Assembly (NCBI GenBank): GCA_964556925.1
Contig: CAZKXY010000002.1
Location: 1,953 to 65,952, forward strand
Origin: an uncultured Planctomycetales bacterium
Lineage (GTDB): Bacteria > Omnitrophota > Gorgyraeia > Aquiviventales > Aquiviventaceae
Direction: 5' to 3'
DNA length: 64,000 nt
Shown: piece after piece, positions 1 to 64,000 of the stretch
How positions within the stretch are numbered: the stretch's first letter is position 1
Layout of the letters: the number at the start of each line of letters is the position of its first letter
Program-made: the position numbers and the translations under genes
The notes under the pieces: model-generated
Told to the model about the DNA's origin: nothing
Seen by the model: only the letters and a program-made list of their open reading frames with translations
The model's database searches: none

Positions 1-522
1 TCGACGCCTGAGGTGACGCGGCGGTGCCTGGAGTCGGGCATGGCGCTGTATTGGTGGAACCCGATGGTGGATGACGTCGACCGCCCGGACAGCGTCACGA
101 AGCGGCTCTATCAGATGAACCGGGCCCCCTGCATGGCGAGCGGGGGCAATGTCGGCACCGCGGCCTGGATGGTCGCGAGCCAGCTGCTGCGCAAGCGCGA
201 GGTCGCGGTGGTGGGGATGGATCTGGGCTACGCGCCCGGCACCCCCCTCGAGAAGACGCAATACTATCCCGAGCTGCGGGAGCTCTTCGGCGACCGGCTG
301 CAGGAGGCGATCATCCCGGTCGAGAATCCTTACCTGCGGGAGACGTGGTTCGCCGATCCGGCGTACTACTGGTACCGGGAACTGTTCCTGCAGATGGCCG
401 CGCAGGCGCGGTGCGTGACCGTGAATTGCACGGGGGGTGGGATCCTGTTCGGGCAGTCGGTGCGCTGGATGCCGCTGGGGGAGTTTCTCGCGAGCCGTTG
501 TCCGGCGAGCGTGGCGTCGTGA
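1..522 (+). CDS. DUF115/MptE-like (Maf-type) protein, C-terminal part; 5' end outside window
   Basis: Frame 1 is open from nt 1 to the stop at 520-522. GGNVGTAAWMVASQLLRKREVAVVGMDLGY resembles the conserved core of DUF115 / motility-accessory-factor-like proteins found in nonulosonic-acid loci. Family assignment is by eye only. Confidence 0.45.
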   Translation, partial: STPEVTRRCLESGMALYWWNPMVDDVDRPDSVTKRLYQMNRAPCMASGGNVGTAAWMVASQLLRKREVAVVGMDLGYAPGTPLEKTQYYPELRELFGDRLQEAIIPVENPYLRETWFADPAYYWYRELFLQMAAQARCVTVNCTGGGILFGQSVRWMPLGEFLASRCPASVAS

Positions 523-525
523 CCG

Positions 526-2130
526 ATGGCGAAGGTGCTGTTCGTGAATCCGCTGATTCGGGAGGAGGACGACCCCAAGCACGTCCCCATCGGCCTGGCC
601 CTGATGGCGGCCGTCGCCATGCGCCAGGGACACCGCGTGCAGGTCTACGACGCGAATGCCTGGCGGCTCGGGGATGAGGCGCTCATCGAGGCGCTGCGCG
701 CGGACCGGTGGGATGCCGTCGCCACCGGCTCGATCACTACGGCGTACGGGTACATCAAGAAGATCGTGCAGTTCGCCAAAGCGCATGCGCCGCAGGCGGT
801 CGTCATCCTCGGGGGCGGCGTCCTCACGAGCATGCCCATCGAGATCATGACCTTGCTGCCCCAGGTCGATGTCGGGGTGGTGGGGGAGGCGTTCGTGACG
901 TTTCCGGAGCTGCTCGCCAAGGTGGACCAGGGGGATCACGACTGGTCCGTCATCCAGGGGGTCGCCTACCGCGACGCCGCGGGGCAGATCCAATTGACCG
1001 ACATCCGGCCGCTCATCAGCATGCAGGAGATGGACCGGCTGCCCTATCCCGCCTGGGAGCTGTTCCCGCAGGACATCTACTGGAAGAACAGCAAGCTGCT
1101 CTACAGCGAGGAGAACTTCACGGCCAAGCGCCGGCTCGACATCAACACGAGCTACGGCTGCTCGCTGATCTGCCGCTTCTGCTACCACCTGGGCATCGCG
1201 GGGGACCTCAGCTACACGAAGAACGAGCATGGCCAGACCGATGTGGAGTTCACCTACAAGCGCGACATCCGCTGGCACAGCGCACGCTACGTCGTGGACA
1301 TGGTGAAGTACGCCCGGGACCGGTTCGGCATCGACTTCGTGCTCTTCCTGGACGAAAACCTCATGACGATGAATTCGTACAGCCACTGGAAGTGGCTGCC
1401 GGAGATCGCCGACCTGTGGATCAAGGAAGGGCTCCAGCCCATCTGCCGCCGGCAGAAGCGCCCGCACGACGCCAGGTGCAAAGGCATCCACTGGGGCGGA
1501 ACCAGCCACGCCACGCTGGTGCGCCAGGACCTCCTGGGCCTGCTCTATGAGTCGGGCTGCAGCCAGCTCTGCTACGGCTACGAGTCGTTTTCCGACCGGA
1601 TCCTGAAAAACCTCGGCAAGGGCACGACCGCCGCGCTCAATGAGCGCTCGCTGAAGTGGACGATCGACGCCGGGATCCGCCCCATCCCGAACCAGATCAT
1701 CGGGTTCCCGGATGAGTTCTTCGACAGCATCCGGGACAGCGTCGCCGCGTGGGAGCGGATGGGGATCAACGTCGTGCCGTTCTTCGCCACGCCGTACCCC
1801 GGCTCCGAGTGGTACTACACCTACAAGGACCGGATCCTCGAGCAGTACCAGGGGGATCTGGAGGCGTTTCTCCTCGACCTCGGTGACGCGACCAAGATCA
1901 CCGCGGTCATCAGCGAGAACTTCAATGCGGTGGAGCTGCTCGGGCTGCGCGAGCTCATGGTGCACCGCGATCTCAAGCGGATCAACGAGTATGAACAGCA
2001 ATGGCGCACGCGGCACGGGGAGCCGTTCATCCCGGATTTCCGGCGGTTCCCCCGGGTGCCGGCGAAGCAGCTCCGGGTGCTGCAGGAGCAGACGGCCACG
2101 CCGCCGGCTGCCGTTGCGGTGACAGGATGA
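526..2130 (+). CDS. B12-binding-domain radical SAM enzyme (class B, no. 1)
   Basis: N-terminal Rossmann-like cobalamin-domain pattern (KVLFVNP...PIGLALMAAVAMRQGHRVQVYDAN) followed by the CX3CX2C cluster motif YGCSLICRFCYH. The ATG lies 4 nt after the upstream stop. Confidence 0.85.
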   Translation: MAKVLFVNPLIREEDDPKHVPIGLALMAAVAMRQGHRVQVYDANAWRLGDEALIEALRADRWDAVATGSITTAYGYIKKIVQFAKAHAPQAVVILGGGVLTSMPIEIMTLLPQVDVGVVGEAFVTFPELLAKVDQGDHDWSVIQGVAYRDAAGQIQLTDIRPLISMQEMDRLPYPAWELFPQDIYWKNSKLLYSEENFTAKRRLDINTSYGCSLICRFCYHLGIAGDLSYTKNEHGQTDVEFTYKRDIRWHSARYVVDMVKYARDRFGIDFVLFLDENLMTMNSYSHWKWLPEIADLWIKEGLQPICRRQKRPHDARCKGIHWGGTSHATLVRQDLLGLLYESGCSQLCYGYESFSDRILKNLGKGTTAALNERSLKWTIDAGIRPIPNQIIGFPDEFFDSIRDSVAAWERMGINVVPFFATPYPGSEWYYTYKDRILEQYQGDLEAFLLDLGDATKITAVISENFNAVELLGLRELMVHRDLKRINEYEQQWRTRHGEPFIPDFRRFPRVPAKQLRVLQEQTATPPAAVAVTG

Positions 2131-2567
2131 AGCTGGATCATCTCGGGGTGGCGGTCGAACGGCTGGAGGCCAGCCTGGCGTACTACCGGGAAGACCTGGG
2201 CTATTCCTGGGATGGCATCATTCTGGTCGATCCGCTCCAGCAGGCACGAGCGGCGTTTGTCCGCCCGCCTGAGGGGGGGATCCGGTTTGAGCTGCTGGAG
2301 CCGATCGGTCCGGATTCTCCGCTGGCCGGCTGGCTGAAGCGCCGGACGAGATTCTTCCATGTGTGCTATCTGGTGGACAATCTCCCCCAGGCGCTCGAGC
2401 GGTTCGTGGCGCAGGGCAGCCGCGTCGTGTCCGAGCCGAAGCCGGCCGTGGCGTTTCAGGGGCGTTGCGTCGCGTTTGTGTTTACCAGGGACCGGGAACT
2501 CATCGAGCTGGCCGAAGCGGCTACCGCGCCAGCCGTGTCGCAGGAGGCGGTGCATGGACGAGGTTGA
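2127..2567 (+). CDS. VOC-family (glyoxalase / methylmalonyl-CoA-epimerase-like) protein
   Basis: MKLDHLGVAVERLEASLAYY... and FHVCYLVDNL are typical VOC beta-alpha-beta-beta-beta module signatures. The ATG at 2127 forms an ATGA overlap with the upstream stop. The ORF-track start at 2001 is rejected because it lies inside the preceding gene. Confidence 0.75.
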   Translation: MKLDHLGVAVERLEASLAYYREDLGYSWDGIILVDPLQQARAAFVRPPEGGIRFELLEPIGPDSPLAGWLKRRTRFFHVCYLVDNLPQALERFVAQGSRVVSEPKPAVAFQGRCVAFVFTRDRELIELAEAATAPAVSQEAVHGRG

Positions 2568-2814
2568 ACAGCGGGTTCAGCCGGGGCTGGAACAGCGGCT
2601 GCAGGCGGTCTTTCAGTCCGTGTTCCATTTGAGCGGGGCGCCGCTACAGGATGACTGGGGGCCCGGCACGCTGGAGGGCTGGGACTCGATGGGGCACCTC
2701 ACCTTGCTGGCCGCCCTGGAGCAGGAGTTCAAGATCAAGTTGGAGATGGACGACCTCATCGCGATGGACAGCGTCAAGGCGATCAAGGAACTGCTGGTCA
2801 AGAAAGAGGTCTGA
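2554..2814 (+). CDS. acyl carrier protein
   Basis: 86 aa. LEGWDSMGHLTLLAALEQEF contains the phosphopantetheine-attachment DS(M/L) motif in helix-II context. The ATG at 2554 overlaps the VOC gene by 14 nt. Confidence 0.8.
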   Translation: MDEVEQRVQPGLEQRLQAVFQSVFHLSGAPLQDDWGPGTLEGWDSMGHLTLLAALEQEFKIKLEMDDLIAMDSVKAIKELLVKKEV

Positions 2815-2816
2815 AG

Positions 2817-4355
2817 TTGTTGATCACCGATTGGATCTGCAGCGCCCGTGCGCGCCAGCCGTCCGCGCCGGCCATCATCGATGGCGAGCGCTGTTTCACC
2901 TATGAGGCGTGCGCCCGTGAGATCGCGAAGCTGGCCTGGGCGCTGAAGGGCCGCGTGCCGGCCGGGGCACGGGTGGGGCTCCTGATGGGCAATTGCGCCG
3001 AGCTGCTCTTCGCCCAGTATGCGGTGGTCAGCCTCGGCGCCATCGCCGTGCCGATCAACGTCGCCCTCCATGCGCAGAGGGTGGAGGAGATCCTGCGTGA
3101 TGCCGGGGTCAGCGTGGTGCTCGCGCAGGATCGGGCGCTGCGCCGGTATCAGGCGGTGCTGGAAGCGTGCCCGGACATTGCGTTGGTGGTGCAGGACGGG
3201 CGGGAGGCGGCGCTCGGCAAGGAGACGGCGTTGTGGGACACCCTGGAGGAACGCGCCGACTTCGAGCCGCGCAGGGATGTCAGCGAGCAGGCGACGGCGC
3301 TCATCCTGTACACCACCGGCACGACCGGCCGGCAAAAGGGGGTGGAGTTGACCCACGCCAACTTGATGGCGGCAACCCGCAACATCAACGAGGTGATGGG
3401 CCTCACGGAAGGCGAGCGGGAGGTCGTCTCGCTGCCGTTGACGCATTCGTTTGGCCTGGGACGGACGCGGTGCCTCTTGGAGACGCGAAGCACGGTGATC
3501 ATCGAGTCCGGGTTGGACCGGCCGGACAAGGTGCTCTCGAGCTGCCTGCGCCATCAGGCGACCGGGCTGGCGTCGGTGCCGGCGGGGTTTGCCATCTTTC
3601 TGTCGCGGTATGCTGACCTGCTGAACCAATGCGCTGGCTTCTTGCGGTACGTGGAGATCGGCAGCGCCCCCATGCCGCTGGCGCACAAGCGGGCCTTGAT
3701 GGAGGCGCTGCCGCGCACCCGGCTGTTCATGCACTACGGGCTGACTGAAGCCTCCCGGTCGGCGTTCATCGAATTCCATGCCGAGCCGGACCGGCTGGAG
3801 TCGGTAGGCAAGCCAGCGGTCAACGTGTCTATCAAGGTGGCGGATGACCAAGGACGCGCCGTGCCGCCTGGCCAGGTCGGGACGATCTGGATCGCCAGCG
3901 ACACGGTCATGAAGGGGTACTGGAACCGGCCGGAGGACACGGCGCGCGCGCTGGTGGACAGCTGGCTGATGACCGGCGACCTCGGATCGCTGGATGAGCA
4001 GGGCTATCTGACGCTCTGGGGCAGGACCCAGGACCTCATCAATGTGGGCGGGTACAAGGTACTCGCACGCGAGGTCGAAGACGTGCTGACGGGCCACCCG
4101 CGCGTGGAGGAATCCGCGGTGGTGGGGGTGCGGGATCCCTTGGAGATTTCGGGCGAGGTCGTGAAAGCGTTTGTCGTCCGGAAGGACGACGGGGTGTCGG
4201 CGGAGGAGCTGAAGCGCCATTGCCTCAAGCATCTGGAGCCGTGGAAGGTGCCCGCCATCGTGAGCTTCGTGCCCCGGCTACCGAAGACCGGCTCAGGCAA
4301 GGTCCAGAAGCAGCTGCTGGCCGACGCACTCGATGCCATGGCGAGGGCGGCATGA
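2817..4355 (+). CDS. ANL-superfamily acyl-CoA/acyl-ACP ligase (AMP-forming)
   Basis: AMP-binding core LILYTTGTTGRQKGVELTHANL, hinge TGDLG, and C-terminal catalytic Lys motif PKTGSGKVQK. TTG start 2 nt after the ACP stop. Confidence 0.85.
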   Translation: MLITDWICSARARQPSAPAIIDGERCFTYEACAREIAKLAWALKGRVPAGARVGLLMGNCAELLFAQYAVVSLGAIAVPINVALHAQRVEEILRDAGVSVVLAQDRALRRYQAVLEACPDIALVVQDGREAALGKETALWDTLEERADFEPRRDVSEQATALILYTTGTTGRQKGVELTHANLMAATRNINEVMGLTEGEREVVSLPLTHSFGLGRTRCLLETRSTVIIESGLDRPDKVLSSCLRHQATGLASVPAGFAIFLSRYADLLNQCAGFLRYVEIGSAPMPLAHKRALMEALPRTRLFMHYGLTEASRSAFIEFHAEPDRLESVGKPAVNVSIKVADDQGRAVPPGQVGTIWIASDTVMKGYWNRPEDTARALVDSWLMTGDLGSLDEQGYLTLWGRTQDLINVGGYKVLAREVEDVLTGHPRVEESAVVGVRDPLEISGEVVKAFVVRKDDGVSAEELKRHCLKHLEPWKVPAIVSFVPRLPKTGSGKVQKQLLADALDAMARAA

Positions 4356-5560
4356 TCGGCGCAGCCCTCGAACGCGAGCGGCTGCCGGCCGCTGGACTGG
4401 ATGCCATCCGGTGGCTGGTGCCGCGCCTGGTCCTGCCTCGACATGTCTGTTTTCGAGCCGGGTCGTTATCGATGCTGAAGCAGCTTGGCGCCCGCCGCGC
4501 GTTCGTGATCACTGGCCCTTCCTCGGCCAGGGCCTCTGGCGCCCTGGACAAGGTGCTCGGCCATGTGGTGAGCGGCGGGGGCGAGGCGGTCTGTTATGAC
4601 CGGATCGCCGGGGAGCCGACGTGGTCCAGGATTCGCGAAGGGGTGGAGGCCATGCGGGCGGCTGGACCGGACTGGATCATCGGGATCGGCGGGGGCTCGG
4701 TGCTGGATGCGGCCAAGCTCATGTATGCGTGGTACGAGCACCCTGCGCTGGAGCCGGCGGCCTGCGCGCGGCCCTTCAGCATCCCGCCGCTGCCGCGCCG
4801 CAGCCGGCTGGGGCTGATCCCGACCACCGCCGGCACGGGGTCCGAGGTGAGCTGCTCGGCCATCGTCCAGAATAGCGAGCGGCGGATCAAAGAGATCATC
4901 GTGTCGCACGAGCTGTTGCCGGATGTCGCGCTCCTGGACCCCTTGCTGACCGTCAGCCTGCCGGCGCCCATGACGGCCGCGACCGGGATGGATGCGTTGA
5001 CGCACGCCATCGAAGCCTTCGTGTCCCTGGCGCACAACCCGTTCACGGATGCGTGCGCCGCGGCGGCGGTGCGCCTCATCCTGTGCCACTTGCCGCCGGC
5101 CGTCCAGGATGGCAGCCGCCTGGAGGCGCGCGATGGCATGCTCCACGCCGCCTGCCTGGCCGGCATCGCCCAGAGCAATGTGTCTGTCGGGCTCGTCCAT
5201 GCGATCGCGCACAAGCTGGGGGCGATGGCGATGAGCCCGCTCCCGCACGGGGTGCTCAACAGCCTGATGCTGCTTCCGGTGATGCGGTTCAACGCCCAGG
5301 CGCAGCCCGGGCGGTACGAGGCGCTGGCCGTCGCATCCGGCTTCAGCGGATTCGAAGCGCTGGTGTCCGCGATCGAGCGCCTCCAGCAGGGGGCGCGGAT
5401 GCCCCGGCGCCTGAGCGCGGCCGCGCCGGCAGAGGAGCTGCTGGGACGCATGGACGAGCTCTGCCGGGACATCCTGGCGGATCCGTGCGCGCGGACCAAC
5501 CCGCGGTGCGCTTCGGCGGAGGACATCGCGCGGCTGCTCGAAGCCGCGCTGGCGGAGTGA
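4352..5560 (+). CDS. iron-containing (group III) alcohol dehydrogenase
   Basis: GIGGGSVLDAAKLM (GGGSxxD NAD motif) and metal-His region DALTHAIEAF. The ATG at 4352 forms an ATGA overlap with the ligase stop. Confidence 0.8.
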   Translation: MIGAALERERLPAAGLDAIRWLVPRLVLPRHVCFRAGSLSMLKQLGARRAFVITGPSSARASGALDKVLGHVVSGGGEAVCYDRIAGEPTWSRIREGVEAMRAAGPDWIIGIGGGSVLDAAKLMYAWYEHPALEPAACARPFSIPPLPRRSRLGLIPTTAGTGSEVSCSAIVQNSERRIKEIIVSHELLPDVALLDPLLTVSLPAPMTAATGMDALTHAIEAFVSLAHNPFTDACAAAAVRLILCHLPPAVQDGSRLEARDGMLHAACLAGIAQSNVSVGLVHAIAHKLGAMAMSPLPHGVLNSLMLLPVMRFNAQAQPGRYEALAVASGFSGFEALVSAIERLQQGARMPRRLSAAAPAEELLGRMDELCRDILADPCARTNPRCASAEDIARLLEAALAE

Positions 5561-7983
5561 TGGACTCGATCGAGGCCTTGTTGAGGCAGCCGCCGTTTGC
5601 GGCCGGTCCGGAGGAGAAAACGGCGCTGTTGGTGCCCGCGGTCCAGGCGGCGCTGCAACGTCATTACGAGCATTGCGCCGCCTTCAGGACCGTGTGCGAC
5701 ACGCGCAGGTTCGCGCCTGCGCGCGGTGTCTCTGATCTTGCCGCGATCCCGTATCTGCCGGCGCAGTTCTTCAAGCAGATGGCGCTCAGCACGAACGACG
5801 GGGGCGGGCCGACCGTGACGCTGCGGTCCAGTGCGACGACCTCCGGGGTCCCGAGCCAGATCGTCGTGGACGCCGTGACGGCCAGGCGGCACAAGCTCGC
5901 CGTGGTGTCGGTCCTCAAGAGTTACCTGGGGCCGGAGCGCCTGCCGTTCGTGGTGTTTGACGCCGACCCGTCGTTGCAGGGGCTGGCGCCCTCATCGCTT
6001 ACCGCGCGGGGGGCGGCGATCCGAGGGTTCCTCCTGGCCGCCAACGCGGTGGACTATGTGATGGTCGAAGAGGGGGAGGGCGGCCTCCGGCTGGACACAG
6101 AGCGGCTCGGGCGGACCCTGGCCCAATTCGGAGACGGCGAGCGGATGTGTCTCTTTGGCTTCACCGCACCCCTGTACCAGGCCATGCGCCAGGTCCTGGA
6201 AGGGAGCATGCGGTACTGGCTGCCGCAGGCGACGGTGCTGCATATCGGCGGCTGGAAGAAGCTGCAGCAGCAGGCCGTGACGAAATCCGCGTTCGCCGCG
6301 CTCATGGGCGAGACGGTTGGCGTGCCGCCCGACCGGGTGATCGACGTGTACGGATTCACCGAGCAGATCGGCATGATCTACCCGGACTGCGAGCAGGGGG
6401 TCAAGCATGCCCCGGTGTTCGCCGAGGTCATCGTGCGCGATCCGCGCACGCTCCAGCTGGCGGACGACGGCCAGGAGGGGCTGCTGCAGTTCATCTTCCC
6501 CGTCCCGCACAGCTACCCCGGGGTGTCGGTCATCACGGATGACGTGGGCCGGATTGTTGGGAGAGACCGGTGCGGCTGCGGGCGCCGCGGCACCGCCTTT
6601 GTCGTCTTGGGACGCGCGCCGGCGGCCGAGCCGCGCGGGTGCGGAGACCTGGCCCCGGCGCCTGCGGCGCTCGGGCCGCGTGACGCCATGGCGAGGCATG
6701 CCTTGTCGCAGGCCACGACTGAGCGCGAGCTCGCGCTCGACGAGCTGATCCAGGAGCTGCGCCGACACGCCGACGCGGTCCATGCGCTGGAGAGCGACCA
6801 GATCCTCGGCCTGCTCGGCGAGCTGCGCCGCGTCCTGGCTGACCCCGCCCACCCGCTGCACCAGCAGCTGCGGCCGCTCGGGCTGCCGTTCCTCTTGCGC
6901 TGGCTCGCGCCTGAGCGGCTTGCAGCCCAGTTGGATCTCGCGATGCACGGCACGCGCCGCTATCTGGATGCCTTTTTGCCGTCCGGGGACCGGCTGCTCC
7001 ATGCGCAGCCGCGCGGGCTCGTGGTGCACTGGATCGCCGGGAATGTGCCGCTCCTAGGCGTGTTCTCGCTCGTGCAGGCCTGGCTGACGAAAAACGTCAG
7101 CCTGATCAAGGTGCCGGCCGACTGGCCGGGCGTGATCCCCGCGCTGCTGGATACACTCTCGCAGGTGACGTATCTCGCGGCGGACGGCCGGGCGACCTCC
7201 GGGGTGGCGCTCGCGCGCGGCGCGGCGGCACTGTATGTCGATCGCGATGACCGCGCCGCCCAGGAAACACTCTCTCTGGCGGCGGATGCGCGGGTGGCGT
7301 GGGGCGGCCGCGAGGCCATTGAAGCGATCCAGGCGCTGCCGAAGGTGCCCGGCGTGGAAGACATCCTGTTCGGGCCCAAGTACTCGTACATGGTGATCGG
7401 CAGGGAACGTCTGGCGGCAGGGGCCGGGGTGCTCGACCTGGCCACGCGCGCCGCGTTCGACGTCTGCCTCTTCGACCAGCAGGGGTGCAACTCGCCGCAC
7501 ACCATCTTCGTCGAGCGGGGCGGGGCGGTGAGCCCCCGCGAGTTCGCCGCCAGGCTGGCCGAGGCCATGGAGCGGGTGTGCGCCACGATTCCGAAGGCTC
7601 CGCCCAGTCCGCAGGACGTCTCACGCCTGCTCACGCTGCGGGCGACGTATGACGTGCGCGGCCTCGCGCATTACTCCCCGGGGCCGGAGTGGACGGTGCT
7701 GTATGGGGAGGATGACGAGGGGTTGGCCGAGGCGTGCGGCGGCCGCGTGGCGTTCGTCCGGCCGATCGCGGACGCGATGGATGCGGCCGAGCTGGCCAGC
7801 CGGCGCACCCAATCGATCGGCGTGGCGTTGGACCACAGCCGCCGGATCGCGTTTGCCGAGCGGGCCACGTGGGGCGGGGCCGAACGCTGTCCCCCCGTCG
7901 GCGAGATGAGCCATTACGAATCGCCTTGGGACGGGGTCTTCATGATGGACCGGCTCGTGCGGTGGGTGACGACCTATGCGTAA
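5560..7983 (+). CDS. fused LuxE-like acyl-protein synthetase / LuxC-like acyl-CoA (acyl-ACP) reductase
   Basis: The N-terminal ~370 aa (QPPFAAGPEEKTALLVPAVQAALQRHYEHCAAFRTVC, SSATTSGVPSQIVVD, VIDVYGFTEQ, GCGRRGT) looks LuxE-like. The C-terminal ~430 aa (HWIAGNVPLLGVFSLVQAWLTKNVSLIKVP, FDQQGCNSPHTIFVE) looks LuxC-like. It is one uninterrupted frame. The ATG at 5560 shares 1 nt with the upstream TGA. Confidence 0.7.
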   Translation: MDSIEALLRQPPFAAGPEEKTALLVPAVQAALQRHYEHCAAFRTVCDTRRFAPARGVSDLAAIPYLPAQFFKQMALSTNDGGGPTVTLRSSATTSGVPSQIVVDAVTARRHKLAVVSVLKSYLGPERLPFVVFDADPSLQGLAPSSLTARGAAIRGFLLAANAVDYVMVEEGEGGLRLDTERLGRTLAQFGDGERMCLFGFTAPLYQAMRQVLEGSMRYWLPQATVLHIGGWKKLQQQAVTKSAFAALMGETVGVPPDRVIDVYGFTEQIGMIYPDCEQGVKHAPVFAEVIVRDPRTLQLADDGQEGLLQFIFPVPHSYPGVSVITDDVGRIVGRDRCGCGRRGTAFVVLGRAPAAEPRGCGDLAPAPAALGPRDAMARHALSQATTERELALDELIQELRRHADAVHALESDQILGLLGELRRVLADPAHPLHQQLRPLGLPFLLRWLAPERLAAQLDLAMHGTRRYLDAFLPSGDRLLHAQPRGLVVHWIAGNVPLLGVFSLVQAWLTKNVSLIKVPADWPGVIPALLDTLSQVTYLAADGRATSGVALARGAAALYVDRDDRAAQETLSLAADARVAWGGREAIEAIQALPKVPGVEDILFGPKYSYMVIGRERLAAGAGVLDLATRAAFDVCLFDQQGCNSPHTIFVERGGAVSPREFAARLAEAMERVCATIPKAPPSPQDVSRLLTLRATYDVRGLAHYSPGPEWTVLYGEDDEGLAEACGGRVAFVRPIADAMDAAELASRRTQSIGVALDHSRRIAFAERATWGGAERCPPVGEMSHYESPWDGVFMMDRLVRWVTTYA

Positions 7984-8698
7984 TCAGTTCCGGTGCCAGG
8001 CACCTCGCCTCCGGCGAGGAGCCAGGCACCGGCGCGAGATTGTGATCGTCGGGGCGGGCGGATTGGGCAAGGAAATCCTCCAGTACGCGAAGGATTTCTG
8101 CGCGGCGACCAGCGGCTACCGCGTGAAGGGCTTTGTCGATCGCGACCCGCTGCGGCAGGGGACCGATCACTGCGGCTATCCGGTCGTCGGGGCTGACGAC
8201 GGGTGCGCGATCGGGGCGCACGACGTGTATCTCCTCGCGCTCGGGACGCCGGAGGGAAGGAAACAGGCGGTGGAGGCGTTGCAGGCGCGGGGCGCGGCCT
8301 TTTTGACGCTGGTGCACCCGTTGGCCTCTGTGGCGCCGTCGGCCGAGGTGAGAACCGGCTCCGTGATCTGCCCCTTTGCCTACGTGGGTCCCGATGCCGT
8401 CGTGGAGGAATACGTGCTCGTGAACCTCTATGCCAGCTGCGGCCATGACGTTCGGATCGGCAGGTATGCCGTCCTCGGCCCCTACGTCTGCACGAACGGC
8501 CACGCCGCCATCGAGGAGGAGGTGTTCCTGGCCACCCATGCCACGGTCACCGTGGGCAAGCGCGTCGGCCGCGGGTCCAAAGTGTCGGCCGGGGCCGTGG
8601 TCACGCAGGATGTGCCGCCCCATGTGCTCGCCGCAGGCAACCCGGTGAGGTGGCGGGAGTTGGAAGCGATGCAAGCGGTGTGGAAGCAGGACCGATGA
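7976..8698 (+). CDS. NeuD/PglB/LegH-family sugar N-acetyltransferase (hexapeptide repeat)
   Basis: N-terminal Rossmann-like EIVIVGAGGLGKEILQYA followed by left-handed beta-helix hexapeptide repeats (GRYAVLGPYVCTNGHAAIEEEVFLATHATVTVGKRVGRGSKVSAGAVV). Confidence 0.75.
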   Translation: MRNQFRCQAPRLRRGARHRREIVIVGAGGLGKEILQYAKDFCAATSGYRVKGFVDRDPLRQGTDHCGYPVVGADDGCAIGAHDVYLLALGTPEGRKQAVEALQARGAAFLTLVHPLASVAPSAEVRTGSVICPFAYVGPDAVVEEYVLVNLYASCGHDVRIGRYAVLGPYVCTNGHAAIEEEVFLATHATVTVGKRVGRGSKVSAGAVVTQDVPPHVLAAGNPVRWRELEAMQAVWKQDR

Positions 8699-8711
8699 GT
8701 CAGGTGGTGCC

Positions 8712-9908
8712 ATGAGGACGATTGGCGTTGTGACCGTCGGGCGCTCAGACTACGGCAACTACGTGCCGCTGTTGCGAGCGATACAGCGGGATGCCGCGCT
8801 GCGCCTTCAGCTCATCGTGGGCGGCATGCACCTGTCAGCCGCGTTCGGCTTGACGGTCGAGGCGATCCGGGCCGATGGCTTTGACATCGCCGACCGCGTC
8901 GAGATGCTCCTGTCGTCAGACGCCCCCGAAGGGATCGCCACGTCGATGGGGGTCGGCGTGATGGGGTTCGCGCAGGCCTACGCGCGTCACCGGCCGGACG
9001 TGCTGGTCGTGCTGGGTGATCGCTTCGAGATGTATGCGGCCGCGTCCGCCGCGGTCCCGTTTCGGATGCCGATCGCCCACATCGCCGGCGGCGAGCTGAC
9101 GGAAGGCGCCATCGACAACAGCTTCCGGCACGCGATCACGAAACTCAGCCACCTGCACTTCGTGACGACCGCCACCTACGCCGCGCGCGTCATCCAAATG
9201 GGGGAGGAGCCGTGGCGGGTGACGGTGTCCGGCGCGCTCGGGTTGGATCATCTGCAGGCCTTCGTCGCCTCCGGCCGCCCGGCGCTGGAGGCCCTGGTGG
9301 GCCTCCGCCTCGATCCTCCTCCCCTGGTGGTGACCTACCATCCGGTGACGTTGGAGTACGACCGCGCCGGGGTCCAGATCGACGCGCTGCTGAACGCGCT
9401 GCAGCCGCTCGACCGGCCGCTCATCTTCACCCTCCCGAACGCGGATACCAATGGGCGCGTGATCCGTCAACGCATCGAGGCGTTCGTGGCGCGCCGGCCC
9501 TCCGCCGTCCTGGTCCCGAATCTTGGCACGCAGGCGTATTTCAGCCTGATGGCGCACGCCGCCGCGATGGTGGGCAATTCGTCCAGCGGCCTTGTCGAGG
9601 CGCCATCCTTCGGCCTGCCGGTCGTGGACATCGGCACGCGACAGGCGGGCCGCCTGCGGGCCGCGAACGTCATTCCCTGCGGGTACGGGGCCGACGAGAT
9701 CCGCCAGGCCCTCGCGCGCGCCCTCTCGCCGGAGTTCCGAGCGGGGTTGCAGGGCCTGCGCAATCCCTACGGCGAGGGTCGCGCGTCCGAGCGCATCCTC
9801 GAGGCGCTCACAGGGGTGGCGATCGACGACCGCCTGCTCGTGAAGGCCTTCCACCAGGTCGGCGCTCGGCAGGCGCCCCAGGAGCTCTCGGCATGGACAC
9901 GGATTTAA
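8712..9908 (+). CDS. neuC: hydrolysing NDP-N-acetylhexosamine 2-epimerase (NeuC/LegG family)
   Basis: MRTIGVVTVGRSDYG, GDRFEMYAAASAAVPFRMPIAHIAGGELTEGAIDNSFRHAITKLSHLHF and GNSSSGLVEAPSFGLP match the NeuC-type epimerase pattern. Confidence 0.8.
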   Translation: MRTIGVVTVGRSDYGNYVPLLRAIQRDAALRLQLIVGGMHLSAAFGLTVEAIRADGFDIADRVEMLLSSDAPEGIATSMGVGVMGFAQAYARHRPDVLVVLGDRFEMYAAASAAVPFRMPIAHIAGGELTEGAIDNSFRHAITKLSHLHFVTTATYAARVIQMGEEPWRVTVSGALGLDHLQAFVASGRPALEALVGLRLDPPPLVVTYHPVTLEYDRAGVQIDALLNALQPLDRPLIFTLPNADTNGRVIRQRIEAFVARRPSAVLVPNLGTQAYFSLMAHAAAMVGNSSSGLVEAPSFGLPVVDIGTRQAGRLRAANVIPCGYGADEIRQALARALSPEFRAGLQGLRNPYGEGRASERILEALTGVAIDDRLLVKAFHQVGARQAPQELSAWTRI

Positions 9909-10966
9909 CCAACTTCTGCGTGGCCCCGGGCACCCCGCTGAGGCGGGTGGTGGCCCAGATGGATGGCAACCGGCTGGGGATTGCGCTCGTGATTGATGGC
10001 GAGCGTCGGCTGGTCGGGACGGTCACGGACGGGGATGTCCGCCGCGCCGTGCTGGCGAACATCGGGTTCGACCAGCCGGTCACCGAAGTCCTGCGCCGCA
10101 AAGCCGGCACCAAGTTTGCGATGCCGGTCACGGCGCCGGCCGGGGCCGACCCGAGCACCTATCTCAGCGTGCTCAAGGAGCACCGGCTGCTGTATCTGCC
10201 CCTGATTGATGGGGACGGCCGCGTGGCCGGGCTGGTGACGCTGGCGGAGTTCGTCCCGGCTGAGCCGCTGACGATCCAGGCCGTGGTGATGGCGGGCGGG
10301 AAGGGCCGCCGGCTCCATCCGCTGACGCAGCAGCTGCCCAAGCCGATGCTGCTGGTCGGCGGACAGCCCGTGCTCGAGATCATCATCAAGCAGCTGCGGG
10401 ACGCCGGCATCAGGCAGGTGACGGTGACGACCCATCACCACCCGGACCGGATCGCGGAACATTTCGGGGATGGGAGCGGCCTGGGGGTGGCGCTCTCCTA
10501 TCTAGAGGAAGAGCGCCCGCTGGGCACGGTCGGCGGCCTGGGGCTGCTGGGCGCCCCGAACGACACCACGCTGGTGATCAACGGCGACATCCTGACCCAG
10601 GTCGATTTCCGCGCGATGCTGGACTACCACCGGGAGCACCAGGCGGACCTCACGGTGGCGGTGCGCCAGTACGACCTGAAAGTCCCCTACGGCGTGGTCG
10701 AATGCGCCGGCGAGCGGGTCCGCCGGATCAGCGAAAAACCGGCGTTCCTGGTGTTTGTCAACGCCGGGATGTACCTCCTGGAACCGCTGGTCTACGGCTA
10801 TATCCCGAAGGGGGAGCGGTTGGACATGACCGACCTGATCCAGCGGGTGATTGATGACGGCCGGACGGTGGTCAGCTTCCCGGTGCGGGAGTACTGGCTG
10901 GATATCGGGCAGCGCGACGAATACGAACAGGCCCAAGCGGAAGTGAAACAGTGGGGCGCTCCATGA
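9893..10966 (+). CDS. CBS-pair + sugar-1-phosphate nucleotidyltransferase (PtmE-like)
   Basis: The N-terminal CBS pair (GIALVIDGERRLVGTVTDGDVRRAVL; YLPLIDGDGRVAGLVT) is followed by the NTP-transferase motif VVMAGGKGRRLHPLTQQLPKPML. The ATG at 9893 overlaps neuC by 16 nt. Confidence 0.75.
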   Translation: MDTDLTNFCVAPGTPLRRVVAQMDGNRLGIALVIDGERRLVGTVTDGDVRRAVLANIGFDQPVTEVLRRKAGTKFAMPVTAPAGADPSTYLSVLKEHRLLYLPLIDGDGRVAGLVTLAEFVPAEPLTIQAVVMAGGKGRRLHPLTQQLPKPMLLVGGQPVLEIIIKQLRDAGIRQVTVTTHHHPDRIAEHFGDGSGLGVALSYLEEERPLGTVGGLGLLGAPNDTTLVINGDILTQVDFRAMLDYHREHQADLTVAVRQYDLKVPYGVVECAGERVRRISEKPAFLVFVNAGMYLLEPLVYGYIPKGERLDMTDLIQRVIDDGRTVVSFPVREYWLDIGQRDEYEQAQAEVKQWGAP

Positions 10967-11946
10967 GGTGGGCCGGCGCGCGGGTGCTCGTGACCGGGGC
11001 GGGAGGGTTCATCGGCAGCCATCTCGCCGAGCGGTTGGTGGAGCTCGGGGCGACGGTGCGGGCGCTGGTCCGCTACCGGTCCCAGGGCTCCTGGGGATGG
11101 CTCGACCACAGCCCGCTGAAGCAGGAGCTCGAGGTCGTGGCGGGCGACATCACCGACCGCGATGCGGTCGCCCACGCGATGCAGGAGGTCCAGGTCGTGT
11201 TCCACCTGGCCGCCTTCATCGCCATCCCGTACTCGTATCAGGCCCCGGAGTCGTTCCTGCGGGCGAACGCGGGAGGCACCCTCACCGCGCTGCAGGCGGC
11301 GCGCGCGCAGGGCGTGGCGCGGTTCATCCACACCTCGACGAGCGAAGTCTACGGGACCGCCCGGTCCGTGCCGATCAACGAGCAGCATCCGTTGCAGGCC
11401 CAGTCGCCGTACGCGGCCAGCAAGGTCGCCGCCGACAAGCTGGTGGAATCCTTCGGATGCGCATTTGGCTTGCCGGTGGTGACGGTGCGGCCCTTCAACA
11501 CCTTCGGCCCCCGGCAGTCGGCGCGGGCGATCGTGCCCACGATTATCACCCAGTGCTTGACGGACACGACGGTGCGGCTGGGCAACCTCGCGCCCACGCG
11601 GGATCTGACCTATGTGAGCGATACCGTGGAGGGCTTCGTGCGGGCGGGCGCCTCGCCCCACGCGGTCGGCCGCACGATCAACCTGGGGTCGGGGCGCGAG
11701 ATCGCCATCGGCGAGCTGGCGCGGCGGATCGCTGAGCTGGCCGAGCAGCGCGTGCAGATCGCGCAGGAGCAGCAGCGCATGCGGCCGCAGGACAGCGAAG
11801 TGGAGCGTCTCCTCTCGGATAACCGCCTGGCGAAGGAGCTGCTCGGCTGGCAGCCCGCGGTGTCGCTGGATGAGGGGCTGCGACTGACGATCGAGTGGAT
11901 GCGGGAACACCTTGATGGCTACCGTCCAGGCGCCTACGTCCTTTGA
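10963..11946 (+). CDS. NAD-dependent NDP-sugar 4,6-dehydratase/epimerase (extended SDR; LegB-like position)
   Basis: VLVTGAGGFIGSHLAERLV (GxxGxxG), catalytic STSEVYG and YAASKVAADKL (YxxxK). ATGA overlap with the upstream stop. Confidence 0.8.
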   Translation: MRWAGARVLVTGAGGFIGSHLAERLVELGATVRALVRYRSQGSWGWLDHSPLKQELEVVAGDITDRDAVAHAMQEVQVVFHLAAFIAIPYSYQAPESFLRANAGGTLTALQAARAQGVARFIHTSTSEVYGTARSVPINEQHPLQAQSPYAASKVAADKLVESFGCAFGLPVVTVRPFNTFGPRQSARAIVPTIITQCLTDTTVRLGNLAPTRDLTYVSDTVEGFVRAGASPHAVGRTINLGSGREIAIGELARRIAELAEQRVQIAQEQQRMRPQDSEVERLLSDNRLAKELLGWQPAVSLDEGLRLTIEWMREHLDGYRPGAYVL

Positions 11947-13156
11947 CGCGCCCGCCCCACCGCGGCGCATTCCGCTCAGCGAGCCGAGGCTCGCCGGCAA
12001 CGAGTGGACGTATCTGAAGGCGTGCCTGGACAGCGGCTGGATCTCGTCGGTCGGGCCGTTCGTCAGCCGGTTTGAGCAGGCCTTTGCGGCCAACGTCGGG
12101 GCCGCGCACGCCGTGGCGGTGGTGAACGGCACCGCAGGGCTGCATCTGGCGCTGCGCGCCGCCGGGGTCGGGCCCGGTGATGAAGTGCTGGTGCCGACCC
12201 TCACGTTCATCGCGCCGGTGAACGCGATCCGCTATTGCGGGGCGCATCCGGTGTTCATCGACGCCGATCCGCAGACCTGGCAGATGGACGCCGCCGGCGT
12301 GCGGCGGTTCCTGGAGCATCAGTGCGAGCGGCGAGGCGGCGCCTGCGTCAACACCCGGACCGGCCGCCGCGTGCGCGCCATCCTGCCGGTGCACCTCCTC
12401 GGCTCGGCGTGCGCGATGGACGAGATCATGGAGCTAGGCCGTCGCTATGGCCTGATGGTGGTGGAGGATGCGTGCGAGGCGATCGGCGTGCGCTCTCGCG
12501 GCCGCCATGTGGGGACGGTGGGGGACCTGGGCGTCTTCAGTTTTAACGGCAACAAGACCCTGACCTGCGGAGGGGGCGGCATGGTGGTGGCGGCCGATGC
12601 GCGGCAGGCCGACTATGTCCGCTATGTCTCGGCCCAGGCGCGGGATGATCAACGGGAATATCACCACCGCGACGTCGGCTACAACTACCGACTCACGAAC
12701 CTGCATGCGGCGATTGGATTGGCGCAACTCGAGCAGATGGATCAGTTGCTGGATCGCAAACGCCGCATCGCCGCCGCCTACGAGCGCGCGTTGCGCGGCA
12801 TCGACGGCATCACGCTGATGCCCACACCGCCGCAGACCGACCCGGGGTTTTGGCTGTACACCGTCCTGTTGACGCCAGGCACCACGGTGGGCCAACGGAA
12901 CGCGGTGCTTGATCGACTGGCTGCCGAGGGGTTGGAGGCGCGGCCGCTGTGGCAGCCGATCCACACGCTGCCGCCCTATCGGGGCTGCCAGGCGTTCGAC
13001 GTGCAGGTGGCGCCCGACTTGTACGCGCGCGCCGTGAGCCTGCCCAGCAGCGCGGGGATGACGGAGGACGAGCTGCAGCGATGCGTCGCTGTGGCGAACG
13101 CCGTGCTACGACTATCAGGGACGGACGATCGCCGTGGAGAATCGGGGAGCACATAG
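11915..13156 (+). CDS. DegT/DnrJ/EryC1/StrS PLP-dependent sugar aminotransferase (LegC-like position)
   Basis: IPLSEPRLAGNEWTYLKACLDSGWISSVGPFV, and FSFNGNKTLTCGGGGMVV with the PLP-binding Lys context. Confidence 0.8.
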   Translation: MATVQAPTSFDAPAPPRRIPLSEPRLAGNEWTYLKACLDSGWISSVGPFVSRFEQAFAANVGAAHAVAVVNGTAGLHLALRAAGVGPGDEVLVPTLTFIAPVNAIRYCGAHPVFIDADPQTWQMDAAGVRRFLEHQCERRGGACVNTRTGRRVRAILPVHLLGSACAMDEIMELGRRYGLMVVEDACEAIGVRSRGRHVGTVGDLGVFSFNGNKTLTCGGGGMVVAADARQADYVRYVSAQARDDQREYHHRDVGYNYRLTNLHAAIGLAQLEQMDQLLDRKRRIAAAYERALRGIDGITLMPTPPQTDPGFWLYTVLLTPGTTVGQRNAVLDRLAAEGLEARPLWQPIHTLPPYRGCQAFDVQVAPDLYARAVSLPSSAGMTEDELQRCVAVANAVLRLSGTDDRRGESGST

Positions 13157-13166
13157 GGGGGAACCC

Positions 13167-14942
13167 ATGGAGGAGCAGGGGGAAGTGAAGGGCTCGTGTG
13201 GATGCGGCTCCTGCGGCTGCGGCTCTCACGACGCCGACCAGGAGGGGGGGCACGTCACGCCGGTGCGGGTGCAGCTGCAGACAACGGCTGAAGATGGCCC
13301 GAGCAAGTTGACGCGCGTCCTGTTGATCGATATTGAACGGGATGCGCCCAATGGGGGGTGGGGGCAGCTTGATGCGAGTTGGCGGAGCCACCCGACTGGG
13401 CTCCTGTACCTGGTGTCCTTCGTCCGACAGCGGTTCCCCGATATGGAGTTCAAGGTGTTTCATACCTCAACCGTTGACAATCCCCGTGAGACCGTCAAGG
13501 CCATGATCGGGGAGTTTGCCCCTGAGCTGATCGGCCTGCGGTCGTTGTCCAGTGCCCGGGATGCGTTCATCGCCATGGCGCAATTCCTTCGCACCGTCGC
13601 CCCAGGGGTTCCCCTGATCGGCGGCGGGCCGTATCCCAACGCCTCCCCGGAGGAGTTGGTCGAGCCGCAGCTCCTCGATCTCGCCGTCATGGGGGAGGGG
13701 GAGGAAACCTTTCTTGAAATCGTCCAAGCCCTGCGCACCACCGGTCGGCTCCCCTTGGACGTCCTGGGGACGGCCGTCCTCAAGGCCGGGCAGTTTCACG
13801 TCAATCCCCCCCGCCCCTTGATGAAGGATTTGAACGTGGTGCCGTTTCCCGACTACGATCTGATTGATCTGCACGCGTACAGCAATATGGCCAACCAGGC
13901 CTTCCAAGACCTCTCCAAGAGCGCCGTGATCTGCGGCTCGCGGGGATGTCCGTACTCCTGCTTCTACTGCCATCAACTCTTCGGGAAGCAGATTCGCCGC
14001 CGCACCCCGGAGAACATCGTGGGGGAGCTGCAGTATCACGTCAATCGCGGGATCAGGAACTTCATGTTTGTCGATGACATTTTCAACGTCCCCAAGGACA
14101 AATGTAAGGACATCCTGCGGTTGGTAATCAAGGAGGTCCCGGGGATTCGACTCAACTTCCCCCAGGGCTTGCGGGCGGATCAGATGGACGAGGAGGTGCT
14201 GGACCTGTTTCAGGAGGCGGGGACGGTGCTCATGGCGCTGGCGGTGGAATCCTCCAGTGCGCGCTTGCAGAGACTGATGGGGAAGAATCTCCAGATCGAA
14301 CGCGCCCGGCGTTCGATTGAGTACGCGTCCACCCGCTTTGTGGTGACCTGCTTCTTTATCGTGGGGTTCCCGACCGAGACCTACGAGGAAGCGATGGGCA
14401 CCATTCAGTTCGCCAAGGACCTCGAATACGTCTCGCAGCCGGTCCTCTCCGTCCTGCGGGTGTATCCGGGGACGTTCCTGTACGACCTGTTGAAACCCAC
14501 CAAAGAAGAGACCCAGCGGCTGCTCGAACAGCAAGCGCAACCCTATACGCCCACCCTCTTTCGGGAGACCCCGTTTTATGGGGATGTTTTTCCGCCGGAG
14601 AAGGTGCCGCTGCGGGGGACCGACATTCGGAAGATTCGCTGGGAGTGGATGATGCGGATCGTGAGAAACCCGCAGCGAATGGCCAAGAGCCATGCGATGC
14701 TCAAGCAGCATTTTACCTACGAGGAGATCATTGAGTTCTATCGGAACTTCTACGACAAGCGCACGTTTGGACACGACGATTACATGGCCATCGAGAACGT
14801 CCAGAAGCAGGTCGAACAAGGTGAAGCGAGCAAGAATGGCGAAGCGAGCAAGAACCGTGAGAATATCGACCCCCTCTTCGCCGAGGCAGAGTCATCCGGC
14901 GCCCGGTGGACCACGACGGGGTGGCGGGTGGTCAAGGAGTGA
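13167..14942 (+). CDS. B12-binding-domain radical SAM enzyme (no. 2) with Cys/Gly-rich N-terminal extension
   Basis: B12-domain pattern (VLLIDIE...PTGLLYLVSFVRQRFPDMEFKVF) and cluster motif GSRGCPYSCFYCHQ. The ATG at 13167 follows a GGGGGG SD-like run. The N-terminus is MEEQGEVKGSCGCGSCGCGSHD. The C-terminus carries an 18-bp x2 repeat (GEASKN GEASKN, 14820-14855). Confidence 0.85.
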   Translation: MEEQGEVKGSCGCGSCGCGSHDADQEGGHVTPVRVQLQTTAEDGPSKLTRVLLIDIERDAPNGGWGQLDASWRSHPTGLLYLVSFVRQRFPDMEFKVFHTSTVDNPRETVKAMIGEFAPELIGLRSLSSARDAFIAMAQFLRTVAPGVPLIGGGPYPNASPEELVEPQLLDLAVMGEGEETFLEIVQALRTTGRLPLDVLGTAVLKAGQFHVNPPRPLMKDLNVVPFPDYDLIDLHAYSNMANQAFQDLSKSAVICGSRGCPYSCFYCHQLFGKQIRRRTPENIVGELQYHVNRGIRNFMFVDDIFNVPKDKCKDILRLVIKEVPGIRLNFPQGLRADQMDEEVLDLFQEAGTVLMALAVESSSARLQRLMGKNLQIERARRSIEYASTRFVVTCFFIVGFPTETYEEAMGTIQFAKDLEYVSQPVLSVLRVYPGTFLYDLLKPTKEETQRLLEQQAQPYTPTLFRETPFYGDVFPPEKVPLRGTDIRKIRWEWMMRIVRNPQRMAKSHAMLKQHFTYEEIIEFYRNFYDKRTFGHDDYMAIENVQKQVEQGEASKNGEASKNRENIDPLFAEAESSGARWTTTGWRVVKE

Positions 14943-14972
14943 CGTGGCGCGCGAGGGAACCAGCGATCGGGG

Positions 14973-17105
14973 ATGAACGTCTTTGTCGAGTGCTTGACGC
15001 TGCGGACCTGGGTGCAGGGCATCCTGCCGTCTCTCATACGGCAGGGCCCCCGTGCGGCCGCGCGGTGGTATGTGGTGGACGCCTCGCGGCTCGGCCTGGC
15101 GGCCGCCCGCCTGACCGGGCGGCTCCTGGGGGTGTCGCTTGAGCCGTTGGCGTTTCGCATGGAGGAGATCCGCGACGCGCACGGCCGCTCGGTCTGGTTG
15201 CGGATGCTGTATCAGGATCTGCTTGAGGTGCACGCCGAGGTCATGCGCGAGCCGGCGTTTCACGCGGTCGGGGCGCGCGCCGCGAGGTACCTGGCGAAGG
15301 TCGTGGGGGCGTCGACGGCCAACATGACGCAACGGCAGACGCTGTGGCGGGCGCTGCTCGTGATCCAGGTCTGCGCCTGGAAGGTCAGGCGCGAGGCCGG
15401 CGGAGGCGGCCAGGCGGTCTGTTTTCTGGAGCGGCGGCCATGGGATGCGGCGGTCGCCCGGTACGCGTCAGCGCACGGCATCACGTGCGTGCCGATCCCT
15501 CCCACGCCTCCGCTGCGGAGCCGGTTGACCGCGCTGGTGTCCCCGGAGCTCCGCCGCGGCCTTGGCGATCTTCGGGGCCTCTGGCAGGAGGCCAGGCGAC
15601 GTCGCCGGCCTGGCGCCTCCCGCCCGCCGCCGCCCGCCCGGGCGTCTCAGGCCGCGCCGGGAGGCGCGCGCATCGCCGTGGACTACTGGGGGCACTTGAA
15701 CCTCGCCGATCCGTCCCGGCACTCCAACCTCTTTTTCTGGCAGCAGTCGTCGCTGCCGGCCGACCGGCTCGTCGTGACCTTCGATCTGCCGCAAGCCCCG
15801 CTGGACGACGCGAAGTGGGCTGAGCTGGCCCGGCACGGGATGTCGGCTATTGCCCTGAGGCCGGAGGCAACCACCCTGCCGTGGGCCTCGGCGTGCGTGC
15901 CCCCGCGCCGGCCTGGCGCCGGGCGAGCGAGGACGCCGGAGCGGATCGCGTTCCCCGCCGCTGAAGGCCGGTGGCTGGCGCGCCATCTCCACGCCTACCG
16001 GCAGGAGCGGGCCTTCTGGGCCGAGTTCGCCGCCTCGCAGCGCATCAAGATCTACGTGTCATGGTTCAGGATCACCGAACGGTTCTGCGCGATCGCTGAC
16101 GCCTTGCACGACCGGGGCGGGATCTCCGCGATCTACCAGCGGTCAGTGGAAATGCACCCCTCGCCGCAACTGCGCACGGCGGCGGACGTCATGTTTGGCT
16201 GCTCCGCCATGAGCGCTGACGTCGAACGGCGGGCCGGCTCGACCATCCCCTATTTCGTGGTGACGGGCTATCTCGGGGACCATCGCGCCGCCTTGTGGCG
16301 CACGCGCGCGCAGGAGATCCGCCAGCGCCTGCACGGGCAGGGGGCGAGACGGCTCCTGGCCTTCTGCGACGAGAACTCATCCGACGACGACCGATGGGTT
16401 CCGGGCCATGCGCTGCCGCGTGAAGCGTATGCGTTTTTGCTCGAGCGCCTGCTCCAGGAGCCATGGCTTGGCCTGCTCCTCAAGCCGAAGACCCCGCAGA
16501 CGCTGCGCCGGCGGCTGGGCCCGGTGGCCGCGTTGCTGGCGCGCGCGGAAGCCACGGGCCGCTGCGTGGTGTTCGAGGACGGCCGGATCCAGGGCTCCAC
16601 CCCGCCGGTGGCGGCGGCGCTGGCCGCTGATGTGATGGTCCACGGCCATCTCTATGGCGCGACCGCCGGGGTGGAATCCGCGCTCGCCGGGGTGCCGACG
16701 CTGCTGATGGATCGCGAAGGGTGGCCGGTCAGCCCGTTGTACCGTCTCGGACTCGGGCGGGTGGTCTTCACGGACTGGCCGGCGCTGTGGGAGGCGTGCT
16801 GCGAGCATTGGCGCCGCCCCGGCGGCGTGCCGGGGTTCGGGGCGTGGGCATCGATCGTGGACGAGCTCGACCCGTTTCGGGATGGGCGCGCGGCCGAGCG
16901 GATGGGCACGTACCTCCAGTGGCTCCTGGAGGGGTTCGACGCCGGCTGGGACCGGCAGACGGTCCTGGCCGCTGCCGCCGAGCGCTACGCGGCTCAGTGG
17001 GGACAGCAGACCGTGATGTCCATCAACACGCCGCCGCGAGCCGCGATGGCCGCCTCATCCCGGATCGCGGGTGACGTCCCAGTGGAGCAGATGGCCTCAT
17101 CATGA
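14973..17105 (+). CDS. hypothetical protein, possible Rossmann/GT-B-like transferase (710 aa)
   Basis: Long ORF with coding-like composition. The C-terminal half (LLAFCDENSSDD...LLLKPKTPQ...VMVHGHLYGATAGVESALAGVPTLLMD) resembles capsule/teichoic-type GT-B transferases. I cannot assign a family. Confidence 0.35.
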   Translation: MNVFVECLTLRTWVQGILPSLIRQGPRAAARWYVVDASRLGLAAARLTGRLLGVSLEPLAFRMEEIRDAHGRSVWLRMLYQDLLEVHAEVMREPAFHAVGARAARYLAKVVGASTANMTQRQTLWRALLVIQVCAWKVRREAGGGGQAVCFLERRPWDAAVARYASAHGITCVPIPPTPPLRSRLTALVSPELRRGLGDLRGLWQEARRRRRPGASRPPPPARASQAAPGGARIAVDYWGHLNLADPSRHSNLFFWQQSSLPADRLVVTFDLPQAPLDDAKWAELARHGMSAIALRPEATTLPWASACVPPRRPGAGRARTPERIAFPAAEGRWLARHLHAYRQERAFWAEFAASQRIKIYVSWFRITERFCAIADALHDRGGISAIYQRSVEMHPSPQLRTAADVMFGCSAMSADVERRAGSTIPYFVVTGYLGDHRAALWRTRAQEIRQRLHGQGARRLLAFCDENSSDDDRWVPGHALPREAYAFLLERLLQEPWLGLLLKPKTPQTLRRRLGPVAALLARAEATGRCVVFEDGRIQGSTPPVAAALAADVMVHGHLYGATAGVESALAGVPTLLMDREGWPVSPLYRLGLGRVVFTDWPALWEACCEHWRRPGGVPGFGAWASIVDELDPFRDGRAAERMGTYLQWLLEGFDAGWDRQTVLAAAAERYAAQWGQQTVMSINTPPRAAMAASSRIAGDVPVEQMASS

Positions 17106-18670
17106 CGGTCGTGACCCTTGAGCGATTGGGGCAGGCGCTGCACGAGATCCGGCAGCGGTGTCCTGATCTGCCGCTGTTGGCGATCCGCTGGATGCACATC
17201 AAGCATCCGCTGCATGAGACGCAAGAGCGGCTCTTGCAGCGCGAGGGACACGCGGCGTGGCAGGTCGCGGCCTGGCGGGGTCGTCTGACGCGTGTCCGCC
17301 GGCTGGGGCAGTGCGTGGTGTACGCGTGCCTCGTGAGCGTCCGGCTCGCGCGGATGCGTTGGCTGGTGCGGCGGCAGATGGCCATGCTGGCACGCCGGCC
17401 GTTTGATGTCCTGGCCAGGACGTGGTGCTTCGGCACCGAGCGGCCGCACGATGATCGGGACTTCTACTATGGCGACCTCCAGCAGCGGCTGGCGCAGCGG
17501 AACGTCCAGATGCTGCTGCTGTGCGGCGATGTCTCTGGGAAGGTTCGGGGCGGGTTTGCCAGGGGCCAGGTGGCCGTGTCGCCACTCGCCCGGATGCCGG
17601 ACCTGTGCCTTGTGCATCCGCTGGCCCCATTCCACATGATGGCCAAGCAGCTGCTGACGTGCTGGAGGCTGTGGCGGCTCCGGCGGAAGGAAGCGGATCC
17701 GTTGATCCGGGCGATCCTCGCGTTCGCCGGCCGCGATTGCCTCGCCCCGGACACGGCGCTGACAGGCCTGTTGTTCTGGGTCGGGAGGGCCGCCGCCCGC
17801 ACCTGGGGCCCCAAGGCGGTCGTGACGTTCTATGAAGGCCAGGCGTATGAGTCCTGTCTCTGGCGGGGCGTCAAAGCGGCGCAGGCGTCCTGCCAGACGG
17901 TGGGGTATCAGCATACCGTCCTGCTGCGCCACAACCTCGCGCTGCTGGGCGCCGAGGATCGTCGAGCCGTCGTCGCGCAGCCTGACGTCGTGCTCTGTCT
18001 CGGGCCGGAAACCCAGGCCATGCTCCGGCCCAGCCATCCGCGCGCGAAGCTCGTGGTGTTCGGGACGTTCCGGCAGCTGCCGGACGCAGCGCAACGCCAT
18101 GCGCCCCGCCCGCAGGTCCGGGTGGCGCTCGTCGTGCCGGAATCGGGCCTCATCCCTGAGTCGCAGGCGCTCTTCCAGTTCACGCTGCGCGCGGCCCGCG
18201 CCCTGCCTGACTACCGGTTCCTGTTCCGGTGCCACCCCATCATGCCGTTCGCCCGCCTGCGCCCGCTGCTCCCGGAGCCCCCCGAGGAGCTGCCCAACTT
18301 GGAGGTCTCGCAGACCGCCTCCATCGCGGACGACTTCGCCCGCTCGTCGGTGGTGCTCTACCGCGGCTCCTCCTCGGTCCTCTATGCGGTCCTGCACGGG
18401 CTCAAACCCGTCTACGTCCGCCTCGCCCGCTGCCCGGACGGCGACCCGCTCTTCGAGCTGGACGGGTGGCGGGAGCGCGCGTCCTCCGTCGACGAGCTCG
18501 CGCAGGTGTTGCGCCGCTACGCGGCGGTCGCTGCGGAGGACGCGCGGCGTCAGTGGCGCGACGCGGCGCGCTATGTCGAGCGCTACACGACCGCGGTGAG
18601 CGAGGCGTCCGTGGAGGCGTTGTGCTCCGCCGTCGGCCTGTCATCGGCTGGGGCCCCATGCGGTGCCTGA
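17102..18670 (+). CDS. uncharacterised surface-carbohydrate-locus protein, paralog A (of 53441-55036)
   Basis: Collinear similarity to 53441-55036: LERLGQALHEIRQRCPDLPLLAIRWMHIKHPLH vs LERLAEVLATVQRQCPELAVLAIRWMHLRHPLH; DFYYGDLQQRLA..LLLCG in both; GYQHT in both. ATGA overlap with the upstream gene. Confidence 0.4.
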   Translation: MTVVTLERLGQALHEIRQRCPDLPLLAIRWMHIKHPLHETQERLLQREGHAAWQVAAWRGRLTRVRRLGQCVVYACLVSVRLARMRWLVRRQMAMLARRPFDVLARTWCFGTERPHDDRDFYYGDLQQRLAQRNVQMLLLCGDVSGKVRGGFARGQVAVSPLARMPDLCLVHPLAPFHMMAKQLLTCWRLWRLRRKEADPLIRAILAFAGRDCLAPDTALTGLLFWVGRAAARTWGPKAVVTFYEGQAYESCLWRGVKAAQASCQTVGYQHTVLLRHNLALLGAEDRRAVVAQPDVVLCLGPETQAMLRPSHPRAKLVVFGTFRQLPDAAQRHAPRPQVRVALVVPESGLIPESQALFQFTLRAARALPDYRFLFRCHPIMPFARLRPLLPEPPEELPNLEVSQTASIADDFARSSVVLYRGSSSVLYAVLHGLKPVYVRLARCPDGDPLFELDGWRERASSVDELAQVLRRYAAVAAEDARRQWRDAARYVERYTTAVSEASVEALCSAVGLSSAGAPCGA

Positions 18671-19677
18671 TTTTCGGCTACGGCTATATGGGCCAGATCC
18701 GGTACCGCGCCTTGCGCGGCCATCCACAGGTGCGGGACATCAAGATCATCGATCCCGCGGTGGATCCGGAGGCCTGCGGGCTGGACGGGATCGTCTTGCC
18801 GGCGGAGGCGCAGGTCCCGTGGGACGCCGTCGACGCGGTGTTCGTCTGCACGCCGAACCACGTCACGCCCGAGCTGTGCATCGCGGGCCTGACGCACTGC
18901 GGCCGGGTGTTCTGCGAGAAGCCCCCGGGGCGGAACTGGGACGACTTCTGCCGCATCGCGGACGCCGCCGAGCGCGTCCCCAGCTCCACGCTGATGTTCG
19001 GCTTCAATCACCGCCTGCACCCCTCGGTCCAGGCGGCCAAGGCCATGATCGGGGACGGCGGGTTGGGCGAGATCCTGTACGTCAAGGGCACCTACGGCAA
19101 GTCGGGGGGGACCCGGTACCGAGAGGGCTGGCGCAGCAAACCCGAGGTGGCCGGCGGGGGCATCCTGCTCGACCAGGGGATCCACATGCTTGACCTGTTC
19201 CTCATGCTGCTGGGCCCGCTCACGGTCGTTGACGCGGTGCTGGTCGACGCGTTCTGGGGCTTCGGGCTCGAGGACAACGCGTTCGTGCTGTTGAAGTCCG
19301 AGCGCAACGTGCCCGCGTTCCTGCATTCGTCCGCGACCCTCTGGAAGCACACCTTCCGCCTGGAGATCGGCTGCCGCAACGGCTACATGACCGCCAGCGG
19401 CCTGCTGTCGCAGACCGGCAGCTACGGCCGCGAGCAGCTCGTCATCGGCAAGCGCCAGTTCGAAGACGAGGCCTTGGCGCTCGGCAACCCGCGGGAGGAG
19501 ATCATCCATTTTGACCGGGACGAGTCCTGGGATCGGGAAGTCCAGGAGTTCCTCGCCGCCATCACAGAGGGCCGGCCGGCGGCCCACGGCACCCTCGAGG
19601 AGGCGCGGCGCGTGATGGAGCTCGTCCGGGATATCTACGCGGTCTCGGAACGGCATGTGGCCGCGAGGAGGGCCTAA
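18658..19677 (+). CDS. Gfo/Idh/MocA-family NAD(P)-dependent oxidoreductase (no. 1)
   Basis: MRCLIFGYGYMGQIRYRAL (N-terminal Rossmann), VFCEKPPG (EKP motif), and a C-terminal alpha/beta domain. Confidence 0.75.
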   Translation: MRCLIFGYGYMGQIRYRALRGHPQVRDIKIIDPAVDPEACGLDGIVLPAEAQVPWDAVDAVFVCTPNHVTPELCIAGLTHCGRVFCEKPPGRNWDDFCRIADAAERVPSSTLMFGFNHRLHPSVQAAKAMIGDGGLGEILYVKGTYGKSGGTRYREGWRSKPEVAGGGILLDQGIHMLDLFLMLLGPLTVVDAVLVDAFWGFGLEDNAFVLLKSERNVPAFLHSSATLWKHTFRLEIGCRNGYMTASGLLSQTGSYGREQLVIGKRQFEDEALALGNPREEIIHFDRDESWDREVQEFLAAITEGRPAAHGTLEEARRVMELVRDIYAVSERHVAARRA

Positions 19678-19682
19678 GAGCC

Positions 19683-20675
19683 ATGTGGTCCATCGAGACC
19701 GATCACGTCGTCCCGCTCTGCTTCGTCAAGCCCTTCGAGCAGCTCATGCCCTATCGCGAGCGGTGCCTGACGGAGGCGCGGCAAGCCGCTCGAGCGGGAA
19801 CCCGACGCCGGGAGCGGTCGCCCGTCACGGGCGCCGCGCTCCAGCCGCTGGGGCAGGTGGAGGGGTTCGAGTACCTCCGATGCCCTGACACCGGCAGCGT
19901 GTTCCTGGCGGAGCTGCCCCCCTCGGCCACCTGGATCGAGGTCTTGGGCGCCGTGAACCGCACCCGGCGTTCCGCCGAAACCTTTCACGCGGGCATCGCG
20001 GAGCAACGCCAGGAGCACGTCCACAGCCCGAAGCTGGAGTGGATCCGGAGCAGCTTGCGGATGCAGGGCATGGCCCGGCCGGCCGCGCTGGAAGTCGCGA
20101 CGCCGCCGAGCGAAGCCACCAGGCTGCTGGAGGACTGCGGCGCGTTTTCCCGCGTGACGACGGTCAATGAGATGGAGCTGGCCGCGGGACGGCGGCCGAC
20201 GGGGCTCGACGGGATCGGGGCCGCGGTGCTGTTTGAATCGCTGGACCGGGTCGACGACCCGGCCTCCCTGCTGGAGGCGGTCCGGGGCTGTCTCGCGCCC
20301 GGCGGCCTGCTCTTCGTGACGGCGCTGGTGTGCTCGGGATTTGACGTGGCGGTCCTGGGCCTGCGCAACGTCTACCTGTACCCCCCGGATCGGACGAACT
20401 GCTTCAGCCTCAGCGGGCTGGAAGAGCTCTTGCGACGGGCGGGGTTCGCCCTGCTGGAAGTGAGCACGCCCGGGGTGCTGGACGTCGAGATCGTGCAGGC
20501 GCATCTGCGCGCGGATCCGTCGCTGCCGCTCTCGGACTTCGAGCGGCAGCTCCTCGCGGCGGATGGCCAGACGCAGCAGGCCTTCCAGACCTTCTTGCAG
20601 CAGCACCGGATGAGCTCGTTCGCGCGCATCATCGGCAGGACACGGGAAGGGGACGGCCACAGGGAGGGGTCATGA
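19683..20675 (+). CDS. class-I methyltransferase-fold protein with degenerate SAM motif I
   Basis: AAVLFESLDRVDDPASLLEAVRGCLAPGGLLFVTA matches post-II/III methyltransferase motifs. The expected GxGxG motif I is replaced by LEVATPPSEATRLL. Confidence 0.4.
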   Translation: MWSIETDHVVPLCFVKPFEQLMPYRERCLTEARQAARAGTRRRERSPVTGAALQPLGQVEGFEYLRCPDTGSVFLAELPPSATWIEVLGAVNRTRRSAETFHAGIAEQRQEHVHSPKLEWIRSSLRMQGMARPAALEVATPPSEATRLLEDCGAFSRVTTVNEMELAAGRRPTGLDGIGAAVLFESLDRVDDPASLLEAVRGCLAPGGLLFVTALVCSGFDVAVLGLRNVYLYPPDRTNCFSLSGLEELLRRAGFALLEVSTPGVLDVEIVQAHLRADPSLPLSDFERQLLAADGQTQQAFQTFLQQHRMSSFARIIGRTREGDGHREGS

Positions 20676-22234
20676 TCGAGCCGCAGGAGTTCCGCGTGCT
20701 GGTGGTCTATCCAAACCTCAGCATGATGCTGACGCCGTCCTATGCGGTGGCCTTGTTCACGGCCATCCTCAACGAGCAGGGCTATCGGGTGGAGCTGTTC
20801 GACTGCACGCCCTACCTGGCCAAGTATGAGTTCTTGCACGAGCCGCTGCCCGTCACGCGGGCGAACAAGCTGCTCAACAGCCGCAAGTTCGACGCGCTGT
20901 CCCTCTGGGGCGCGCCCAAGACCGACCTGGCGGGGGATTTCGCCAAGGCGCTGGACCGCTACCGGCCGCATGCGGCCATCTTCTCCACGCTGGTGGAGGA
21001 CACCTGGCCGCAGGCCAGGGAACTGCTCGATGTCCTCGCCCACTACCCCCAGATCAAAACGCTCATCGGCGGCGTGTTCTCGACGATGGCCCCGCAGGTG
21101 GTGAGCGAAGCCCCCCATGTCCAGTGCCTGGGGCTCGGGGAGGGGGAAGCCACCATCGTGGAGTTCTGCGAAACCGTCCGCCACGGAGAGGCGCCCGCCC
21201 ATCTGCAGGGGACCTGGGTGAAGGATCAGGACGGCGTGGTGATCCCCAATCCGCCGCGGCCGCTCGTCGACATCAACCGGGTGATTCCGGACTTCTCGCT
21301 CTTTGACGAGCGCCGGTTCCTCCGCCCCCTGGGGGCGCGGATCTGGAAGGCGATCCCGCTGGAGACCTATCGGGGCTGCCCCTACACGTGCACCTTCTGC
21401 AACTCGCCCACCCAGGTGAAGCTGGCCAAGGAAAAGCAGCAGGGCTTCTTCCTTCGCCGGAAGACCATGGAGACGCTCCGGCGGGAAATCCGGACGATGA
21501 TCGAGCGGTACGAGCCGGAGTTTTTCTACATCAATGATGACGCGTTCCTCGCCAGGCCGAAGGAGGAGGCGGCGGCGTTCGTCACGATGTACGAGGAGTT
21601 CAAGCTCCCGTTCTGGTTCCAGACGCGCTTCGAGGACATCGACGCCGAGAAGCTGGAGTGGCTGGCGCGGGTCGGCTGCTACCGGATCTCCTTCGGGCTG
21701 GAGCACGGCAACGAGCGGTACCGGCAGGAGAAGCTGCGGCGGAAGATGACGAACGCATTCATCCTCCAGCAGTCCAAGATCGTCGCCGCCTCGGGCATCC
21801 CCTATACGCTGAACGTCCTGGTGGGCATGCCCTATGAGACCCGGGAGCTGCTGTTCGACAGCATCCAGCTCGTCCGGGAGATCGGCACCTACGACGCGCT
21901 GAGCGTGAACGTGTTCGTCCCGTACCACGGCACGCCCTTGCGCGAGATGGCGATCCGGGAAGGGTGGCTGGACCCGGCCCTCCAGACCACCTCGGTGATT
22001 TCGAAGTCGCTGCTGACCATGCCGAAGCCCTATCTGCAGCCTGATGAGATCCTCGGCTTGCAGCGGACCTTCCCCCTGTACGCGAAGCTGCCGGCATCCC
22101 GCTATCCGGAGATCGCGCGGGCGGAGCAGTTCGACGAGGAGGGCGAAGCGCTCTTCGAGGCGCTCTCGCGCGAGTTCTACCAGCTGGTCTACGGGAAGGA
22201 CGAAGCGGAGCGCATGCTCACCTACGCCGGATGA
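20672..22234 (+). CDS. B12-binding-domain radical SAM enzyme (no. 3)
   Basis: FRVLVVYPNLSMMLTPSYAVALFTAILNEQGYRVELFD (B12 domain) and YRGCPYTCTFCNS (CX3CX2C). ATGA overlap with the upstream gene. Confidence 0.85.
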   Translation: MIEPQEFRVLVVYPNLSMMLTPSYAVALFTAILNEQGYRVELFDCTPYLAKYEFLHEPLPVTRANKLLNSRKFDALSLWGAPKTDLAGDFAKALDRYRPHAAIFSTLVEDTWPQARELLDVLAHYPQIKTLIGGVFSTMAPQVVSEAPHVQCLGLGEGEATIVEFCETVRHGEAPAHLQGTWVKDQDGVVIPNPPRPLVDINRVIPDFSLFDERRFLRPLGARIWKAIPLETYRGCPYTCTFCNSPTQVKLAKEKQQGFFLRRKTMETLRREIRTMIERYEPEFFYINDDAFLARPKEEAAAFVTMYEEFKLPFWFQTRFEDIDAEKLEWLARVGCYRISFGLEHGNERYRQEKLRRKMTNAFILQQSKIVAASGIPYTLNVLVGMPYETRELLFDSIQLVREIGTYDALSVNVFVPYHGTPLREMAIREGWLDPALQTTSVISKSLLTMPKPYLQPDEILGLQRTFPLYAKLPASRYPEIARAEQFDEEGEALFEALSREFYQLVYGKDEAERMLTYAG

Positions 22235-22249
22235 CCGAGGAGCCGGGGG

Positions 22250-22864
22250 ATGACTGACGCATTTCTGTCCCGGCATTTCGCCGAGGCGGCGGAGATCGCC
22301 AGGCGGCTGGACGTCGCCGTCGTGGAGCGGATGGTGGAGCGGCTCGTCCGGCTGCGGGAGGAGGGCGGACGGCTCTTCCTCTGCGGCGTCGGCGGCAGCG
22401 CCGGCAACTGCTCGCACGCCGTCAACGATTTCCGCAAGCTGGCGGGGATCGAGGCGTACAGCCCCGTGGACAACGTCTCGGAGCTGACGGCGCGCACGAA
22501 CGATGAGGGGTGGGAGACGGTGTTTGCGGAATGGCTGAAGGTGAGCCGCGCGTGCGAGCGCGACGCGCTCTTCATCCTGTCGGTCGGCGGCGGCAGCCGG
22601 GACCGGCGGATCAGCGTCAATCTCATCGCCGCCGTCGATGAGGCGAAGGCGCGCGGCCTGGATGTGCTCGGGATCGTCGGGCGCGATGGCGGCTACACGA
22701 AGGAGCGGGGCGATCTCGTCCTCGTGATCCCCACGGTGAACGAGCGGTCGGTGACGCCGCACACCGAGGCGTTCCAGGCGGTGGTGTGGCACGCGCTGGT
22801 GTGCGACCCCCGGCTCATGCGCTACGGGAATAAGTGGGAAACCGCGATGGCGGCGCACCGCTGA
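22250..22864 (+). CDS. SIS-domain sugar-phosphate isomerase (GmhA-like)
   Basis: LFLCGVGGSAGNCSHAVNDFRK and ILSVGGGS are typical of phosphoheptose-isomerase-type SIS domains. Confidence 0.7.
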   Translation: MTDAFLSRHFAEAAEIARRLDVAVVERMVERLVRLREEGGRLFLCGVGGSAGNCSHAVNDFRKLAGIEAYSPVDNVSELTARTNDEGWETVFAEWLKVSRACERDALFILSVGGGSRDRRISVNLIAAVDEAKARGLDVLGIVGRDGGYTKERGDLVLVIPTVNERSVTPHTEAFQAVVWHALVCDPRLMRYGNKWETAMAAHR

Positions 22865-22871
22865 GGGAGCG

Positions 22872-24659
22872 ATGAGCGCGCATCACAAGGCGCCGGGATC
22901 GATCGCGCTGCTGATCGTGGCGATGAGCGCCCTGTTCTCACTCGCCATGTTTCGCGGCCTGGAACACAGCGCGGGCTACGGGGGGAGCGTATACCAGGTG
23001 TTGCACCCGGGCAGTTTTCCCGGCGACCGGTTTATGTCGCTCTTCCGTCCAACGATGGTGTCCGCCTATTATCTCCTGGTCAAGCTCGTGGGGGACGTGT
23101 GGTTGGATGACCGGTTTACCATCGTCGTGTTCGCCGCCCTTGCCGTGCTGGCGCTGGCCGGGGTGGACAAAACCGTCCAGCTCTTGGGGGGAAGGCGCAC
23201 CGGCGAGCGCGTCGCCATGCTGTCGTTGATCTTCGTGGCCCATCGGGTCCTCGACAACCAGGCGCAGCTCCTCGGCTCCGAGTTTAACGCGACGCTCTTC
23301 TCCAGCCCCCTGAACATCTGGCTGCTGTATTGGTGTCTCGCGGGTCCGCGGCCGCTGGTGGTGATCCCGTTGATGGTCCTGATCCTCTCCCTCTCTGTGA
23401 AAAACGGCTGGCTCCCTTGCCTCATTACCGGAGTGCTGCTCTGGAAAGAGCGATTGCGGCCTCGGGGTCAAGTGATCGCCGTTGCGGCCACCGGGCTGCT
23501 TGGGGTGCTCGCGTGGCTCGGCTATGCCGCGTTCCTGCGGCGGCCTGATGGCACCGATGTCGCGCTCTTTGATTATCTCCATCGCGAGCTGGAGAACGCT
23601 GAAGCCGATCCTTTTCTGAACCCCTTGGCCGCCAACTTGGTGTTCGTGGGTCTCTGTCTGGCAGGGATGATGGTGAAAGGCCTGCCGGATGCCGTCTCGG
23701 TCAGACTCCGGATCCTGGCCGGCACGGGGCTTGCGGTGTGGTTGGCGGGAGGGCTGTACCTTTCCTCTGCACCCGATCCGATCAAGATCCCCTACCTCGT
23801 CCCCCTTGACGTGACGAGGGCCTTGTGGTGGATCCAGTACGTGATGGGTGCAGCCCTTGGCGTGGCGCTGCTGAAGTGGTTGCAGCGCACCGCCTCCAGC
23901 GCAGGCGTGTGTGTGGCGTGGGGGCTGCTGATGGGGTTGTATCTGGTCCATGAGACGTTTCGAGCGAAGCTTGCCGCGGTGGTGGCCGTGGTCACCCTCG
24001 TGATGGTCGGGATGGCGTGGCGGCGAAACGTGTCAGACACCCTTCGACCTGTCGTCTCGCCGCGGGAAAAGTGCCTGGCACGTTTTGCTGGCCTGCCTGG
24101 CGTGTTGTCGGCCCGCACACGGCTTCGGATCGTGGCGGTCGCGATGTGCCTCGGGACGCTGAGTCTCTATAGCGTTGGCATCGTGCACCGCCGGTGGGAC
24201 GCCCTGGCCTTCTTGGTGCGCCACGGCATCGTGGGGGATAACAGCGGGGCCATCTGGGTCGAGGTCAATCCGTACATCCGGGAGCACACGCCTGCCTCCG
24301 CCACGGTCTTCGCGCTGGCGAGCCGAAACGCGCTCGGGGAGCCATGGGGCCTCCGGTATGAGGGCTCGTTGCGCAACCGGACAGGCCGGTCGATGCCGCT
24401 GGGCTCTGCCTCAGCGTTTTACGTTGACTACCAGGACGTCCAATGGCTCAAAGCCCAGCGCCGACATGTGCAGCTCGTGGTTGAGGCGTGGGAGCTCCAG
24501 GACCTTGCGGGCGTCTCGACGCATCTCGCGGCACTCGGATCCCCGGATTACCTCGTCGTTCCAATCGAGGAGTCTGCGTGGTTGCGCGAGCAACCGGATT
24601 TTGGCTATCAGTTTGAAACCGCGCGCGGAGCCTACGGCATCTTCCGCAGACGCTCATGA
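22872..24659 (+). CDS. polytopic membrane protein, paralog 1 (putative polymerase / GT-C-like)
   Basis: Many hydrophobic segments. Collinear with 26787-28535: MFRGLEHSAGYGGSVYQVLHPGSFPGDRFM vs MFRGLEPTSGYFGNAYQALHPDSFPDDPFM; YLLVKLVGDVWLDDRFTIVVF vs YLLVKLVGERWLDDRVTFVVF. Soluble C-terminal domain. Confidence 0.5.
   Translation: MSAHHKAPGSIALLIVAMSALFSLAMFRGLEHSAGYGGSVYQVLHPGSFPGDRFMSLFRPTMVSAYYLLVKLVGDVWLDDRFTIVVFAALAVLALAGVDKTVQLLGGRRTGERVAMLSLIFVAHRVLDNQAQLLGSEFNATLFSSPLNIWLLYWCLAGPRPLVVIPLMVLILSLSVKNGWLPCLITGVLLWKERLRPRGQVIAVAATGLLGVLAWLGYAAFLRRPDGTDVALFDYLHRELENAEADPFLNPLAANLVFVGLCLAGMMVKGLPDAVSVRLRILAGTGLAVWLAGGLYLSSAPDPIKIPYLVPLDVTRALWWIQYVMGAALGVALLKWLQRTASSAGVCVAWGLLMGLYLVHETFRAKLAAVVAVVTLVMVGMAWRRNVSDTLRPVVSPREKCLARFAGLPGVLSARTRLRIVAVAMCLGTLSLYSVGIVHRRWDALAFLVRHGIVGDNSGAIWVEVNPYIREHTPASATVFALASRNALGEPWGLRYEGSLRNRTGRSMPLGSASAFYVDYQDVQWLKAQRRHVQLVVEAWELQDLAGVSTHLAALGSPDYLVVPIEESAWLREQPDFGYQFETARGAYGIFRRRS
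24026..24086 (-). repeat. 61-bp double-palindrome repeat unit, inverted copy, embedded in-frame in the membrane-protein CDS
   Basis: The reverse complement AAAACGTGCCAGGCACTTTTCCCGCGGCGAGACGACAGGTCGAAGGGTGTCTGACACGTTT matches 45576-45636 at 53 of 61 positions (hand alignment, no gaps). The palindrome centres are 41 bp apart. Confidence 0.8.
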
Positions 24660-25429
24660 CGACGAAGCTGTTTCCCTCGGACGGTCCGGTGTTCGGCGCC
24701 TGGACCTCCCTGGGGCACCCCTCGATCACGGAGCTGCTCGCGGCCTCCGGGGTGGAGTTCGTGGGGATCGATCTGGAGCACAGCACCATCAGCCAGGAGC
24801 AGGCCCAGCGCATCATCGCGGCCGCGCAGGCGGGCGGCGTCGCGTGCCTGCCGCGGGTGGCGTCGCACAACGGCGAGCAGATCAAGCGGCTGCTGGACTC
24901 CGGGGCCGACGGCGTGATCGTGCCGAACGTCTCGACCCGCGCCGAGGTCGAGCAGGTGGTCGCCTGGTGCAAGTACCCGCCGCTCGGCGCGCGCAGCTAC
25001 GGGGTGGCCCGGGCGCAGGGCTACGGCGCGGCGTTCGAGGCGTACGTCGCGAGCTGGAACGAGCGGTCGACGATCATCATCCAGATCGAGTCCGTCAGGG
25101 CGGTTGAGGCGATCGACGAGCTGTTGGGCGAGGAGGCGGTCGACGGCGTGATGATCGGCCCGTACGACATCTCCGGCTCCCTGGGGATTCCCGGCCAGCT
25201 TGGGCACCCGCGCGTGACAGAGGCCTGCGCGCGCGTCATCGAGGCGTGCCGGCGCCGCCGCAAAGCCTGCGGCACCCAGGTCATCGAACCGGCCGAGCCC
25301 GCGGTGGCGGCTGCGCTGGAGGCGGGCTACACCTTCGTCGTGCTCGCGTCGGACGTGTTTGTCCTCTGGAAGTGGAGCGAGCGGATGCGCCAGGTGACCG
25401 AGGCCCTTCGTCATGTCCGAAGCCGCTGA
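24656..25429 (+). CDS. HpcH/HpaI-family (class II, pyruvate-dependent) aldolase
   Basis: GAWTSLGHPSITELLAASGVEFVGIDLEHS, VIVPNVSTRAEVEQVV and IIQIES match the HpcH/HpaI aldolase pattern. Confidence 0.75.
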   Translation: MTTKLFPSDGPVFGAWTSLGHPSITELLAASGVEFVGIDLEHSTISQEQAQRIIAAAQAGGVACLPRVASHNGEQIKRLLDSGADGVIVPNVSTRAEVEQVVAWCKYPPLGARSYGVARAQGYGAAFEAYVASWNERSTIIIQIESVRAVEAIDELLGEEAVDGVMIGPYDISGSLGIPGQLGHPRVTEACARVIEACRRRRKACGTQVIEPAEPAVAAALEAGYTFVVLASDVFVLWKWSERMRQVTEALRHVRSR

Positions 25430-26060
25430 CCTCGTCCGCGGGGCGCGCGCCCTGGTGCTCGATTTCGACGGGACGCTGGTCGACTCGAACCCCATCAAGC
25501 GCCGCGCCTTTGAAGCCTGCTTTGCGGAGTGTCCGCAGCGCGACGAGATCCTGGCGTACTGCTGGGGCAGCCACCACGCGCCGCGGTGGGAAAAGTTCCG
25601 CCATGTCTACGAGCAGATCCTGCGGCAGCCGTATACCGAGGCGCGGGCGGCATCCCTCCACGAGCGGTTTGAGGCCGCGACCACGGCGCAGATCATCGCC
25701 GCGGCCGAGATCCCGGGGGCCACGGCGTTCCTGCGGCGCGTTCACGGCCGCTACCTCGTGGCGGTGCTATCCAGCACGCCGGATGCGGTGCTGCGCGAGA
25801 TCCTCGCACACCGCGGCTGGCAGGACTGGTTCGACGTGGTGCAGGGTGCGCCGGTCCACAAGGCGTCGTGGCTGACGGCCTTCCGCGAGCAGCAGGGGCT
25901 TGACCGCCAGAGCCTGGTGTTCTTCGGGGACACGCTGGAGGACGCCGCGGCGGCCGACGAAGCCGGCTGCGCCTTCATTGCCGTGGGCGAGCCGGACGGC
26001 CCCCTGGGAGGCCGCGCGGTGCCCAACTTCATGAGCATGCTCCGCGATGACGATCGATGA
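25413..26060 (+). CDS. HAD-superfamily phosphatase
   Basis: Motif I ALVLDFDGTLVDS (DxDxT) and C-terminal FFGDTLEDAAAADEAG (motif IV). Confidence 0.75.
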   Translation: MSEAADLVRGARALVLDFDGTLVDSNPIKRRAFEACFAECPQRDEILAYCWGSHHAPRWEKFRHVYEQILRQPYTEARAASLHERFEAATTAQIIAAAEIPGATAFLRRVHGRYLVAVLSSTPDAVLREILAHRGWQDWFDVVQGAPVHKASWLTAFREQQGLDRQSLVFFGDTLEDAAAADEAGCAFIAVGEPDGPLGGRAVPNFMSMLRDDDR

Positions 26061-26790
26061 GCGGTTTCGCCTCAACGGCAAGGTGGCGGCCGTCATTGGG
26101 GGCGCCGGCTACTTGTGCTCGACGCTGGCCCGGGCGATGGAGGACTCCGGCATGACCGTGATCCGCCTGGATGCCCGGACGCCTTCAGGGGGAGCCGCAG
26201 CCAGCCACCTGCGTTGTGATGTGACCTCCAAGCGGTCGCTGGCGCGTTGCCGGGATGCGATCCTGCGCCGGCATGGGCGCGTGGACGTGCTGCTGAATGG
26301 CGCTGGGACCAACGCCCCGACGCCGTTTTTCAGGATTTCCGCCAAGGAGATCGAGCGCATCATCGGCGTGAACCTCATCGGCACGCTCTACGGCTGCCAG
26401 GTGTTCGGCGAGGCGATGGTCGCCCGGCGCCGCGGCAGCATCATCAATTTCACCTCGGTGTCGATGGGGCCCCCGCTGTCGAAGGCCTTCGTGTACTCCA
26501 CCGCCAAGGCCGGGGTGGCGAACCTGACGCAGAATCTGGGGCGGGAGTGGGCGCCGTTTGGCGTCCGGGTGAACGCGCTGCGGCCAGGTTTTTTCCCAAC
26601 CGCGTGGAGCCTGCAGCACTTTATCGACCGGGAGCGCAAGCGCAAGATCCTCACGCACACCCCGATGGGGCGGTTCGGCCGTCCGGAGGAGCTGATCGGC
26701 GCGGTCCTGTGGCTGGCCTCGGATGCGGCGAGCTTCGTGACCGGCGCGATCGTCACCGTGGACGGCGGGTTCACCGCGATGACCATATGA
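26047..26790 (+). CDS. short-chain dehydrogenase/reductase (SDR)
   Basis: GKVAAVIGGAGYLCSTLA, NGAG, and YSTAKAGVANLTQNL (YxxxK). Confidence 0.75.
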   Translation: MTIDERFRLNGKVAAVIGGAGYLCSTLARAMEDSGMTVIRLDARTPSGGAAASHLRCDVTSKRSLARCRDAILRRHGRVDVLLNGAGTNAPTPFFRISAKEIERIIGVNLIGTLYGCQVFGEAMVARRRGSIINFTSVSMGPPLSKAFVYSTAKAGVANLTQNLGREWAPFGVRVNALRPGFFPTAWSLQHFIDRERKRKILTHTPMGRFGRPEELIGAVLWLASDAASFVTGAIVTVDGGFTAMTI

Positions 26791-28535
26791 GCGTCGTCGC
26801 CGTGTTTATGATGGGCATGACCCTCCTCTATCCGCTAGCGATGTTTCGGGGCCTGGAGCCGACCTCCGGCTATTTTGGCAACGCCTACCAGGCCCTCCAT
26901 CCGGACAGCTTCCCCGACGATCCGTTCATGTCGCCCGCGCGCCCGACAATGCACTCGCTCGTGTATCTGCTCGTCAAACTGGTGGGGGAGCGCTGGCTGG
27001 ATGACCGGGTGACCTTCGTCGTGTTCATGGGCCTCACGGCGGCAGCGCTCCTCGGCATCGATCGGACCGCCCGGCTCCTTGGGGCGACGCGCGCCGGGGA
27101 GCGCATCGCGATCCTCTCGCTCATGCTGCTGGGGCACCAGATCCTGAACAACCGCGGCTTTGCCGTCGATTGCATTGATTTCAGTCCGACCGTCTTCGCG
27201 GCCCCGGTCATCATCTGGCTGCTGCACGCGAGCCTCGCCGGCAGCGCGCCGCGCCGCGTGATCCCCCTGATGGCGCTGGTGCCGCTGATCTCGCTCAAAA
27301 GCGCGGCGATGCCGCTGCTCCTCGCCGGCACGCTCCTCTGGAAGGACCGGCTGGGCGCGCGGGGCCGGCGCATCGCCGGCCTGGCGGCCCTGGGGCTCGT
27401 CGCCGCGTCGCTGGCCGTCTACTACGCGTTCGTGCGGCCGCCTGACGGGAGCCACCCGTGGGTCTTTGATCACCTGGTCCGCGAAGATCCGAGCGAAGCC
27501 GACCCGTTCAAGAACCCCCCCATGGGCAGCGCCCTGTTCCTCGCGATGTGCGCGGCCGGGTTGGTGATGCGCGGGCCGAACCCCGCGGCGATGGAGCGGG
27601 TCAAGGTGGTGGCCGGGCTCGGCGGGCTCGTGTGGCTGCTCGGCGGCCTGTACGTCTCGTTGGCCCCTGATGGGCTGAAAATTCCGTATCTGGCCGCCGC
27701 GCATCCCCCCCGGATGCTCTGGTGGACGCAGTACGTGCTGTACCTGGCGCTGGGCGTCGGGCTGCTGAAGGGGGTGCAGCAGGCCCGGTCGTGGGCGGGG
27801 CTCGGGGCCGCCTGGGGCGTGTTGATGGCGCTCTATCTGCTCCACGACACGTTCCACGCCAAGCTGGCGGTCGTGGTGATCGGGATGAGCGTCGTGATGA
27901 CCGGGGTTGCGCTCCGAAGGCTATCCGGCTCTGGCGCCCAGAGCCCCCAGCCCTCAGCCCGGAGCCAAGGGATCGTTGTCGCCATGCGTCCAGCCTGGCG
28001 GCTGCGCGCGGTGTCGGTGGCCATGGCGGTCGGGGTCCTGAGCCTCTACGGCATCGGCACGCTCCATCATCGGCTGGACGCCCTGCGCTCTCTCGTGCGC
28101 CACGGCGTCATGGGCGACAATGAGACGGCGAAGTGGGTGGGGGTGAACGAGTACGTCCGCAGCTCCACCCCCGCATCCGCCACGTTCCTCGCGTTGTCGG
28201 TGGCTCGCGACGGGAGGACCTTGATGCACGATGGGTTCTTGCGGGTTCGCACAGGCCGGTCCATGCTCTTTGGGCACCCGGTGGGGTTGTACTTTGATGC
28301 GCGGAGCCTGCGCTGGTATGACGAGCAGCTGGGGCGCATCAACGCGCTGCTCTCGGCGTGGGATCGGCGGCAGCCCGACGAGGTGTCGCGCGCGCTCTCC
28401 GACTTGGGGGCGCCGGACTACGTCGTGGCGCCCACGGGTCGGTCCGAGTGGCTGCGCGAGCACCCGGAGTTCCCCTACGCCGCAGACACGGCGATCGGAC
28501 ACTTTACCGTCTTGCGAAAAGGCTCGCCGGGATGA
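26787..28535 (+). CDS. polytopic membrane protein, paralog 2 (of 22872-24659)
   Basis: See 22872-24659 for the shared blocks. The ATG at 26787 forms an ATGA overlap with the SDR stop. The ORF-track start at 26247 is rejected because it lies inside the SDR gene. Confidence 0.5.
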   Translation: MSVVAVFMMGMTLLYPLAMFRGLEPTSGYFGNAYQALHPDSFPDDPFMSPARPTMHSLVYLLVKLVGERWLDDRVTFVVFMGLTAAALLGIDRTARLLGATRAGERIAILSLMLLGHQILNNRGFAVDCIDFSPTVFAAPVIIWLLHASLAGSAPRRVIPLMALVPLISLKSAAMPLLLAGTLLWKDRLGARGRRIAGLAALGLVAASLAVYYAFVRPPDGSHPWVFDHLVREDPSEADPFKNPPMGSALFLAMCAAGLVMRGPNPAAMERVKVVAGLGGLVWLLGGLYVSLAPDGLKIPYLAAAHPPRMLWWTQYVLYLALGVGLLKGVQQARSWAGLGAAWGVLMALYLLHDTFHAKLAVVVIGMSVVMTGVALRRLSGSGAQSPQPSARSQGIVVAMRPAWRLRAVSVAMAVGVLSLYGIGTLHHRLDALRSLVRHGVMGDNETAKWVGVNEYVRSSTPASATFLALSVARDGRTLMHDGFLRVRTGRSMLFGHPVGLYFDARSLRWYDEQLGRINALLSAWDRRQPDEVSRALSDLGAPDYVVAPTGRSEWLREHPEFPYAADTAIGHFTVLRKGSPG

Positions 28536-28548
28536 GCGGGCTGATGGA

Positions 28549-29607
28549 ATGCGCCGCCGCGCGCTGATTACCGGCGTGACCGGACAGGACGGCTCCTTCA
28601 TGGCGGAGTTTTTGCTGAGCAAGGGCTACGAGGTGTACGGCCTCAGCCGCCGTGGCCCGGACCCCGCCGCGGCTCCATCGAACGCGGGCCGGATCGATGT
28701 CCTCGGCGATCTCGCGGACGGCGCGCGCCTCGTCGAGGTCATGCAGGACACTCGGCCCCACGAGCTCTATCATCTCGGCGCCCAGTCGGACTCCAGGGTC
28801 AGCTTCGCGATCCCGGCCTACACGACCGACATCACCGGGCTGTCGACGCTGCGCCTGCTGGAGGCGATCCGGAGGGCGGATCCGGCGATCCGGTTCGTGC
28901 AGGCCTCAAGCTGCGAGATCTTCGGGGAGGCACCCCCGCCTCAGCATGAGGCCTCGCCCATGAACCCCAAGAACCCGTACGCGGTTGCGAAGCTTTACGC
29001 GTATCACCTGGCGCGCATCTATCGGGAGGCGCACGGGGTGTTTGCCGCAAGCGGCATCCTCTACAACCACGAGTCGCACCGCCGCGGAGAGGATCATGTC
29101 GCGCGCAAGATCACCCGCGGGATGGCCCGCATCCTCGCGGGCGAGCAGGAGACGATCGGGCTCGGCAGCCTGTCGGCCAGGCGGGACTGGGGCTATGCGC
29201 CGGAGTACGTCGAGGCGATGTGGGCCTTGCTGCAGCGGGACGCGCCTGACGACGTGGTGCTCGGCACCGGAGAGGATCACGCGGTCGCCGACTTTGTCGA
29301 TGTCGCGTTCGGCTATGTCGGGCTGCGCCGGGAGGGGCGCGTGACGACCGATCCGGAGCAGTGTCGGACCAGCGATGCCACGGTGCTGCGGGCGGATGGC
29401 TCGAAGGCCAGGCGCCTGCTCAACTGGGCGCCGAAGCTCTCGTTCGAGGAGCTGGTCAAGGTGCTCGTCGACGCGGACCTGAAGCTCGCCGGCCTCGACG
29501 TCATCGGCGAAGGCGTGGCGGCCGTCCGGCGGGCGGGGCTGGAGTGGAGCCTGGCCGGCCTGTTCGATGCCACGATGACGGGCGCCTCACGCGAGCGCGC
29601 GCGATGA
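28549..29607 (+). CDS. GDP-mannose-4,6-dehydratase-family enzyme (divergent paralog)
   Basis: ALITGVTGQDGSFMAEFLLSKGYEVYGLSRR, YAVAKLYAYHL, and ILYNHESHRRGEDHVARKIT (canonical [18 protein letters not shown]). 352 aa. Confidence 0.75.
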   Translation: MRRRALITGVTGQDGSFMAEFLLSKGYEVYGLSRRGPDPAAAPSNAGRIDVLGDLADGARLVEVMQDTRPHELYHLGAQSDSRVSFAIPAYTTDITGLSTLRLLEAIRRADPAIRFVQASSCEIFGEAPPPQHEASPMNPKNPYAVAKLYAYHLARIYREAHGVFAASGILYNHESHRRGEDHVARKITRGMARILAGEQETIGLGSLSARRDWGYAPEYVEAMWALLQRDAPDDVVLGTGEDHAVADFVDVAFGYVGLRREGRVTTDPEQCRTSDATVLRADGSKARRLLNWAPKLSFEELVKVLVDADLKLAGLDVIGEGVAAVRRAGLEWSLAGLFDATMTGASRERAR

Positions 29608-30965
29608 GCGGCTCCCAGGCGGCCCTCGAGCCGTGGATCCGGCAGGTCCAGGAGATCCACGCCTGTCGGATCTGCGGCAACCCGATCCTGTCGCCGGTCA
29701 TCGACCTGGGGCGCCAGGCCATCGCCGGCCTGTTCATCCCGCCCCATGTGGACGTCCTGCCCATCAGGGCGGGGCGGGCAGGCCGTGGGGCGGGGCTCAA
29801 CGACGGCCCGTCGGAGCATCACTGGGACGAGCCGATTCCGTTGCAGGTCGTCCGGTGCCAGGCGCAGCCCGGGCGGGCCTCCTGCGGCTTCGTCCAATTG
29901 CAGCACACCGTGCCGCCGTCGATCCTGTACCGGGACTACGGGTACCGCTCCGGCATCAACCCGATGATGCGGCGGCACCTCGAGGGGCTGGTGCGGGAGA
30001 TCGAATCGCGCATCCCGCTGCGCCGGGGCGATCTGGTCGTGGATATCGGGGCCAACGATGGCACGACGTTGCTCGCGTACCAGCAGGCGGGCCTCGTGAA
30101 GGTCGGCTTCGAGCCCTCCAACGTCCGGCCGGACGCCGAGGGCCACGGGATCGTGTACCTGCCGACGGTCTTCAGCCGGCGCGAGTTTGCGCGGCAGCTG
30201 CCGGGCCGGCGCGCGAAGGTCGTGACGAGCATCGCGATGTTCTATGACGTCGAGGCCCCGCGGGAGTTCTGCCGCGACGTCCACGGGATCCTGGCGGACG
30301 ACGGCGCCTGGGTGCTCGAGATGAGCTATCTGGGCGCGATGCTGGAGCATACCGCGTTTGACGCCATCTGCCATGAGCACCTCGGCTACTACAGCCTCCA
30401 CACGCTGCGGCGGCTGGTGGAGGAGGCCGGCTTCGCGTTCCAGGACATCACCTTCAACGAGGCGAACGGCGGCAGCCTCCGCTGCACCCTGGTCAAGCGC
30501 GACGGCGGGGTGCCGGTCCCGTCAGCCAACCAGGAGCGGATCGACGGCGCCTTCGCGGAAGAGCGCCGGCGCGGCTACGACACCCCGGCCCCCTACGCGA
30601 GGTTTCGGGCCAACGTCCAGCGCGTCCGGGAGGAGCTCCTGGGTCTTCTGGCCGAGCGGCGGCGATCGGGCCGGCGCCTCTTCGGCTACGGCGCCTCGAC
30701 GAAGGGCAACGTCCTCCTGCAGTACTGCGGCATCGGGCCGGAGACCCTGATCGCCATCGCGGATCGGAACCCGGCCAAGGTGGGCCGCACCACCTCGGGT
30801 AGCCGGATCCCGATTTGCTCAGAGGACGAGATGCGCCAGGCGCGTCCCGACGACCTCTTGGTCCTCCCCTGGCATTTTCTGGAGGAGTTTCTTGAGCGGG
30901 AACGGCCGCTGCGCGACGCGGGCACCAGGTTCATTGTCCCCCTGCCGCAGGTGCGGATCGTCTGA
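29604..30965 (+). CDS. NDP-hexose C-methyltransferase (TylCIII-like; Zn-ribbon + class-I MTase + C-terminal domain), no. 1
   Basis: N-terminal CRICGNPILSPVIDLGRQAIAGLF ... CGFVQLQHT, then VVDIGANDGTTL (SAM motif I), HEHLGYYSL and a C-terminal FIVPLP tail. Collinear with 44205-45446. Carries a ~45-aa insertion in the Zn-ribbon region. Confidence 0.7.
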   Translation: MSGSQAALEPWIRQVQEIHACRICGNPILSPVIDLGRQAIAGLFIPPHVDVLPIRAGRAGRGAGLNDGPSEHHWDEPIPLQVVRCQAQPGRASCGFVQLQHTVPPSILYRDYGYRSGINPMMRRHLEGLVREIESRIPLRRGDLVVDIGANDGTTLLAYQQAGLVKVGFEPSNVRPDAEGHGIVYLPTVFSRREFARQLPGRRAKVVTSIAMFYDVEAPREFCRDVHGILADDGAWVLEMSYLGAMLEHTAFDAICHEHLGYYSLHTLRRLVEEAGFAFQDITFNEANGGSLRCTLVKRDGGVPVPSANQERIDGAFAEERRRGYDTPAPYARFRANVQRVREELLGLLAERRRSGRRLFGYGASTKGNVLLQYCGIGPETLIAIADRNPAKVGRTTSGSRIPICSEDEMRQARPDDLLVLPWHFLEEFLERERPLRDAGTRFIVPLPQVRIV

Positions 30966-31018
30966 CATGAAGCCGAGACTTGCGGAGCGAAGCGAACGCA
31001 AGTCTCTGGCTGAAGGTC

Positions 31019-31118
31019 ACCCCACCACCTGTCTGCCTCCGCCGAAGGCGGAGGCTCGAGCGGCGGACAACGGTGACCGGTGCCGCCGGTGGCGGGACCG
31101 GAGGACAGGTGGTGGGGT
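31019..31118. repeat. 100-bp palindromic (MITE/REP-like) element with 15-bp perfect terminal inverted repeats
   Basis: ACCCCACCACCTGTC (31019-31033) and GACAGGTGGTGGGGT (31104-31118) are exact reverse complements. Internal hairpin GCCTCCGCC-GAA-GGCGGAGGC at 31035-31055. Lies in the 222-bp gap upstream of gmd. Confidence 0.8.
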
Positions 31119-31160
31119 TCAATTCGCACAGCAACGTACGTCGCCCTCCGGGCTCCGTAA

Positions 31161-32944
<1,784 letters not shown>

Positions 32945-32946
32945 CG

Positions 32947-33747
32947 ATGGCACGAACAGGGACGCTCGCCGTACCGGCTCTCCGGCGCCTGAAGACACGA
33001 GCCACGCAGCCGGTCGCCCTGATCACCGGAGGGACCTCCGGGATCGGGCGGGCGATCGCCGATCGCTTGCGCGCCCAGGGCTATCGCGTGGCGGTCTGCG
33101 CCCGGTCGCCGAAGGGCGCCTCGTTGCCGCGCGCCGTCCTGCACGCGAGCCTCGATGTGCGCGAGCGGGACGCGGTGCGCCGGTTTGTGGACACGGCCGT
33201 GGCGCGGTTCGGCCGGCTGGATGTCATGGTGAACTGCGCCGGCGTGTCCCGATGGCGGGCGATCGCAGACATCGATGAGGCCTTCGTGAGGGAGATCATC
33301 GACACGACGGTCTTGGGGACGCTGTGGGGCTGCGCGGCGGCGGCGGCGGTGTTGCGGCAGGGCGGCTGCATCGTGAACGTCTCCAGCCTCGCGGGCAAGC
33401 GCGGCAGCGCGAACAACAGCGTCTACTGCGCCGCGAAGTTCGCGGTGAACGGCCTCACCCAGGCCCTGGCGAAGGAGCTCGGCCCCCGCGGCATTCGGGT
33501 GAACGCGGTCTGTCCGGTCTACGTGGAGACCGCGCGCCTCCTCGCCGCGCTCGCCGAGCCGGCGTCGCCGGCGCATGGCCAGGGGGTCGGCGCGTACCTC
33601 GCGTCGTTCGCCTCGACCCAGACCGCGCTCGGCCGGTTGCCGACGGCCCAGGAGGTGGCGGAGGCCGTCGCGTTCCTGGTCAGCCCGGCCGCGTCGGCCA
33701 TCACCGGGCAATGTCTCAACGTGGACTGTGGTACATGCCCGCAATAG
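32947..33747 (+). CDS. short-chain dehydrogenase/reductase (SDR)
   Basis: VALITGGTSGIGRAIADRL, NCAG and YCAAKFAVNGLTQAL. Confidence 0.75.
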   Translation: MARTGTLAVPALRRLKTRATQPVALITGGTSGIGRAIADRLRAQGYRVAVCARSPKGASLPRAVLHASLDVRERDAVRRFVDTAVARFGRLDVMVNCAGVSRWRAIADIDEAFVREIIDTTVLGTLWGCAAAAAVLRQGGCIVNVSSLAGKRGSANNSVYCAAKFAVNGLTQALAKELGPRGIRVNAVCPVYVETARLLAALAEPASPAHGQGVGAYLASFASTQTALGRLPTAQEVAEAVAFLVSPAASAITGQCLNVDCGTCPQ

Positions 33748-33760
33748 GAGGCGTGGCGAG

Positions 33761-34519
33761 ATGAGCGCGGTCGATGTGTTGCGCCCACCGGTCCGTCTGG
33801 TGAGGGCGTGGGTGCGCCGGCACAACGGGTGGCTCATCAACGACCTGCAGCGCCGCTACAACTTCAATCAGCTGCAGCGCTTTGACGCGGTGCTCACCCG
33901 GCACGGCCGCTCCTTCAGGACGTGCTCCTCGATCTTTGACTTCGGCTGCGGGCCCGGCCGGCTGACCCAACACCTCGCCGCGCTGGCACCGGCGGCCTCG
34001 GTGTTCGGGTGCGACGTGCGCCGCGAGGCGGTCGCCGAGTGCCGGCGGCGGTGCCCGTGGGGCCGCTTCGTGGTCAACCGCGCCACCCCGCCCCTTGACG
34101 TGGAGGATGCGGCCTTCGACCTCATCTATTCCTACAGCGTCTTCACGCATCTGACCGAGCCCAACCACAAGGCGTGGCTGAAGGAGCTGGCGCGGATGCT
34201 GCAACCCGGCGGGGTGATGCTGCACACCGTGCATTCCTATGAGTACCTCAGGCGGACCGCGGCCTTCAGCCCTGAGAGCCTGGAGAAGTACCGGTTCACC
34301 GAGCCGGTGGACTCGTTCATCCGCAGCGGCCGCGACTACCTCTATGTGGTGGATGATCCGGCCACGCCGGAATACGGCTATACCGTCATGCGCAAGGAGT
34401 ACGTGCTGGACATCTGGCCGCGCGAGTCCGGTCTGGCGCTGGTCGATTACGTGGAGGGCGCGATCGAGTCCTACCCCGAAGGATGCCAGGATCTCGTCGT
34501 GCTGCAGAAGGGCGGATGA
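33761..34519 (+). CDS. class-I SAM-dependent methyltransferase
   Basis: IFDFGCGPGRLTQHLA (motif I) and LIYSYSVFTHL...LKELARMLQPGGVML. AGGAGG SD upstream of the ATG at 33761. Confidence 0.7.
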   Translation: MSAVDVLRPPVRLVRAWVRRHNGWLINDLQRRYNFNQLQRFDAVLTRHGRSFRTCSSIFDFGCGPGRLTQHLAALAPAASVFGCDVRREAVAECRRRCPWGRFVVNRATPPLDVEDAAFDLIYSYSVFTHLTEPNHKAWLKELARMLQPGGVMLHTVHSYEYLRRTAAFSPESLEKYRFTEPVDSFIRSGRDYLYVVDDPATPEYGYTVMRKEYVLDIWPRESGLALVDYVEGAIESYPEGCQDLVVLQKGG

Positions 34520-34534
34520 CGCGCATGCTCGCCA

Positions 34535-34649
34535 GCTGCGGGTGGCCAGGCCTCCGCGCGCCGCTCAGCGAATGTTGCTGCGCCCGGCTCATGACGAAAG
34601 CTCGCAACATTCGAATTCGCGGCGCGCGGAGCGCCTGGCCACCCGCAGC
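34535..34649. repeat. 115-nt extended hairpin nested in cassette A
   Basis: GCTGCGGGTGGCCAGG (34535-34550) pairs perfectly with CCTGGCCACCCGCAGC (34634-34649). CTCCGCGCGCCGC pairs with GCGGCGCGCGGAG. The inner stem CGAATGTTGC (34569-34578) pairs with GCAACATTCG (34604-34613), with a 25-nt loop. Absent from cassette B. Confidence 0.75.
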
Positions 34650-34670
34650 CAGCGCGCGGCCGGTCGCTCA

Positions 34671-34730
34671 AAAGGTGTCTGACACCTTTCCCGACGCCAG
34701 ACGAGCGGTCGACAGGTGTCTGACACCTGT
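34671..34730. promoter_or_regulatory. two perfect 19-nt palindromes 41 bp apart (operator- or REP-like)
   Basis: AAAGGTGTC-T-GACACCTTT (34671-34689) and ACAGGTGTC-T-GACACCTGT (34712-34730). Located ~90 nt upstream of the KdsB-like start. Confidence 0.6.
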
Positions 34731-34816
34731 TGCGATGCGCAGCGGCCTGCCTGCCGGGCAGGCAGGCAGGACCCGGCGGGCTAGCGTTAGGCCGGCAGGC
34801 TGAGGCGGGTGGGGGG

Positions 34817-36703
34817 ATGAGCCGCGTGCGCGTCGCCGCCATCATCCCGGCCCGCCTGGCCTCGCGCCGGTTTCCGGGAAAGCCGCTCGTGCCGGTCCAC
34901 GGGCTGCCGATGGTCGAGCATGTCCGCAGGCGCGCCCTGTTGTGCGGCCGGTTCACCGAGGTCGTGGTGGCGACCTGCGATCACGAGATCCGCGACGCGG
35001 TCGAGCGGTTCGGCGGGCGGTGCGCGATGACCTCTCCCGAGCACCCGGCGGCGACCGACCGCGTGGCGGAGGCCGCGCGGTCGCTCGACTGCACGCACGT
35101 GGTCAACGTGCAGGGGGATGAGATCCTCGTGCTGCCGGCGGATCTGGCGGCGTTCGTGGAGGCGATCGAGTCGGATCCCACCACCCCGGCCTGGAACGCC
35201 CTCGGCCGGATCGAGCAGGCGGAGGCGCTGCGCGACCGCGGCGTGGTCAAGTGCGTCATCTCCGCGTCCAGGCGGATCCTGTGTTGCGCGAGGGATTTTT
35301 CGGCGCTGCCGCTCGACGGGGCCGGCGGATGGGAGCCGGTCCGGGTCATCCTGGGGATCCTCGGCTACCGGCGGGATCTCCTCGAGCGGTACGGCCGGCT
35401 GGCGCGGACCCCGCTGGAGCGCGCGGAGGCGATCGATCAGTCGCGGCTCCTTGAGCATGATCTCACGCTCCGGGGGGTTGAGTTCAGCCGGGGCTATCCG
35501 GCGATCAACGAGCCGCAGGATGTCGCGCGGGTGCAGGCGTCTCTCGCGCGCGATCCGGGGCAACAGGCCGTGCTGCAGCAGGTGTTGGGGTCCCCCCACC
35601 TGGGCGCCACCCCACCTGTCTCAGCGTCGCCTTCGGCGAAACCGCCACAGGGACGTGGGCCGCTGGGCCCGCCAGCGACGGCCCAGACAGGTGGGGGGGC
35701 CAGCACGGCGGAACGAGCCTTGGACGGCCTGCCAAAGGCAGGCCGAGCACAGGTGGGGGGACGTCCCATTGTCTACGTGACGTTGCAGCAGTTCTGCGAG
35801 TTCGATGACCGGCCCCGCGAGGCGCTGCGGGACGCCGGGTTTGAGGTCAGGGAAAACCGCGTCGGCCGGCGCCTGCGCCAGGAGGAGCTGCCGGAGCTGC
35901 TGCGGGAGGCGGAGGCCGTGCTCGCGGGGGTGGAACCCTATCGCGCCGAGCTGCTGGAGGGTCTGCCCAAGCTGCGCTGCATCAGCCGCTGCGGGGTGGG
36001 GACGGACGCGATCGACCTGGCGGCCGCCCGCCGGCGCGGCGTTGCGGTGTACACGACGCCGGATGAGGTGGTGGAGCCGGCCGCGCAGCTGACGGTCGCC
36101 ATGATGCTCGCGCTGGCGAGGAACCTGCCGTGGCATGCGAGCGAGAGCCGCCAAGGATTGTGGACCAAACGGACGGGCAGGCTGCTGTCGGAGTGGACCA
36201 TCGGGTTGCTGGGCTTTGGGCGGATCGGCCGGCTCGTGGAGCGCTACCTGCGGGCGTTCGGTCCCGGGATCCTGGTGCATGACCCCGCGGTGCGCGCGGA
36301 TCTCCCGCCGGGGGTGGTCTGGCGCGAGCTGGACCCCCTGCTGGCCGAGTCCGACCTCGTCTCGCTCCACGCCGCCCGCCGCGCCGAGGAGGGGCCGCTC
36401 ATCGGCCCCCGCGAGCTGGCCCTCATGAAGCCAGGCAGCCTGCTCGTCAACACGGCGCGGGGGTTCCTGGTGGACGAAGCGGCGCTCGAGCAGTCGTTGC
36501 GCGCCGGGCAGCTCGGCGGGGCCGCGCTCGACGTGTTCGCCGAGGAGCCCTACACCGGGCCGCTCGCGCGGCTGCCGAACGTGCTGTGCACGCCCCATGT
36601 GGCCTCGCTCACGCGCGCCTCGCGGGCGTCGATGGAGCGGCGGGCGGCCGCCAACATTGTGGCGCATGTCGCGCAGATGGCGCCGGCGGGGATGTCCGGG
36701 TGA
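34817..36703 (+). CDS. KdsB-like CMP-ulosonic-acid cytidylyltransferase read through into a D-isomer-specific 2-hydroxyacid dehydrogenase (single open frame)
   Basis: N-terminal VAAIIPARLASRRFPGKPLVPVHGLPMVEHV and VVNVQGDE are KdsB-like. The C-terminal part (from ~35768) has LLGFGRIGRLVERYL, VNTARGFLVDEAAL, LDVFAEEP and TPHVAS. The ~60-codon linker (35590-35765) is encoded by palindromic repeat DNA. An alternative internal start for the dehydrogenase is ATT 35768 or GTG 35777, after a GGTGGGGGG run. Confidence 0.65.
   Translation: MSRVRVAAIIPARLASRRFPGKPLVPVHGLPMVEHVRRRALLCGRFTEVVVATCDHEIRDAVERFGGRCAMTSPEHPAATDRVAEAARSLDCTHVVNVQGDEILVLPADLAAFVEAIESDPTTPAWNALGRIEQAEALRDRGVVKCVISASRRILCCARDFSALPLDGAGGWEPVRVILGILGYRRDLLERYGRLARTPLERAEAIDQSRLLEHDLTLRGVEFSRGYPAINEPQDVARVQASLARDPGQQAVLQQVLGSPHLGATPPVSASPSAKPPQGRGPLGPPATAQTGGGASTAERALDGLPKAGRAQVGGRPIVYVTLQQFCEFDDRPREALRDAGFEVRENRVGRRLRQEELPELLREAEAVLAGVEPYRAELLEGLPKLRCISRCGVGTDAIDLAAARRRGVAVYTTPDEVVEPAAQLTVAMMLALARNLPWHASESRQGLWTKRTGRLLSEWTIGLLGFGRIGRLVERYLRAFGPGILVHDPAVRADLPPGVVWRELDPLLAESDLVSLHAARRAEEGPLIGPRELALMKPGSLLVNTARGFLVDEAALEQSLRAGQLGGAALDVFAEEPYTGPLARLPNVLCTPHVASLTRASRASMERRAAANIVAHVAQMAPAGMSG
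35592..35760. repeat. nested CCCCACCTGTC-type palindromic element(s) inside the KdsB-like/dehydrogenase ORF
   Basis: Inner pair ACCCCACCTGTC (35609-35620) / GACAGGTGGGGGGG (35686-35699). Outer pair CCCCCCACCTGG (35592-35603) / CACAGGTGGGGGG (35748-35760). Hairpin GGCCTGCC-AAA-GGCAGGCC at 35726-35744. Same terminal motif as 31019-31118. Confidence 0.75.
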
Positions 36704-36704
36704 C

Positions 36705-37445
36705 ATGAACGCGCTTCAGGGTTTCTTCTACCGCTACGGATGGGATACGCGCTGTCGGAACCTGTGCCCGGCGCGGCTCCTCCAGGCCGCGTTGCCGGCG
36801 TCCACGCGTCGCAGCCAGCCGACCCTCCTTGATGTCGGCTCCGGCGAGCTGGGCCTGTCGGCGTTCCTCCGCGGCCTGTCGGTGGTGGGCTCGGACCTGG
36901 CGCCCTCGCAGCCACGCAACGGCCGCTTCCGCTTTGTGCGGAGCACGGCGACCGCCCTGCCGTTCCGGGATGGCGCCTTTCCTGCGGTGAGCTGCATCGA
37001 CGTGCTCGAACATCTGGCCCCGGCGCGCCGGGCTGAGGCGATCACCGAATGCATCCGCGTCGCGTCGTCCCTCGTGCTGTTCGCGTTCCCGGATGGGCCG
37101 ACGGCGCACGCGTGCGACCAGGCGTTCCAGGAGGCCTGCCGTCTGCGCTCGCGCCAGGTCCCCGCGTGGGTGGAGGAGCATTTGCGGCACGAGTATCCGG
37201 CGTCCGACGGCGTGGCGGAACAGGTGCGGCAGGCCGCCGCCCGGTTGGGCCGACGGGCGCGTCTGACGGCATCCGCCTGCGAGCCGCTGGCGATTTGCCG
37301 CCTGGTCCGCGCCGCCGCGAGCCGCTCCACGCTCCTCTACGCGCTGTGCAACCTCTGGTTCGGGCTGTGCGCGCCCCTCCTGCGCCCGCCGCGGCCGGGC
37401 GACGGGTACCGGACGGTGCTGCTCGCGGAGCTGACCCCGTCATGA
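36705..37445 (+). CDS. class-I SAM-dependent methyltransferase
   Basis: LLDVGSGELGLSAFL (motif I) and LPFRDGAFPAVSCIDVLEHL. Confidence 0.65.
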   Translation: MNALQGFFYRYGWDTRCRNLCPARLLQAALPASTRRSQPTLLDVGSGELGLSAFLRGLSVVGSDLAPSQPRNGRFRFVRSTATALPFRDGAFPAVSCIDVLEHLAPARRAEAITECIRVASSLVLFAFPDGPTAHACDQAFQEACRLRSRQVPAWVEEHLRHEYPASDGVAEQVRQAAARLGRRARLTASACEPLAICRLVRAAASRSTLLYALCNLWFGLCAPLLRPPRPGDGYRTVLLAELTPS

Positions 37446-38347
37446 GCGGCAGACCGTTGATCAGCGTCATCATCCCGAACCACAATTACGGCGGCTATCT
37501 GGCCCAGGCCATTGAGAGCGTCCTGGCGCAGACCTGCCGGCCGCTGGACGTGGTCGTGGTGGACGACGGCTCGACGGATCACTCGCGCGAGGTGCTCCGC
37601 GGGTACGAAGGGCGCCTCCGGGTCGTCTGCCAGCCGCGCCAGGGCGTGTCCGCGGCGCGCAACCGCGGGGTGCGGGAAAGCCGCGGCGAGCTGGTGGCGT
37701 TTCTGGATGCCGATGACGTGTGGCTCCCGGACAAGTTGGCGCGGCAGGCGCAGCGGCTGCGCGCCGAGCCGGCGCTGGGCCTGGTCCACTGCGGCGCGCA
37801 GCTCATCGATCCGACGGGCCGCGTCCTCAGGGACGTCACCGATGGCGTCGCCGGGGAGGTGACCCGCGACCTGCTCCTGTTCCGGCGCTCCGGCGTCGTG
37901 ACGGGCGGCAGCGGGATGCTGCTGTCGCGCGAGGTCTTCGAGGAAGCCGGCGGCTTCGACACGCGCCTGTCGACCTCCGCGGATTGGGATTTCTTCTTCC
38001 GGGTCGGGCGCCGGAGGCCCTTCGGGTTCATCCCCGAGCCGCTGGTGCAGATGCGGATGCACCGCGCGAACATGCGCTCGAACATCCAGGCGATGGAGCA
38101 CGACATGCTGCTGGCCTTCGAGCACGCGTTCCGGGCCGCGGGGCCGGAGCTGCGGCGCCTGCGCCGAGCCTGCTACGGCCACCTCCATCTGGTGCTGGCC
38201 GGCTCCTTCTTCCAGGCGGGGCAGCCGCTCCCGTGCCTGCGGCATCTCCTGGCCAGCCTCTGGCGCACGCCGGGCGCCAGCGTCCGGCTGGCGGGCTGGC
38301 CCGTGCGCTGGGCGAAACGTCGGCTGGCCGACGCGAGGACGCCATGA
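37442..38347 (+). CDS. GT2 glycosyltransferase
   Basis: ISVIIPNHNYGGYLAQAIESVLAQT, VVVVDDGSTD and FLDADD. ATGA overlap. Confidence 0.8.
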   Translation: MSGRPLISVIIPNHNYGGYLAQAIESVLAQTCRPLDVVVVDDGSTDHSREVLRGYEGRLRVVCQPRQGVSAARNRGVRESRGELVAFLDADDVWLPDKLARQAQRLRAEPALGLVHCGAQLIDPTGRVLRDVTDGVAGEVTRDLLLFRRSGVVTGGSGMLLSREVFEEAGGFDTRLSTSADWDFFFRVGRRRPFGFIPEPLVQMRMHRANMRSNIQAMEHDMLLAFEHAFRAAGPELRRLRRACYGHLHLVLAGSFFQAGQPLPCLRHLLASLWRTPGASVRLAGWPVRWAKRRLADARTP

Positions 38348-39273
38348 ACCGCGTCGCGGTCATCGGGGTGGGGCGATGGGGCAGGCAGCTGCTCCGGGTG
38401 TTGAGCGGTCGGTGCCACGTGCCGGTCTGCTGCCATCAGGGCGACCCGGCGGCGCGCGCCTGGCTGGCCGAGCAGTACCCGCGCGTCCGGCTGACCGCCG
38501 ACTATGCGGAGGTCCTGCGGGATGCCACGCTCGACGCCGTAGTCATCGCGACGCCGATCGCCACGCACGCGACGCTCGCCCGGCAGGCGCTGGAGGCGGG
38601 CAAGCACGTGTTTGTGGAGAAGCCGTTGGCGACGAGCTCGGCTGAGGCGCGCCGGCTTGAGGCGACGGCGAAGGCGCGCGGCCGGGCGCTGTTCGTGGGG
38701 CACATCTTCCTCCATCACCCGATCCTTGAGCGGCTGCGGCGGCGCCTCGCCGACGACCCGGCCCGCTACGCCTCGATGACCTGGCTGAAGCTCGGCACCT
38801 TCGAGGAAGAGCTGTTCTGGAATCTCCTCACGCATGAGGTGGCCATTGCCGCGGCGCTCTTTGGCGCCGAGGTGTCCGGCGCGGAGGTGCTGCACGAGCG
38901 CGGGCTGGTGACCGGGTGCGATCTCGCCACCGTCCGACTCCAGTTCCCCGGCGACCGGGAATGCCTCATCCATGTCGATCGCTGCCACCCGGCCGCCGCC
39001 AAGCATCTCACCGTTGTCACGGAGGGGGGGCAGGTGCTATATTGGGACGGCCCGGCCCTCTCTCGATTCGGGGCCGGGCAGGTCGTTGAACGCATCGAGT
39101 GGGCCGATGAGGAGCCATTGGCCCGCGAGCTGGACGCGTTCCTGCGCCGCCTGGCGACGGGAACGGACGGGGAGCCGGGGCTCGTCTGCGGCTCGCTCGT
39201 CGTGGACCTTGTGGAACGGCTGCTCACCGCGCGCGCCCGCTCCTGCGTTGCCATGCACGGCCCCCCACGATGA
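38344..39273 (+). CDS. Gfo/Idh/MocA-family oxidoreductase (no. 2)
   Basis: VAVIGVGRWGRQLL, DAVVIATPIATHATLARQALEAGKHVFVEKPLA. ATGA overlap. Confidence 0.75.
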   Translation: MNRVAVIGVGRWGRQLLRVLSGRCHVPVCCHQGDPAARAWLAEQYPRVRLTADYAEVLRDATLDAVVIATPIATHATLARQALEAGKHVFVEKPLATSSAEARRLEATAKARGRALFVGHIFLHHPILERLRRRLADDPARYASMTWLKLGTFEEELFWNLLTHEVAIAAALFGAEVSGAEVLHERGLVTGCDLATVRLQFPGDRECLIHVDRCHPAAAKHLTVVTEGGQVLYWDGPALSRFGAGQVVERIEWADEEPLARELDAFLRRLATGTDGEPGLVCGSLVVDLVERLLTARARSCVAMHGPPR

Positions 39274-40382
39274 CCCGCCGCATTGCCGTCGTCGGCGGCG
39301 GCATCTTCGGGGTGACCGCCGCCGTGAAGCTGGCCGAGGAGGGCCACCGCGTGGAGCTGTTCGAGCGGAACCGCGAGCTGCTGATGGCGGCCTCCGGGGT
39401 CAACCAGTTTCGGCTGCACCGCGGCTATCATTATCCCCGCAGCCCGGAAACCGCGCAGAGCTGCCGGGACTCCGAGGCGAGCTTCAGGCAGGAGTATGCG
39501 GGGGCGATCCTGCCGCAGGCCCGTCACTATTACGGGATCGCGAAGCAGGGCAGCTTGACGTCGGCCTCCGACTTCCTGGCCTTCTGCGACCGCCAGGGCC
39601 TGGAGTACGCGGCGTCGTGGCCCGCGGTCGTGCGCCGCAGCGCCCTGGCGCTCTGCCTCCGTGTCCAGGAGCGGCTGATCGATCCGGAGGCGCTGCGGGC
39701 GATCTGCTGGGAGCGGCTGCGCTCGCGCCGCGTCACCGTCCGCCTCGGCACCGACGCGGAGGCGTCGAGGCTTCGGCCGTACGATCACGTCGTCGTGGCC
39801 GCCTACGCGGCGCTCAATGCGCTGCTGGCGGAGCGCCCCGCGGAGCAAGAGGACTATCAGTTTGAGCTGTGCGAGAAGCCCGTCGTGTGGCTGCCGCGCG
39901 CGTTCCAGAGCGTGAGCGTGGTGATCATGGATGGGCCGTTTATGTGCCTGGATCCGTTCGGGCGGACCGGGCTCTTTCTCTTGGGGAACGTCGTCCACGC
40001 GATCCATCAGACGAACATCGGCAAGGCCCCGGTGTGCGACGCGCGCTATCGGCCGCTGCTCAACGCGGGGCTGATCCCGCGTCCCCCCCTGAGCCGGTTC
40101 AACCGGTTCCTTGAGGCGGCCGCGAGGTTCTTTCCCCAGATCCAGCGCGCCGAGCACGTGGGCTCGATGTTCACCTTCAGGGCCGTGCAGCCTGGCAAGG
40201 ACAGCACCGACGAACGCCCGACCCTGGTGCGGCAGGTGACGCCGCGGATCATCACGGTCTTCTCGGGGAAGATCGGCACGTGCGTCCAGGCCGCGGCCGA
40301 GGTGGCCCGGATGATCGCCGAAGGCCCGGCTCGGCGCAGGAGGGCCAGGCCGGCGGCGCAGCCGGTGGCCGCGCAGACCTAA
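39270..40382 (+). CDS. FAD-dependent oxidoreductase
   Basis: N-terminal dinucleotide fold IAVVGGGIFGVTAAVKLAEEGHRVELFER. ATGA overlap. Confidence 0.6.
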   Translation: MTRRIAVVGGGIFGVTAAVKLAEEGHRVELFERNRELLMAASGVNQFRLHRGYHYPRSPETAQSCRDSEASFRQEYAGAILPQARHYYGIAKQGSLTSASDFLAFCDRQGLEYAASWPAVVRRSALALCLRVQERLIDPEALRAICWERLRSRRVTVRLGTDAEASRLRPYDHVVVAAYAALNALLAERPAEQEDYQFELCEKPVVWLPRAFQSVSVVIMDGPFMCLDPFGRTGLFLLGNVVHAIHQTNIGKAPVCDARYRPLLNAGLIPRPPLSRFNRFLEAAARFFPQIQRAEHVGSMFTFRAVQPGKDSTDERPTLVRQVTPRIITVFSGKIGTCVQAAAEVARMIAEGPARRRRARPAAQPVAAQT

Positions 40383-41761
40383 TGGACCGTGAGCGGCCGA
40401 GGGTGCTGTTCATCACGTTTGACGGGCTGCTGGAGCCGCTGGGGCAGTCGCAGATCCTCCCCTACCTCACGGGCTTGGCGGCGCGCGGGGCGGCCATCAC
40501 GGTGCTGTCCTTTGAGAAGCCGGCGGATTGGCGATCCGAGCGGATGGGCGCCTTGCGGGGCGAGATGGCCGCGCGCGGGGTGCGATGGACCGCGCTTCGC
40601 TACCACGCGCGGCCGCGGCTGGTGGCGAGCGCCTTCGATGTGCTGGCTGGCGCGGCCGTCGCCTGGCGGCTCATCCGCCGCGACCGGCTGGCCATCGTCC
40701 ATCCGCGCAGCTACCTCGCCGCGGCGATTGCCTGGCTCCTGAAGCGGCGTTTCGGATCGCGGCTGGTGTTCGACACGAAAGGGTTCTGGGTCGATGAGCG
40801 CGTCCAGGCCGGCTTCTGGGTCCCGGGCAGCCTGCCGTACCGCCTCGCGAAGCGGGTGGAGCAGCGGCTGCTCGAGGATGCGGATGAGATCGTCACGCTG
40901 ACGGAGCGCGGCCGGCGCATGATCGAGCAGTGGCCGGGGCTGCGCGAGCCCCGGGTGACCGCCGTGCCGACCTGCGTGGACCTGGCGCGGTTCGCCGGGC
41001 CTGGCCGGGCGACGGCGCCAAACGGCGCGCCGGTCTTCATCTATATCGGCTCGATCGGCCGCTATTACCTGCTGGACGAGATGCTCCGGTTCGTCGAGTG
41101 CTCCCGACGCCGGTTTCCCCAGGCGCGCTTCGTCTTGGTGACGCGGCAACAGGAGGAAGCGGCCGACGCGCTGGGGCGGACGGCGCTGGGCGCGGGGGCC
41201 GTCACGGTGGCGTCGGCGCCCTATCCCGAGATCCCGCAGTGGGTGGCGGGCTCGCATGCGGGCCTGGCGTTCTACAAGCCCGGGGGGTTCCGGCGCGGGA
41301 CGTGCCCGACGAAGCTCGGCGAATATCTGGCGATGGGCGTGCCCGTGGTGGTCAACGCAGGGATCGGGGATGTGGAAGAGGTCATCGGGGGCTCGGCGGT
41401 CGGCGCCATCGTCACGGACTTCTCCGTCGAGGCCTACGAGCGGGCGCTCGAGGAGCTCCGGCGGCTCTGGGCCGATCCGGCGCTCGCCGAGCGATGCCGG
41501 CGGGTCGCGGAGCGCGCCTTTTCCTTGCAGATGGGGATCGAGCGGTACTGGGCCATCTATGCGCGCCTCGCTGCGTTGTCGAACATCACCGTTACACAGG
41601 GCAGCGGGTCCTGCCACGGGCCAGCCCCACGGCCGTCCTCGCCGCGGCGCACGCTTCCGGCGCCGTCGGCTGCGGGCGGCGTGGGGCGCCCCGGCCCGTG
41701 TCACCCGCTGCCCAGCGGGTTTTCGACAAAGCAGCGCTTGGCCGCGAAGGGGAGCGCGTGA
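40382..41761 (+). CDS. GT4 (GT-B) glycosyltransferase with ~60-aa low-complexity C-terminal tail
   Basis: RVLFITFDGLLEPLGQSQILPYL and PTKLGEYLAMGVPVVV (EX7E region). The tail after ...YWAIYARLAA (from ~41570) is P/G/S/A-rich and overlaps inverted-repeat DNA, so the true C-terminus is uncertain. Confidence 0.7.
   Translation: MDRERPRVLFITFDGLLEPLGQSQILPYLTGLAARGAAITVLSFEKPADWRSERMGALRGEMAARGVRWTALRYHARPRLVASAFDVLAGAAVAWRLIRRDRLAIVHPRSYLAAAIAWLLKRRFGSRLVFDTKGFWVDERVQAGFWVPGSLPYRLAKRVEQRLLEDADEIVTLTERGRRMIEQWPGLREPRVTAVPTCVDLARFAGPGRATAPNGAPVFIYIGSIGRYYLLDEMLRFVECSRRRFPQARFVLVTRQQEEAADALGRTALGAGAVTVASAPYPEIPQWVAGSHAGLAFYKPGGFRRGTCPTKLGEYLAMGVPVVVNAGIGDVEEVIGGSAVGAIVTDFSVEAYERALEELRRLWADPALAERCRRVAERAFSLQMGIERYWAIYARLAALSNITVTQGSGSCHGPAPRPSSPRRTLPAPSAAGGVGRPGPCHPLPSGFSTKQRLAAKGSA
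41703..41724 (+). terminator. weak intrinsic-terminator-like hairpin + T-run inside the GT4 tail
   Basis: ACCCGCTG-CC-CAGCGGGT followed by TTT(C). It is also the distal arm of a longer inverted repeat with CAGCGGGTCCTGCCACGGGCC at 41602-41622. 37 nt upstream of rfbF. The T-run is short and the hairpin lies inside an open frame. Confidence 0.25.
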
Positions 41762-42570
41762 TGGGGGCTCGTCGAGCGGGGCAGCCGCCGGTCATGATCC
41801 TGTGCGGGGGATTGGGCACGAGGCTCAGGGAGGAAACGGAGATCCGCCCCAAGCCGATGGTGGAGATCGGCGGCCGGCCGATGCTGTGGCACATCATGAA
41901 GCTCTACGCGGCGCATGGGTTTGGCGACTTCATCCTGTGCCTGGGCTACAAGGGCCACCTGATCAAGGACTATTTCCTGAACTACCGGGCCTATCAGAGC
42001 GACGTCACGATCCACCTGGGCGATTCGCGGCGCGTCGAGTATCACACCAACGGGGACGAGGACGCCTGGCGGGTGACGCTGGTGGAAACCGGCGAGTCGG
42101 CCCAGACCGGCGCGCGGGTCGCGCGGGCCGGCCGCTACGTGCGGGGCGAGACCTTCTGCCTCACGTACGGCGACGGATTGAGCAACGTGGACCTCAGCCG
42201 GTTGACGGCGTACCATCGCCAGCACGGCCGGACCGGGACGGTGACCGGCGTGCGGCCGGCCGGCCGGTTCGGCGAGCTGGATGTGGACCGCTCGGGCCGG
42301 GCCACCCAGTTCAACGAAAAGCCGCAGGTCGAGAAGGGCTTCATCAACGGCGGCTTCTTCGTGTTCCATCGCCGGTTCCTCGACCGGTACCTGGAGGATC
42401 GGGACGAGCTCATCCTGGAGCAGGAGCCGCTGCAACGGCTCGCCCGGGACGGCCAGCTCATGGTGTACCCCCACCGGGAGTTCTGGCAGCCGATGGATAC
42501 CTACCGGGAGTTCAAGCTGCTGAACGACCTCTGGGCCTCAGGCAACGCGCCCTGGAAGGTGTGGAAGTAA
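41761..42570 (+). CDS. rfbF: glucose-1-phosphate cytidylyltransferase
   Basis: ILCGGLGTRLREETEIRPKPMVEIGGRPMLWHIMKLYAAHGFGDFILCLGYKG and the C-terminal REFWQPMDTYRE match RfbF. The start could instead be the ATG ~33 nt downstream (VMILCGG). Confidence 0.85.
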   Translation: MGARRAGQPPVMILCGGLGTRLREETEIRPKPMVEIGGRPMLWHIMKLYAAHGFGDFILCLGYKGHLIKDYFLNYRAYQSDVTIHLGDSRRVEYHTNGDEDAWRVTLVETGESAQTGARVARAGRYVRGETFCLTYGDGLSNVDLSRLTAYHRQHGRTGTVTGVRPAGRFGELDVDRSGRATQFNEKPQVEKGFINGGFFVFHRRFLDRYLEDRDELILEQEPLQRLARDGQLMVYPHREFWQPMDTYREFKLLNDLWASGNAPWKVWK

Positions 42571-42573
42571 GGT

Positions 42574-42689
42574 GATGACGCAGATTCGCGGAGAAGCACA
42601 CCCCGTCAAGTGCCGATGACGCAGATCAGGCGTTTTATCGGCGTAATCTGTTCGGAGGGGACGGAGCTGCTCTGCGAATCGGCGTAATC
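42574..42689 (+). promoter_or_regulatory. two pairs of 12-bp direct repeats, each with 41-bp period, in the rfbF-rfbG spacer
   Basis: GATGACGCAGAT at 42574 and 42615; ATCGGCGTAATC at 42637 and 42678. The spacer is visibly less GC-rich than the flanking genes. Confidence 0.5.
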
Positions 42690-42704
42690 CAACTGGGTGG
42701 TTTC

Positions 42705-43748
42705 ATGGACAAGCGATTCTGGCGCGACCGGCCGGTCCTGGTGACCGGTGCGACCGGCCTGCAGGGGGCCTGGCTGACCAAGGCGCTCGTGGAGGCTCAG
42801 GCCGATGTCGTCGCCGTGGTGCGGGATTGGGTCCCCCGGTCTGAGCTGGTCCGCGCGGGGCTGCTGGAGCGCGTCAGCGTGGTGCGGGGGGATGTGCGGG
42901 ATCAGGACCTGCTGGAGCGGGTGCTGGGGGAGTACGAGGTCAACACCGTCTTCCACCTGGCCGCCCAGACCATCGTGACGATCGCCAACCGCAATCCGAT
43001 CTCCACCTTCGAGAGCAATATCCGCGGCACCTGGGCGGTGCTGGAGGCCTGCCGGCGCTCCAGCGCCATGCAGCAGGTCATCCTGGCGTCTTCCGACAAG
43101 GCGTACGGGGACCATGAGGAGCTGCCGTACCGGGAAGAGCTCGCGTTGCGCGGCCGGCATCCGTATGACGTGAGCAAGTCCTGCGCGGATTTGCTCGCCC
43201 AGGCCTACGGCGCCACGTACCGGCTGCCGGTGGCCGTGGCCCGCTGCGGCAACCTCTACGGCGGCGGCGACCTGAACTGGAACCGCATCATTCCGGGCAC
43301 GATCCGCTCGGTCCTGCGCGGGGAGCGGCCCGTCATCCGCAGCGACGGCTCGCTGGTGCGGGATTACTTCTATGTGGAAGACGGCGCCGAGGCCTACGGC
43401 CGGCTGGCCGAAGCGCTGGCGCAGGACCAGGGGCTGGCCGGGGAGGCGTTCAACTTCAGCACCGAGCAGCCGGCGACAGTCCTGGCGATCGTCCAGCAGA
43501 TCCTCGCGCTGATGGGCACGCCATCCGTCAAGCCGGTGATCCAGAACCAAGCGCCGAACGAGATCCTCCGCCAGCATCTCGATGCGTCCAAGGCGCGCCA
43601 GCGGCTGGACTGGCGGCCACGGTTCGATCTGGAGGAGGGGCTGCGCCGGACGATCGACTGGTACCGGACGTTTTTCCACGACGCTGGCCGGGCCCCGTCC
43701 CGGCGCGCCCGTCAGCCGGTTGGCGCCGCACGGCGGGAGAGGCGATGA
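42705..43748 (+). CDS. rfbG: CDP-glucose 4,6-dehydratase
   Basis: [31 protein letters not shown] and [11 protein letters not shown]. Confidence 0.85.
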
Positions 43749-44203
43749 GGGGGACCATCCGTGGCGTGGTGATCCACCCGTTGAGGCAGATCCCGGATGA
43801 GCGCGGGAAGGTCATGCACATGCTGAAGGCGACCGACCCCCACTTCGAGCGATTCGGGGAGATCTACTTCTCGATGGTCTACCCCGGGGTCGTGAAGGGA
43901 TGGCACCGGCATCGCCGCATGACGATCAACTACGCGGTGCCGGTCGGGATGATCAAGCTGGTGCTGTACGACGACCGGCCGCGCTCGCCGACGCGCGGAG
44001 GGCTCCAAGAGCTGTTCATCGGGGACTCCGCCTACTGCCTGGTGAAGGTGCCCCCGATGGTGTGGAACGGGTTCAAAGGGATCAGTCCCGTGCCGGCGAT
44101 CGTGGCCAACTGCGCCACGATCCCGCACGATCCGGATGAGATGGAGCGGCTCGACCCCGGGTCCGACAGGATCCCGTACGACTGGAGCCTGAAGCCCCGC
44201 TGA
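43745..44203 (+). CDS. RmlC-like cupin (NDP-4-keto-6-deoxyhexose 3,5-epimerase / ketoisomerase family)
   Basis: [10 protein letters not shown]...[24 protein letters not shown]...[14 protein letters not shown]...[13 protein letters not shown] overlap. Confidence 0.7.
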
Positions 44204-44204
44204 C

Positions 44205-45446
44205 ATGCCTGCGCACACGCGCTGCCGCATCTGCGAGACCACGTTGCCTGCGCCGTTTCTCGATCTGGGCGAGATGGCGCTCGCCAACGCGTTCCTCGCC
44301 TCGCCGGCGGAGTTCGCGCAGGAGCCCCGGTATCCGCTGGCGGTGGCGGGCTGCCCCGGATGCGGCCTGGTCCAGCTGACCCAGGTGGTGCCGGCGGAGC
44401 AGCTCTACCGGCACTACGTGTACGTCTCCTCCACCTCGGAGGCGGTGCGCCGCTACGCCCAGGAGCTGGCCGCGCGGATCGTGGGGCGCTTTCGCTTGAC
44501 GCCGTCACAGCGGGTGGTGGAGCTGGGCAGCAACGACGGGTTGGTGTTGCTGGCCGTCCAGCGCCTCGGGGTGCAGGTGCTCGGGGTGGAGCCGGCGCGC
44601 AACATCGCGGCCGTGGCCAGGGCGAACGGCGTGCCGACCGTTGACGAGTTCTTCACGGCGGCCACCGCCGGCCGCCTCGCGGCCGCCGAAGGCCGCGCGT
44701 CGGTGATCCTGGGCCGCCACGTGTTCGCCCACATCGATGACCTGCACGATTTTTTTGCGGGCATCGACGCGTTGCTGGCGCCGGACGGGGCGCTGCTCAT
44801 CGAAGTCCCGTATCTCGGGACCCTGATCGAGCAGCTGGAGTTTGACACGATCTACCATGAGCACCTGTCCTATCTGGCGCTCGGGCCGATGACCGCGATC
44901 TGCCGGCGGCACGGCTTTGACGTGGCGGATGTCGAGCCGGTGGCGCTCCACGGCGGCTCGGTGCTGTTCACGGTCCAGCGCGCCGGCCCGAGCCTCGCCG
45001 TCTCGCCGCGCGTCGAGGCGATGCGCCGAAAGGAGCAGGCCCTGCGCGTGAGCGATCCCGCCACCCTGCGCGCGTTCGCGCAGCGGGTCGCCGCCTGGAA
45101 GCAGGGGTTCGAATCCTGCGTGGAGCGATTGGTCGATCAGGGCGCGCGGCTCGCCGGCTACGGCGCGGCGGCCAAGGCGAACACCCTGCTGAACTACTGC
45201 CCGGGCGTGGCCAGGCGGCTCACGTGCCTGCTGGACCGCAGCCCGCACAAGCAGGGCCGGTTGACGCCGGGCGCGCACCTGCCGGTCGTCGACCCGGATC
45301 GCTGGGAGGCCGACGGCACCTCGCACCTGCTCATCCTCGCCTGGAATTTCAAGGACGAGATCATGCGGCAGATGCGGCCGTTCGCCGAGCGGGGCGGCCG
45401 GTTCGTGATCCCGATTCCGACGCCCGAGGTCGTGTCAGTCGGATGA
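44205..45446 (+). CDS. NDP-hexose C-methyltransferase (TylCIII-like), no. 2
   Basis: CRICETTLPAPFLDLGEMALANAF...CPGCGLVQL (Zn ribbon), VVELGSNDGLVL (motif I), YHEHLSYL and a C-terminal FVIPIP tail. Confidence 0.75.
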   Translation: MPAHTRCRICETTLPAPFLDLGEMALANAFLASPAEFAQEPRYPLAVAGCPGCGLVQLTQVVPAEQLYRHYVYVSSTSEAVRRYAQELAARIVGRFRLTPSQRVVELGSNDGLVLLAVQRLGVQVLGVEPARNIAAVARANGVPTVDEFFTAATAGRLAAAEGRASVILGRHVFAHIDDLHDFFAGIDALLAPDGALLIEVPYLGTLIEQLEFDTIYHEHLSYLALGPMTAICRRHGFDVADVEPVALHGGSVLFTVQRAGPSLAVSPRVEAMRRKEQALRVSDPATLRAFAQRVAAWKQGFESCVERLVDQGARLAGYGAAAKANTLLNYCPGVARRLTCLLDRSPHKQGRLTPGAHLPVVDPDRWEADGTSHLLILAWNFKDEIMRQMRPFAERGGRFVIPIPTPEVVSVG

Positions 45447-45720
45447 CGCGCATGCCCGCCAGCTGCGGGGTGGGCTCGCCTGCGGGGCGCGGCGTCGCTC
45501 CGGCCGCCCAGCGTGCGGCCGGTCGCTCAAAAGGTGTCAGATACTGCTCTGTCGAAAAGCCGCGGTTCCAGAGCAAAAAGTGTCAGACACGTTTCCCGCT
45601 GCGAGACGACAGGTCAAAAGGTGTCTGACACTTTTTGCGATGCGCAGCGGCCTGCCGGCCAGGCAGGACCCGGCGGGCTAGCGTTAGACCGGCGGGCTGA
45701 GGTGGGGAGAGGATGACGCG
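45441..45720 (+). repeat. composite intergenic cassette B flanked by a perfect 10-bp direct repeat GGATGACGCG
   Basis: GGATGACGCG at 45441-45450 contains the upstream TGA. The same 10-mer at 45711-45720 contains the downstream ATG. The two copies are 270 bp apart. The interior is homologous to cassette A and carries three GTGTC-N-GACAC half-palindromic sites centred at 45539, 45585 and 45626. Confidence 0.8.
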
Positions 45721-46618
45721 GGTGCTGGTGATCGGGGCGGCAGGCCAGCTCGGGCGCGCCCTGTGCGAGGCGCTCCGGCAGGCGCAGCATGAGGTGGTCG
45801 AAAGCGTCCGCCGCGCACCGCAGCCAGGCCAGCTCTGCGTGGATCTCGAGGCGCCTGCTGATGCGATCGCGGCGGTGCGGCGGTGTGCGCCGGACTGGAT
45901 CCTGATCGCCGGCGCCTTCTGCAATGTGGACCTGGCCGAGACGGAAGCCGCTCGATGTCGCACGGTGAACGTGGAAGGCCCCCGGGCCATCGCCGCCTAC
46001 GCCCAGGCCGCTGGCTGCCGGGTGGTCTATTACTCCACCGACCAGGTCTTTGATGGGACGCGCGAGTCGTGCCGGGAGACGGATCCCGTCAACCCGCTGA
46101 ATGCGTACGCGCAGAGCAAGGCCCAGGGCGAAGCGGCGATCCGATCGGCGCTTCCGGATCGGCATCTCATTCTCCGAAGCGCGTGGCTCTACGGCCCGGA
46201 CCCGGCACGGCGCAACTTCGCGCTGCGCCTCATCGACACGCTCAGCGCCGGATCTGCCGTGCGCGTGCCGTCGGATCAGTGGGGGACCCCGACGTACACG
46301 GAGGATCTGGCCGAGGTGACGCGGTTCCTGATGGCGCGCGGCCGGTGCGGGACGCTCCACGCCACCGGGCCGGAGCTCATCGATCGGGTCTCGCTGGCCC
46401 GGCGCATCTGCGCCGCTTTCGAGCTAGATGAGCGCCAGGTGGTGCCGACCCCGACCGCCCAGCTGCGGCAGCCGGCCAGACGCGCCCTGCGCGTCCGGCT
46501 GGAAGGCGGGGCGCTTCAGGCGGTCGGTGCCGGGCCGCTGCGAGGGGTTGAGGAGGGGCTGGCCGCGCTGCGCCAGTGGCAGAGAAACAGTGCCTGGCCC
46601 GTTTCCATCGTCGGATGA
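45713..46618 (+). CDS. NDP-4-dehydro-6-deoxyhexose reductase (RmlD-like)
   Basis: VLVIGAAGQLGRAL, YYSTDQVFDG and NAYAQSKAQGE (YxxxK). Confidence 0.8.
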   Translation: MTRVLVIGAAGQLGRALCEALRQAQHEVVESVRRAPQPGQLCVDLEAPADAIAAVRRCAPDWILIAGAFCNVDLAETEAARCRTVNVEGPRAIAAYAQAAGCRVVYYSTDQVFDGTRESCRETDPVNPLNAYAQSKAQGEAAIRSALPDRHLILRSAWLYGPDPARRNFALRLIDTLSAGSAVRVPSDQWGTPTYTEDLAEVTRFLMARGRCGTLHATGPELIDRVSLARRICAAFELDERQVVPTPTAQLRQPARRALRVRLEGGALQAVGAGPLRGVEEGLAALRQWQRNSAWPVSIVG

Positions 46619-47682
46619 GTCAGTCCGTCCCGTTGGTGTCGATTTGCGTGCCGACCTCCAACCGGGCCGCCGCCCTGCGTGCGGGGCTCACGGACGCCCG
46701 CCGGCAGGACTACCCCCGGATCGAGATCCTGATCAGCGACAACGCCTCGGATGATGAGACCCCGCAGGTCTGCCGCGAGGCCGCGGCGCAGGATCCGCGG
46801 ATCCGGTACGTCCGCCAGCCGGCCAACATCGGGCTCTACCGGAATCACAACTTCTGCGTCGAGGAAAGCCGCGGGGACTTCCTGTGTTTTTTCCATGACC
46901 ACGACGAGCGCGATCCGACGATGATCAGCCGGTACGTCGCCTTCCTCCGGCGCCATCCGGATGTCGGCGCGGTCTGCTCAAACTGGGAGCTGATCGACGA
47001 GGCGGGCCGATGCCTCGGCGTGCGGGATCACCCCGTGCCGTCCGTGATGCCGGGGCTGGACTTTATCGACCGGACGATTCGCAGCGGCCGGTGCTCGCTC
47101 GGCATTCCGGGGACGATGGTCCGCCGGGGCGCCTTGGGGGACATCCGGTTCGACCCGGAGGGTCCGATCGGGTTCGGCGACTTCCCGGTGTGGTGTCAGC
47201 TCGCCGAGCGCTCGCCGATCGGGCACCTGCCCGGGCGGCTGTGGCGTTGGCGCCAACTGCGCTCGTCCCAGAGCGCGTGCACGGTGGAGACCATGGTGCG
47301 CGATTACGAGGCCGCGCTGGCGGCCTACTGCGATGCCCACCTGGCGCGCTGGCCGGGCCACGCCCGCCTCGTGGCCGCGTGGCGGCGGGCGATCCGCCGC
47401 TACATCTTCTGGGCCCTGGCGTTTGAGCTCGGGCTCCAGCACCGCCCCCGGCCGGCGGGGAGGCTGCGGCGCGGCGCGACGCTGTTTGAACTCTTGGACT
47501 ACCGGCTCGAGCCCGCCGCGCTCCAGCGGGTGGTGCAGCAGTTGCGCGCGTACCGCACCGGCCCCATGGAGACGTTGGCCGCCGCGGCCATCGCCGGCCT
47601 GATCCGGTGCCGTCTGCCAGGGCTCTTCGCGTGGGCGACCGATCACAGCTTGGCGTTTCGGCGGCTGTTGCGCTTGCAGTGA
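46615..47682 (+). CDS. GT2 glycosyltransferase
   Basis: VSICVPTSNRAAALRAGL and ILISDNASDDET...ANIGLYRNHN. ATGA overlap. Confidence 0.75.
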   Translation: MSQSVPLVSICVPTSNRAAALRAGLTDARRQDYPRIEILISDNASDDETPQVCREAAAQDPRIRYVRQPANIGLYRNHNFCVEESRGDFLCFFHDHDERDPTMISRYVAFLRRHPDVGAVCSNWELIDEAGRCLGVRDHPVPSVMPGLDFIDRTIRSGRCSLGIPGTMVRRGALGDIRFDPEGPIGFGDFPVWCQLAERSPIGHLPGRLWRWRQLRSSQSACTVETMVRDYEAALAAYCDAHLARWPGHARLVAAWRRAIRRYIFWALAFELGLQHRPRPAGRLRRGATLFELLDYRLEPAALQRVVQQLRAYRTGPMETLAAAAIAGLIRCRLPGLFAWATDHSLAFRRLLRLQ

Positions 47683-47692
47683 GGAGACGACC

Positions 47693-48799
47693 GTGAAGCT
47701 TCGGCTCTTAGACTGGCTGGCCTGCCCGGATTGCGGCGGGCCGGTCGAGGCGGAGGCGTTCAGGCGGGATGACGCCAGCGGCGAGATCGAGGAGGGGCTG
47801 CTGCGCAGCGGCTGCGGGCGGGTCTACCCGGTGGTCCAGGCGATCCCGCGCATGCTCGATGAAGGCGTGGAGCTGTTCCCCGAATTTGCCAGGCGGTACG
47901 CGGATCGGCTGCCGCCGGAGCGCCGCCAACCGGCCGGCGGCAGGTTTTCCGTGTCCGAGCGGTTGATCCGCCGCACCATGGAGAGCTTCGGCTACCAGTG
48001 GACGCTCTTCCCGGAGATGGTCATCGATTTCCGGGAGAATTTCCTCCGGTACATGGAGCCGTTGACGGAGTCCTTTTTCCGCGGGAAAGTCGGCATCGAC
48101 CTCGGCTGCGGCTTCGGCCGGCATGTCTACAACGCGGCCCAGTGCGGGGCGGAGATGGTCGGCGTGGACTTAAGCCGCGCCATCGATGCCGCGCGGCGGA
48201 ACACCCGGCGACTGGCCAACGTCCATCTCGTCCAGGCCAATCTGTACCGCCTGCCGTTCCGGCGGCAGTGCTTCGATTTCGCCTACAGCCTCGGGGTCCT
48301 GCATCACCTCCCTGATCCCGAGCGGGGGTTTGCGTGCCTGTGGCCGCTGGTCAAGCCGGGCGGCACCGTGCTCATCTGGGTCTACAGCAAGAGCCGGCGG
48401 GTGACCAATTGGCTGCTGGAGACCGTCCGCGGCATCACGACCCGCCTCTCCGCACGGGCGCAGACGGCCATCGCCTATGCGTGCGCCGCGGCGGACTGGT
48501 CGCTGTTCATCGCGCCGTACCGGATCGGATCGCGCCTGCCCGTGATCGGCCGCCTCGTGGACCAAATCACCTTTCCTCGGCTCAAAGTCTACAGCGCGTA
48601 CCCCTTCCAAGTCGTCTGCGCGGACTGGCTCGACCGCCTGACGGCGCCCATCCGGTTTTACTACGACGGGCAGGATTTGGACGGCTGGTTCCGGCGGGCC
48701 GGACTGGATCAGATCCGGGTCCACGCGACCGGCTTGTTCGGTTGGACGGCCTGCGGGCAGACCGCGCCGACTGAGCACCCGTCCCCTATCCCGTCATGA
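47693..48799 (+). CDS. Trm112-like Zn-ribbon + class-I SAM methyltransferase
   Basis: LLDWLACPDCGG...YPVVQAIPRML (Trm112p-like) then GIDLGCGFGRHV (motif I). GTG start 7 nt after GAGGAG. Confidence 0.7.
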   Translation: MKLRLLDWLACPDCGGPVEAEAFRRDDASGEIEEGLLRSGCGRVYPVVQAIPRMLDEGVELFPEFARRYADRLPPERRQPAGGRFSVSERLIRRTMESFGYQWTLFPEMVIDFRENFLRYMEPLTESFFRGKVGIDLGCGFGRHVYNAAQCGAEMVGVDLSRAIDAARRNTRRLANVHLVQANLYRLPFRRQCFDFAYSLGVLHHLPDPERGFACLWPLVKPGGTVLIWVYSKSRRVTNWLLETVRGITTRLSARAQTAIAYACAAADWSLFIAPYRIGSRLPVIGRLVDQITFPRLKVYSAYPFQVVCADWLDRLTAPIRFYYDGQDLDGWFRRAGLDQIRVHATGLFGWTACGQTAPTEHPSPIPS

Positions 48800-51498
48800 C
48801 GAGTCTCGTGTCCATCGTCTGCGTCTCCGCAGGAATCGTGGTGGCCGGCAGTGGGCTGCTCTGGTGGCTCGCGCGCGCGCCGGATGATCGGCGGCTGCGC
48901 CCCATCCTGCTCACCTCGTTCTGGATTCGGGCGTCGCTGGGGATCGCGCTCTACGCCATCTCCTTCCAGCACTGGCCCATCCTGCCCTCCCTGCACGTCC
49001 AAGACGGGTTCTGGACCTTTGCGCTCGACGCCCGCCTCTACCATTCCTGGGGCGTCACGATCGCCGAGGCCTGGCAACATGGCATCGAGCTGCCTGATTC
49101 GGGAGCCACGTACGACTATTACGCGATCATCGCGGCGATCTACCGGCTGCTCGGAGCCCACCCGCTCTACGCGATTCTGCTGCACGCCTGGCTCGGGGCG
49201 CTGACCGGATGGCTGGCGTACCGTATCGGCCAGCGGCTCTTCGACGCGCGGAGCGCCTTGCGTGGGGCGCTCCTCGTGAGTTTTTGGCCCTCATCGGTGC
49301 TCTGGTCCACCCAGATCCTCAGGGATTCAATCAGTTGGTCTCTCATCCTGGCCGTCCTGTGGCTGGTCGCCCTGATGGTTGGACCGGATGCCCGGCCCCT
49401 TCGCGTCCGGGGATGGCGGTGGGCGCTGCAGGCCGCGGCCCTTGCCGGCGCGACCATCCTGCTGGCACGGCTCCGGGTCTACCTGGGCCCCATCCTGGTC
49501 GTGACGGCGCTTGTGACGCTTGTCCCGGCTGGCTTCATGAACCGTCGGGTGGGCCGGCCTCTGTGGCGCACCATCTCGCTGATCAGCCGCCGGGTGGGCC
49601 GGCCTCTGTGGCGCACCATCTCGCTGATCAGCCGCCGGGTGGGCCGGCCCATCTGGCGTTGTGCCCGCCTCATCCGCCGTCCGGTCGTTCAGGCCGCATG
49701 GCCGGCAAGCGTGGCGGCCCTGGTGATCATCGCCGTGGTGGTGGCGAGGGATCTGGATACGACCCGGCTCGTCTCGCCAGCGCATCCTGAGGAAGGGCAC
49801 GTCAGGCTCGGCCTGCAGCATCAGCGGTCCGGCGATCTCGCGCAGGCGGAGGTGGAGTTCAAACGGGCGATCCAGCTCCGGGCGGACTACCAGCCGGCCT
49901 ACCGGCTGTTGGCAGACCTGTTGTCCAAGGCGAACCGGCCGGAGGAGGCGCTTGAGGTCTGCGCGAGTTGGCCAGGCGCCGACGACGATGGCGCGATGCG
50001 CCAGTGCGTCAGCCAGCTCAAGGCTCGCTTGAGCGAGCAGGCGCTTGTCCGGAAGCCGGATGCCACGCAGGCGGCGCCGGCGGTGCCGCCTGCCATGGCG
50101 CAGGCGCCCGCAGCCCCCCAGGCGCCTGGAGAGATGGGAGTCGCTCCCCCATCGCCCGCCACCAGCGCGCGCCTCGGACCGAAGCCACGCCGACGCCGCT
50201 GGGGGAAGAATACGCCGCCTGAGGTGGAGGCCGGGCCGGCCCAGAGCGTTCCCGATCCCCAGTCGGTGGTCCTGAAGGGGGAGGTGGTCGATGACGGGCG
50301 GCCCACCAACACCCTGACGTACCACTGGACCCAGATCTTCGGCCCGGCCCCCGCGCGCTTCGCCACCCCCAACGCCCTGGAGACCAGGGTGGAGCTGCCC
50401 GCGCGCGGGCGCTATAACTTCTATTTCACCGCCTCGGATGGGGACCTCAGCGGCTTCGATGGGCTCTTCGTCACCGTAGAACCGCTCCCAAATACGCCGC
50501 CGAAGGTGGAGGCCGGGCCGGCCCAGAGCGTTCCCGATCCCCAGTCGGTGGTCCTGAAGGGGGAGGTGGTCGATGACGGGCGGCCCACCAACACCCTGAC
50601 GTACCACTGGACCCAGATCTTCGGCCCGGCCCCCGCGCGCTTCGCCACCCCCAACGCCCTGGAGACCAGGGTGGAGCTGCCCGCGCGCGGGCGCTATAAC
50701 TTCTATTTCACCGCCTCGGATGGGGACCTCAGCGGCTTCGATGGGCTCTTCGTCACCGTGGAGGGCTTCCCGGTGCTGGCAGCGCCCCCGACCGAAACCC
50801 AGCCTCGCCTCGCCCTCCACCCCCCGTCAACCGCCCCCCTCATGACCCGGCTGATCACCCAGGGGATGGCCGTGGTGCATGAGATGAGCCCCCAGTGGCT
50901 CTCGTCCCTTCGGACCAGCGTCGTCATGGGCGGCGGCGAGTTGATGGACGCGCAGAAGGAGATCTTGCAGCCGTTCGACCTGATCACCTATCTGCCCCGC
51001 GCGCTGCTCGTGGGGTTTCTCGCCCCGTTTCCGCAGCAGTGGTTCGATACCAGCGGCAGCACGGGGGCGATGCGGCTCTTCGCGGGGGTGGAGATGGCCG
51101 TGAGCTATCTGCTCCTGATCGGGCTCGTGCTGCGCGCCTGGCGAGCGATCCGTCTGTTTGGGCCGATCGGCTGCGTCCGGCTCGCGATCCGGCGGATGCC
51201 GCTTGGGGGGTGGTTCCTCCTCGTCTACGGCCTGGTCATGGGGGCAGGCGTGTCCCTCGTCATGGCGAACATGGGGACGCTCTTCCGGATCCGGCTGCTG
51301 TTCTGGCTGCCGTTGCTCATCCTGGTGGCGGCCGCGGATCCGCTCGGCAGCTCCCGGTGGCGCCAATGGCTCAGTCGCTGGATCGCGCGATGGCGCGGCG
51401 GGCGTCCCGCCCAAGTCATGAAGCCGGAACCGGTCGGCGAGCCAACACCCGTGACGACCTCCATGGAACCGGTCGCCGGCGCGCGGGAGCCACGCTGA
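48796..51498 (+). CDS. GT-C (ArnT/PMT, GT39-like) membrane glycosyltransferase with TPR segment and two identical PKD/Ig-like domains
   Basis: The N-terminal multi-TM region (YYAIIAAIYRLLGAHPLYAILLHAWLGALTGWLAYRIGQRLF...LLVSFWPSSVLWSTQILRDS) looks GT39-like. It also has a TPR-like GDLAQAEVEFKRAIQLRADYQPAYRLLADLL. Two tandem 94-aa repeats match a PKD-like pattern (VEAGPAQSV...L.GEVVDDG...LTYHWTQIFGP...G.Y.F.FTASDG). More TM helices at the C-terminus. Confidence 0.6.
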   Translation: MTSLVSIVCVSAGIVVAGSGLLWWLARAPDDRRLRPILLTSFWIRASLGIALYAISFQHWPILPSLHVQDGFWTFALDARLYHSWGVTIAEAWQHGIELPDSGATYDYYAIIAAIYRLLGAHPLYAILLHAWLGALTGWLAYRIGQRLFDARSALRGALLVSFWPSSVLWSTQILRDSISWSLILAVLWLVALMVGPDARPLRVRGWRWALQAAALAGATILLARLRVYLGPILVVTALVTLVPAGFMNRRVGRPLWRTISLISRRVGRPLWRTISLISRRVGRPIWRCARLIRRPVVQAAWPASVAALVIIAVVVARDLDTTRLVSPAHPEEGHVRLGLQHQRSGDLAQAEVEFKRAIQLRADYQPAYRLLADLLSKANRPEEALEVCASWPGADDDGAMRQCVSQLKARLSEQALVRKPDATQAAPAVPPAMAQAPAAPQAPGEMGVAPPSPATSARLGPKPRRRRWGKNTPPEVEAGPAQSVPDPQSVVLKGEVVDDGRPTNTLTYHWTQIFGPAPARFATPNALETRVELPARGRYNFYFTASDGDLSGFDGLFVTVEPLPNTPPKVEAGPAQSVPDPQSVVLKGEVVDDGRPTNTLTYHWTQIFGPAPARFATPNALETRVELPARGRYNFYFTASDGDLSGFDGLFVTVEGFPVLAAPPTETQPRLALHPPSTAPLMTRLITQGMAVVHEMSPQWLSSLRTSVVMGGGELMDAQKEILQPFDLITYLPRALLVGFLAPFPQQWFDTSGSTGAMRLFAGVEMAVSYLLLIGLVLRAWRAIRLFGPIGCVRLAIRRMPLGGWFLLVYGLVMGAGVSLVMANMGTLFRIRLLFWLPLLILVAAADPLGSSRWRQWLSRWIARWRGGRPAQVMKPEPVGEPTPVTTSMEPVAGAREPR
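49546..49660 (+). repeat. 45-bp tandem repeat x ~2.5 inside the GT-C gene
   Basis: CGGGTGGGCCGGCCTCTGTGGCGCACCATCTCGCTGATCAGCCGC begins at 49546, 49591 and (diverging) 49636. It encodes RRVGRPLWRTISLIS repeated. Confidence 0.85.
50209..50772 (+). repeat. 282-bp tandem duplication (2 copies) inside the GT-C gene
   Basis: The copies start at 50209 and 50491. A central ~255-bp stretch is identical by eye. Differences occur only in the first ~12 and last ~18 nt. Each copy encodes one 94-aa PKD/Ig-like domain. Confidence 0.9.
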
Positions 51499-53444
51499 TG
51501 TGCGGGCTGGTGGGCCTGGTCCACTTCGACGGGCAGCCGATTGACGTCGGCCTTCTTGGCCGGATGACCGACGCCCTGGCCCATCGGGGGCCTGACGCCA
51601 GGGGGCTGCAGGTCGTCTCGGGCGGCGCGGCGCGCGTCGGCCTGGGCCATACGCGGCTGAAAATCGTGGATTGCTCGGAGGCGGCCGGCCAGCCCATGTC
51701 GAATGACGACGGCTCGATCTGGGTGGTCTTCAACGGCGAGATCTACAACTTCAGGGAGCTGCGGGCGTCGCGGGAAGCGCGGGGGGATCGCTTCAAGACC
51801 TCGTCGGATACCGAGGTGCTCCTGCGGCTGTATGAAGCGGAGGGCGAGCGATGCCTCGAGCGGCTCGACGGGATGTTCGCCTTCGCCGTCTGGGACAGCC
51901 GGCGGGGCGGCCTGCTCCTGGCCCGCGATCGTGTCGGCAAGAAACCGCTCTTCTACTGCGCCACGCCGACGCGGATCGCGTTTGCGTCGGAGATCAAGGC
52001 GCTCCTGCGCCATCCCGAGATCGCGCCGGAGGTCAACGTCGAGGCGCTGCCGGCGTTGTTCCTCTACGGCTACGTGCCGACGCCGCAGACGTGCTACCGC
52101 GGCATCCGCTCGCTGCCGCCGGGGCACCTGCTGCGCGCCGGCGCCGACGGCCGGATCCGCGTCGAGGAGTACTGGGACGTCCCCTTGGCTGCTGCCGCGC
52201 CTCGACGCCGGGTCGCTGATGCGGAGGCGCTGGCCAGGGTCCGGGAGCTGGTCATCGCGGCGGTGCGGCGCCGGCTCATTGCGGATGTGCCGCTGGGGGC
52301 GTTCCTCAGCGGCGGCATCGATTCCACCGTCGTCGTCGGGATCATGAGCCGGCTGATGGGCGAGCCGGTCCGCACCTTCAGCATCGGGTTCGCGGGCGAT
52401 GCCCGGTTCGATGAGACCGCCTACGCGCGGCTCGCGGCGCGCCGGTTCGGCACGGCGCACACCGAGTTTGTGGCGCAGCCCTCCTCGGTCGCGCTCGTCG
52501 AGGAGCTCGTCTGGCACCACGATGGGCCGTTCGCCGATTCCTCCGCGATCCCGACGTACCTGCTGTCGCGCCAGACGCGCCGGCACGTCACCGTCGCCCT
52601 GAACGGGGACGGCGGCGATGAGCTGTTCGCCGGCTACCTGCGCTTCTACGCGGCGCTCGTCGCGGAGCGTGCGCCGCGCTGGGCCCGCCGCGCCGCCGGA
52701 CGGCTCCTGGCTGGCCTGCCCGACTGGAGCACCCCCCGCAGCCTCCCTGCGCGGCTGCGGAAATTCGTGGGCAGCGCGGCCCTGCCGTTCACCGAGCGGT
52801 TCACGCGGTGGATCTCGGTGTTCTACGAGGATCTGCCGCGGCTGCTGGGGGGAGAGGGCGCCGGCAGCGCCCCGGAGCCGCTCGCCAGGCTCCAGCCGTA
52901 CCTGGCGCGGTGCCAGGAGGCCTCCCCCTTGAGCCGGCTCCTCTACCTCAACCTCAAGACCTACCTGCTGGATGATCTCCTGGTGAAAATGGACCGCTGC
53001 TCGATGGCGCATGGCCTGGAGACCCGCTCCCCGTTGCTGGACCGAGACCTCATCCACTACGTCTTCGGGCTGCCGGATCGCCTGAAGCTCCGGTGGGGCC
53101 GGACCAAGGTCATCCTGCGGGACGCCTTCGCGGACCTGATTCCTCCCGAGATCCTCCGGCGAGGGAAGATGGGTTTCGGCGTGCCGCTGCGCGCGTGGTT
53201 CACCAGCGACCTGCGCGAGGGGCTTCAGGACGCGCTGCTCGCGCCCGACGCGCGCCTGCGCCGCTACGTCGACGCCGGCTATGTCGAACACCTCTGCCAC
53301 GAGTATCTTGACGGCCGGGCGGACCACTCGCATCGGATCTGGACCTTGTTGACGTTCGAGGTGTGGCTGCGCAATCTGTCGTTGGAGCCCGTGGCCGGCG
53401 AGCCGACGGCTGCCCCAGTTGACGCGATGGTGACCGCCTCATGA
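51498..53444 (+). CDS. asparagine-synthase-family glutamine amidotransferase (no. 1)
   Basis: N-terminal nucleophile MCGLVG, RGPD, and PP-loop FLSGGIDSTVVV. Confidence 0.85.
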   Translation: MCGLVGLVHFDGQPIDVGLLGRMTDALAHRGPDARGLQVVSGGAARVGLGHTRLKIVDCSEAAGQPMSNDDGSIWVVFNGEIYNFRELRASREARGDRFKTSSDTEVLLRLYEAEGERCLERLDGMFAFAVWDSRRGGLLLARDRVGKKPLFYCATPTRIAFASEIKALLRHPEIAPEVNVEALPALFLYGYVPTPQTCYRGIRSLPPGHLLRAGADGRIRVEEYWDVPLAAAAPRRRVADAEALARVRELVIAAVRRRLIADVPLGAFLSGGIDSTVVVGIMSRLMGEPVRTFSIGFAGDARFDETAYARLAARRFGTAHTEFVAQPSSVALVEELVWHHDGPFADSSAIPTYLLSRQTRRHVTVALNGDGGDELFAGYLRFYAALVAERAPRWARRAAGRLLAGLPDWSTPRSLPARLRKFVGSAALPFTERFTRWISVFYEDLPRLLGGEGAGSAPEPLARLQPYLARCQEASPLSRLLYLNLKTYLLDDLLVKMDRCSMAHGLETRSPLLDRDLIHYVFGLPDRLKLRWGRTKVILRDAFADLIPPEILRRGKMGFGVPLRAWFTSDLREGLQDALLAPDARLRRYVDAGYVEHLCHEYLDGRADHSHRIWTLLTFEVWLRNLSLEPVAGEPTAAPVDAMVTAS

Positions 53445-55036
53445 GCGACCAGGATTCGTCTGCGGCATCCTCCGGTGGAGCGGTGTCGCTCGAGCGCCTG
53501 GCCGAGGTGCTGGCGACGGTGCAGCGGCAGTGCCCTGAGCTGGCCGTGCTGGCTATTCGCTGGATGCATCTCAGGCATCCGCTCCATCCGCTCCAGGACG
53601 CGCTCCTGCGCGGCGCGCCAGCTCCAGGCGGGAGCGGACCGCTCAGGGGGATCCGTCGGCTGACGGAGAGCGTGATCTACGCGGGGTACTGCTGGGGCCG
53701 GCTCCTGGCCCTGCGCCTTCGGACGCGGCAGGAGCTGGCGGCGGTGACGCGCCAATCCTTCGACCTCATCGCCAAAAGCTGGGTGCGCAGCATGGAGGGC
53801 GCAGACTGCGACGGGGACTTCTACTACGGAGACCTGCAACAGCGGTTGGCGCGGCAGGGCATCCGGGTGCTGCTGCTCTGCGGCAACCTCGGTGGCGAGG
53901 GGTGGACGCGGTTTGCGAAGGCGTGCGCGCGCGCGCCGTTGCCGCGGCTGTCGGAGCTGTGCCTGCTGCCGCTCGCGGCCCCGCTGCGCATGCTGGCGCG
54001 GCAGTGGCGCGCCTGCCGCCGGCTTCGGCGCCTTGCGGCCACGGCCGAGGATGCGCTGGTGAAGCGGATCAGCCGGCTCGCCAGCCTCGAGTGCCTGGCC
54101 CCGGAAACGGCCCGCGCCGGGTTCTATTATTGGATCGGCCAGACCGCCGTCCGCGCGTGGCGGCCCCGCGCCTTCCTGACCGTCTACGAAGCGCAGGGAT
54201 GGGAGCAGGCCCTGCGGTGGGGCCTCAAGACGGCAGACCCAGCCTGCTGCGTGCTCGGCTACCAGCACACCTTTGTCTTTCCGGAGGCCCGATCGCTGGT
54301 GGCCCCGCCGCGCACGACCGGCCTGCCGCTGCATCCGGATGTCGTGCTGTGCCTGGGCCAGAGGCCGCGCGAGCAGCTGCGGGCAGGGCATGAGCCGTAC
54401 GGCGCCCGGCTGGTGCCGTTCGGCAGCTTGTGGTACCGCCCCGCACGCGCCGAGGCGCCGGCGGCGCCGTCGCGTCGCACGGTCTTGGTCGTGCCTGAGG
54501 GGCATCCTTCAGCGGTGCAGCCGCTCTTTCAATTTGCGTGCGCCTGCGCGCGCCGCCTGCCGTCCTACACGTTCCTCCTCAGGGGCCATCCGGTGTTCCC
54601 CCGGACGCCGGCCCTGCGAGCGGTGCTGGAGGGGCTCCCGCAGCAGCCGAATGCGGTCTTCTCCGAGCGCCACGTCCTCGAGGACGACATCGGACGGTCG
54701 TCCATCGTCTTGTATCGCGGGTCATGGGCTGTGGTGTCCGCGATCCTGCACGGCCTGCTGCCCGTCTACGTGATGCTGCCTGGCGGCGACGGCCACGATC
54801 CGCTCGCCGGGCTGACGGCGTGGCACGCACGGTGCGAGACGCCTGAGGAGCTAGCGGGGGTGCTCGCCCGTCATGAGCGCGCCCCGCGGGACCGCCTGGA
54901 GGCGGACTGGCGGGCTGCGGCGCAGGATCTGCACGACTGGACCGGTCCAGTGACCGAGGCATCGCTTGAGGCCTTGCTCGAGGCGGCGGGCCTGAGGAGC
55001 CAGGCGAGAGCTATCACGGAGGCGATCCATGCCTGA
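53441..55036 (+). CDS. uncharacterised surface-carbohydrate-locus protein, paralog B (of 17102-18670)
   Basis: See 17102-18670 for the shared blocks. ATGA overlap with asnB-like no. 1. Confidence 0.4.
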   Translation: MSDQDSSAASSGGAVSLERLAEVLATVQRQCPELAVLAIRWMHLRHPLHPLQDALLRGAPAPGGSGPLRGIRRLTESVIYAGYCWGRLLALRLRTRQELAAVTRQSFDLIAKSWVRSMEGADCDGDFYYGDLQQRLARQGIRVLLLCGNLGGEGWTRFAKACARAPLPRLSELCLLPLAAPLRMLARQWRACRRLRRLAATAEDALVKRISRLASLECLAPETARAGFYYWIGQTAVRAWRPRAFLTVYEAQGWEQALRWGLKTADPACCVLGYQHTFVFPEARSLVAPPRTTGLPLHPDVVLCLGQRPREQLRAGHEPYGARLVPFGSLWYRPARAEAPAAPSRRTVLVVPEGHPSAVQPLFQFACACARRLPSYTFLLRGHPVFPRTPALRAVLEGLPQQPNAVFSERHVLEDDIGRSSIVLYRGSWAVVSAILHGLLPVYVMLPGGDGHDPLAGLTAWHARCETPEELAGVLARHERAPRDRLEADWRAAAQDLHDWTGPVTEASLEALLEAAGLRSQARAITEAIHA

Positions 55037-55766
55037 GACGGTGATCGCGGTGATTCCCATTCGCGGCTCGGATGAAGAGTTCGCCGACGGTCCGCTGCCG
55101 CGGCTTGGCGGACGGCCGTTGATTGAGTATACGCTCCTCGCGGCCAAGGAGGCGAAGCGCCTGGATCGGATGCTCGTCTCCACGGACAGCTCGGCGATCG
55201 CCGAGGCGTGCCGAGGCTATGGGGTCGAGGCGCCGTTCCTGAGGCCGGTGTCGCTGAGCGAGCCCGGCGTCGCTGAGACCGCTGTCTTGCGCCATGCCGT
55301 CGAATGGCTGGAGCGGCAGGAGGGCTATCGGGTGGACTGGGTGGTCAAGCTGGAGATCACGCACCCGTTTCGCCCGCCCGGGATCATCGACCGGGTGATT
55401 GAGACGGCGCTGGCCACGCCGGTCGATTCCGCCTTCCTGGCATACGAAGAGATCCACAGCTATTGGACGCTCGACGAGCAGGGTCAGCCGCAGCAGGTGG
55501 GCCAGGAGGTCGACGTGCCGCGGACCGCCCGCCGCCCGTTTTATCGGGACGTCAGCGGGCTGGCCGCGATCACGCGGGCGTCGAACCTCAGGGCGGGGTC
55601 GCTGTATGGCGAGCGGATCGGGCTCATCCCCTGCCATGAGCTCGTTGCGATCGTGGACACCCACGAGGGCCCCACGGGTCCCGATGGCAAGCGCGCAGGA
55701 TTCCGCCTGGCCGAGCTGCTGGCCCCTGACTACCACCGGATCATGGCCGAATGCAAAACGGGCTGA
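55029..55766 (+). CDS. neuA: acylneuraminate (nonulosonate) cytidylyltransferase, NeuA/LegF-like
   Basis: VIAVIPIRGS...LGGRPLIEYTLLAAKEAKRLDRMLVSTDSSAIAEACRGYGVEAPFLRP matches the CMP-NulO synthetase pattern. Confidence 0.75.
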   Translation: MPETVIAVIPIRGSDEEFADGPLPRLGGRPLIEYTLLAAKEAKRLDRMLVSTDSSAIAEACRGYGVEAPFLRPVSLSEPGVAETAVLRHAVEWLERQEGYRVDWVVKLEITHPFRPPGIIDRVIETALATPVDSAFLAYEEIHSYWTLDEQGQPQQVGQEVDVPRTARRPFYRDVSGLAAITRASNLRAGSLYGERIGLIPCHELVAIVDTHEGPTGPDGKRAGFRLAELLAPDYHRIMAECKTG

Positions 55767-56794
55767 CGCAAGGCGAGCTCACGCGCGCCCTGCAGGCGCT
55801 GCAGGCCGCGGTGGAGCAACGGGATCCGGCCGGGATCCAGGCGTTGCTGCGTCTGACCGTCAGCTACAGCCTCTATGCCGCCTTTGACGCCTTGCGGTGC
55901 GAGGACCGGCCCTTTGACCGGGCGGCCTTCGCAGCCCGGGTCCGGTCGGTCCAGCGCCTCGTCGAGCAGTCACCGGCGATCGCCGCGCAGCCGGCGCGCA
56001 CGCCGCAGTGGACGGCCGAAGCGTTCGTGGCCGAGCTCTACAGCCGCTGCTGGGCCCACTATGACGACGCGGCGTTCGTGGAGACGATCGGGCTCTTCGA
56101 GGAGCGGTTCCGGCTCAACGAGGTCGAGCCCGGCTTCCTCCGGGGCGCCGAGTGCCTCGATGCGGGGTGCGGCAGCGGCCGGTTCACGCTCGCCATGGCG
56201 AAGCTGGGCGCGCGTCGGTCGGTGGGGATTGACCTCAGCGAGCGGGCGGTGCGCGAGGCGGCTGAGCGCAGCCGGCGGCTGGGAGGGGGCGATACGGTGA
56301 CCTTTTGCCAGGGGTCGGTGCTCGACATGCCGACGGCGTGGGCCGGCCGGTTCGACTTCGTCTGTTCGAGCGGGGTGCTCCACCACACCCTGAGCCCCGT
56401 CAAGGGCTTGGAGGAAATCTTCCGCGTGCTCAGGCCAGGCGGGCGGGCGTACGTGTTCGTCTACGGCTCCGGCGGGCTGTTCTGGGCGCTGGTGGACGTG
56501 ATCCGGGCGCTCGTCGAGCCCGTGCCGCTGGAGCTCGCCGACGCGTGGCTGCAGAGCCTGGGGGTGCCGCCGGGGAAGCTCTTCAACTGCCTCGACCACT
56601 GGTACACGCCGATCCAGGAGCGGGTGACGCAGCAGGAGTTCGAGTCGCGCGTGCGCCGATGCGGCTTCACAGGGCTACGGTTCATGCCCCGCGCGAAAGT
56701 GTACGACGCCTCGGAGCGCCGGGTGCGGTTCCCGGAAGAGCGTGACCTCGTCGGCGAGGGGGACATGCGCTACCTCGTGGAGAAACCGGCGTAA
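55751..56794 (+). CDS. class-I SAM-dependent methyltransferase
   Basis: CLDAGCGSGRFTLAMAKLGARRSVGIDLSERAV (motif I) and FDFVCSSGVLHHT...LRPGGRAYVFVYG. Confidence 0.7.
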   Translation: MQNGLTQGELTRALQALQAAVEQRDPAGIQALLRLTVSYSLYAAFDALRCEDRPFDRAAFAARVRSVQRLVEQSPAIAAQPARTPQWTAEAFVAELYSRCWAHYDDAAFVETIGLFEERFRLNEVEPGFLRGAECLDAGCGSGRFTLAMAKLGARRSVGIDLSERAVREAAERSRRLGGGDTVTFCQGSVLDMPTAWAGRFDFVCSSGVLHHTLSPVKGLEEIFRVLRPGGRAYVFVYGSGGLFWALVDVIRALVEPVPLELADAWLQSLGVPPGKLFNCLDHWYTPIQERVTQQEFESRVRRCGFTGLRFMPRAKVYDASERRVRFPEERDLVGEGDMRYLVEKPA

Positions 56795-56805
56795 GGGGGC
56801 TTGGG

Positions 56806-57738
56806 ATGCGCGTGGCGCTGCTGAACCTCATCTCGACGCCGGCGGCGGTCCTGCCCCGGTTGGGGCTGCGGCTGAGCGTCGGCCTCAGCTCCGAGGATCC
56901 GATGGTCGGGCGCCACCCGTCAGAGCCCTATGCGATGTATCTCAGCGTGTATGCGCCGGATGGGACCTTCGCGAAGCGGCTGGCGCTGGGGCGGATCGAG
57001 CCGCGGCGCCGCCGGCTGCTGGACGTGTCGTCGCTGCTGACGCCGTTTGGCTTTGACGACAACCATCTCGTCGTGGCGCATCGCGTGCCGGCGAGCCTGG
57101 CGGACCGGTATGGGGTCGTGGACGAACCGGTGGTCCTGGCCGGGGAACCGGACTACGGGTGGTTCCGGGCCTACGTGCAGTACGCCTACCCCGACAGCCT
57201 CGGGGCGCACGGCAGCGTCATCTATGAGGTCCCGCCCCGGTTCAATGAGCCCTCCCCCGGCGCGCGGCCCCCGGTGGTCCTCACGTTCACCACGAAGATC
57301 GTCCTCTCGGCCATGGTGAAGACCTACGTCGTGCTGGTCAACCACTCGACCGATCCGTCCTACGCGACGACGGCCGACTACCGCTTTGCCGTGCACGCCG
57401 GCGATGGGGTCCGGGCGGCGGTCGGGCGGTGCGCGGTCGACCCGTTTACGGTCCGCGTCATCGACCTGAGCCACGCCATCCCGGAGCGGCGCGCGGCCTG
57501 CGCCCGCGATCCGCAGGACGGCCTGGCCCACTTCTGCTTGTATGGCATCTGCGAGAACGCCGCCGTCGCGGTGCTGGTCCTCAATCTCGCGCCGGCCGCC
57601 GGCGGGGTCAGCATCGAGCACACGCACCCGACGCAAACCTACCTGCTGGCGCCGGCGGATGAGAAGCAACGGATCAAGCGGGAGGCCATCGCGGCATGGC
57701 GCGGCCTCATGGCGGCTACAGGAGACGACGAGCCATGA
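56806..57738 (+). CDS. hypothetical protein (310 aa), remote paralog of 57735-58613
   Basis: Coding-like ORF with no recognisable motif. It shares architecture with the next gene: YLSVYAPDGTFAKRLALGRIEP...LDVSSLL vs AVTVFDAGGHRLGATEVAVGH...LTLSRLL; YVVLVNHS vs FVILMNRT; C-terminal SIEHTHP vs ISTMHC. Confidence 0.35.
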   Translation: MRVALLNLISTPAAVLPRLGLRLSVGLSSEDPMVGRHPSEPYAMYLSVYAPDGTFAKRLALGRIEPRRRRLLDVSSLLTPFGFDDNHLVVAHRVPASLADRYGVVDEPVVLAGEPDYGWFRAYVQYAYPDSLGAHGSVIYEVPPRFNEPSPGARPPVVLTFTTKIVLSAMVKTYVVLVNHSTDPSYATTADYRFAVHAGDGVRAAVGRCAVDPFTVRVIDLSHAIPERRAACARDPQDGLAHFCLYGICENAAVAVLVLNLAPAAGGVSIEHTHPTQTYLLAPADEKQRIKREAIAAWRGLMAATGDDEP

Positions 57739-58613
57739 ACGCGGTCGCGCAGGCGCTGACACGACTCGCCCCGCCCCCGGTCAGGCGGATCGGCGGCGGG
57801 CTCGCGCGCCGGTGGCAGGGGGTGGGGCTGCCGGCGGCGGGCCGCGGCACGGTGCAGGATCTCTACTACTGGGTCGCGGACGGGGACGTGGACACGAACG
57901 TGCTGCTCAACAATTTCTACAGCGTGTTCTTTCCGACGGTCGCGACGGACACGCGCGGCGCGGTGACCGTCTTTGATGCCGGCGGCCACCGCCTGGGCGC
58001 GACGGAGGTGGCGGTGGGGCACCTGCAGTGCGCGAAGCTGACCCTGTCGCGCCTGCTGCGCCAGTGGCCTCGCGAGGGCGCCGCGGCGCCGCCGTTCGGC
58101 GGCCTGCTGTTCCATCTGGAGGTCCCGCCGGCGGTGCTGGAGCGGCTCGCCGGGATCCCGGGGCCGTGGTATTTCTGGCACCGGTTTTACATCGAATACG
58201 TGACCGCCGCCTCCCAGCCGGCGTTCGTCCACTGCGTTGACAAGACCTGGGTGCTCCGCCACGGCGCGCGCCGGCCGCTGGCGTGGTATCGTCGGCCCCG
58301 GCCGCGCGACTGGGCCCCGGAGATGCCGTTGAATATCGCGGACTATCGCCGGCTGTTCGTGATCCTCATGAACCGCACGCGCCAGCCCGCCACGCTGACC
58401 TTGACGGTGGAGGATTGCCACGACCGCGCCGAGCGGTTCACGGCCACGATCCCGCCACACGGCGTGCACCGGTTTGAGCTGACCCGCGAGCGCCTGCGAG
58501 GGCTGGCGCCCCGGGAGCTGCGGATGCGCGTGTCCGGATTGCCGACGACGTGGGCGCGGCCGGTCCTCTTCAAGGAATTTGCGAACGGGACGATCTCGAC
58601 CATGCACTGTTGA
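57735..58613 (+). CDS. hypothetical protein (292 aa), remote paralog of 56806-57738
   Basis: See 56806-57738. ATGA overlap with the upstream gene. Confidence 0.35.
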   Translation: MNAVAQALTRLAPPPVRRIGGGLARRWQGVGLPAAGRGTVQDLYYWVADGDVDTNVLLNNFYSVFFPTVATDTRGAVTVFDAGGHRLGATEVAVGHLQCAKLTLSRLLRQWPREGAAAPPFGGLLFHLEVPPAVLERLAGIPGPWYFWHRFYIEYVTAASQPAFVHCVDKTWVLRHGARRPLAWYRRPRPRDWAPEMPLNIADYRRLFVILMNRTRQPATLTLTVEDCHDRAERFTATIPPHGVHRFELTRERLRGLAPRELRMRVSGLPTTWARPVLFKEFANGTISTMHC

Positions 58614-58617
58614 CGCG

Positions 58618-60483
58618 ATGTGCGGCATCTTCGGCGCCATAGGTCGTGCGGGCACGGAGGCGCTGGCGCGCCAGGTGCTGGAACGCCTCAGGCACCGCGG
58701 CCCTGACGATGAAGGGATCCAGCGGTTTGCGGACGGGTGGCTGGCGCACACGCGGCTGTCCATCATCGACCTGAGCGCGTCCGGCCGCCAGCCGATGGCG
58801 AACGCGCGCGGCACCGCCTGGATCGCCTATAACGGGGAGATCTACAACTACCAGGAGCTGCGCGAGGAGCTCTCCGGCTATCCCTTCCGGACGCGCACCG
58901 ACACCGAGGTCATCCTGGCGGCCTACGAGCGCTGGGGCGACGACTGCGTCCGGCATCTCCGGGGGATGTTCGCGTTCGGGCTCTGGGATCTGGCGCGGCG
59001 CGAGCTGTTCTGCGCGACCGACCGGTTCGGCATCAAGCCGCTCTACTATGCGTGGGATGGGAGGCGGTTCGTCTTCTGCTCGGAGGTGACCCCGATGGCG
59101 CTGTGCGGCGTGCCGCTGGCGCCGAACGAGCAGGCGCTGTACGCGTATCTGGCCTGCGGGCTGTTGGATCATGGGCCGGACACCCTGTTCGAGGGCATCC
59201 GGCAGCTCCGCCCCGGCACCACGCTGACCCTCCACGAGGGATCGCTCGCGATCCGTCGGTACTGGGATGTGCCCGACGGCGAGGACCGGCGGGAGGAGGA
59301 TCCGTCCGCGCTTAAGGCGCGCATCGAGGCGAGGTTGCTCGACGCGGTCCGGCTGCATCTGCGGGGGGATGTGGAGGTGGGGCTCAGCCTCAGCGCCGGC
59401 TTGGATTCCACCCTGTTGCGCGCGCTGGTCCTCGAGCTCGACGGCCGGGCTGCGCCGCTGCAGTGTTTCACGTACGCCTTCCCCGGCACCCCGTACGACG
59501 AAGGGCCAGCGGCCCGCGCGGAGGCGCCCGACCGTTGTCGGGTCCACGCGATTGACGTCCGGCCCGAGCGCGCGCTGGAGGAGCTCTCGCGGCTGGTGGA
59601 GGTCATGGAGGGGCCGGTCGGAGGGTTGGGCATTTATGGGTACTGGCGCAGCGCCCAGCTCGCCGCCGATCAGGGGATCAAGGTGCTCCTGGATGGGCAG
59701 GGGGCCGACGAGACGTTTGCCGGCTACCGCTATTACTATGAGGCGAAGCTCCGGCAGCTCTGGGAGCAGGGCCGGCGCGATGCGGCGATGGACGAGTTCC
59801 GGCAGTTGTGCGAGCTGCACGCCGAGCCGGTCCGCCGGTTCGAGCCGGGGCGATCTGTGCCGGTGGCTGAGGCAGGGGTCCTGGCGCCGGACAGCACCCC
59901 GCTGACCAGCACCTATGCGCATCCGGACTTCGCCGCCCGCGCGCGCGGTCGCCGGGAGGACTTCCCGGCGCCGTTTGCCTGCGCGGTGAAGAACGCGATG
60001 TATCGCGACCTCGTCTTCCTGAAGATCCCGAAGCTGTTGCGGTTTCAGGATAAGTGCGCGATGGCCTGGGGCGTGGAGGTCCGCGTGCCGTACCTGGATC
60101 ACCCCTTGGTGGAAGCGCTCTTCGCGGCGCCGACCGACCGGTTGCTGGCGGCCGGCCGGCCCAAAGCCCTCCTGCGGGCGATTGCCCGGCGCTACCTGTC
60201 AGGGGACTGCCTGAGCGCTCCGAAGCGCTACGTGGCGGCGCCCCAGCGGGAGTGGATCAAGACCGTGTGGCGGCGGCCGATCGAGGAGATGATTCAGGAC
60301 TCCGTGCTGGCCGCGCGCGGCTATATCCTCAAGGACGCCTTGCTGAGCCAGTTCCAGGCCTACGTCGACAGCCCGGCGTTGGGCAACTCGTTCTTCATCT
60401 GGAAGTTCGTCAATCTCGAGCTCTGGTACCGGCGGTTTTGCGCCGCCTCGCAGCCCGCCGGCTTGGCCGCGGGGCATCCCTGA
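58618..60483 (+). CDS. asparagine-synthase-family glutamine amidotransferase (no. 2)
   Basis: MCGIFG, HRGPDD, and PP-loop LSAGLDSTLL. Confidence 0.85.
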   Translation: MCGIFGAIGRAGTEALARQVLERLRHRGPDDEGIQRFADGWLAHTRLSIIDLSASGRQPMANARGTAWIAYNGEIYNYQELREELSGYPFRTRTDTEVILAAYERWGDDCVRHLRGMFAFGLWDLARRELFCATDRFGIKPLYYAWDGRRFVFCSEVTPMALCGVPLAPNEQALYAYLACGLLDHGPDTLFEGIRQLRPGTTLTLHEGSLAIRRYWDVPDGEDRREEDPSALKARIEARLLDAVRLHLRGDVEVGLSLSAGLDSTLLRALVLELDGRAAPLQCFTYAFPGTPYDEGPAARAEAPDRCRVHAIDVRPERALEELSRLVEVMEGPVGGLGIYGYWRSAQLAADQGIKVLLDGQGADETFAGYRYYYEAKLRQLWEQGRRDAAMDEFRQLCELHAEPVRRFEPGRSVPVAEAGVLAPDSTPLTSTYAHPDFAARARGRREDFPAPFACAVKNAMYRDLVFLKIPKLLRFQDKCAMAWGVEVRVPYLDHPLVEALFAAPTDRLLAAGRPKALLRAIARRYLSGDCLSAPKRYVAAPQREWIKTVWRRPIEEMIQDSVLAARGYILKDALLSQFQAYVDSPALGNSFFIWKFVNLELWYRRFCAASQPAGLAAGHP

Positions 60484-60487
60484 GCTG

Positions 60488-61540
60488 ATGCGGCCCCCGA
60501 TGGACATTGTGCAGGTGGGCTTGGGCAACTTCGGCAAGCGGCACCTGGAGGCCTGGCGCCGCTTGGGCTTCGGCGAGCGGCTCTGGATCGTCGAGCCGGA
60601 CGAGGCGAAGTGGCCGGAGGCGCGCCGCGCCGAGATCCCCGAGCGGCGGATCCTCCGGTCGCTGGATGCGGCGCTGGAGCGCGCGCCGCTGGTCGATCTC
60701 GTCACGCCGACCGACAGCCATGACGCGCTCTGCCGGCAGGCGCTGGACGCCGGGAAGGACGTCTTCGTCGAGAAACCCATGACGATGACCTCGGCGCAGG
60801 CCAGGGCATTGGCCGCGCTGGCCGAGGGACGCGGCCGCCTGATCCAAGTCGGCTATTACTACCGCTTCCATCCGGCCGCGCGCCGGCTCAAGGCGGATGT
60901 CGAGGCCGGGCGGCTTGGGCGGCTGCGCTATCTCAGCGGGACGTTCTGCGGGTTCAAGCGCGCGCGGAATGACGTGGGGGTCATGCACACGGACGGCATC
61001 CACTTCCTCGACCTGTTCAACTGGCTGCTCGGCCGCCCGCCGGTCGAGGTGGACGCGGTCTGCCGCGACCACTTCGGGCGGGGGCTGGAGGATTTCTCCA
61101 TCGCGCTCCTGACCTATCCGGACGGGGCGGTGGGGAAGGTGGAGTCCGGCTACATCCAGCCCGGCCGGTGGGAGGATCGCGTGGTGGCTGGGGCGATGAC
61201 GACCAAGGAGCTGGTCGCCGTCGGCGAGGCCGCGACGGCCGAGATTGATTTCGAAGCGGGCAGCTATCGGCTGACCGAGGTCCGGCATGAGCCGGTGAAC
61301 GGCGTGTGGACGCCGCGCTTCGGTCAGCGGGCCGAGGAGTCGGCCGGCGTCGTGGACCCGGCGCAGATGATCGGCTGGGAGCTGGAGGCGTTCCTGTCCT
61401 GTGTGGCGAACCGGCAGCCGACCGCGGCCGGGCCGGTGGAGTGCGGGGTCGCGTTGGCCGCGGTGATGGAAGCGCTGTACGAGTCAGCGACCTGCCGCGA
61501 GCGGGTGGCGGTGGACCTGGACTCGCTTGTACGGGGATGA
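60488..61540 (+). CDS. Gfo/Idh/MocA-family oxidoreductase (no. 3)
   Basis: IVQVGLGNFGKRHL, and VTPTDSHDALCRQALDAGKDVFVEKPMT. The start could be the ATG at 60500. Confidence 0.75.
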   Translation: MRPPMDIVQVGLGNFGKRHLEAWRRLGFGERLWIVEPDEAKWPEARRAEIPERRILRSLDAALERAPLVDLVTPTDSHDALCRQALDAGKDVFVEKPMTMTSAQARALAALAEGRGRLIQVGYYYRFHPAARRLKADVEAGRLGRLRYLSGTFCGFKRARNDVGVMHTDGIHFLDLFNWLLGRPPVEVDAVCRDHFGRGLEDFSIALLTYPDGAVGKVESGYIQPGRWEDRVVAGAMTTKELVAVGEAATAEIDFEAGSYRLTEVRHEPVNGVWTPRFGQRAEESAGVVDPAQMIGWELEAFLSCVANRQPTAAGPVECGVALAAVMEALYESATCRERVAVDLDSLVRG

Positions 61541-61559
61541 GGCGCTGTCGGGCACGGCG

Positions 61560-61653
61560 GTTCGAGCGGCGAGGACGCCGTGGGGTGCGCGGCGGCCTGT
61601 CTGCCCGGCAGGCAGGCAGGACCCGCTGCCAGGCGACTGTTCGAGCGAGGAGA
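61560..61653 (+). repeat. short hairpin element flanked by direct repeat GTTCGAGCG(GC)GAGGA
   Basis: GTTCGAGCGGCGAGGA (61560-61575) and GTTCGAGCGAGGAGA (61639-61653). They flank CCTGTCTGCC-C-GGCAGGCAGG(CAGG) at 61596-61620. That is the same hairpin family as 34746-34770 and 45651-45667. Confidence 0.65.
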
Positions 61654-62546
61654 TGAAAGATATCAGTGGGGAGGATCTCGTGTCGAACCTGAAGCTGGCG
61701 GCCAAGCGCGACGAGTCGCACCGGAGCGTCGTGCGGGTGAAGTCGCACGCCATCGGGGGCGAGGGCTTCACCGTGATCGCCGGCCCGTGCGCGGTCGAAG
61801 GCCGCGACCAGATCCTGGAGATCGCCGGGCGGGTCAAGGCGGCCGGGGCGCATCTGTTGCGCGGCGGGGCCTTCAAGCCGCTGACGTTTCCGTACCGCAA
61901 CGCCCAGACGTTCGAGCTGGGGGAAGCGGGGTTGCGGTACTTGCGGGAGGCGGGCGATCGGACCGCCCTTCCCGTGGTGACGGAAGTGCTCGACGTGCGG
62001 CTCGTGGACACCGTGGCGCAGTACGCCGACATGCTCCAGATCGGCGCGCGGAACATGCAGAACTTCCCATTGCTTGAAGCCGTGGCCAAGACGGGCAAGC
62101 CCGTCCTCTTGAAGCGGCACTTCGGCGCGTCGCTGCGCGACTGGTTGGGCGCGGCGGAGTACCTGCTCTATCATGGGAACGCCTCGGTCGCGCTGTGCGA
62201 GCGGGGTGTCGCGGCTCCCCATACGCACGCGCCGGCCTCGCGCTTCCTCCCCGACCTGGCGGTCGTGCCGGCGGCGCAGGAGGTCACGCACCTGCCGATT
62301 CTGATCGATCCGAGCCACGCGACGTTCCGCCGCCGGTGGGTGATCCCGGTCGCGCGGGCGGCGCTCGCGGTCGGCGCTGACGGCATCATGGTCGACGTGC
62401 ACCCTGATCCCGAGCGAGCCGCGGTGGATCCGCTGCAGGCGCTCGGCTTCGACGCGTTTGAGCACCTGATGCGGCAGCTGGACGCCATGGCCCCGGCCGT
62501 GGGGCGCACGCTGCGGAGGGCGGCTGCGGTCGTTCGTGATGGCTGA
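61653..62546 (+). CDS. DAHP-synthase (class I-beta) / KDO8P-synthase-family PEP-aldolase, divergent substrate loop
   Basis: FTVIAGPCAVEG, HLLRGGAFKP, PVVTEVLD, MLQIGARNMQNF and LIDPSHA...GADGIMVDVHPDP are conserved. The canonical KPRTSPYSFQGLG loop reads KPLTFPYRNAQTFELG. GAGGAG SD before the ATG at 61653. Confidence 0.7.
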   Translation: MKDISGEDLVSNLKLAAKRDESHRSVVRVKSHAIGGEGFTVIAGPCAVEGRDQILEIAGRVKAAGAHLLRGGAFKPLTFPYRNAQTFELGEAGLRYLREAGDRTALPVVTEVLDVRLVDTVAQYADMLQIGARNMQNFPLLEAVAKTGKPVLLKRHFGASLRDWLGAAEYLLYHGNASVALCERGVAAPHTHAPASRFLPDLAVVPAAQEVTHLPILIDPSHATFRRRWVIPVARAALAVGADGIMVDVHPDPERAAVDPLQALGFDAFEHLMRQLDAMAPAVGRTLRRAAAVVRDG

Positions 62547-62579
62547 TCGCTTCGTCGGGCGTGTTCAACAGGTGGGGGG

Positions 62580-63713
62580 ATGACCGTCACGCAGCGGACG
62601 TGGGTTGACGAACTTCAGGCGTTGGTGACGAACCGCCTGGATCCCGCGGCGCTGGGCGAGCGCCGCTTCGCGGCGATCCTGGGCGATGTCCCCTCGACGT
62701 ACGCCAAGAGCCCTCGGCTGTGGAACGCGGCCTTCGCGGCCCTGGGCCTGCCGGCGGCGTTCGTGCCGCTGGATATCCCCCCGGGCCGCCTGCCGGAGGT
62801 CGTGCGGGCGCTTCGCGAGCGCGACGCGTGGCTGGGCGGAAGCGTGACCGTGCCGTACAAGACGCAGATCATCCCCCTGCTCGATGCGGTGGAGCCGATG
62901 GCCGCGCGCATCGGGGCGGTGAACGTCGTCGTTCGCGAAGCCGACGGCCGCCTCGTGGGGCACAACACCGACGGCCGGGCCGGGGTGCGGGCGTTGACCG
63001 ACGACGTCCTTCCCGGAAGCCCGCCGCCCCTTGAGCGCCTCGCAGGCGCCCGGGTCTTGTTGATCGGCGGCGGCGGGGCGGCCCAGGCGATGGCGTGTCA
63101 TCTCTGGGAGGCGCTTGGTGATGGCGAGCTGTTGATCGCCACTCGCGCGCGCCAGCAGGCGGAGCACCTGATCCAGCGGCTGGCCGCGATGCGGCCAGGC
63201 CGGCTGGCAGCCATCGACGACGCGGAGATTTCTCACCGCGCGCCGGGCATGGATCTGGTGGTCAACGCGACCCTCAAAGGCCAAGCCGGCATCCGCACCC
63301 TGTCGGACGGGCGCCGCACGACACTGGAACCGTATTCCGCGCTCGCGCCGGCCGCTCCGGCCGCGGTGGCTGCGACGGAGGGGTCCGACGAGGGCGCGTT
63401 CTTCGAGGCGTGGTATCGGGGGTCGTCGGCGGATCTGTGGCAGAACCAGGAGCGGTCGCTCGCGCTCTGCGCGCGCCTGCCGCGCCAGACCCTCTGCTAC
63501 GACATCATCTACGCGCCGCCGGAAACGGTCTTCTTGCGCCATGCCCGCTGGAGCGGTCACCGGACCCTGAACGGCAAAGCCATGAACGTCGCGCAGGCGG
63601 TGGACGCCTTCACGCGATACGTCTGCCGCGACTGGCTGCGGGATTTCGGGAGGGATCCGGACGACGCGCCCCGGCAGGTCGCACACGCGATGGCGGAGGC
63701 GTGGGGGCGATGA
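62580..63713 (+). CDS. shikimate/quinate-dehydrogenase-family (AroE-like) oxidoreductase, long form
   Basis: SPRLWNAAFAALGLPAAFVPLDI, GGSVTVPYKTQIIPLLD, NTDGRAGVRAL and LLIGGGGAAQAM. At 377 aa it is longer than I expect for this family, with an apparent insertion near residues 255-300. Confidence 0.65.
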   Translation: MTVTQRTWVDELQALVTNRLDPAALGERRFAAILGDVPSTYAKSPRLWNAAFAALGLPAAFVPLDIPPGRLPEVVRALRERDAWLGGSVTVPYKTQIIPLLDAVEPMAARIGAVNVVVREADGRLVGHNTDGRAGVRALTDDVLPGSPPPLERLAGARVLLIGGGGAAQAMACHLWEALGDGELLIATRARQQAEHLIQRLAAMRPGRLAAIDDAEISHRAPGMDLVVNATLKGQAGIRTLSDGRRTTLEPYSALAPAAPAAVAATEGSDEGAFFEAWYRGSSADLWQNQERSLALCARLPRQTLCYDIIYAPPETVFLRHARWSGHRTLNGKAMNVAQAVDAFTRYVCRDWLRDFGRDPDDAPRQVAHAMAEAWGR

Positions 63714-64000
63714 CCGCGACCCCGGTCCTGATCGCTGAGCTGCGGCTGGACGAGCGCGCGCCGGAGCGGTCCGGCGCGAGACTCATCGAGTGGGCGGCGG
63801 TGTGCGGCGCCTCGGGCGTCATCCTTCCGCGCGCGTGGCAGGCGACGGCGCCGGCGGACGCACTGCGGCAGGCGACGGCGGCCCTGGGGCTCGCGTGGCA
63901 CGAGGAGACCCCGCCGTCCTCCTACGTGGATCGGAACGCGGACCCTGAAGCGGCGCTGCAGGGCCTGCTGAATGCGGCGCTGCGACGCGCCCCCGCGCTG
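63710..64000 (+). CDS. 5' part of an ORF running off the window; weak NeuB (sialic-acid-synthase)-like N-terminus
   Basis: The ATG at 63710 forms an ATGA overlap, and the frame is open to nt 64000 (97 codons, not in the ORF track because it has no stop). MTATPVLIAELRLDERAPERSGARLIEWAAVCGASGVILPR loosely parallels the NeuB pattern P(LV)xIAE(IG)xNHNG..ELAxxLIxxAxxxGAxxVKFQ but lacks INHNG. Confidence 0.3.
   Translation, partial: MTATPVLIAELRLDERAPERSGARLIEWAAVCGASGVILPRAWQATAPADALRQATAALGLAWHEETPPSSYVDRNADPEAALQGLLNAALRRAPAL

Follow-up and report, generated by a model that had tools for sequence, protein, structure and literature searches.

Nested palindromic repeats, probably landed in an ATGA stop/start overlap, between a sugar C-methyltransferase gene and an RmlD-like reductase gene of an uncultured Omnitrophota bacterium

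Among described bacterial repeats, we regard the mycobacterial MIRUs as the closest analogue of the DNA analyzed here, and the colonization pattern reported below is, by that analogy, already known from them. MIRUs are short, mobile-looking repeats that lie between the genes of operons, in gene orientation (Supply et al. 1997, via PMC12548453). They sit at start codons, stop/start overlaps (-4 nt, ATGA) flank the unit, and their internal reading frame is coupled to the next gene; the units measure 40–100 bp, often form tandem arrays, and are restricted to mycobacteria (PMC12548453). REP, BIME, and REPIN elements, which are mobilized by RAYT transposases (PMC3116915, PMC3733652), are a second point of comparison; dimers of REP elements have been described to insert at small palindromic targets, and a GTAG or CGTC tag marks two REP super-families (PMC3733652). 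A review covers the palindromic elements of Rickettsia together with other repeats that are joined in frame to genes (PMC3184786).

The locus that we compare with these systems lies in a 64,000-nt stretch of DNA, hereafter the window (table 1). A sequence-only reading had described a 270-base cassette here, flanked by a perfect 10-nt direct repeat that duplicates an ATGA stop/start junction. The decamer, GGATGACGCG, is found at both places, carrying the methyltransferase TGA on the left and the reductase ATG on the right, and taking out one decamer together with the interior yields GTCGGATGACGCGGGTG, just as that reading held. With the stop kept in the left copy and the start in the right one, both reading frames survive, again as claimed, and both proteins are intact; the methyltransferase C-terminus (...PEVVSVG*) aligns with ...PEVVGR* of relatives and the reductase N-terminus (MTRVLVIGAAGQLG) with MTARRRCLVIGASGQLG. 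We counted about 16–17 genuine ATGA overlaps in the window, in line with the earlier figure of about 16. The decamer occurs four times in the window against 0.64 expected, a count reached in 1 of 100 shuffles, and when both sites are required to hold ATGA, a match at the six remaining positions has a p of about 6e-4.

Table 1. Features of the focal junction and other repeat copies in the window (positions counted from its first letter).
Feature	Position	Strand	Remarks
Sugar C-methyltransferase gene (upstream), 413 aa	44205..45446	+	Stop TGA 45444-45446; Pfam Methyltransf_13/_14/_23
Left decamer copy, GGATGACGCG	45441-45450	+	Retains methyltransferase stop; ATG at 45443 is the orphaned former start codon
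Orphan reading frame, 61 codons from left ATG	45443..45628	+	Ends at TGA in palindrome 45621-45631, 84 nt before reductase start
Left arm: left half of ~170-nt palindromic repeat type D	45451..45528	+	91-94% identical to L145, L152, L128, L132, L153
Type D terminal motif, GCCAGCTGCGGGG	45458-45470	+	Within left arm
First palindrome, degenerate, AAAAGGTGTCAGATAC	45529..45544		Landing site of nested type-A element
Left arm of type-A MITE, terminal inverted repeat TGCTCTGTCGAA	45545..45574	+	88-96% identical to type-A copies
Double-palindrome core	45575..45636		Palindrome 1 45575-45594; spacer CCCGCTGCGAGACGACAGGTC 45595-45615; palindrome 2 45616-45636
Type-B right arm with GC hairpin GGCCTGCCGGCCAGGCAGG (45649-45667)	45637..45683	+	Common to 34731-34780, 61581-61625, L132, L141
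G-rich tail, TTAGACCGGCGGGCTGAGGTGGGGAGA	45684..45710	+	Reductase ribosome-binding site; ~90% identical to 34782-34814; partly common to L132
Right decamer copy, GGATGACGCG	45711-45720	+	Retains reductase start ATG at 45713
RmlD-like NDP-sugar reductase gene (downstream), 301 aa	45713..46618	+	Pfam RmlD_sub_bind, E = 8.5e-64
Sister copy, between methyltransferase gene and cytidylyltransferase/dehydrogenase fusion gene	34514..34824	+	Left decamer 34514-34523
Partial copy, right-arm GC hairpin only (61595-61617)	61541..61653	+	Between ATGA 61537-61540 (stop) and ATGA 61654-61657
Core-only copy	24030..24081	-	In frame within 595-aa membrane-protein reading frame 22872-24659

No spacer occupies this junction in the five closest relatives of the C-methyltransferase, three of which were examined at the DNA level. 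Gene calls place a 4-nt overlap of the methyltransferase and reductase genes in relatives of 74% and 71% identity, and a gap of 3–6 nt in three more; these "empty" relatives are distant, with at most 74% protein identity. The relative L117, whose overlap reads gccgATGAcgg, is the sole 4-nt overlap among those with readable sequence. Given that the relatives overlap by 4 nt or lie no more than 6 nt apart, the 270-base block is an insertion into a tight and probably translationally coupled junction between the two genes, and the claim to this effect stands. A GAGG is still present 13 nt upstream of the orphaned left ATG; this native Shine-Dalgarno sequence sits within the P-E-V codons of the methyltransferase, an arrangement also seen in L117. 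A comparison between metagenomes for presence/absence polymorphism gave no empty site, all overlaps being colinear at 99.5% identity or more. In one assembly, the contig that holds this locus stops precisely at the repeat, at 45524.

The interior (45451–45710) had been taken for a single non-autonomous element or cassette. Its non-autonomous, repetitive character stands, but it is not one cassette: it is made up of short, palindromic, non-coding repeat elements nested in one another, which represent at least three families and were later rearranged internally. Relative to other type-B copies, it carries a 46-nt insertion (45545–45590) that includes the type-A left arm, and the block as a whole holds the left arm and core of a type-A MITE. 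The point of insertion in the first palindrome is the same as in another nested copy (L157+1042), where the consensus of the host element is regained once one GTCTGACAC is removed. The core palindromes lie 41 nt apart and pair into a hairpin of ~19 bp in the predicted fold, and palindrome 2 is followed by TTTTT. The ends of the composite (CATGCCCGCC... and ...GGTGGGGAGA) are not inverted repeats. As the sequence-only reading had proposed for its own Shine-Dalgarno motif, the interior closes with GAGGTGGGGAGAGG immediately 5' of the reductase ATG. The repeats contain no gene-like reading frame, and a search of the window against Rfam gave 0 hits at the gathering threshold, with only miRNA-hairpin noise (E = 0.009) up to E = 1.

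A search for the core-spacer pattern in four JGI metagenomes returned 47 matches, 39 of them distinct, which puts the number of core copies in these contigs at 39 or more and bears out the description of the interior as repetitive, non-autonomous DNA with dozens of copies. The contigs that bear the repeats come from the same samples as the window, are similar to it in GC content, and have repeats that are ~90% identical, all of which suggests a single source organism; the contigs are probably one, Omnitrophota-like population. Type A, the commonest subfamily, is a 121-nt MITE (ends defined at 121–123 nt) with 12-nt terminal inverted repeats (TGCTCTGTCGAA...TTCGACAGAGCA); type D likewise has terminal inverted repeats (GCTGGCTGCGGGG...CCCCGCAGCCAGC). 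Type-A copies are flanked by 9-nt direct repeats in 7 of 20 cases and by inverted repeats in 8 of 20, and they lie in every kind of intergenic context, in both orientations, with no preference for junctions. No autonomous element bounded by type-A ends and no RAYT gene was seen in the window and 38 loci, about 0.4 Mb of the population. On L133, a recX-like gene begins with sequence that resembles the left flank of L145.

The D/B subfamily, which supplies the focal backbone, behaves differently from type A, so that the claimed preference for stop/start junctions holds for D/B and fails for the commonest subfamily. D/B copies occupy nine operon-internal spacers, and the upstream stop is ATGA in 8/9 of these loci versus 11/76 other co-directional spacers (Fisher p = 1.2e-5), the downstream start also being ATGA in 8/9 (Fisher p = 0.005); their orientation matches that of the genes in all eight independent loci (p = 0.008). 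The host operons are unrelated (menaquinone synthesis/radical SAM; ExbD/TonB; an FGGY sugar kinase with an FAD (DAO-family) dehydrogenase), and a fourth D/B operon gene, read from its N-terminal motif only, is putatively PgpA. For duplication of the target, the remaining element of the earlier claim, the picture is mixed: the flanks agree at 10/10 positions in the focal copy, 8/10 in the sister copy, and about 11/13 with an indel in L145, but the repeat shrinks to (G)ATGA(C) in L141, L133, and L153, at 1–32 nt from the recognizable element end, and the focal composite lacks terminal inverted repeats. That varying distance of 1–32 nt from ATGA to the element end rules out an IS200/IS605-like insertion 3' of a fixed ATGA target.

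Three other copies lie in the window. The interior aligns with the 34514–34820 spacer, as previously noted, at 81% identity overall and at 85% or more over the right ~190 nt. This sister copy is composed of a nested type-C palindrome (34533–34652), a core (34670–34730), and a GC hairpin (34745–34767), and its right end, GGATGAGCCG at 34815–34824, is identical to the decamer at 8/10 positions. The sequence-only reading had cautioned that this copy also starts with GGATGACGCGCATGC, and it was correct: these 15 nt (the left decamer plus CATGC) are common to the focal and sister copies and occur in no other family member. It may be, therefore, that the left decamer came along with the transferred DNA, and one of the two copies was probably made by copying of the whole spacer. 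An empty site for the 34514 junction was sought and one distant relative found, which has the fusion gene beside a different upstream neighbor; there the gene starts ATGACGCG and overlaps its upstream gene by ATGA, a hint of an empty junction that is suggestive only. In the partial copy, the ATGA at 61654–61657 is a probable start, with GAGGAG upstream. At the reverse core (24071; TGGCACGTTTTGC) a sigma-54 promoter was considered and ruled out, the GG-to-GC spacing being 8, not 10. The 13-nt palindrome GGTGTCWGACACC has 12 matches in the window versus 1.8 expected.

Like MIRUs, D/B copies have ATGA on both sides in 8/9 loci, and 4/7 carry an exact ATGA-to-ATGA frame; unlike MIRUs, they are of the palindromic hairpin type, 170–300 nt long, single and nested, and from another phylum, and the focal copy now has no in-phase frame. 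Sequence similarity to MIRUs is not expected. MITEs reportedly also insert in operons, as exemplified by Chunjie, a MITE of Geobacter uraniireducens. The present elements resemble operon MITEs in being non-coding, shorter than 300 nt, multi-copy, and inserted inside an operon without destruction of a gene, and type A has the terminal inverted repeats of MITEs and, in 7/20 copies, flanks that fit a fixed 9-bp target duplication. In contrast to MITEs, the composite at 45451–45710 lacks terminal inverted repeats, a cognate insertion sequence is missing from the window and 38 loci, and in half of the type-A copies the flanking repeats are inverted, not direct. These inverted flanks match REP-dimer insertion into target palindromes, and as in REP, BIME, and REPIN elements the short palindromes occur singly, as hairpin doublets (the core), and in mosaics with other motifs, in extragenic DNA that is often within transcription units. 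However, the palindrome (consensus AAAAGGTGTCWGACACCTTT) carries no GTAG or CGTC tag, no RAYT gene was seen in the ~0.4 Mb examined, and RAYT/IS200-type transposition makes no 9-bp direct duplications of the kind seen in type A. The in-frame, core-only copy recalls the Rickettsia palindromic elements, from which it differs in being one clear case in the window and unrelated in sequence.

The account that we favor, as probable though well short of secure, is that nested palindromic repeats landed in the ATGA stop/start overlap and duplicated it. A type-A element later inserted into the first 13-nt palindrome of the D/B backbone, and this nested copy would have been trimmed by recombination between two homologous cores, for a net gain of 46 nt. 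We posit that the elements are selfish and owe their movement to an enzyme that acts in trans and is absent from the sequence examined, and that they would persist at ATGA junctions because duplication of the junction is among the few ways into a tight operon that spare the genes. The sister copy at 34514 would then stem from the same lineage by whole-spacer copying.

Copying of whole spacers might also account for the focal block itself, a possibility that we hold tentatively. The segment after one ATGA through the next ATGA would have been copied between coupled junctions and the decamer would not be a transposition footprint; in an equally tentative version of the route, short-homology recombination or template switching acted on GGATGA and the left CGCG was part of the moved DNA. 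Common to both window copies, and missing from the other seven family loci, are GGATGACGCGCATGC at the left end and TAGCGTTAGRCCGGCRGGCTGAGGYGGG at the right, and the absence of terminal inverted repeats in the focal composite is likewise consistent with copying. At 34514 the reading fits without coincidence (native GGATGA/GCCGCG plus an insert CGCGCATGC...GGATGA), but at 45441 it needs a coincidence of 4 nt (CGCG; p about 0.01–0.02), unless the focal copy is the primary one. Homology of 6–10 nt is, moreover, very short for recombination, and the origin of the first copy is left unexplained.

It is unlikely, if conceivable, that the junction was opened in two steps, a small duplication first splitting the ATGA overlap to give a short spacer with its own ribosome-binding site that was colonized by repeats later; the decamer would then, with the same low probability, record the first step and not the insertion of an element. 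Repeat-free mini-spacers in the same genome argue for such a course (8695–8715, cgATGAGtcaggtggtgccATGAGg; 22231–22253, GGATGACcgaggagccgggGGATGAC; L133:6591–6612), as do orphan ATGA stops, which make up 21% of non-overlapping TGA stops where third-position composition gives a rough expectation of about 5%, and the variable distance from ATGA to the element end. The focal copy, however, has almost no sequence between the decamers and the recognizable repeat modules, and opportunism only partly predicts the enrichment of D/B copies at ATGA relative to other co-directional spacers (p = 1e-5).

The earlier proposal that the insertion uncouples the two genes fits the present focal copy, but several of its relatives keep an in-phase frame from ATGA to ATGA, which raises the question of a translated relay: a frame from the upstream to the downstream ATGA would hand on ribosomes and melt the hairpins, as MIRUs set a precedent for, and the element would be tolerated or selected. 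Four of seven family members have the exact frame (61537–61657, 39 codons; L145, 70; L133, 101; L153, 91). The 34514 frame stops 13 nt before the start, that of L132 begins 14 nt after the stop and ends on ATGA, and the focal copy, less its later 46-nt insertion, would have a frame of 75 codons that ends exactly on the right-hand ATGA; the left ATGs keep their upstream G-rich motifs. We nonetheless consider the relay doubtful. In these GC-rich spacers 12/21 frames are open anyway; the binomial p is only 0.028, and the copies are related by descent; the frame in which a given stretch is read changes from copy to copy; and the focal copy and L141 have no in-phase frame today.

A functional cis-regulatory module, in which GGTGTCWGACACC would serve as operators for a dimeric DNA-binding protein and/or the hairpin with U5 as an attenuator setting within-operon expression, has little to recommend it as an explanation. 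The insertion does add hairpins and palindromes, as the sequence-only reading stated and the predicted fold agrees, and predicted folding is strong (z = -2.5 for the focal copy, z = -8 for the sister copy). The palindrome is also highly conserved among copies and far above expectation in the window, TTTTT follows palindrome 2 in 3/5 type-B copies, and D/B copies are all in sense orientation. The hairpin of paired palindromes with TTTTT (45575–45641) resembles an intrinsic terminator but has a loop of ~21 nt, and a consensus scan of the spacers gave no canonical promoter or terminator. When sense and antisense RNA were compared in stability, which might betray selection at the RNA level, there was no consistent bias, and Rfam gave no match. 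Against regulation stand also the functionally unrelated host operons, the occurrence of type A in all intergenic contexts and both orientations, and the nesting, target duplications, and in-frame copies inside genes, which are hallmarks of mobile DNA. Finally, we give practically no credence to a chance resemblance of two gene boundaries separated by ordinary diverged intergenic DNA: ATGACG (Met-Thr) is common at coupled starts (3/17 in the window), but the six extra positions match improbably well, the interior is common to dozens of loci, and relatives lack the spacer.

We retain the landing of nested palindromic repeats in the overlap, with its duplication, as the preferred reading, and we think it likely that the elements are selfish and that they affect mRNA structure and translational coupling as a side effect. 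Initiation at the orphaned left ATG, where the native GAGG is kept, would lead ribosomes to a stop at 45626–45628, and the reductase would therefore now depend on the insert for its G-rich ribosome-binding site. Strong predicted hairpins, one of them followed by U5, would be added to the transcript and could attenuate transcription or alter decay.

The 13-nt palindrome recurs inside unrelated repeats in many phyla, and a widespread enzyme might recognize it, or land on it, in all of them. A survey of proteins encoded beside it across phyla returned only abundant paralogue families (Bug/TctC, ABC, LysR, and kinases), and a literature search for the string returned only eukaryotic and other primers. 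A bolder proposition, which we think improbable, is that an Omnitrophota lineage of palindromic repeats specifically colonizes ATGA overlaps, duplicates the junction, and stays translated as an in-phase bridge that relays coupling; if true, hairpin-type elements would have invented the MIRU strategy independently.

No new biochemical system is revealed, and since the pattern is known from MIRU repeats, the interest of the locus is moderate rather than fundamental. At a practical level, such repeats break assemblies and create spurious small reading frames, and they account for the odd gaps of ~270–300 nt in a 64-kb glycan gene cluster that otherwise has none. In this genome, short mini-spacers of the form ATGA...ATGA occur side by side with spacers filled by repeats and with overlaps that are intact. 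If the junction preference is genome-wide, it would add to the MIRUs a second case, phylogenetically remote from the first, in which repeats enter tightly packed operons precisely at stop/start overlaps, and the loss, relay, or rebuilding of translational coupling could then be studied as a natural experiment.

The block between the methyltransferase and reductase genes is an insertion. Gene order is the same in all five of the closest methyltransferase homologues (68–74% identity), and a spacer between the two genes is absent in each of them: the genes overlap by 4 nt at P0002 (74%; gene calls only) and P0003 (71%; contig L117, where the DNA reads gccgATGAcgg), and lie 6 nt apart at P0012 (68%), 5 nt at P0005 (70%), and 3 nt at P0006 (69%; gene calls only). 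On L117 the next gene encodes a 355-aa glycosyltransferase, as it does in the window. These tight junctions provide empty sites among relatives and largely bear out the insertion proposed in the sequence-only reading, that of a 270-bp cassette at an ATGA stop/start junction. Alignment of the protein ends to the left stop and right start identifies the right-hand ATG as the original start codon. The original ribosome-binding site is the GAGG in the codons Pro-Glu-Val, today upstream of an orphaned left ATG. The domain set of the upstream protein is that of sugar C-methyltransferases. Coordinates and codons agree with the earlier claim that a 10-nt repeat, GGATGACGCG, carries the stop at one gene boundary and the start at the other. 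The window contains four copies of this decamer where 0.64 would be expected, and the identity of its six non-ATGA positions has a probability of about 6e-4 on condition that both boundaries contain ATGA. The window has a G+C content of 69%, with every gene on the plus strand, and about 16–17 genuine ATGA overlaps, matching the earlier count.

Features of the focal insertion and of other repeats (L plus number, locus on a metagenome or genome contig)
Feature	Position	Remarks
C-methyltransferase, 413 aa	stop TGA 45444–45446	stop inside left decamer; zinc-binding, SAM-methyltransferase, and C-terminal domains
Left decamer	45441–45450	
D left arm	45451–45528	
Degenerate first palindrome	45529–45544	
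Type-A left arm	45545–45574	inserted at first palindrome
Double-palindrome core	45575–45636	
B right arm	45637–45683	includes GC hairpin
G-rich tail	45684–45710	
Right decamer	45711–45720	
RmlD_sub_bind protein, 301 aa	start ATG 45713	start inside right decamer
Type C	34533–34652	nested in the 34514 spacer
Type C	L141:1236–1341	
Type C	L144:7148–7251	
Core-only double palindrome, minus strand	24030–24081	in frame within ORF 22872–24659 (595-aa membrane protein, no Pfam match); encodes ...WRRNVSDTLRPVVSPREKCLARFAG...
Possible further in-gene core copies	L135:2871, L126:10919	
Spacer without palindromic core	42571–42704	two copies each of GATGACGCAGAT (spaced 41 nt) and ATCGGCGTAATC (spaced 42 nt); GATGACGC 2.7-fold over-represented in the window
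Same position in another metagenome	L002:450–625	different spacer with type-A right-arm remnant; divergent from the window upstream of 42701
Degenerate type-A-like arms, GCTGCGTTGTCGAAC ... CAGCGGGTTTTCGACAAAGCAG	41571–41735	interior different; 3' end of a frame stopping at 41761, right before a GTGATG junction
282-nt tandem duplication	50209–50762	gene 48796–51498 (900 aa); two copies 99% identical
Three 45-nt tandem units	49537–49671	gene 48796–51498

The cassette of the sequence-only reading is built of MITE/REP-like repeats nested in one another as a mosaic, rather than being a single unit. The palindrome GTGTCWGAYAC occurs 12 times in the window on both strands (1.8 expected), with copies spaced 41 nt apart, and a census with the spacer between two palindromes, CACNTTTCCCGNNGCNAGACGANNGGTC, returned 47 matches (39 distinct) at 38 metagenome loci. 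The majority are type A, 121–123 nt long with 12-nt terminal inverted repeats and the layout TGCTCTGTCGAA...pal1...pal2...TTCGACAGAGCA, where pal1 and pal2 are the two palindromes of the core. Direct flanking repeats of 9 nt (at least 8/9 matching) border 7 of 20 full type-A copies (for example, GAATGCCGC, GGGGTCAGG, GCCTGGCAC, and GTCTGACCC), with an eighth case, L124 (ACCGATAGT), recognized by eye only; exact inverted flanks of the form GTGTCAGAC–element–GTCTGACAC border 8 of the 20. REP dimers inserted into small palindromes are a precedent for such inverted flanks (PMC3733652). One type-A copy, L157+1042, is nested within the palindrome of another and serves as an internal empty site, the host consensus being regained on deleting the copy plus one GTCTGACAC. 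Type B has the same core in different arms and numbers five copies (the two window spacers, L132, L141, and L145). Its left arm is the left half of type D, a palindromic repeat of ~170 nt with ends GCTGGCTGCGGGG...CCCCGCAGCCAGC, found in pure form at L133:2600, L153:5880, and L152/L128. The type-A piece of the focal copy is 88–96% identical to free type-A copies and adds 46 nt relative to other type-B copies; one public assembly of the locus stops at 45524, a typical repeat break. A third palindromic family, type C, is ~105–120 nt long, forms a hairpin with z = -8, and has ~90% identical copies. The 23-nt GC palindrome GCCTGCCTGCCNGGCAGGCAGGC, which is the type-B right-arm hairpin, also stands alone in coding regions (L128:4336–4359 and L133:150–174).

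Nine operon-internal loci carry the D/B backbone, and the flanking genes are co-directional in all nine, in unrelated operons. Three lie in the window's glycan cluster; others separate a menaquinone-synthesis gene from a radical-SAM gene, ExbD from TonB, and an FGGY sugar kinase from an FAD (DAO-family) dehydrogenase, and one precedes a gene that appears PgpA-like, judged from an N-terminal motif only. ATGA contains the upstream stop at eight of the nine loci (the exception is L132) versus 11 of 76 other co-directional spacers (p = 1.2e-5), and the downstream start at eight of nine versus 4 of 15 reliable non-overlapping starts (p = 0.005). Element and gene orientation agree at 8/8 independent loci (50% expected; p = 0.008). 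The preference for stop/start junctions proposed earlier therefore holds for the D/B subfamily but not for type A, which is found in both orientations and in all kinds of intergenic context. Between ATGA and the recognizable D/B end lie 1 to 32 nt, depending on the copy. Flank repeats extend beyond ATGA in the two window copies (10/10 and 8/10) and perhaps in L145 (about 11/13, with an indel); the other D/B loci have no repeat past (G)ATGA(C). The start of a recX-like gene at L133:8119–8160 (ATGAGGCGCACGCGGTCCTTGCGCGC...) resembles the stretch between ATGA and element end in L145 (ATGAGGCACGCGGTCCTGCTCGCC...).

Homology between the focal interior and the spacer at 34514–34820, noted earlier, amounts to 81% identity overall and at least 85% across the right-hand ~190 nt. 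As the sequence-only reading cautioned, the 34514 copy likewise starts GGATGACGCGCATGC. This left end (the decamer plus CATGC) and the right tail TAGCGTTAGRCCGGCRGGCTGAGGYGGG are common to the two window copies alone, which are therefore sisters, at least one of them probably made by whole-spacer copying. The simplest order places 45441 first and 34514 second, because the CGCG on both sides at 45441 needs no coincidence. A separate, independent duplication may have occurred at 34514, given that in the only relative with the fusion gene that lies downstream of that spacer, this gene starts ATGACGCG and overlaps its upstream neighbour, which is a different gene.

Three models remain for the origin of the decamer. 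A two-step route via small junction duplications is consistent with repeat-free mini-spacers at 8695–8715, 22231–22253, and L133:6591–6612, and with orphan ATGA at 21% of non-overlapping TGA stops, an excess of about fourfold over an expectation of about 5% that is itself rough, being drawn from third-position composition. Each mini-spacer has ATGA twice, 15–19 nt apart, with a ribosome-binding site between, and its first ATG opens a frame of 6–8 codons closing on or just beyond the second ATGA. Insertion at a staggered cut of 9–10 bp would agree with the 9-bp duplications of type A, whose favoured targets (G..TGAC.C) resemble GGATGACGC; however, the composite is without inverted ends. In the third model, a segment running from one ATGA to the next was copied through short homology.

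The reading frame that the left ATG opens in the focal copy stops at 45626–45628, so that the reductase now appears to depend on the insert-borne GAGGTGGGGAGAGG. In four related copies (61537–61657, L145, L133, and L153) the upstream-ATGA frame closes exactly on the downstream ATGA, and the focal copy minus its 46-nt addition has the same frame. Support for ATGA-to-ATGA translation is weak (p = 0.028): 12 of the 21 frames across these spacers are open in any case, the copies are kin to one another, and the frame used differs between them. Strong folding is predicted for the spacers (z = -2.5 and -8), and the palindrome pair would form a hairpin of ~19 bp, with U5 after it in three of the type-B copies, in line with the hairpins and palindromic sites earlier ascribed to the insert. 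A sequence scan found no canonical terminator or promoter, RNA stability showed no sense/antisense asymmetry, and no Rfam family matched.

Pairs or arrays of GTGTCWGACAC occur at more than 113 loci (L004–L116, including L016, L020, L038, L009, L013, L053, and L007) in very distant phyla, against about 1.4 hits expected by chance by our estimate. The hosts include Achromobacter and Bordetella petrii (many copies), Acidimicrobiales, Gaiellales, Thermoleophilia, Aminicenantes, Vicinamibacterales, Omnitrophota, Treponema, and Ferruginibacter. The repeats around the palindrome are unrelated in sequence, and we found neither a common neighbouring protein across phyla nor any literature.

The best named relatives of the alanyl-tRNA synthetase on one repeat-bearing contig are Candidatus Omnitrophota (55–68% identity), as are the named methyltransferase homologues. 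From shared samples, similar G+C, and ~90% identical repeats, we infer that the window and the other repeat contigs represent one population. The closest functional analogue, MIRU, is already known; the main interest of the D/B repeats, which we consider moderate, is a preference for ATGA junctions in a candidate phylum.

Follow-up and report, generated by a model that had tools for sequence, protein, structure and literature searches.

A DAHP synthase-like aldolase of a widespread glycan gene cassette is a candidate ulosonic acid synthase

Introduction

The last genes of the window (the whole stretch of DNA analysed here, 64,000 nucleotides) include members of shikimate-pathway families that lie inside a glycan cluster, which raises the question of what such enzymes do there. 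The original prediction described three open reading frames, all of which were found again at the positions given, and proposed that shikimate-type enzymes had been recruited to ulosonic acid and glycan synthesis. This proposal gained support from the loss of the arginine that binds erythrose 4-phosphate (E4P), from the absence of aroB, aroQ and aroK downstream, and from the recurrence of the neighbourhood in 80 genomes of many phyla. We consider it likely that the DAHP synthase (DAHPS)-like gene is a descendant of type I-beta DAHPS with a rebuilt aldose pocket, and that it serves as synthase in a conserved cassette that spreads horizontally and yields a CMP-activated 3-deoxy-2-ulosonic (Kdo- or sialic acid-like) sugar of surface glycans, not aromatic amino acids. 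This reading draws directly on family membership, on the conservation of the altered site, on gene linkage and fusions, and on the lack of nearby aro genes.

The aldolase forms an exclusive clade beside type I-beta DAHPS

The DAHPS-like gene (61653..62546, + strand) encodes a 297-aa PEP aldolase of the DAHPS type I-beta kind, as assigned by Pfam, TIGR01361, PDB matches, an AF2 model and a neighbour-joining tree. We refer to its clade, proposed to comprise ulosonic acid synthases, as KPL/HTH. The start at MKDISGEDL is supported by K2 and D3, which are invariant among homologs. The protein matched Pfam DAHP_synth_1 with 196.9 bits and exceeded the curated DAHPS cutoffs of TIGR01361 (304.6 versus 267.75 bits) and NF006421 (349.4 versus 335). 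The top PDB match was 1VS1 (E 8e-81), and identity to the Aeropyrum pernix DAHPS was 55%. The AF2 model (pLDDT 87.4) displayed a (beta/alpha)8 fold, again with 1VS1 as the top Foldseek match (TM 0.83/0.92). The motifs GPCAVEG, LRGGAFKPLTFPYRNAQTFELG, DPSHATFRRR and VDVHPDP are present in the product, in agreement with the earlier statement that the metal Cys of GPCAVEG, LRGGAFKP and DPSH...VHPDP are kept.

The passing of the NCBI DAHPS cutoffs and the 55% identity to a real DAHPS weigh against our main reading. They also favour an alternative in which the protein is a true DAHPS that condenses PEP with E4P for a glycan branch, the DAHP then being dephosphorylated, tailored by the neighbouring oxidoreductases and CMP-activated as a 7-carbon heptulosonic acid. 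We regard this as unlikely, on account of the active site and gene content described below.

Phylogenetic placement, which the original prediction had called for, put the protein in an exclusive clade: in a neighbour-joining tree of 159 relatives, every HTH-bearing sequence fell into this one group, and bit scores dropped abruptly from 416 to about 270 at the first canonical KPRT enzymes. A second alternative is that the protein is equivalent to KDO8P synthase, using PEP and arabinose 5-phosphate (A5P) to provide extra Kdo for capsule or glycan via KdsB-like cytidylyltransferases and a WaaA-like GT30. The KDO8P synthase profile TIGR01362 speaks against it, with 99.3 bits for a cutoff of 314, and the KANRS phosphate site had no counterpart. 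Similarity to NeuB was limited to a partial Pfam match (26.6 bits, residues 83-181); neither a SAF domain nor an NCBIfam NeuB or PseI match came up in profile searches.

The PEP site is kept and the aldose site is altered

Alignment to 1VS1 and 1ZCO showed that all PEP-binding residues are kept (R70, K75, Q129, R133, K154, and R184), derived from the Arg and Lys of LRGGAFKP, the Gln and Arg of QIGAR, the Lys of KR, and the Arg of ERG. The roles of PEP and E4P residues were mapped from a published study (PMC6362186). The metal ligands Cys46, His222, and Asp259 are also kept, and the Glu is replaced by Asp248. Asn takes the place of the metal Cys in 51 of 80 clade members, a switch that is the defining mark of metal-independent KDO8P synthases (PMC3052366). 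This Cys/Asn dichotomy, typical of KDO8P synthases, counts both for our main reading and for the second alternative.

The first altered region is the beta2-alpha2 loop KPLTFPYRNAQTFELG (residues 75-90; 61875..61922, + strand), defined by alignment to 1VS1 and 1ZCO and conserved in homologs. Where those enzymes read KPRTSPYSFQG-LG, the DAHPS-like protein has lost the Arg to Leu and the Ser to Phe and gained three residues, exactly as the original prediction had it. Its further claim, that this loop helps to bind the phosphate of the aldose-phosphate, fits the complex of the Thermotoga maritima DAHPS, in which the Arg and Thr of KPRT bind E4P (PMC6362186). The E4P-phosphate Arg is thus missing from the motif, which reads KPLTF, and Thr78 is kept. 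The second altered loop, ERGVAAPHTHAPAS (residues 183-196; 62199..62240, + strand), was recognised by alignment and homolog conservation and had gone unmentioned before. Here ERGI---RTFE of solved I-beta DAHPS becomes ERGVAAPHTHA, with a 3-residue insertion and an invariant, clade-defining H-T-H. Modelling of the active site, suggested earlier, gave the overall fold and not the new pocket, whose two loops are the least confident regions of the AF2 model (pLDDT 70-77 at the first, below 50 at residues 186-196), a point against the main reading.

These changes are shared throughout the clade. Of the best 120 homologs, at least 118 carry KP[LM][TS]FPYR, as do about 75 of 80 genome loci, two of them with Met in place of Arg. 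Together with ERGxx[AVT][PAT]HTH, KRH[FY]G, and DPSH[AS]TF, this motif is conserved across phyla among proteins of 51-83% overall identity, giving the clade signature KPLTFPYR, ERGxxxPHTH, KRH, and DPSHATF. Judging from these alignments, the altered active-site residues are conserved features and not drift. In our main reading, the aldose pocket has been rebuilt and E4P would no longer be the acceptor. With Arg to Leu and Ser to Phe clade-wide, the former phosphate site would be hydrophobic. This argues against a true DAHPS of a glycan branch, as do the two loop insertions, which point to a different, probably larger acceptor. The retained Thr78 favours it, as does a newly conserved Arg82 (FPYR82) that could, with three conserved His, bind phosphate or carboxylate and stand in for the lost Arg; a phosphorylated acceptor is for this reason conceivable.

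A shikimate dehydrogenase-like partner

The next gene (62580..63713, + strand) encodes a 377-aa oxidoreductase of the shikimate dehydrogenase (SDH) family (Pfam Shikimate_dh_N, 72.6 bits). It scored well below the cutoff of every one of 17 AroE/YdiB models, including TIGR00507 (143.2 versus 200.2 bits). The catalytic Lys (K94) and Asp (D131) do not vary among 68 orthologs, nor do N115 and Q339, and the AroE residues that bind carboxylate and hydroxyl groups are mostly kept. The SxS motif reads A42-x-S44 (AxS), which is likewise invariant in the 68 orthologs. This residue pattern suggests that the enzyme is probably active on an altered substrate. It had been described as unusually long; an extra segment of about 65 residues inserted into the Rossmann domain (residues 235-298; 63282..63473, + strand), seen as the gap between two HMMER stretches to the AroE 2EGG (query 37-234 and 299-348), does account for the 377 aa. 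About 20 of the 68 orthologs, from several phyla, have this long form, and orthologs of Proteobacteria and Cyanobacteria measure about 290-310 aa.

The proposed translational linkage of the DAHPS-like and SDH-like genes did not hold in the window, where they are 33 nt apart with no overlap. No terminator-like site was found in this gap, and Rfam, promoter and terminator scans gave no match inside or between the genes. In relatives such as L085, the two overlap by 4 nt. A DAHPS-like::SDH-like fusion suggested by an ORF script for three SAR11 loci (L062, L075, and L077) was rejected, as a stop codon separates the genes.

The third reading frame carries a NeuB remnant

The third reading frame (63710..64000, + strand) comprises the first 97 codons of a 469-aa protein that runs past the window end. 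Its ATGA overlap with the stop of the SDH-like gene, noted before, was found with the start at 63710. Sequence past nt 64000 was read from a contig 99.97% identical to the window (L001), where the gene is complete (3902-5311), with a SAF domain at residues 170-219 and a GT2 domain at 238-393; exact-pattern scans of metagenome contigs for a further extension gave no match. The protein is 51% identical to a NeuB::GT2 fusion (L086). Its alignment to the NeuB barrel covers the start and the last part only, about 160 barrel residues being gone; IAELRLDERA, SYVDRN, and LVKAL stand where NeuB has the motifs E..NH.G, KxQ, SDH, and EKH, and no Pfam NeuB match was obtained. Its sequence marks the protein as a NeuB remnant, truncated and catalytically dead, to which SAF and GT2 are fused. 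The earlier description had it as a NeuB-like fragment without INHNG; its place as an enzyme of the trio was not sustained.

Many cassettes physically include a NeuB-derived protein, and elsewhere too it is truncated or has lost both metal His and the catalytic Glu. With this partner dead or truncated, the DAHPS-like protein is the sole intact PEP aldolase of the cassette. No NeuB enzyme was found within the 64-kb window. A canonical NeuB+SAF gene and a Maf/MptE-like gene lie just upstream of it on the same contig (L104), for which reason we rejected the idea that the DAHPS-like protein substitutes for NeuB in the legionaminic-type genes at 7976-13156. These are served by the separate canonical NeuB.

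A conserved and mobile cassette

The trio belongs to a larger conserved cassette. Besides the DAHPS-like and SDH-like genes, this contains a Gfo/Idh/MocA oxidoreductase, a small conserved GT2, and PseF/KdsB-like cytidylyltransferases, of which there are one or two. Within 5 kb of the DAHPS-like gene in 80 genome loci, we found the SDH-like gene in 68, a cytidylyltransferase in 58, the small GT2 in 54, and Gfo/Idh/MocA in 46; the SDH-like gene was at most 300 bp away in 57. In the window, the Gfo/Idh/MocA gene (60488..61540, + strand; 350 aa, Pfam) has sugar and nucleotide-sugar dehydrogenases (6NOR, 7BVJ) as its nearest PDB entries, and in many loci it lies directly 5' of the DAHPS-like gene. 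A CTP_transf_3 cytidylyltransferase (55029..55766, + strand; 245 aa) represents the second, more divergent type, with weak PseF/KdsB matches and 61% identity to the second cytidylyltransferase of two other cassettes (L007 and L024). The first type lies past the window end (L001, 7730-8431). An AsnB-type glutamine amidotransferase (58579..60483, + strand; 634 aa; TIGR01536, 399 bits) is an occasional neighbour: orthologs with 53-54% identity adjoin the cassette in L012 and L018, and no more than 7 of 80 loci have it within 5 kb. Fusions tie the cassette parts together, namely Gfo::SDH-like in four genomes of three phyla, GT2::CTP_transf_3, and NeuB-like::GT2.

Members of the KPL/HTH clade turned up in as many as 173 of 185,579 species genomes, spread over more than 12 phyla. 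SAR11 and Prochlorococcus are among the carriers, and there the cassette sits within variable glycan islands. The distribution of the clade is patchy, island-like and horizontal, and no member was found in viral contigs. Prochlorococcus has a clean 5-gene cassette, and this minimal version contains no phosphatase, a further point against a DAHP-producing glycan branch. Cultured carriers are Marinomonas ostreistagni, Denitromonas iodatirespirans, Roseibium, and Azospirillum. In Azospirillum genomes the DAHPS-like gene stands alone in a non-glycan neighbourhood, which counts against the main reading. In Nitrospira sp. Kam-Ns4a (OZ224218.1), flgK, flgL, csrA, fliW, and a Maf-like gene are near the cassette. 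Flagellin glycosylation was rejected as the general context, the only other signs being weak flagellin-like matches in two loci (L057, L061).

The gene content also bears on a KDO8P synthase equivalent. In L085 and L086, the two cytidylyltransferases flank a Kdo-transferase-like GT30, and relatives are found in L006 and L009, a finding that counts for our main reading as well. KdsB/PseF-like cytidylyltransferases are also present. Against it, the cassette has neither KdsD nor KdsC, the Gfo/Idh/MocA and SDH-like pair would be left without a role, and the cassette also occurs in Acidimicrobiia and Chloroflexota, lineages that are not known for LPS Kdo synthesis. We judge this alternative to be quite improbable.

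A third alternative takes the two for housekeeping aroF and aroE, ordinary genes of aromatic amino acid synthesis that lie in a glycan cluster by chance. Both proteins are of shikimate-pathway families, and homologs are auto-annotated as 3-deoxy-7-phosphoheptulonate synthase. The original prediction had named aroB, aroQ and aroK just downstream as signs of ordinary shikimate genes; the 9.7 kb beyond nt 64000 (L001) hold GT2 genes, a cytidylyltransferase, an SGNH/AlgX-like protein, and methyltransferases, and none of the three. No aro gene was found in any Pfam-annotated locus either. Combined with the lost E4P Arg, the AroE scores, the linkage to cytidylyltransferase and GT2 kept across phyla, and the island-like spread, this makes the alternative very improbable indeed.

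Proposed pathway and implications

For the favoured ulosonic acid cassette, we infer the following reaction, acceptor and sequence of steps. The DAHPS-like enzyme would join PEP to a free aldose, probably non-phosphorylated, which the small conserved GT2 might, as a guess, release from a nucleotide sugar in the manner of PseG or NeuC. The Gfo/Idh/MocA and SDH-like enzymes may form a pair that first oxidises a ring hydroxyl of the ulosonate and then reduces it again. This could be C4 by analogy with quinate, whose C1(OH,COO-)-C2H2-C3HOH resembles C2(OH,COO-)-C3H2-C4HOH of the ulosonate. The CMP-sugar would be formed by the PseF/KdsB-like cytidylyltransferase, the role of the second being a matter of guesswork, and installed by a dedicated transferase, presumably the WaaA-like GT30 in some genomes.

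More tentatively, the KPL/HTH clade might be a third, unrecognised lineage of glycan ulosonic acid synthases beside KdsA and NeuB. With the Gfo and SDH-like enzymes, it might make a chemically undescribed sugar (such as an ulosonate epimeric at C4, or a dicarboxylic "ulosaric" acid from a uronic acid aldehyde) displayed on the surfaces of SAR11 and Prochlorococcus, which are among the most abundant marine bacteria, and of many uncultured phyla, and it might include metal-independent (Asn-type) enzymes, the first natural ones on the DAHPS side. In the literature, we found no description of the cassette, nor any account that links DAHPS or SDH to nonulosonic acids, flagellin or cytidylyltransferases.

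If true, this would be a third evolutionary route to CMP-activated acidic sugars, which influence recognition by phages, resistance to grazing and interaction with hosts. The public name "3-deoxy-7-phosphoheptulonate synthase" is probably misleading for this clade, thousands of whose database entries are named DAHP synthase or shikimate dehydrogenase. Should the cassette produce a surface sugar, such names lead metabolic reconstructions astray, as when MAGs of uncultured phyla are called aromatic prototrophs. Together, the Cys/Asn switch and the dead NeuB partner offer a natural experiment on changes of acceptor and metal dependence in PEP aldolases. Because cultured carriers exist, the hypothesis is directly testable.

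Comparison with known systems

The closest known enzymes are the unregulated I-beta DAHPS of A. pernix (1VS1) and Pyrococcus furiosus (1ZCO), with which the protein shares its fold, the lack of a regulatory domain, about 50-55% identity, all PEP ligands, and the metal site except for Glu to Asp. It differs by KPLTF for KPRTS, two 3-residue loop insertions, new invariant His, Arg and aromatics (KRH, HTH, ATF, RDW), Asn for the metal Cys in many members, and a glycan instead of an aromatic gene context.

The Kdo pathway (KdsA-KdsC-KdsB-WaaA) resembles the cassette in the PEP-dependent 3-deoxy-2-ulosonic acid proposed here, in CMP activation, in the GT30 of some loci, and in the Cys/Asn dichotomy. 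Nevertheless, identity to KDO8P synthase structures is about 25%, with the HMM score far under the cutoff, and the cassette lacks a phosphatase and an isomerase and adds two oxidoreductases and a GT2. The NeuB/PseI/LegI pathways (hydrolase, synthase, CMP-transferase) are the proposed functional analogue, with PEP, a free non-phosphorylated aldose and a PseF-like cytidylyltransferase. Their synthases sit on another branch of the alpha-carboxyketose synthase superfamily (PMC12531865), and the cassette's own NeuB-like protein is truncated or without catalytic residues.

Finally, the SDH-like protein shares with AroE/YdiB the two-domain architecture, the catalytic Lys and Asp, and the Asn, Gln and Tyr substrate contacts. 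It differs in scoring under all cutoffs, in AxS for SxS, in the insertion of the long form, and in its constant partnership with a DAHPS-like gene and occasional fusion to a Gfo/Idh/MocA enzyme. A member of the SDH family that acts on a keto-sugar is known in 5-ketofructose reductase (7COK).

A DAHP-synthase-like protein with an altered acceptor site

The window ends in four co-directional genes that cover its final 3.5 kb, and a scan revealed no terminator-like site between them. They encode a Gfo/Idh/MocA oxidoreductase (60488-61540), a 297-aa DAHP-synthase-family protein (61653-62546, hereafter DAHPS-like), a 377-aa shikimate-dehydrogenase-family protein (62580-63713, SDH-like), and a third ORF cut by the window end. 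As predicted, the third ORF is ATGA-coupled, its start at 63710 lying within the preceding stop. The DAHPS-like and SDH-like genes, for which translational linkage was proposed, are separated here by a 33-nt gap; their counterparts in relatives overlap.

The DAHPS-like protein clears the NCBI DAHP-synthase models (TIGR01361, 304.6 bits, cutoff 267.75), scores far below the cutoffs of the KDO8PS models, and has a marginal, partial match to NeuB. Public annotations name its homologs 3-deoxy-7-phosphoheptulonate synthase. All family motifs quoted in the original prediction were found in the window sequence, and alignment to the type I-beta DAHP synthases of A. pernix (1VS1) and P. furiosus (1ZCO) reproduced exactly the loop change it described, with KPRTSPYSFQG-LG replaced by KPLTFPYRNAQTFELG. 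The same alignment revealed a second three-residue insertion, changing ERGI-RTFE into ERGVAAPHTHA. An AlphaFold model (pLDDT 87.4) superposed best on A. pernix DAHPS (TM 0.83/0.92, 55% identity), followed by KDO8PS at about 25% identity.

Residue roles were mapped through a published alignment and the T. maritima complex (PMC6362186). All PEP ligands are retained (R70, K75, Q129, R133, K154, and R184), as are the metal ligands Cys46, His222, and Asp259, while the metal Glu is replaced by Asp248; keeping the Cys and exchanging Glu for Asp characterizes the window-type protein. KPRT contributes two E4P-binding residues, of which Thr78 is retained and Arg has become Leu77. The active site is thus intact in its PEP half but altered where the acceptor half binds phosphate.

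Distribution of the clade

The altered loop is not peculiar to this genome. Of the 120 closest database homologs (65-83% identity), no fewer than 118 share KPLTFPY[RQ]. In a search of 1.84 billion representative proteins, the scores dropped from 416 bits for clade members to about 270 bits once canonical KPRT enzymes were reached. Neighbour-joining of 159 relatives placed all 18 HTH-motif sequences in one exclusive clade. When one genome per species was scanned, relatives appeared in as many as 173 species. The best 80 of these span Planctomycetota, Omnitrophota, Chloroflexota, Gemmatimonadota, Acidobacteriota, Acidimicrobiia, Nitrospirota, Nitrospinota, Methylomirabilota, SAR324, Bacteriovoracaceae, SAR11, SAR116, Prochlorococcus, Azospirillum, Roseibium, Marinomonas, and Denitromonas, and the motifs KP[LM][TS]FPYR, ERGxx[AVT][PAT]HTH, KRH[FY]G, and DPSH[AS]TF persist across them. 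Complete genomes bearing the gene include OZ224218.1 and OZ244653.1.

The metal Cys (GPCxVE) is replaced by Asn (GPN[TM]VE) in about two thirds of these loci (51 of 80, within L005-L084, e.g., L035, L039, L040, and L083), among them every proteobacterial and cyanobacterial locus and a handful from elsewhere (e.g., SAR324 and Methylomirabilota). To our knowledge, this substitution is unreported for DAHP synthases. It is the defining mark of metal-independent KDO8P synthases (PMC3052366). Enzymes of the Prochlorococcus or Denitromonas type combine Asn with Glu, compared with Cys and Asp in the window type.

IMG/VR viral contigs (L094, L096-L100, and L102) bear a separate DAHPS-like subfamily of phages (38-41% identity) with a different loop that also lacks the Arg, GGAYKPCT[YF]P[IV]T. 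No members of the clade carrying the KPL loop and HTH motif were found in the viral contigs searched.

Gene context of the cassette

Gene neighbourhoods were counted by tblastn over the 80 loci. In 68 of them the SDH-like gene lies within 5 kb, in 57 at no more than 300 bp, and the exceptions include several contig ends. A CTP_transf_3 cytidylyltransferase (58/80), a small GT2 that is well conserved across phyla (45-65% identity; 54/80), and the Gfo/Idh/MocA gene (46/80) are also found within 5 kb. Prochlorococcus carries a clean five-gene cassette (L039 6767-11769) composed of a cytidylyltransferase, a GT2::cytidylyltransferase-like fusion, Gfo/Idh/MocA, DAHPS-like, and SDH-like genes. In Azospirillum spp. 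(L046, L047, L065, L078, and L083) the DAHPS-like gene is of the Asn type and the SDH-like partner is not adjacent. In the two annotated Azospirillum loci the DAHPS-like gene stands alone among unrelated genes (Bax1-I, DUF2076, rhomboid, and TPR in L083; an ABC transporter and a protease in L065), with GT2 and cytidylyltransferase genes 1.5 kb away in L065. Nitrospira sp. Kam-Ns4a holds the cassette within a flagellar glycosylation island, a setting that we rejected as a general trait: the other loci yielded no more than weak flagellin-like matches (L057 and L061).

Gene fusions also tie the cassette together. In four genomes of Chloroflexota, Planctomycetota, and Acidobacteriota, Gfo/Idh/MocA and SDH-like domains form a single polypeptide of 730-736 aa (L008 6907-9111, L013 7097-9289, L015 7038-9248, and L017 7060-9252), suggesting that the two oxidoreductases work together. 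A NeuB-like gene follows the SDH-like gene in 22 loci, and in some genomes (L086) it is fused to GT2. These NeuB-like proteins have lost both metal-binding His and the catalytic Glu (e.g., GLSDHS to GYTDNE or GYYGTD, and EKH to EKA or EKP), whereas canonical NeuB copies at other positions in these loci retain the motifs. Such pseudo-enzymes occur in L003, L012, L013, L021-L024, L027, and other loci, as well as at L001 3902-5311 and L086 11985-13328. With the NeuB-like protein degenerate, the cassette's only intact PEP aldolase is the DAHPS-like protein.

The JGI contig L001, 99.97% identical to window 60239-64000, runs 9.7 kb past the window and completes the third ORF at 469 aa, with SAF (170-219) and GT2 (238-393) domains and no domain recognised in the first ~165 residues. 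The weak resemblance to NeuB without INHNG noted for this ORF stands, but it is that of a degenerate remnant whose barrel core has been deleted. Downstream are a 771-aa protein with no family match (L001 5308-7623), a PseF/KdsB-like cytidylyltransferase, another GT2, a transglutaminase-like protein, an SGNH/AlgX-like protein, and a methyltransferase. The 771-aa protein, between the GT2 fusion and the cytidylyltransferase, takes the place of a Kdo-transferase-like GT30 (PF04413) that, in the nearest relatives with long contigs (L085 13857-15245, L086 15148-16425, L006 ~15535-16827, and L009 ~15026-16276), lies between the two cytidylyltransferases of the cassette.

Had these been ordinary shikimate genes, aroB, aroQ, and aroK would be expected just downstream. 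The 9.7 kb past nt 64000 contained no aro genes, and the Pfam-annotated loci contained no aroB, aroD/Q, aroK, aroA, or aroC. Together with the altered active site, the gene context, and the fusions, this supports the core of the original prediction, that shikimate-type enzymes were recruited for ulosonic acid; the sequence observations behind it are confirmed with minor corrections. Despite its annotation, the DAHPS-like protein is thus probably a DAHPS-derived synthase of a CMP-activated ulosonic-acid sugar and not an aromatic-pathway enzyme.

The surrounding glycan cluster

A single, very large glycan cluster occupies the remainder of the window, with legionaminic-type precursor genes, several dehydratases/epimerases, C-methyltransferases, B12-radical-SAM enzymes, and glycosyltransferases. 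The precursor set (7976-13156) comprises a PglD-like acetyltransferase, NeuC (TIGR03568, 437 bits), a CBS-nucleotidyltransferase that we read as PtmE-like, a 4,6-dehydratase, and a DegT aminotransferase. Another contig, L104, matches window 1-12130 at 100% identity and carries, just upstream of the window, NeuB+SAF (L104 223-1314) and a Maf/MptE-like gene (L104 1542-2531) that extends into window 1-522. This NeuB is fully canonical, with IIAEAGVNHNG, KFQT, GYSDHT, and LEKH all intact. From these two upstream genes, the cluster is predicted to produce a classical nonulosonic acid as well.

Three B12-binding radical-SAM enzymes (526-2130, 13134-14942, and 20672-22234) suggest that sugars undergo unusual C-methylation or are otherwise tailored by radical chemistry. 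Between 2130 and 7983 (calls on L104), a glyoxalase-like protein, a carrier protein (weak PP-binding), an AMP-ligase, an Fe-alcohol dehydrogenase, and a LuxE::LuxC fusion look like an acyl-activation/reduction module joined to a sugar pathway. A 657-aa fusion of a KdsB-like cytidylyltransferase and a D-2-hydroxyacid dehydrogenase lies at 34730-36703, its KdsB half barely clearing NF003952 (194.7 bits, cutoff 193). Two paralog pairs were observed: 53441-55036 and 17102-18670 (41% identity; the former with a weak TIGR04326 surface-carbohydrate match), and 22872-24659 and 26790-28535 (47% identity, no family match). A 900-aa protein (48796-51498) with a PMT_2 (protein O-mannosyltransferase-like) region, TPR repeats, and PKD-like domains is possibly a glycan or protein-glycosylation transferase of the cluster.

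Proposed pathway

A non-phosphorylated aldose is the favoured acceptor, given that the phosphate Arg is lost, Leu77 and Phe79 are hydrophobic replacements, and the minimal cassette lacks a phosphatase. The acceptor could instead be E4P, A5P, or a uronic-acid aldehyde, as an anionic group could be bound by three conserved His and by the new Arg82, which is conserved too. For the favoured non-phosphorylated aldose, the small conserved GT2 may act in a PseG-like manner, freeing it from a nucleotide sugar; the fusion of GT2 to the NeuB remnant fits consecutive steps. Our search of the literature on DAHPS/SDH in nonulosonic, flagellin, and cytidylyltransferase contexts found no published description of the cassette. 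Our data point to a widespread and so far uncharacterised pathway, the chemistry of which we infer.

The SDH-like protein scores far below every AroE and YdiB cutoff. Across its 68 orthologs, both catalytic residues (Lys94 and Asp131) as well as Asn115 and Gln339 are invariant, and the SxS carboxylate motif is invariantly AxS. Its 377-aa length stems from a ~65-residue insertion common to non-proteobacterial orthologs. The C2(OH,COO-)-C3H2-C4HOH segment of a ulosonate pyranose would resemble the C1-C2-C3 segment of quinate, which makes C4 of a 3-deoxy-2-ulosonate the likely redox site. Gfo/Idh/MocA and the SDH-like protein may hence form an oxidation-reduction (epimerisation) pair at this carbon. 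The PDB matches of the SDH-like protein include 5-ketofructose reductase (7COK), a member of the SDH family with a keto-sugar as its substrate.
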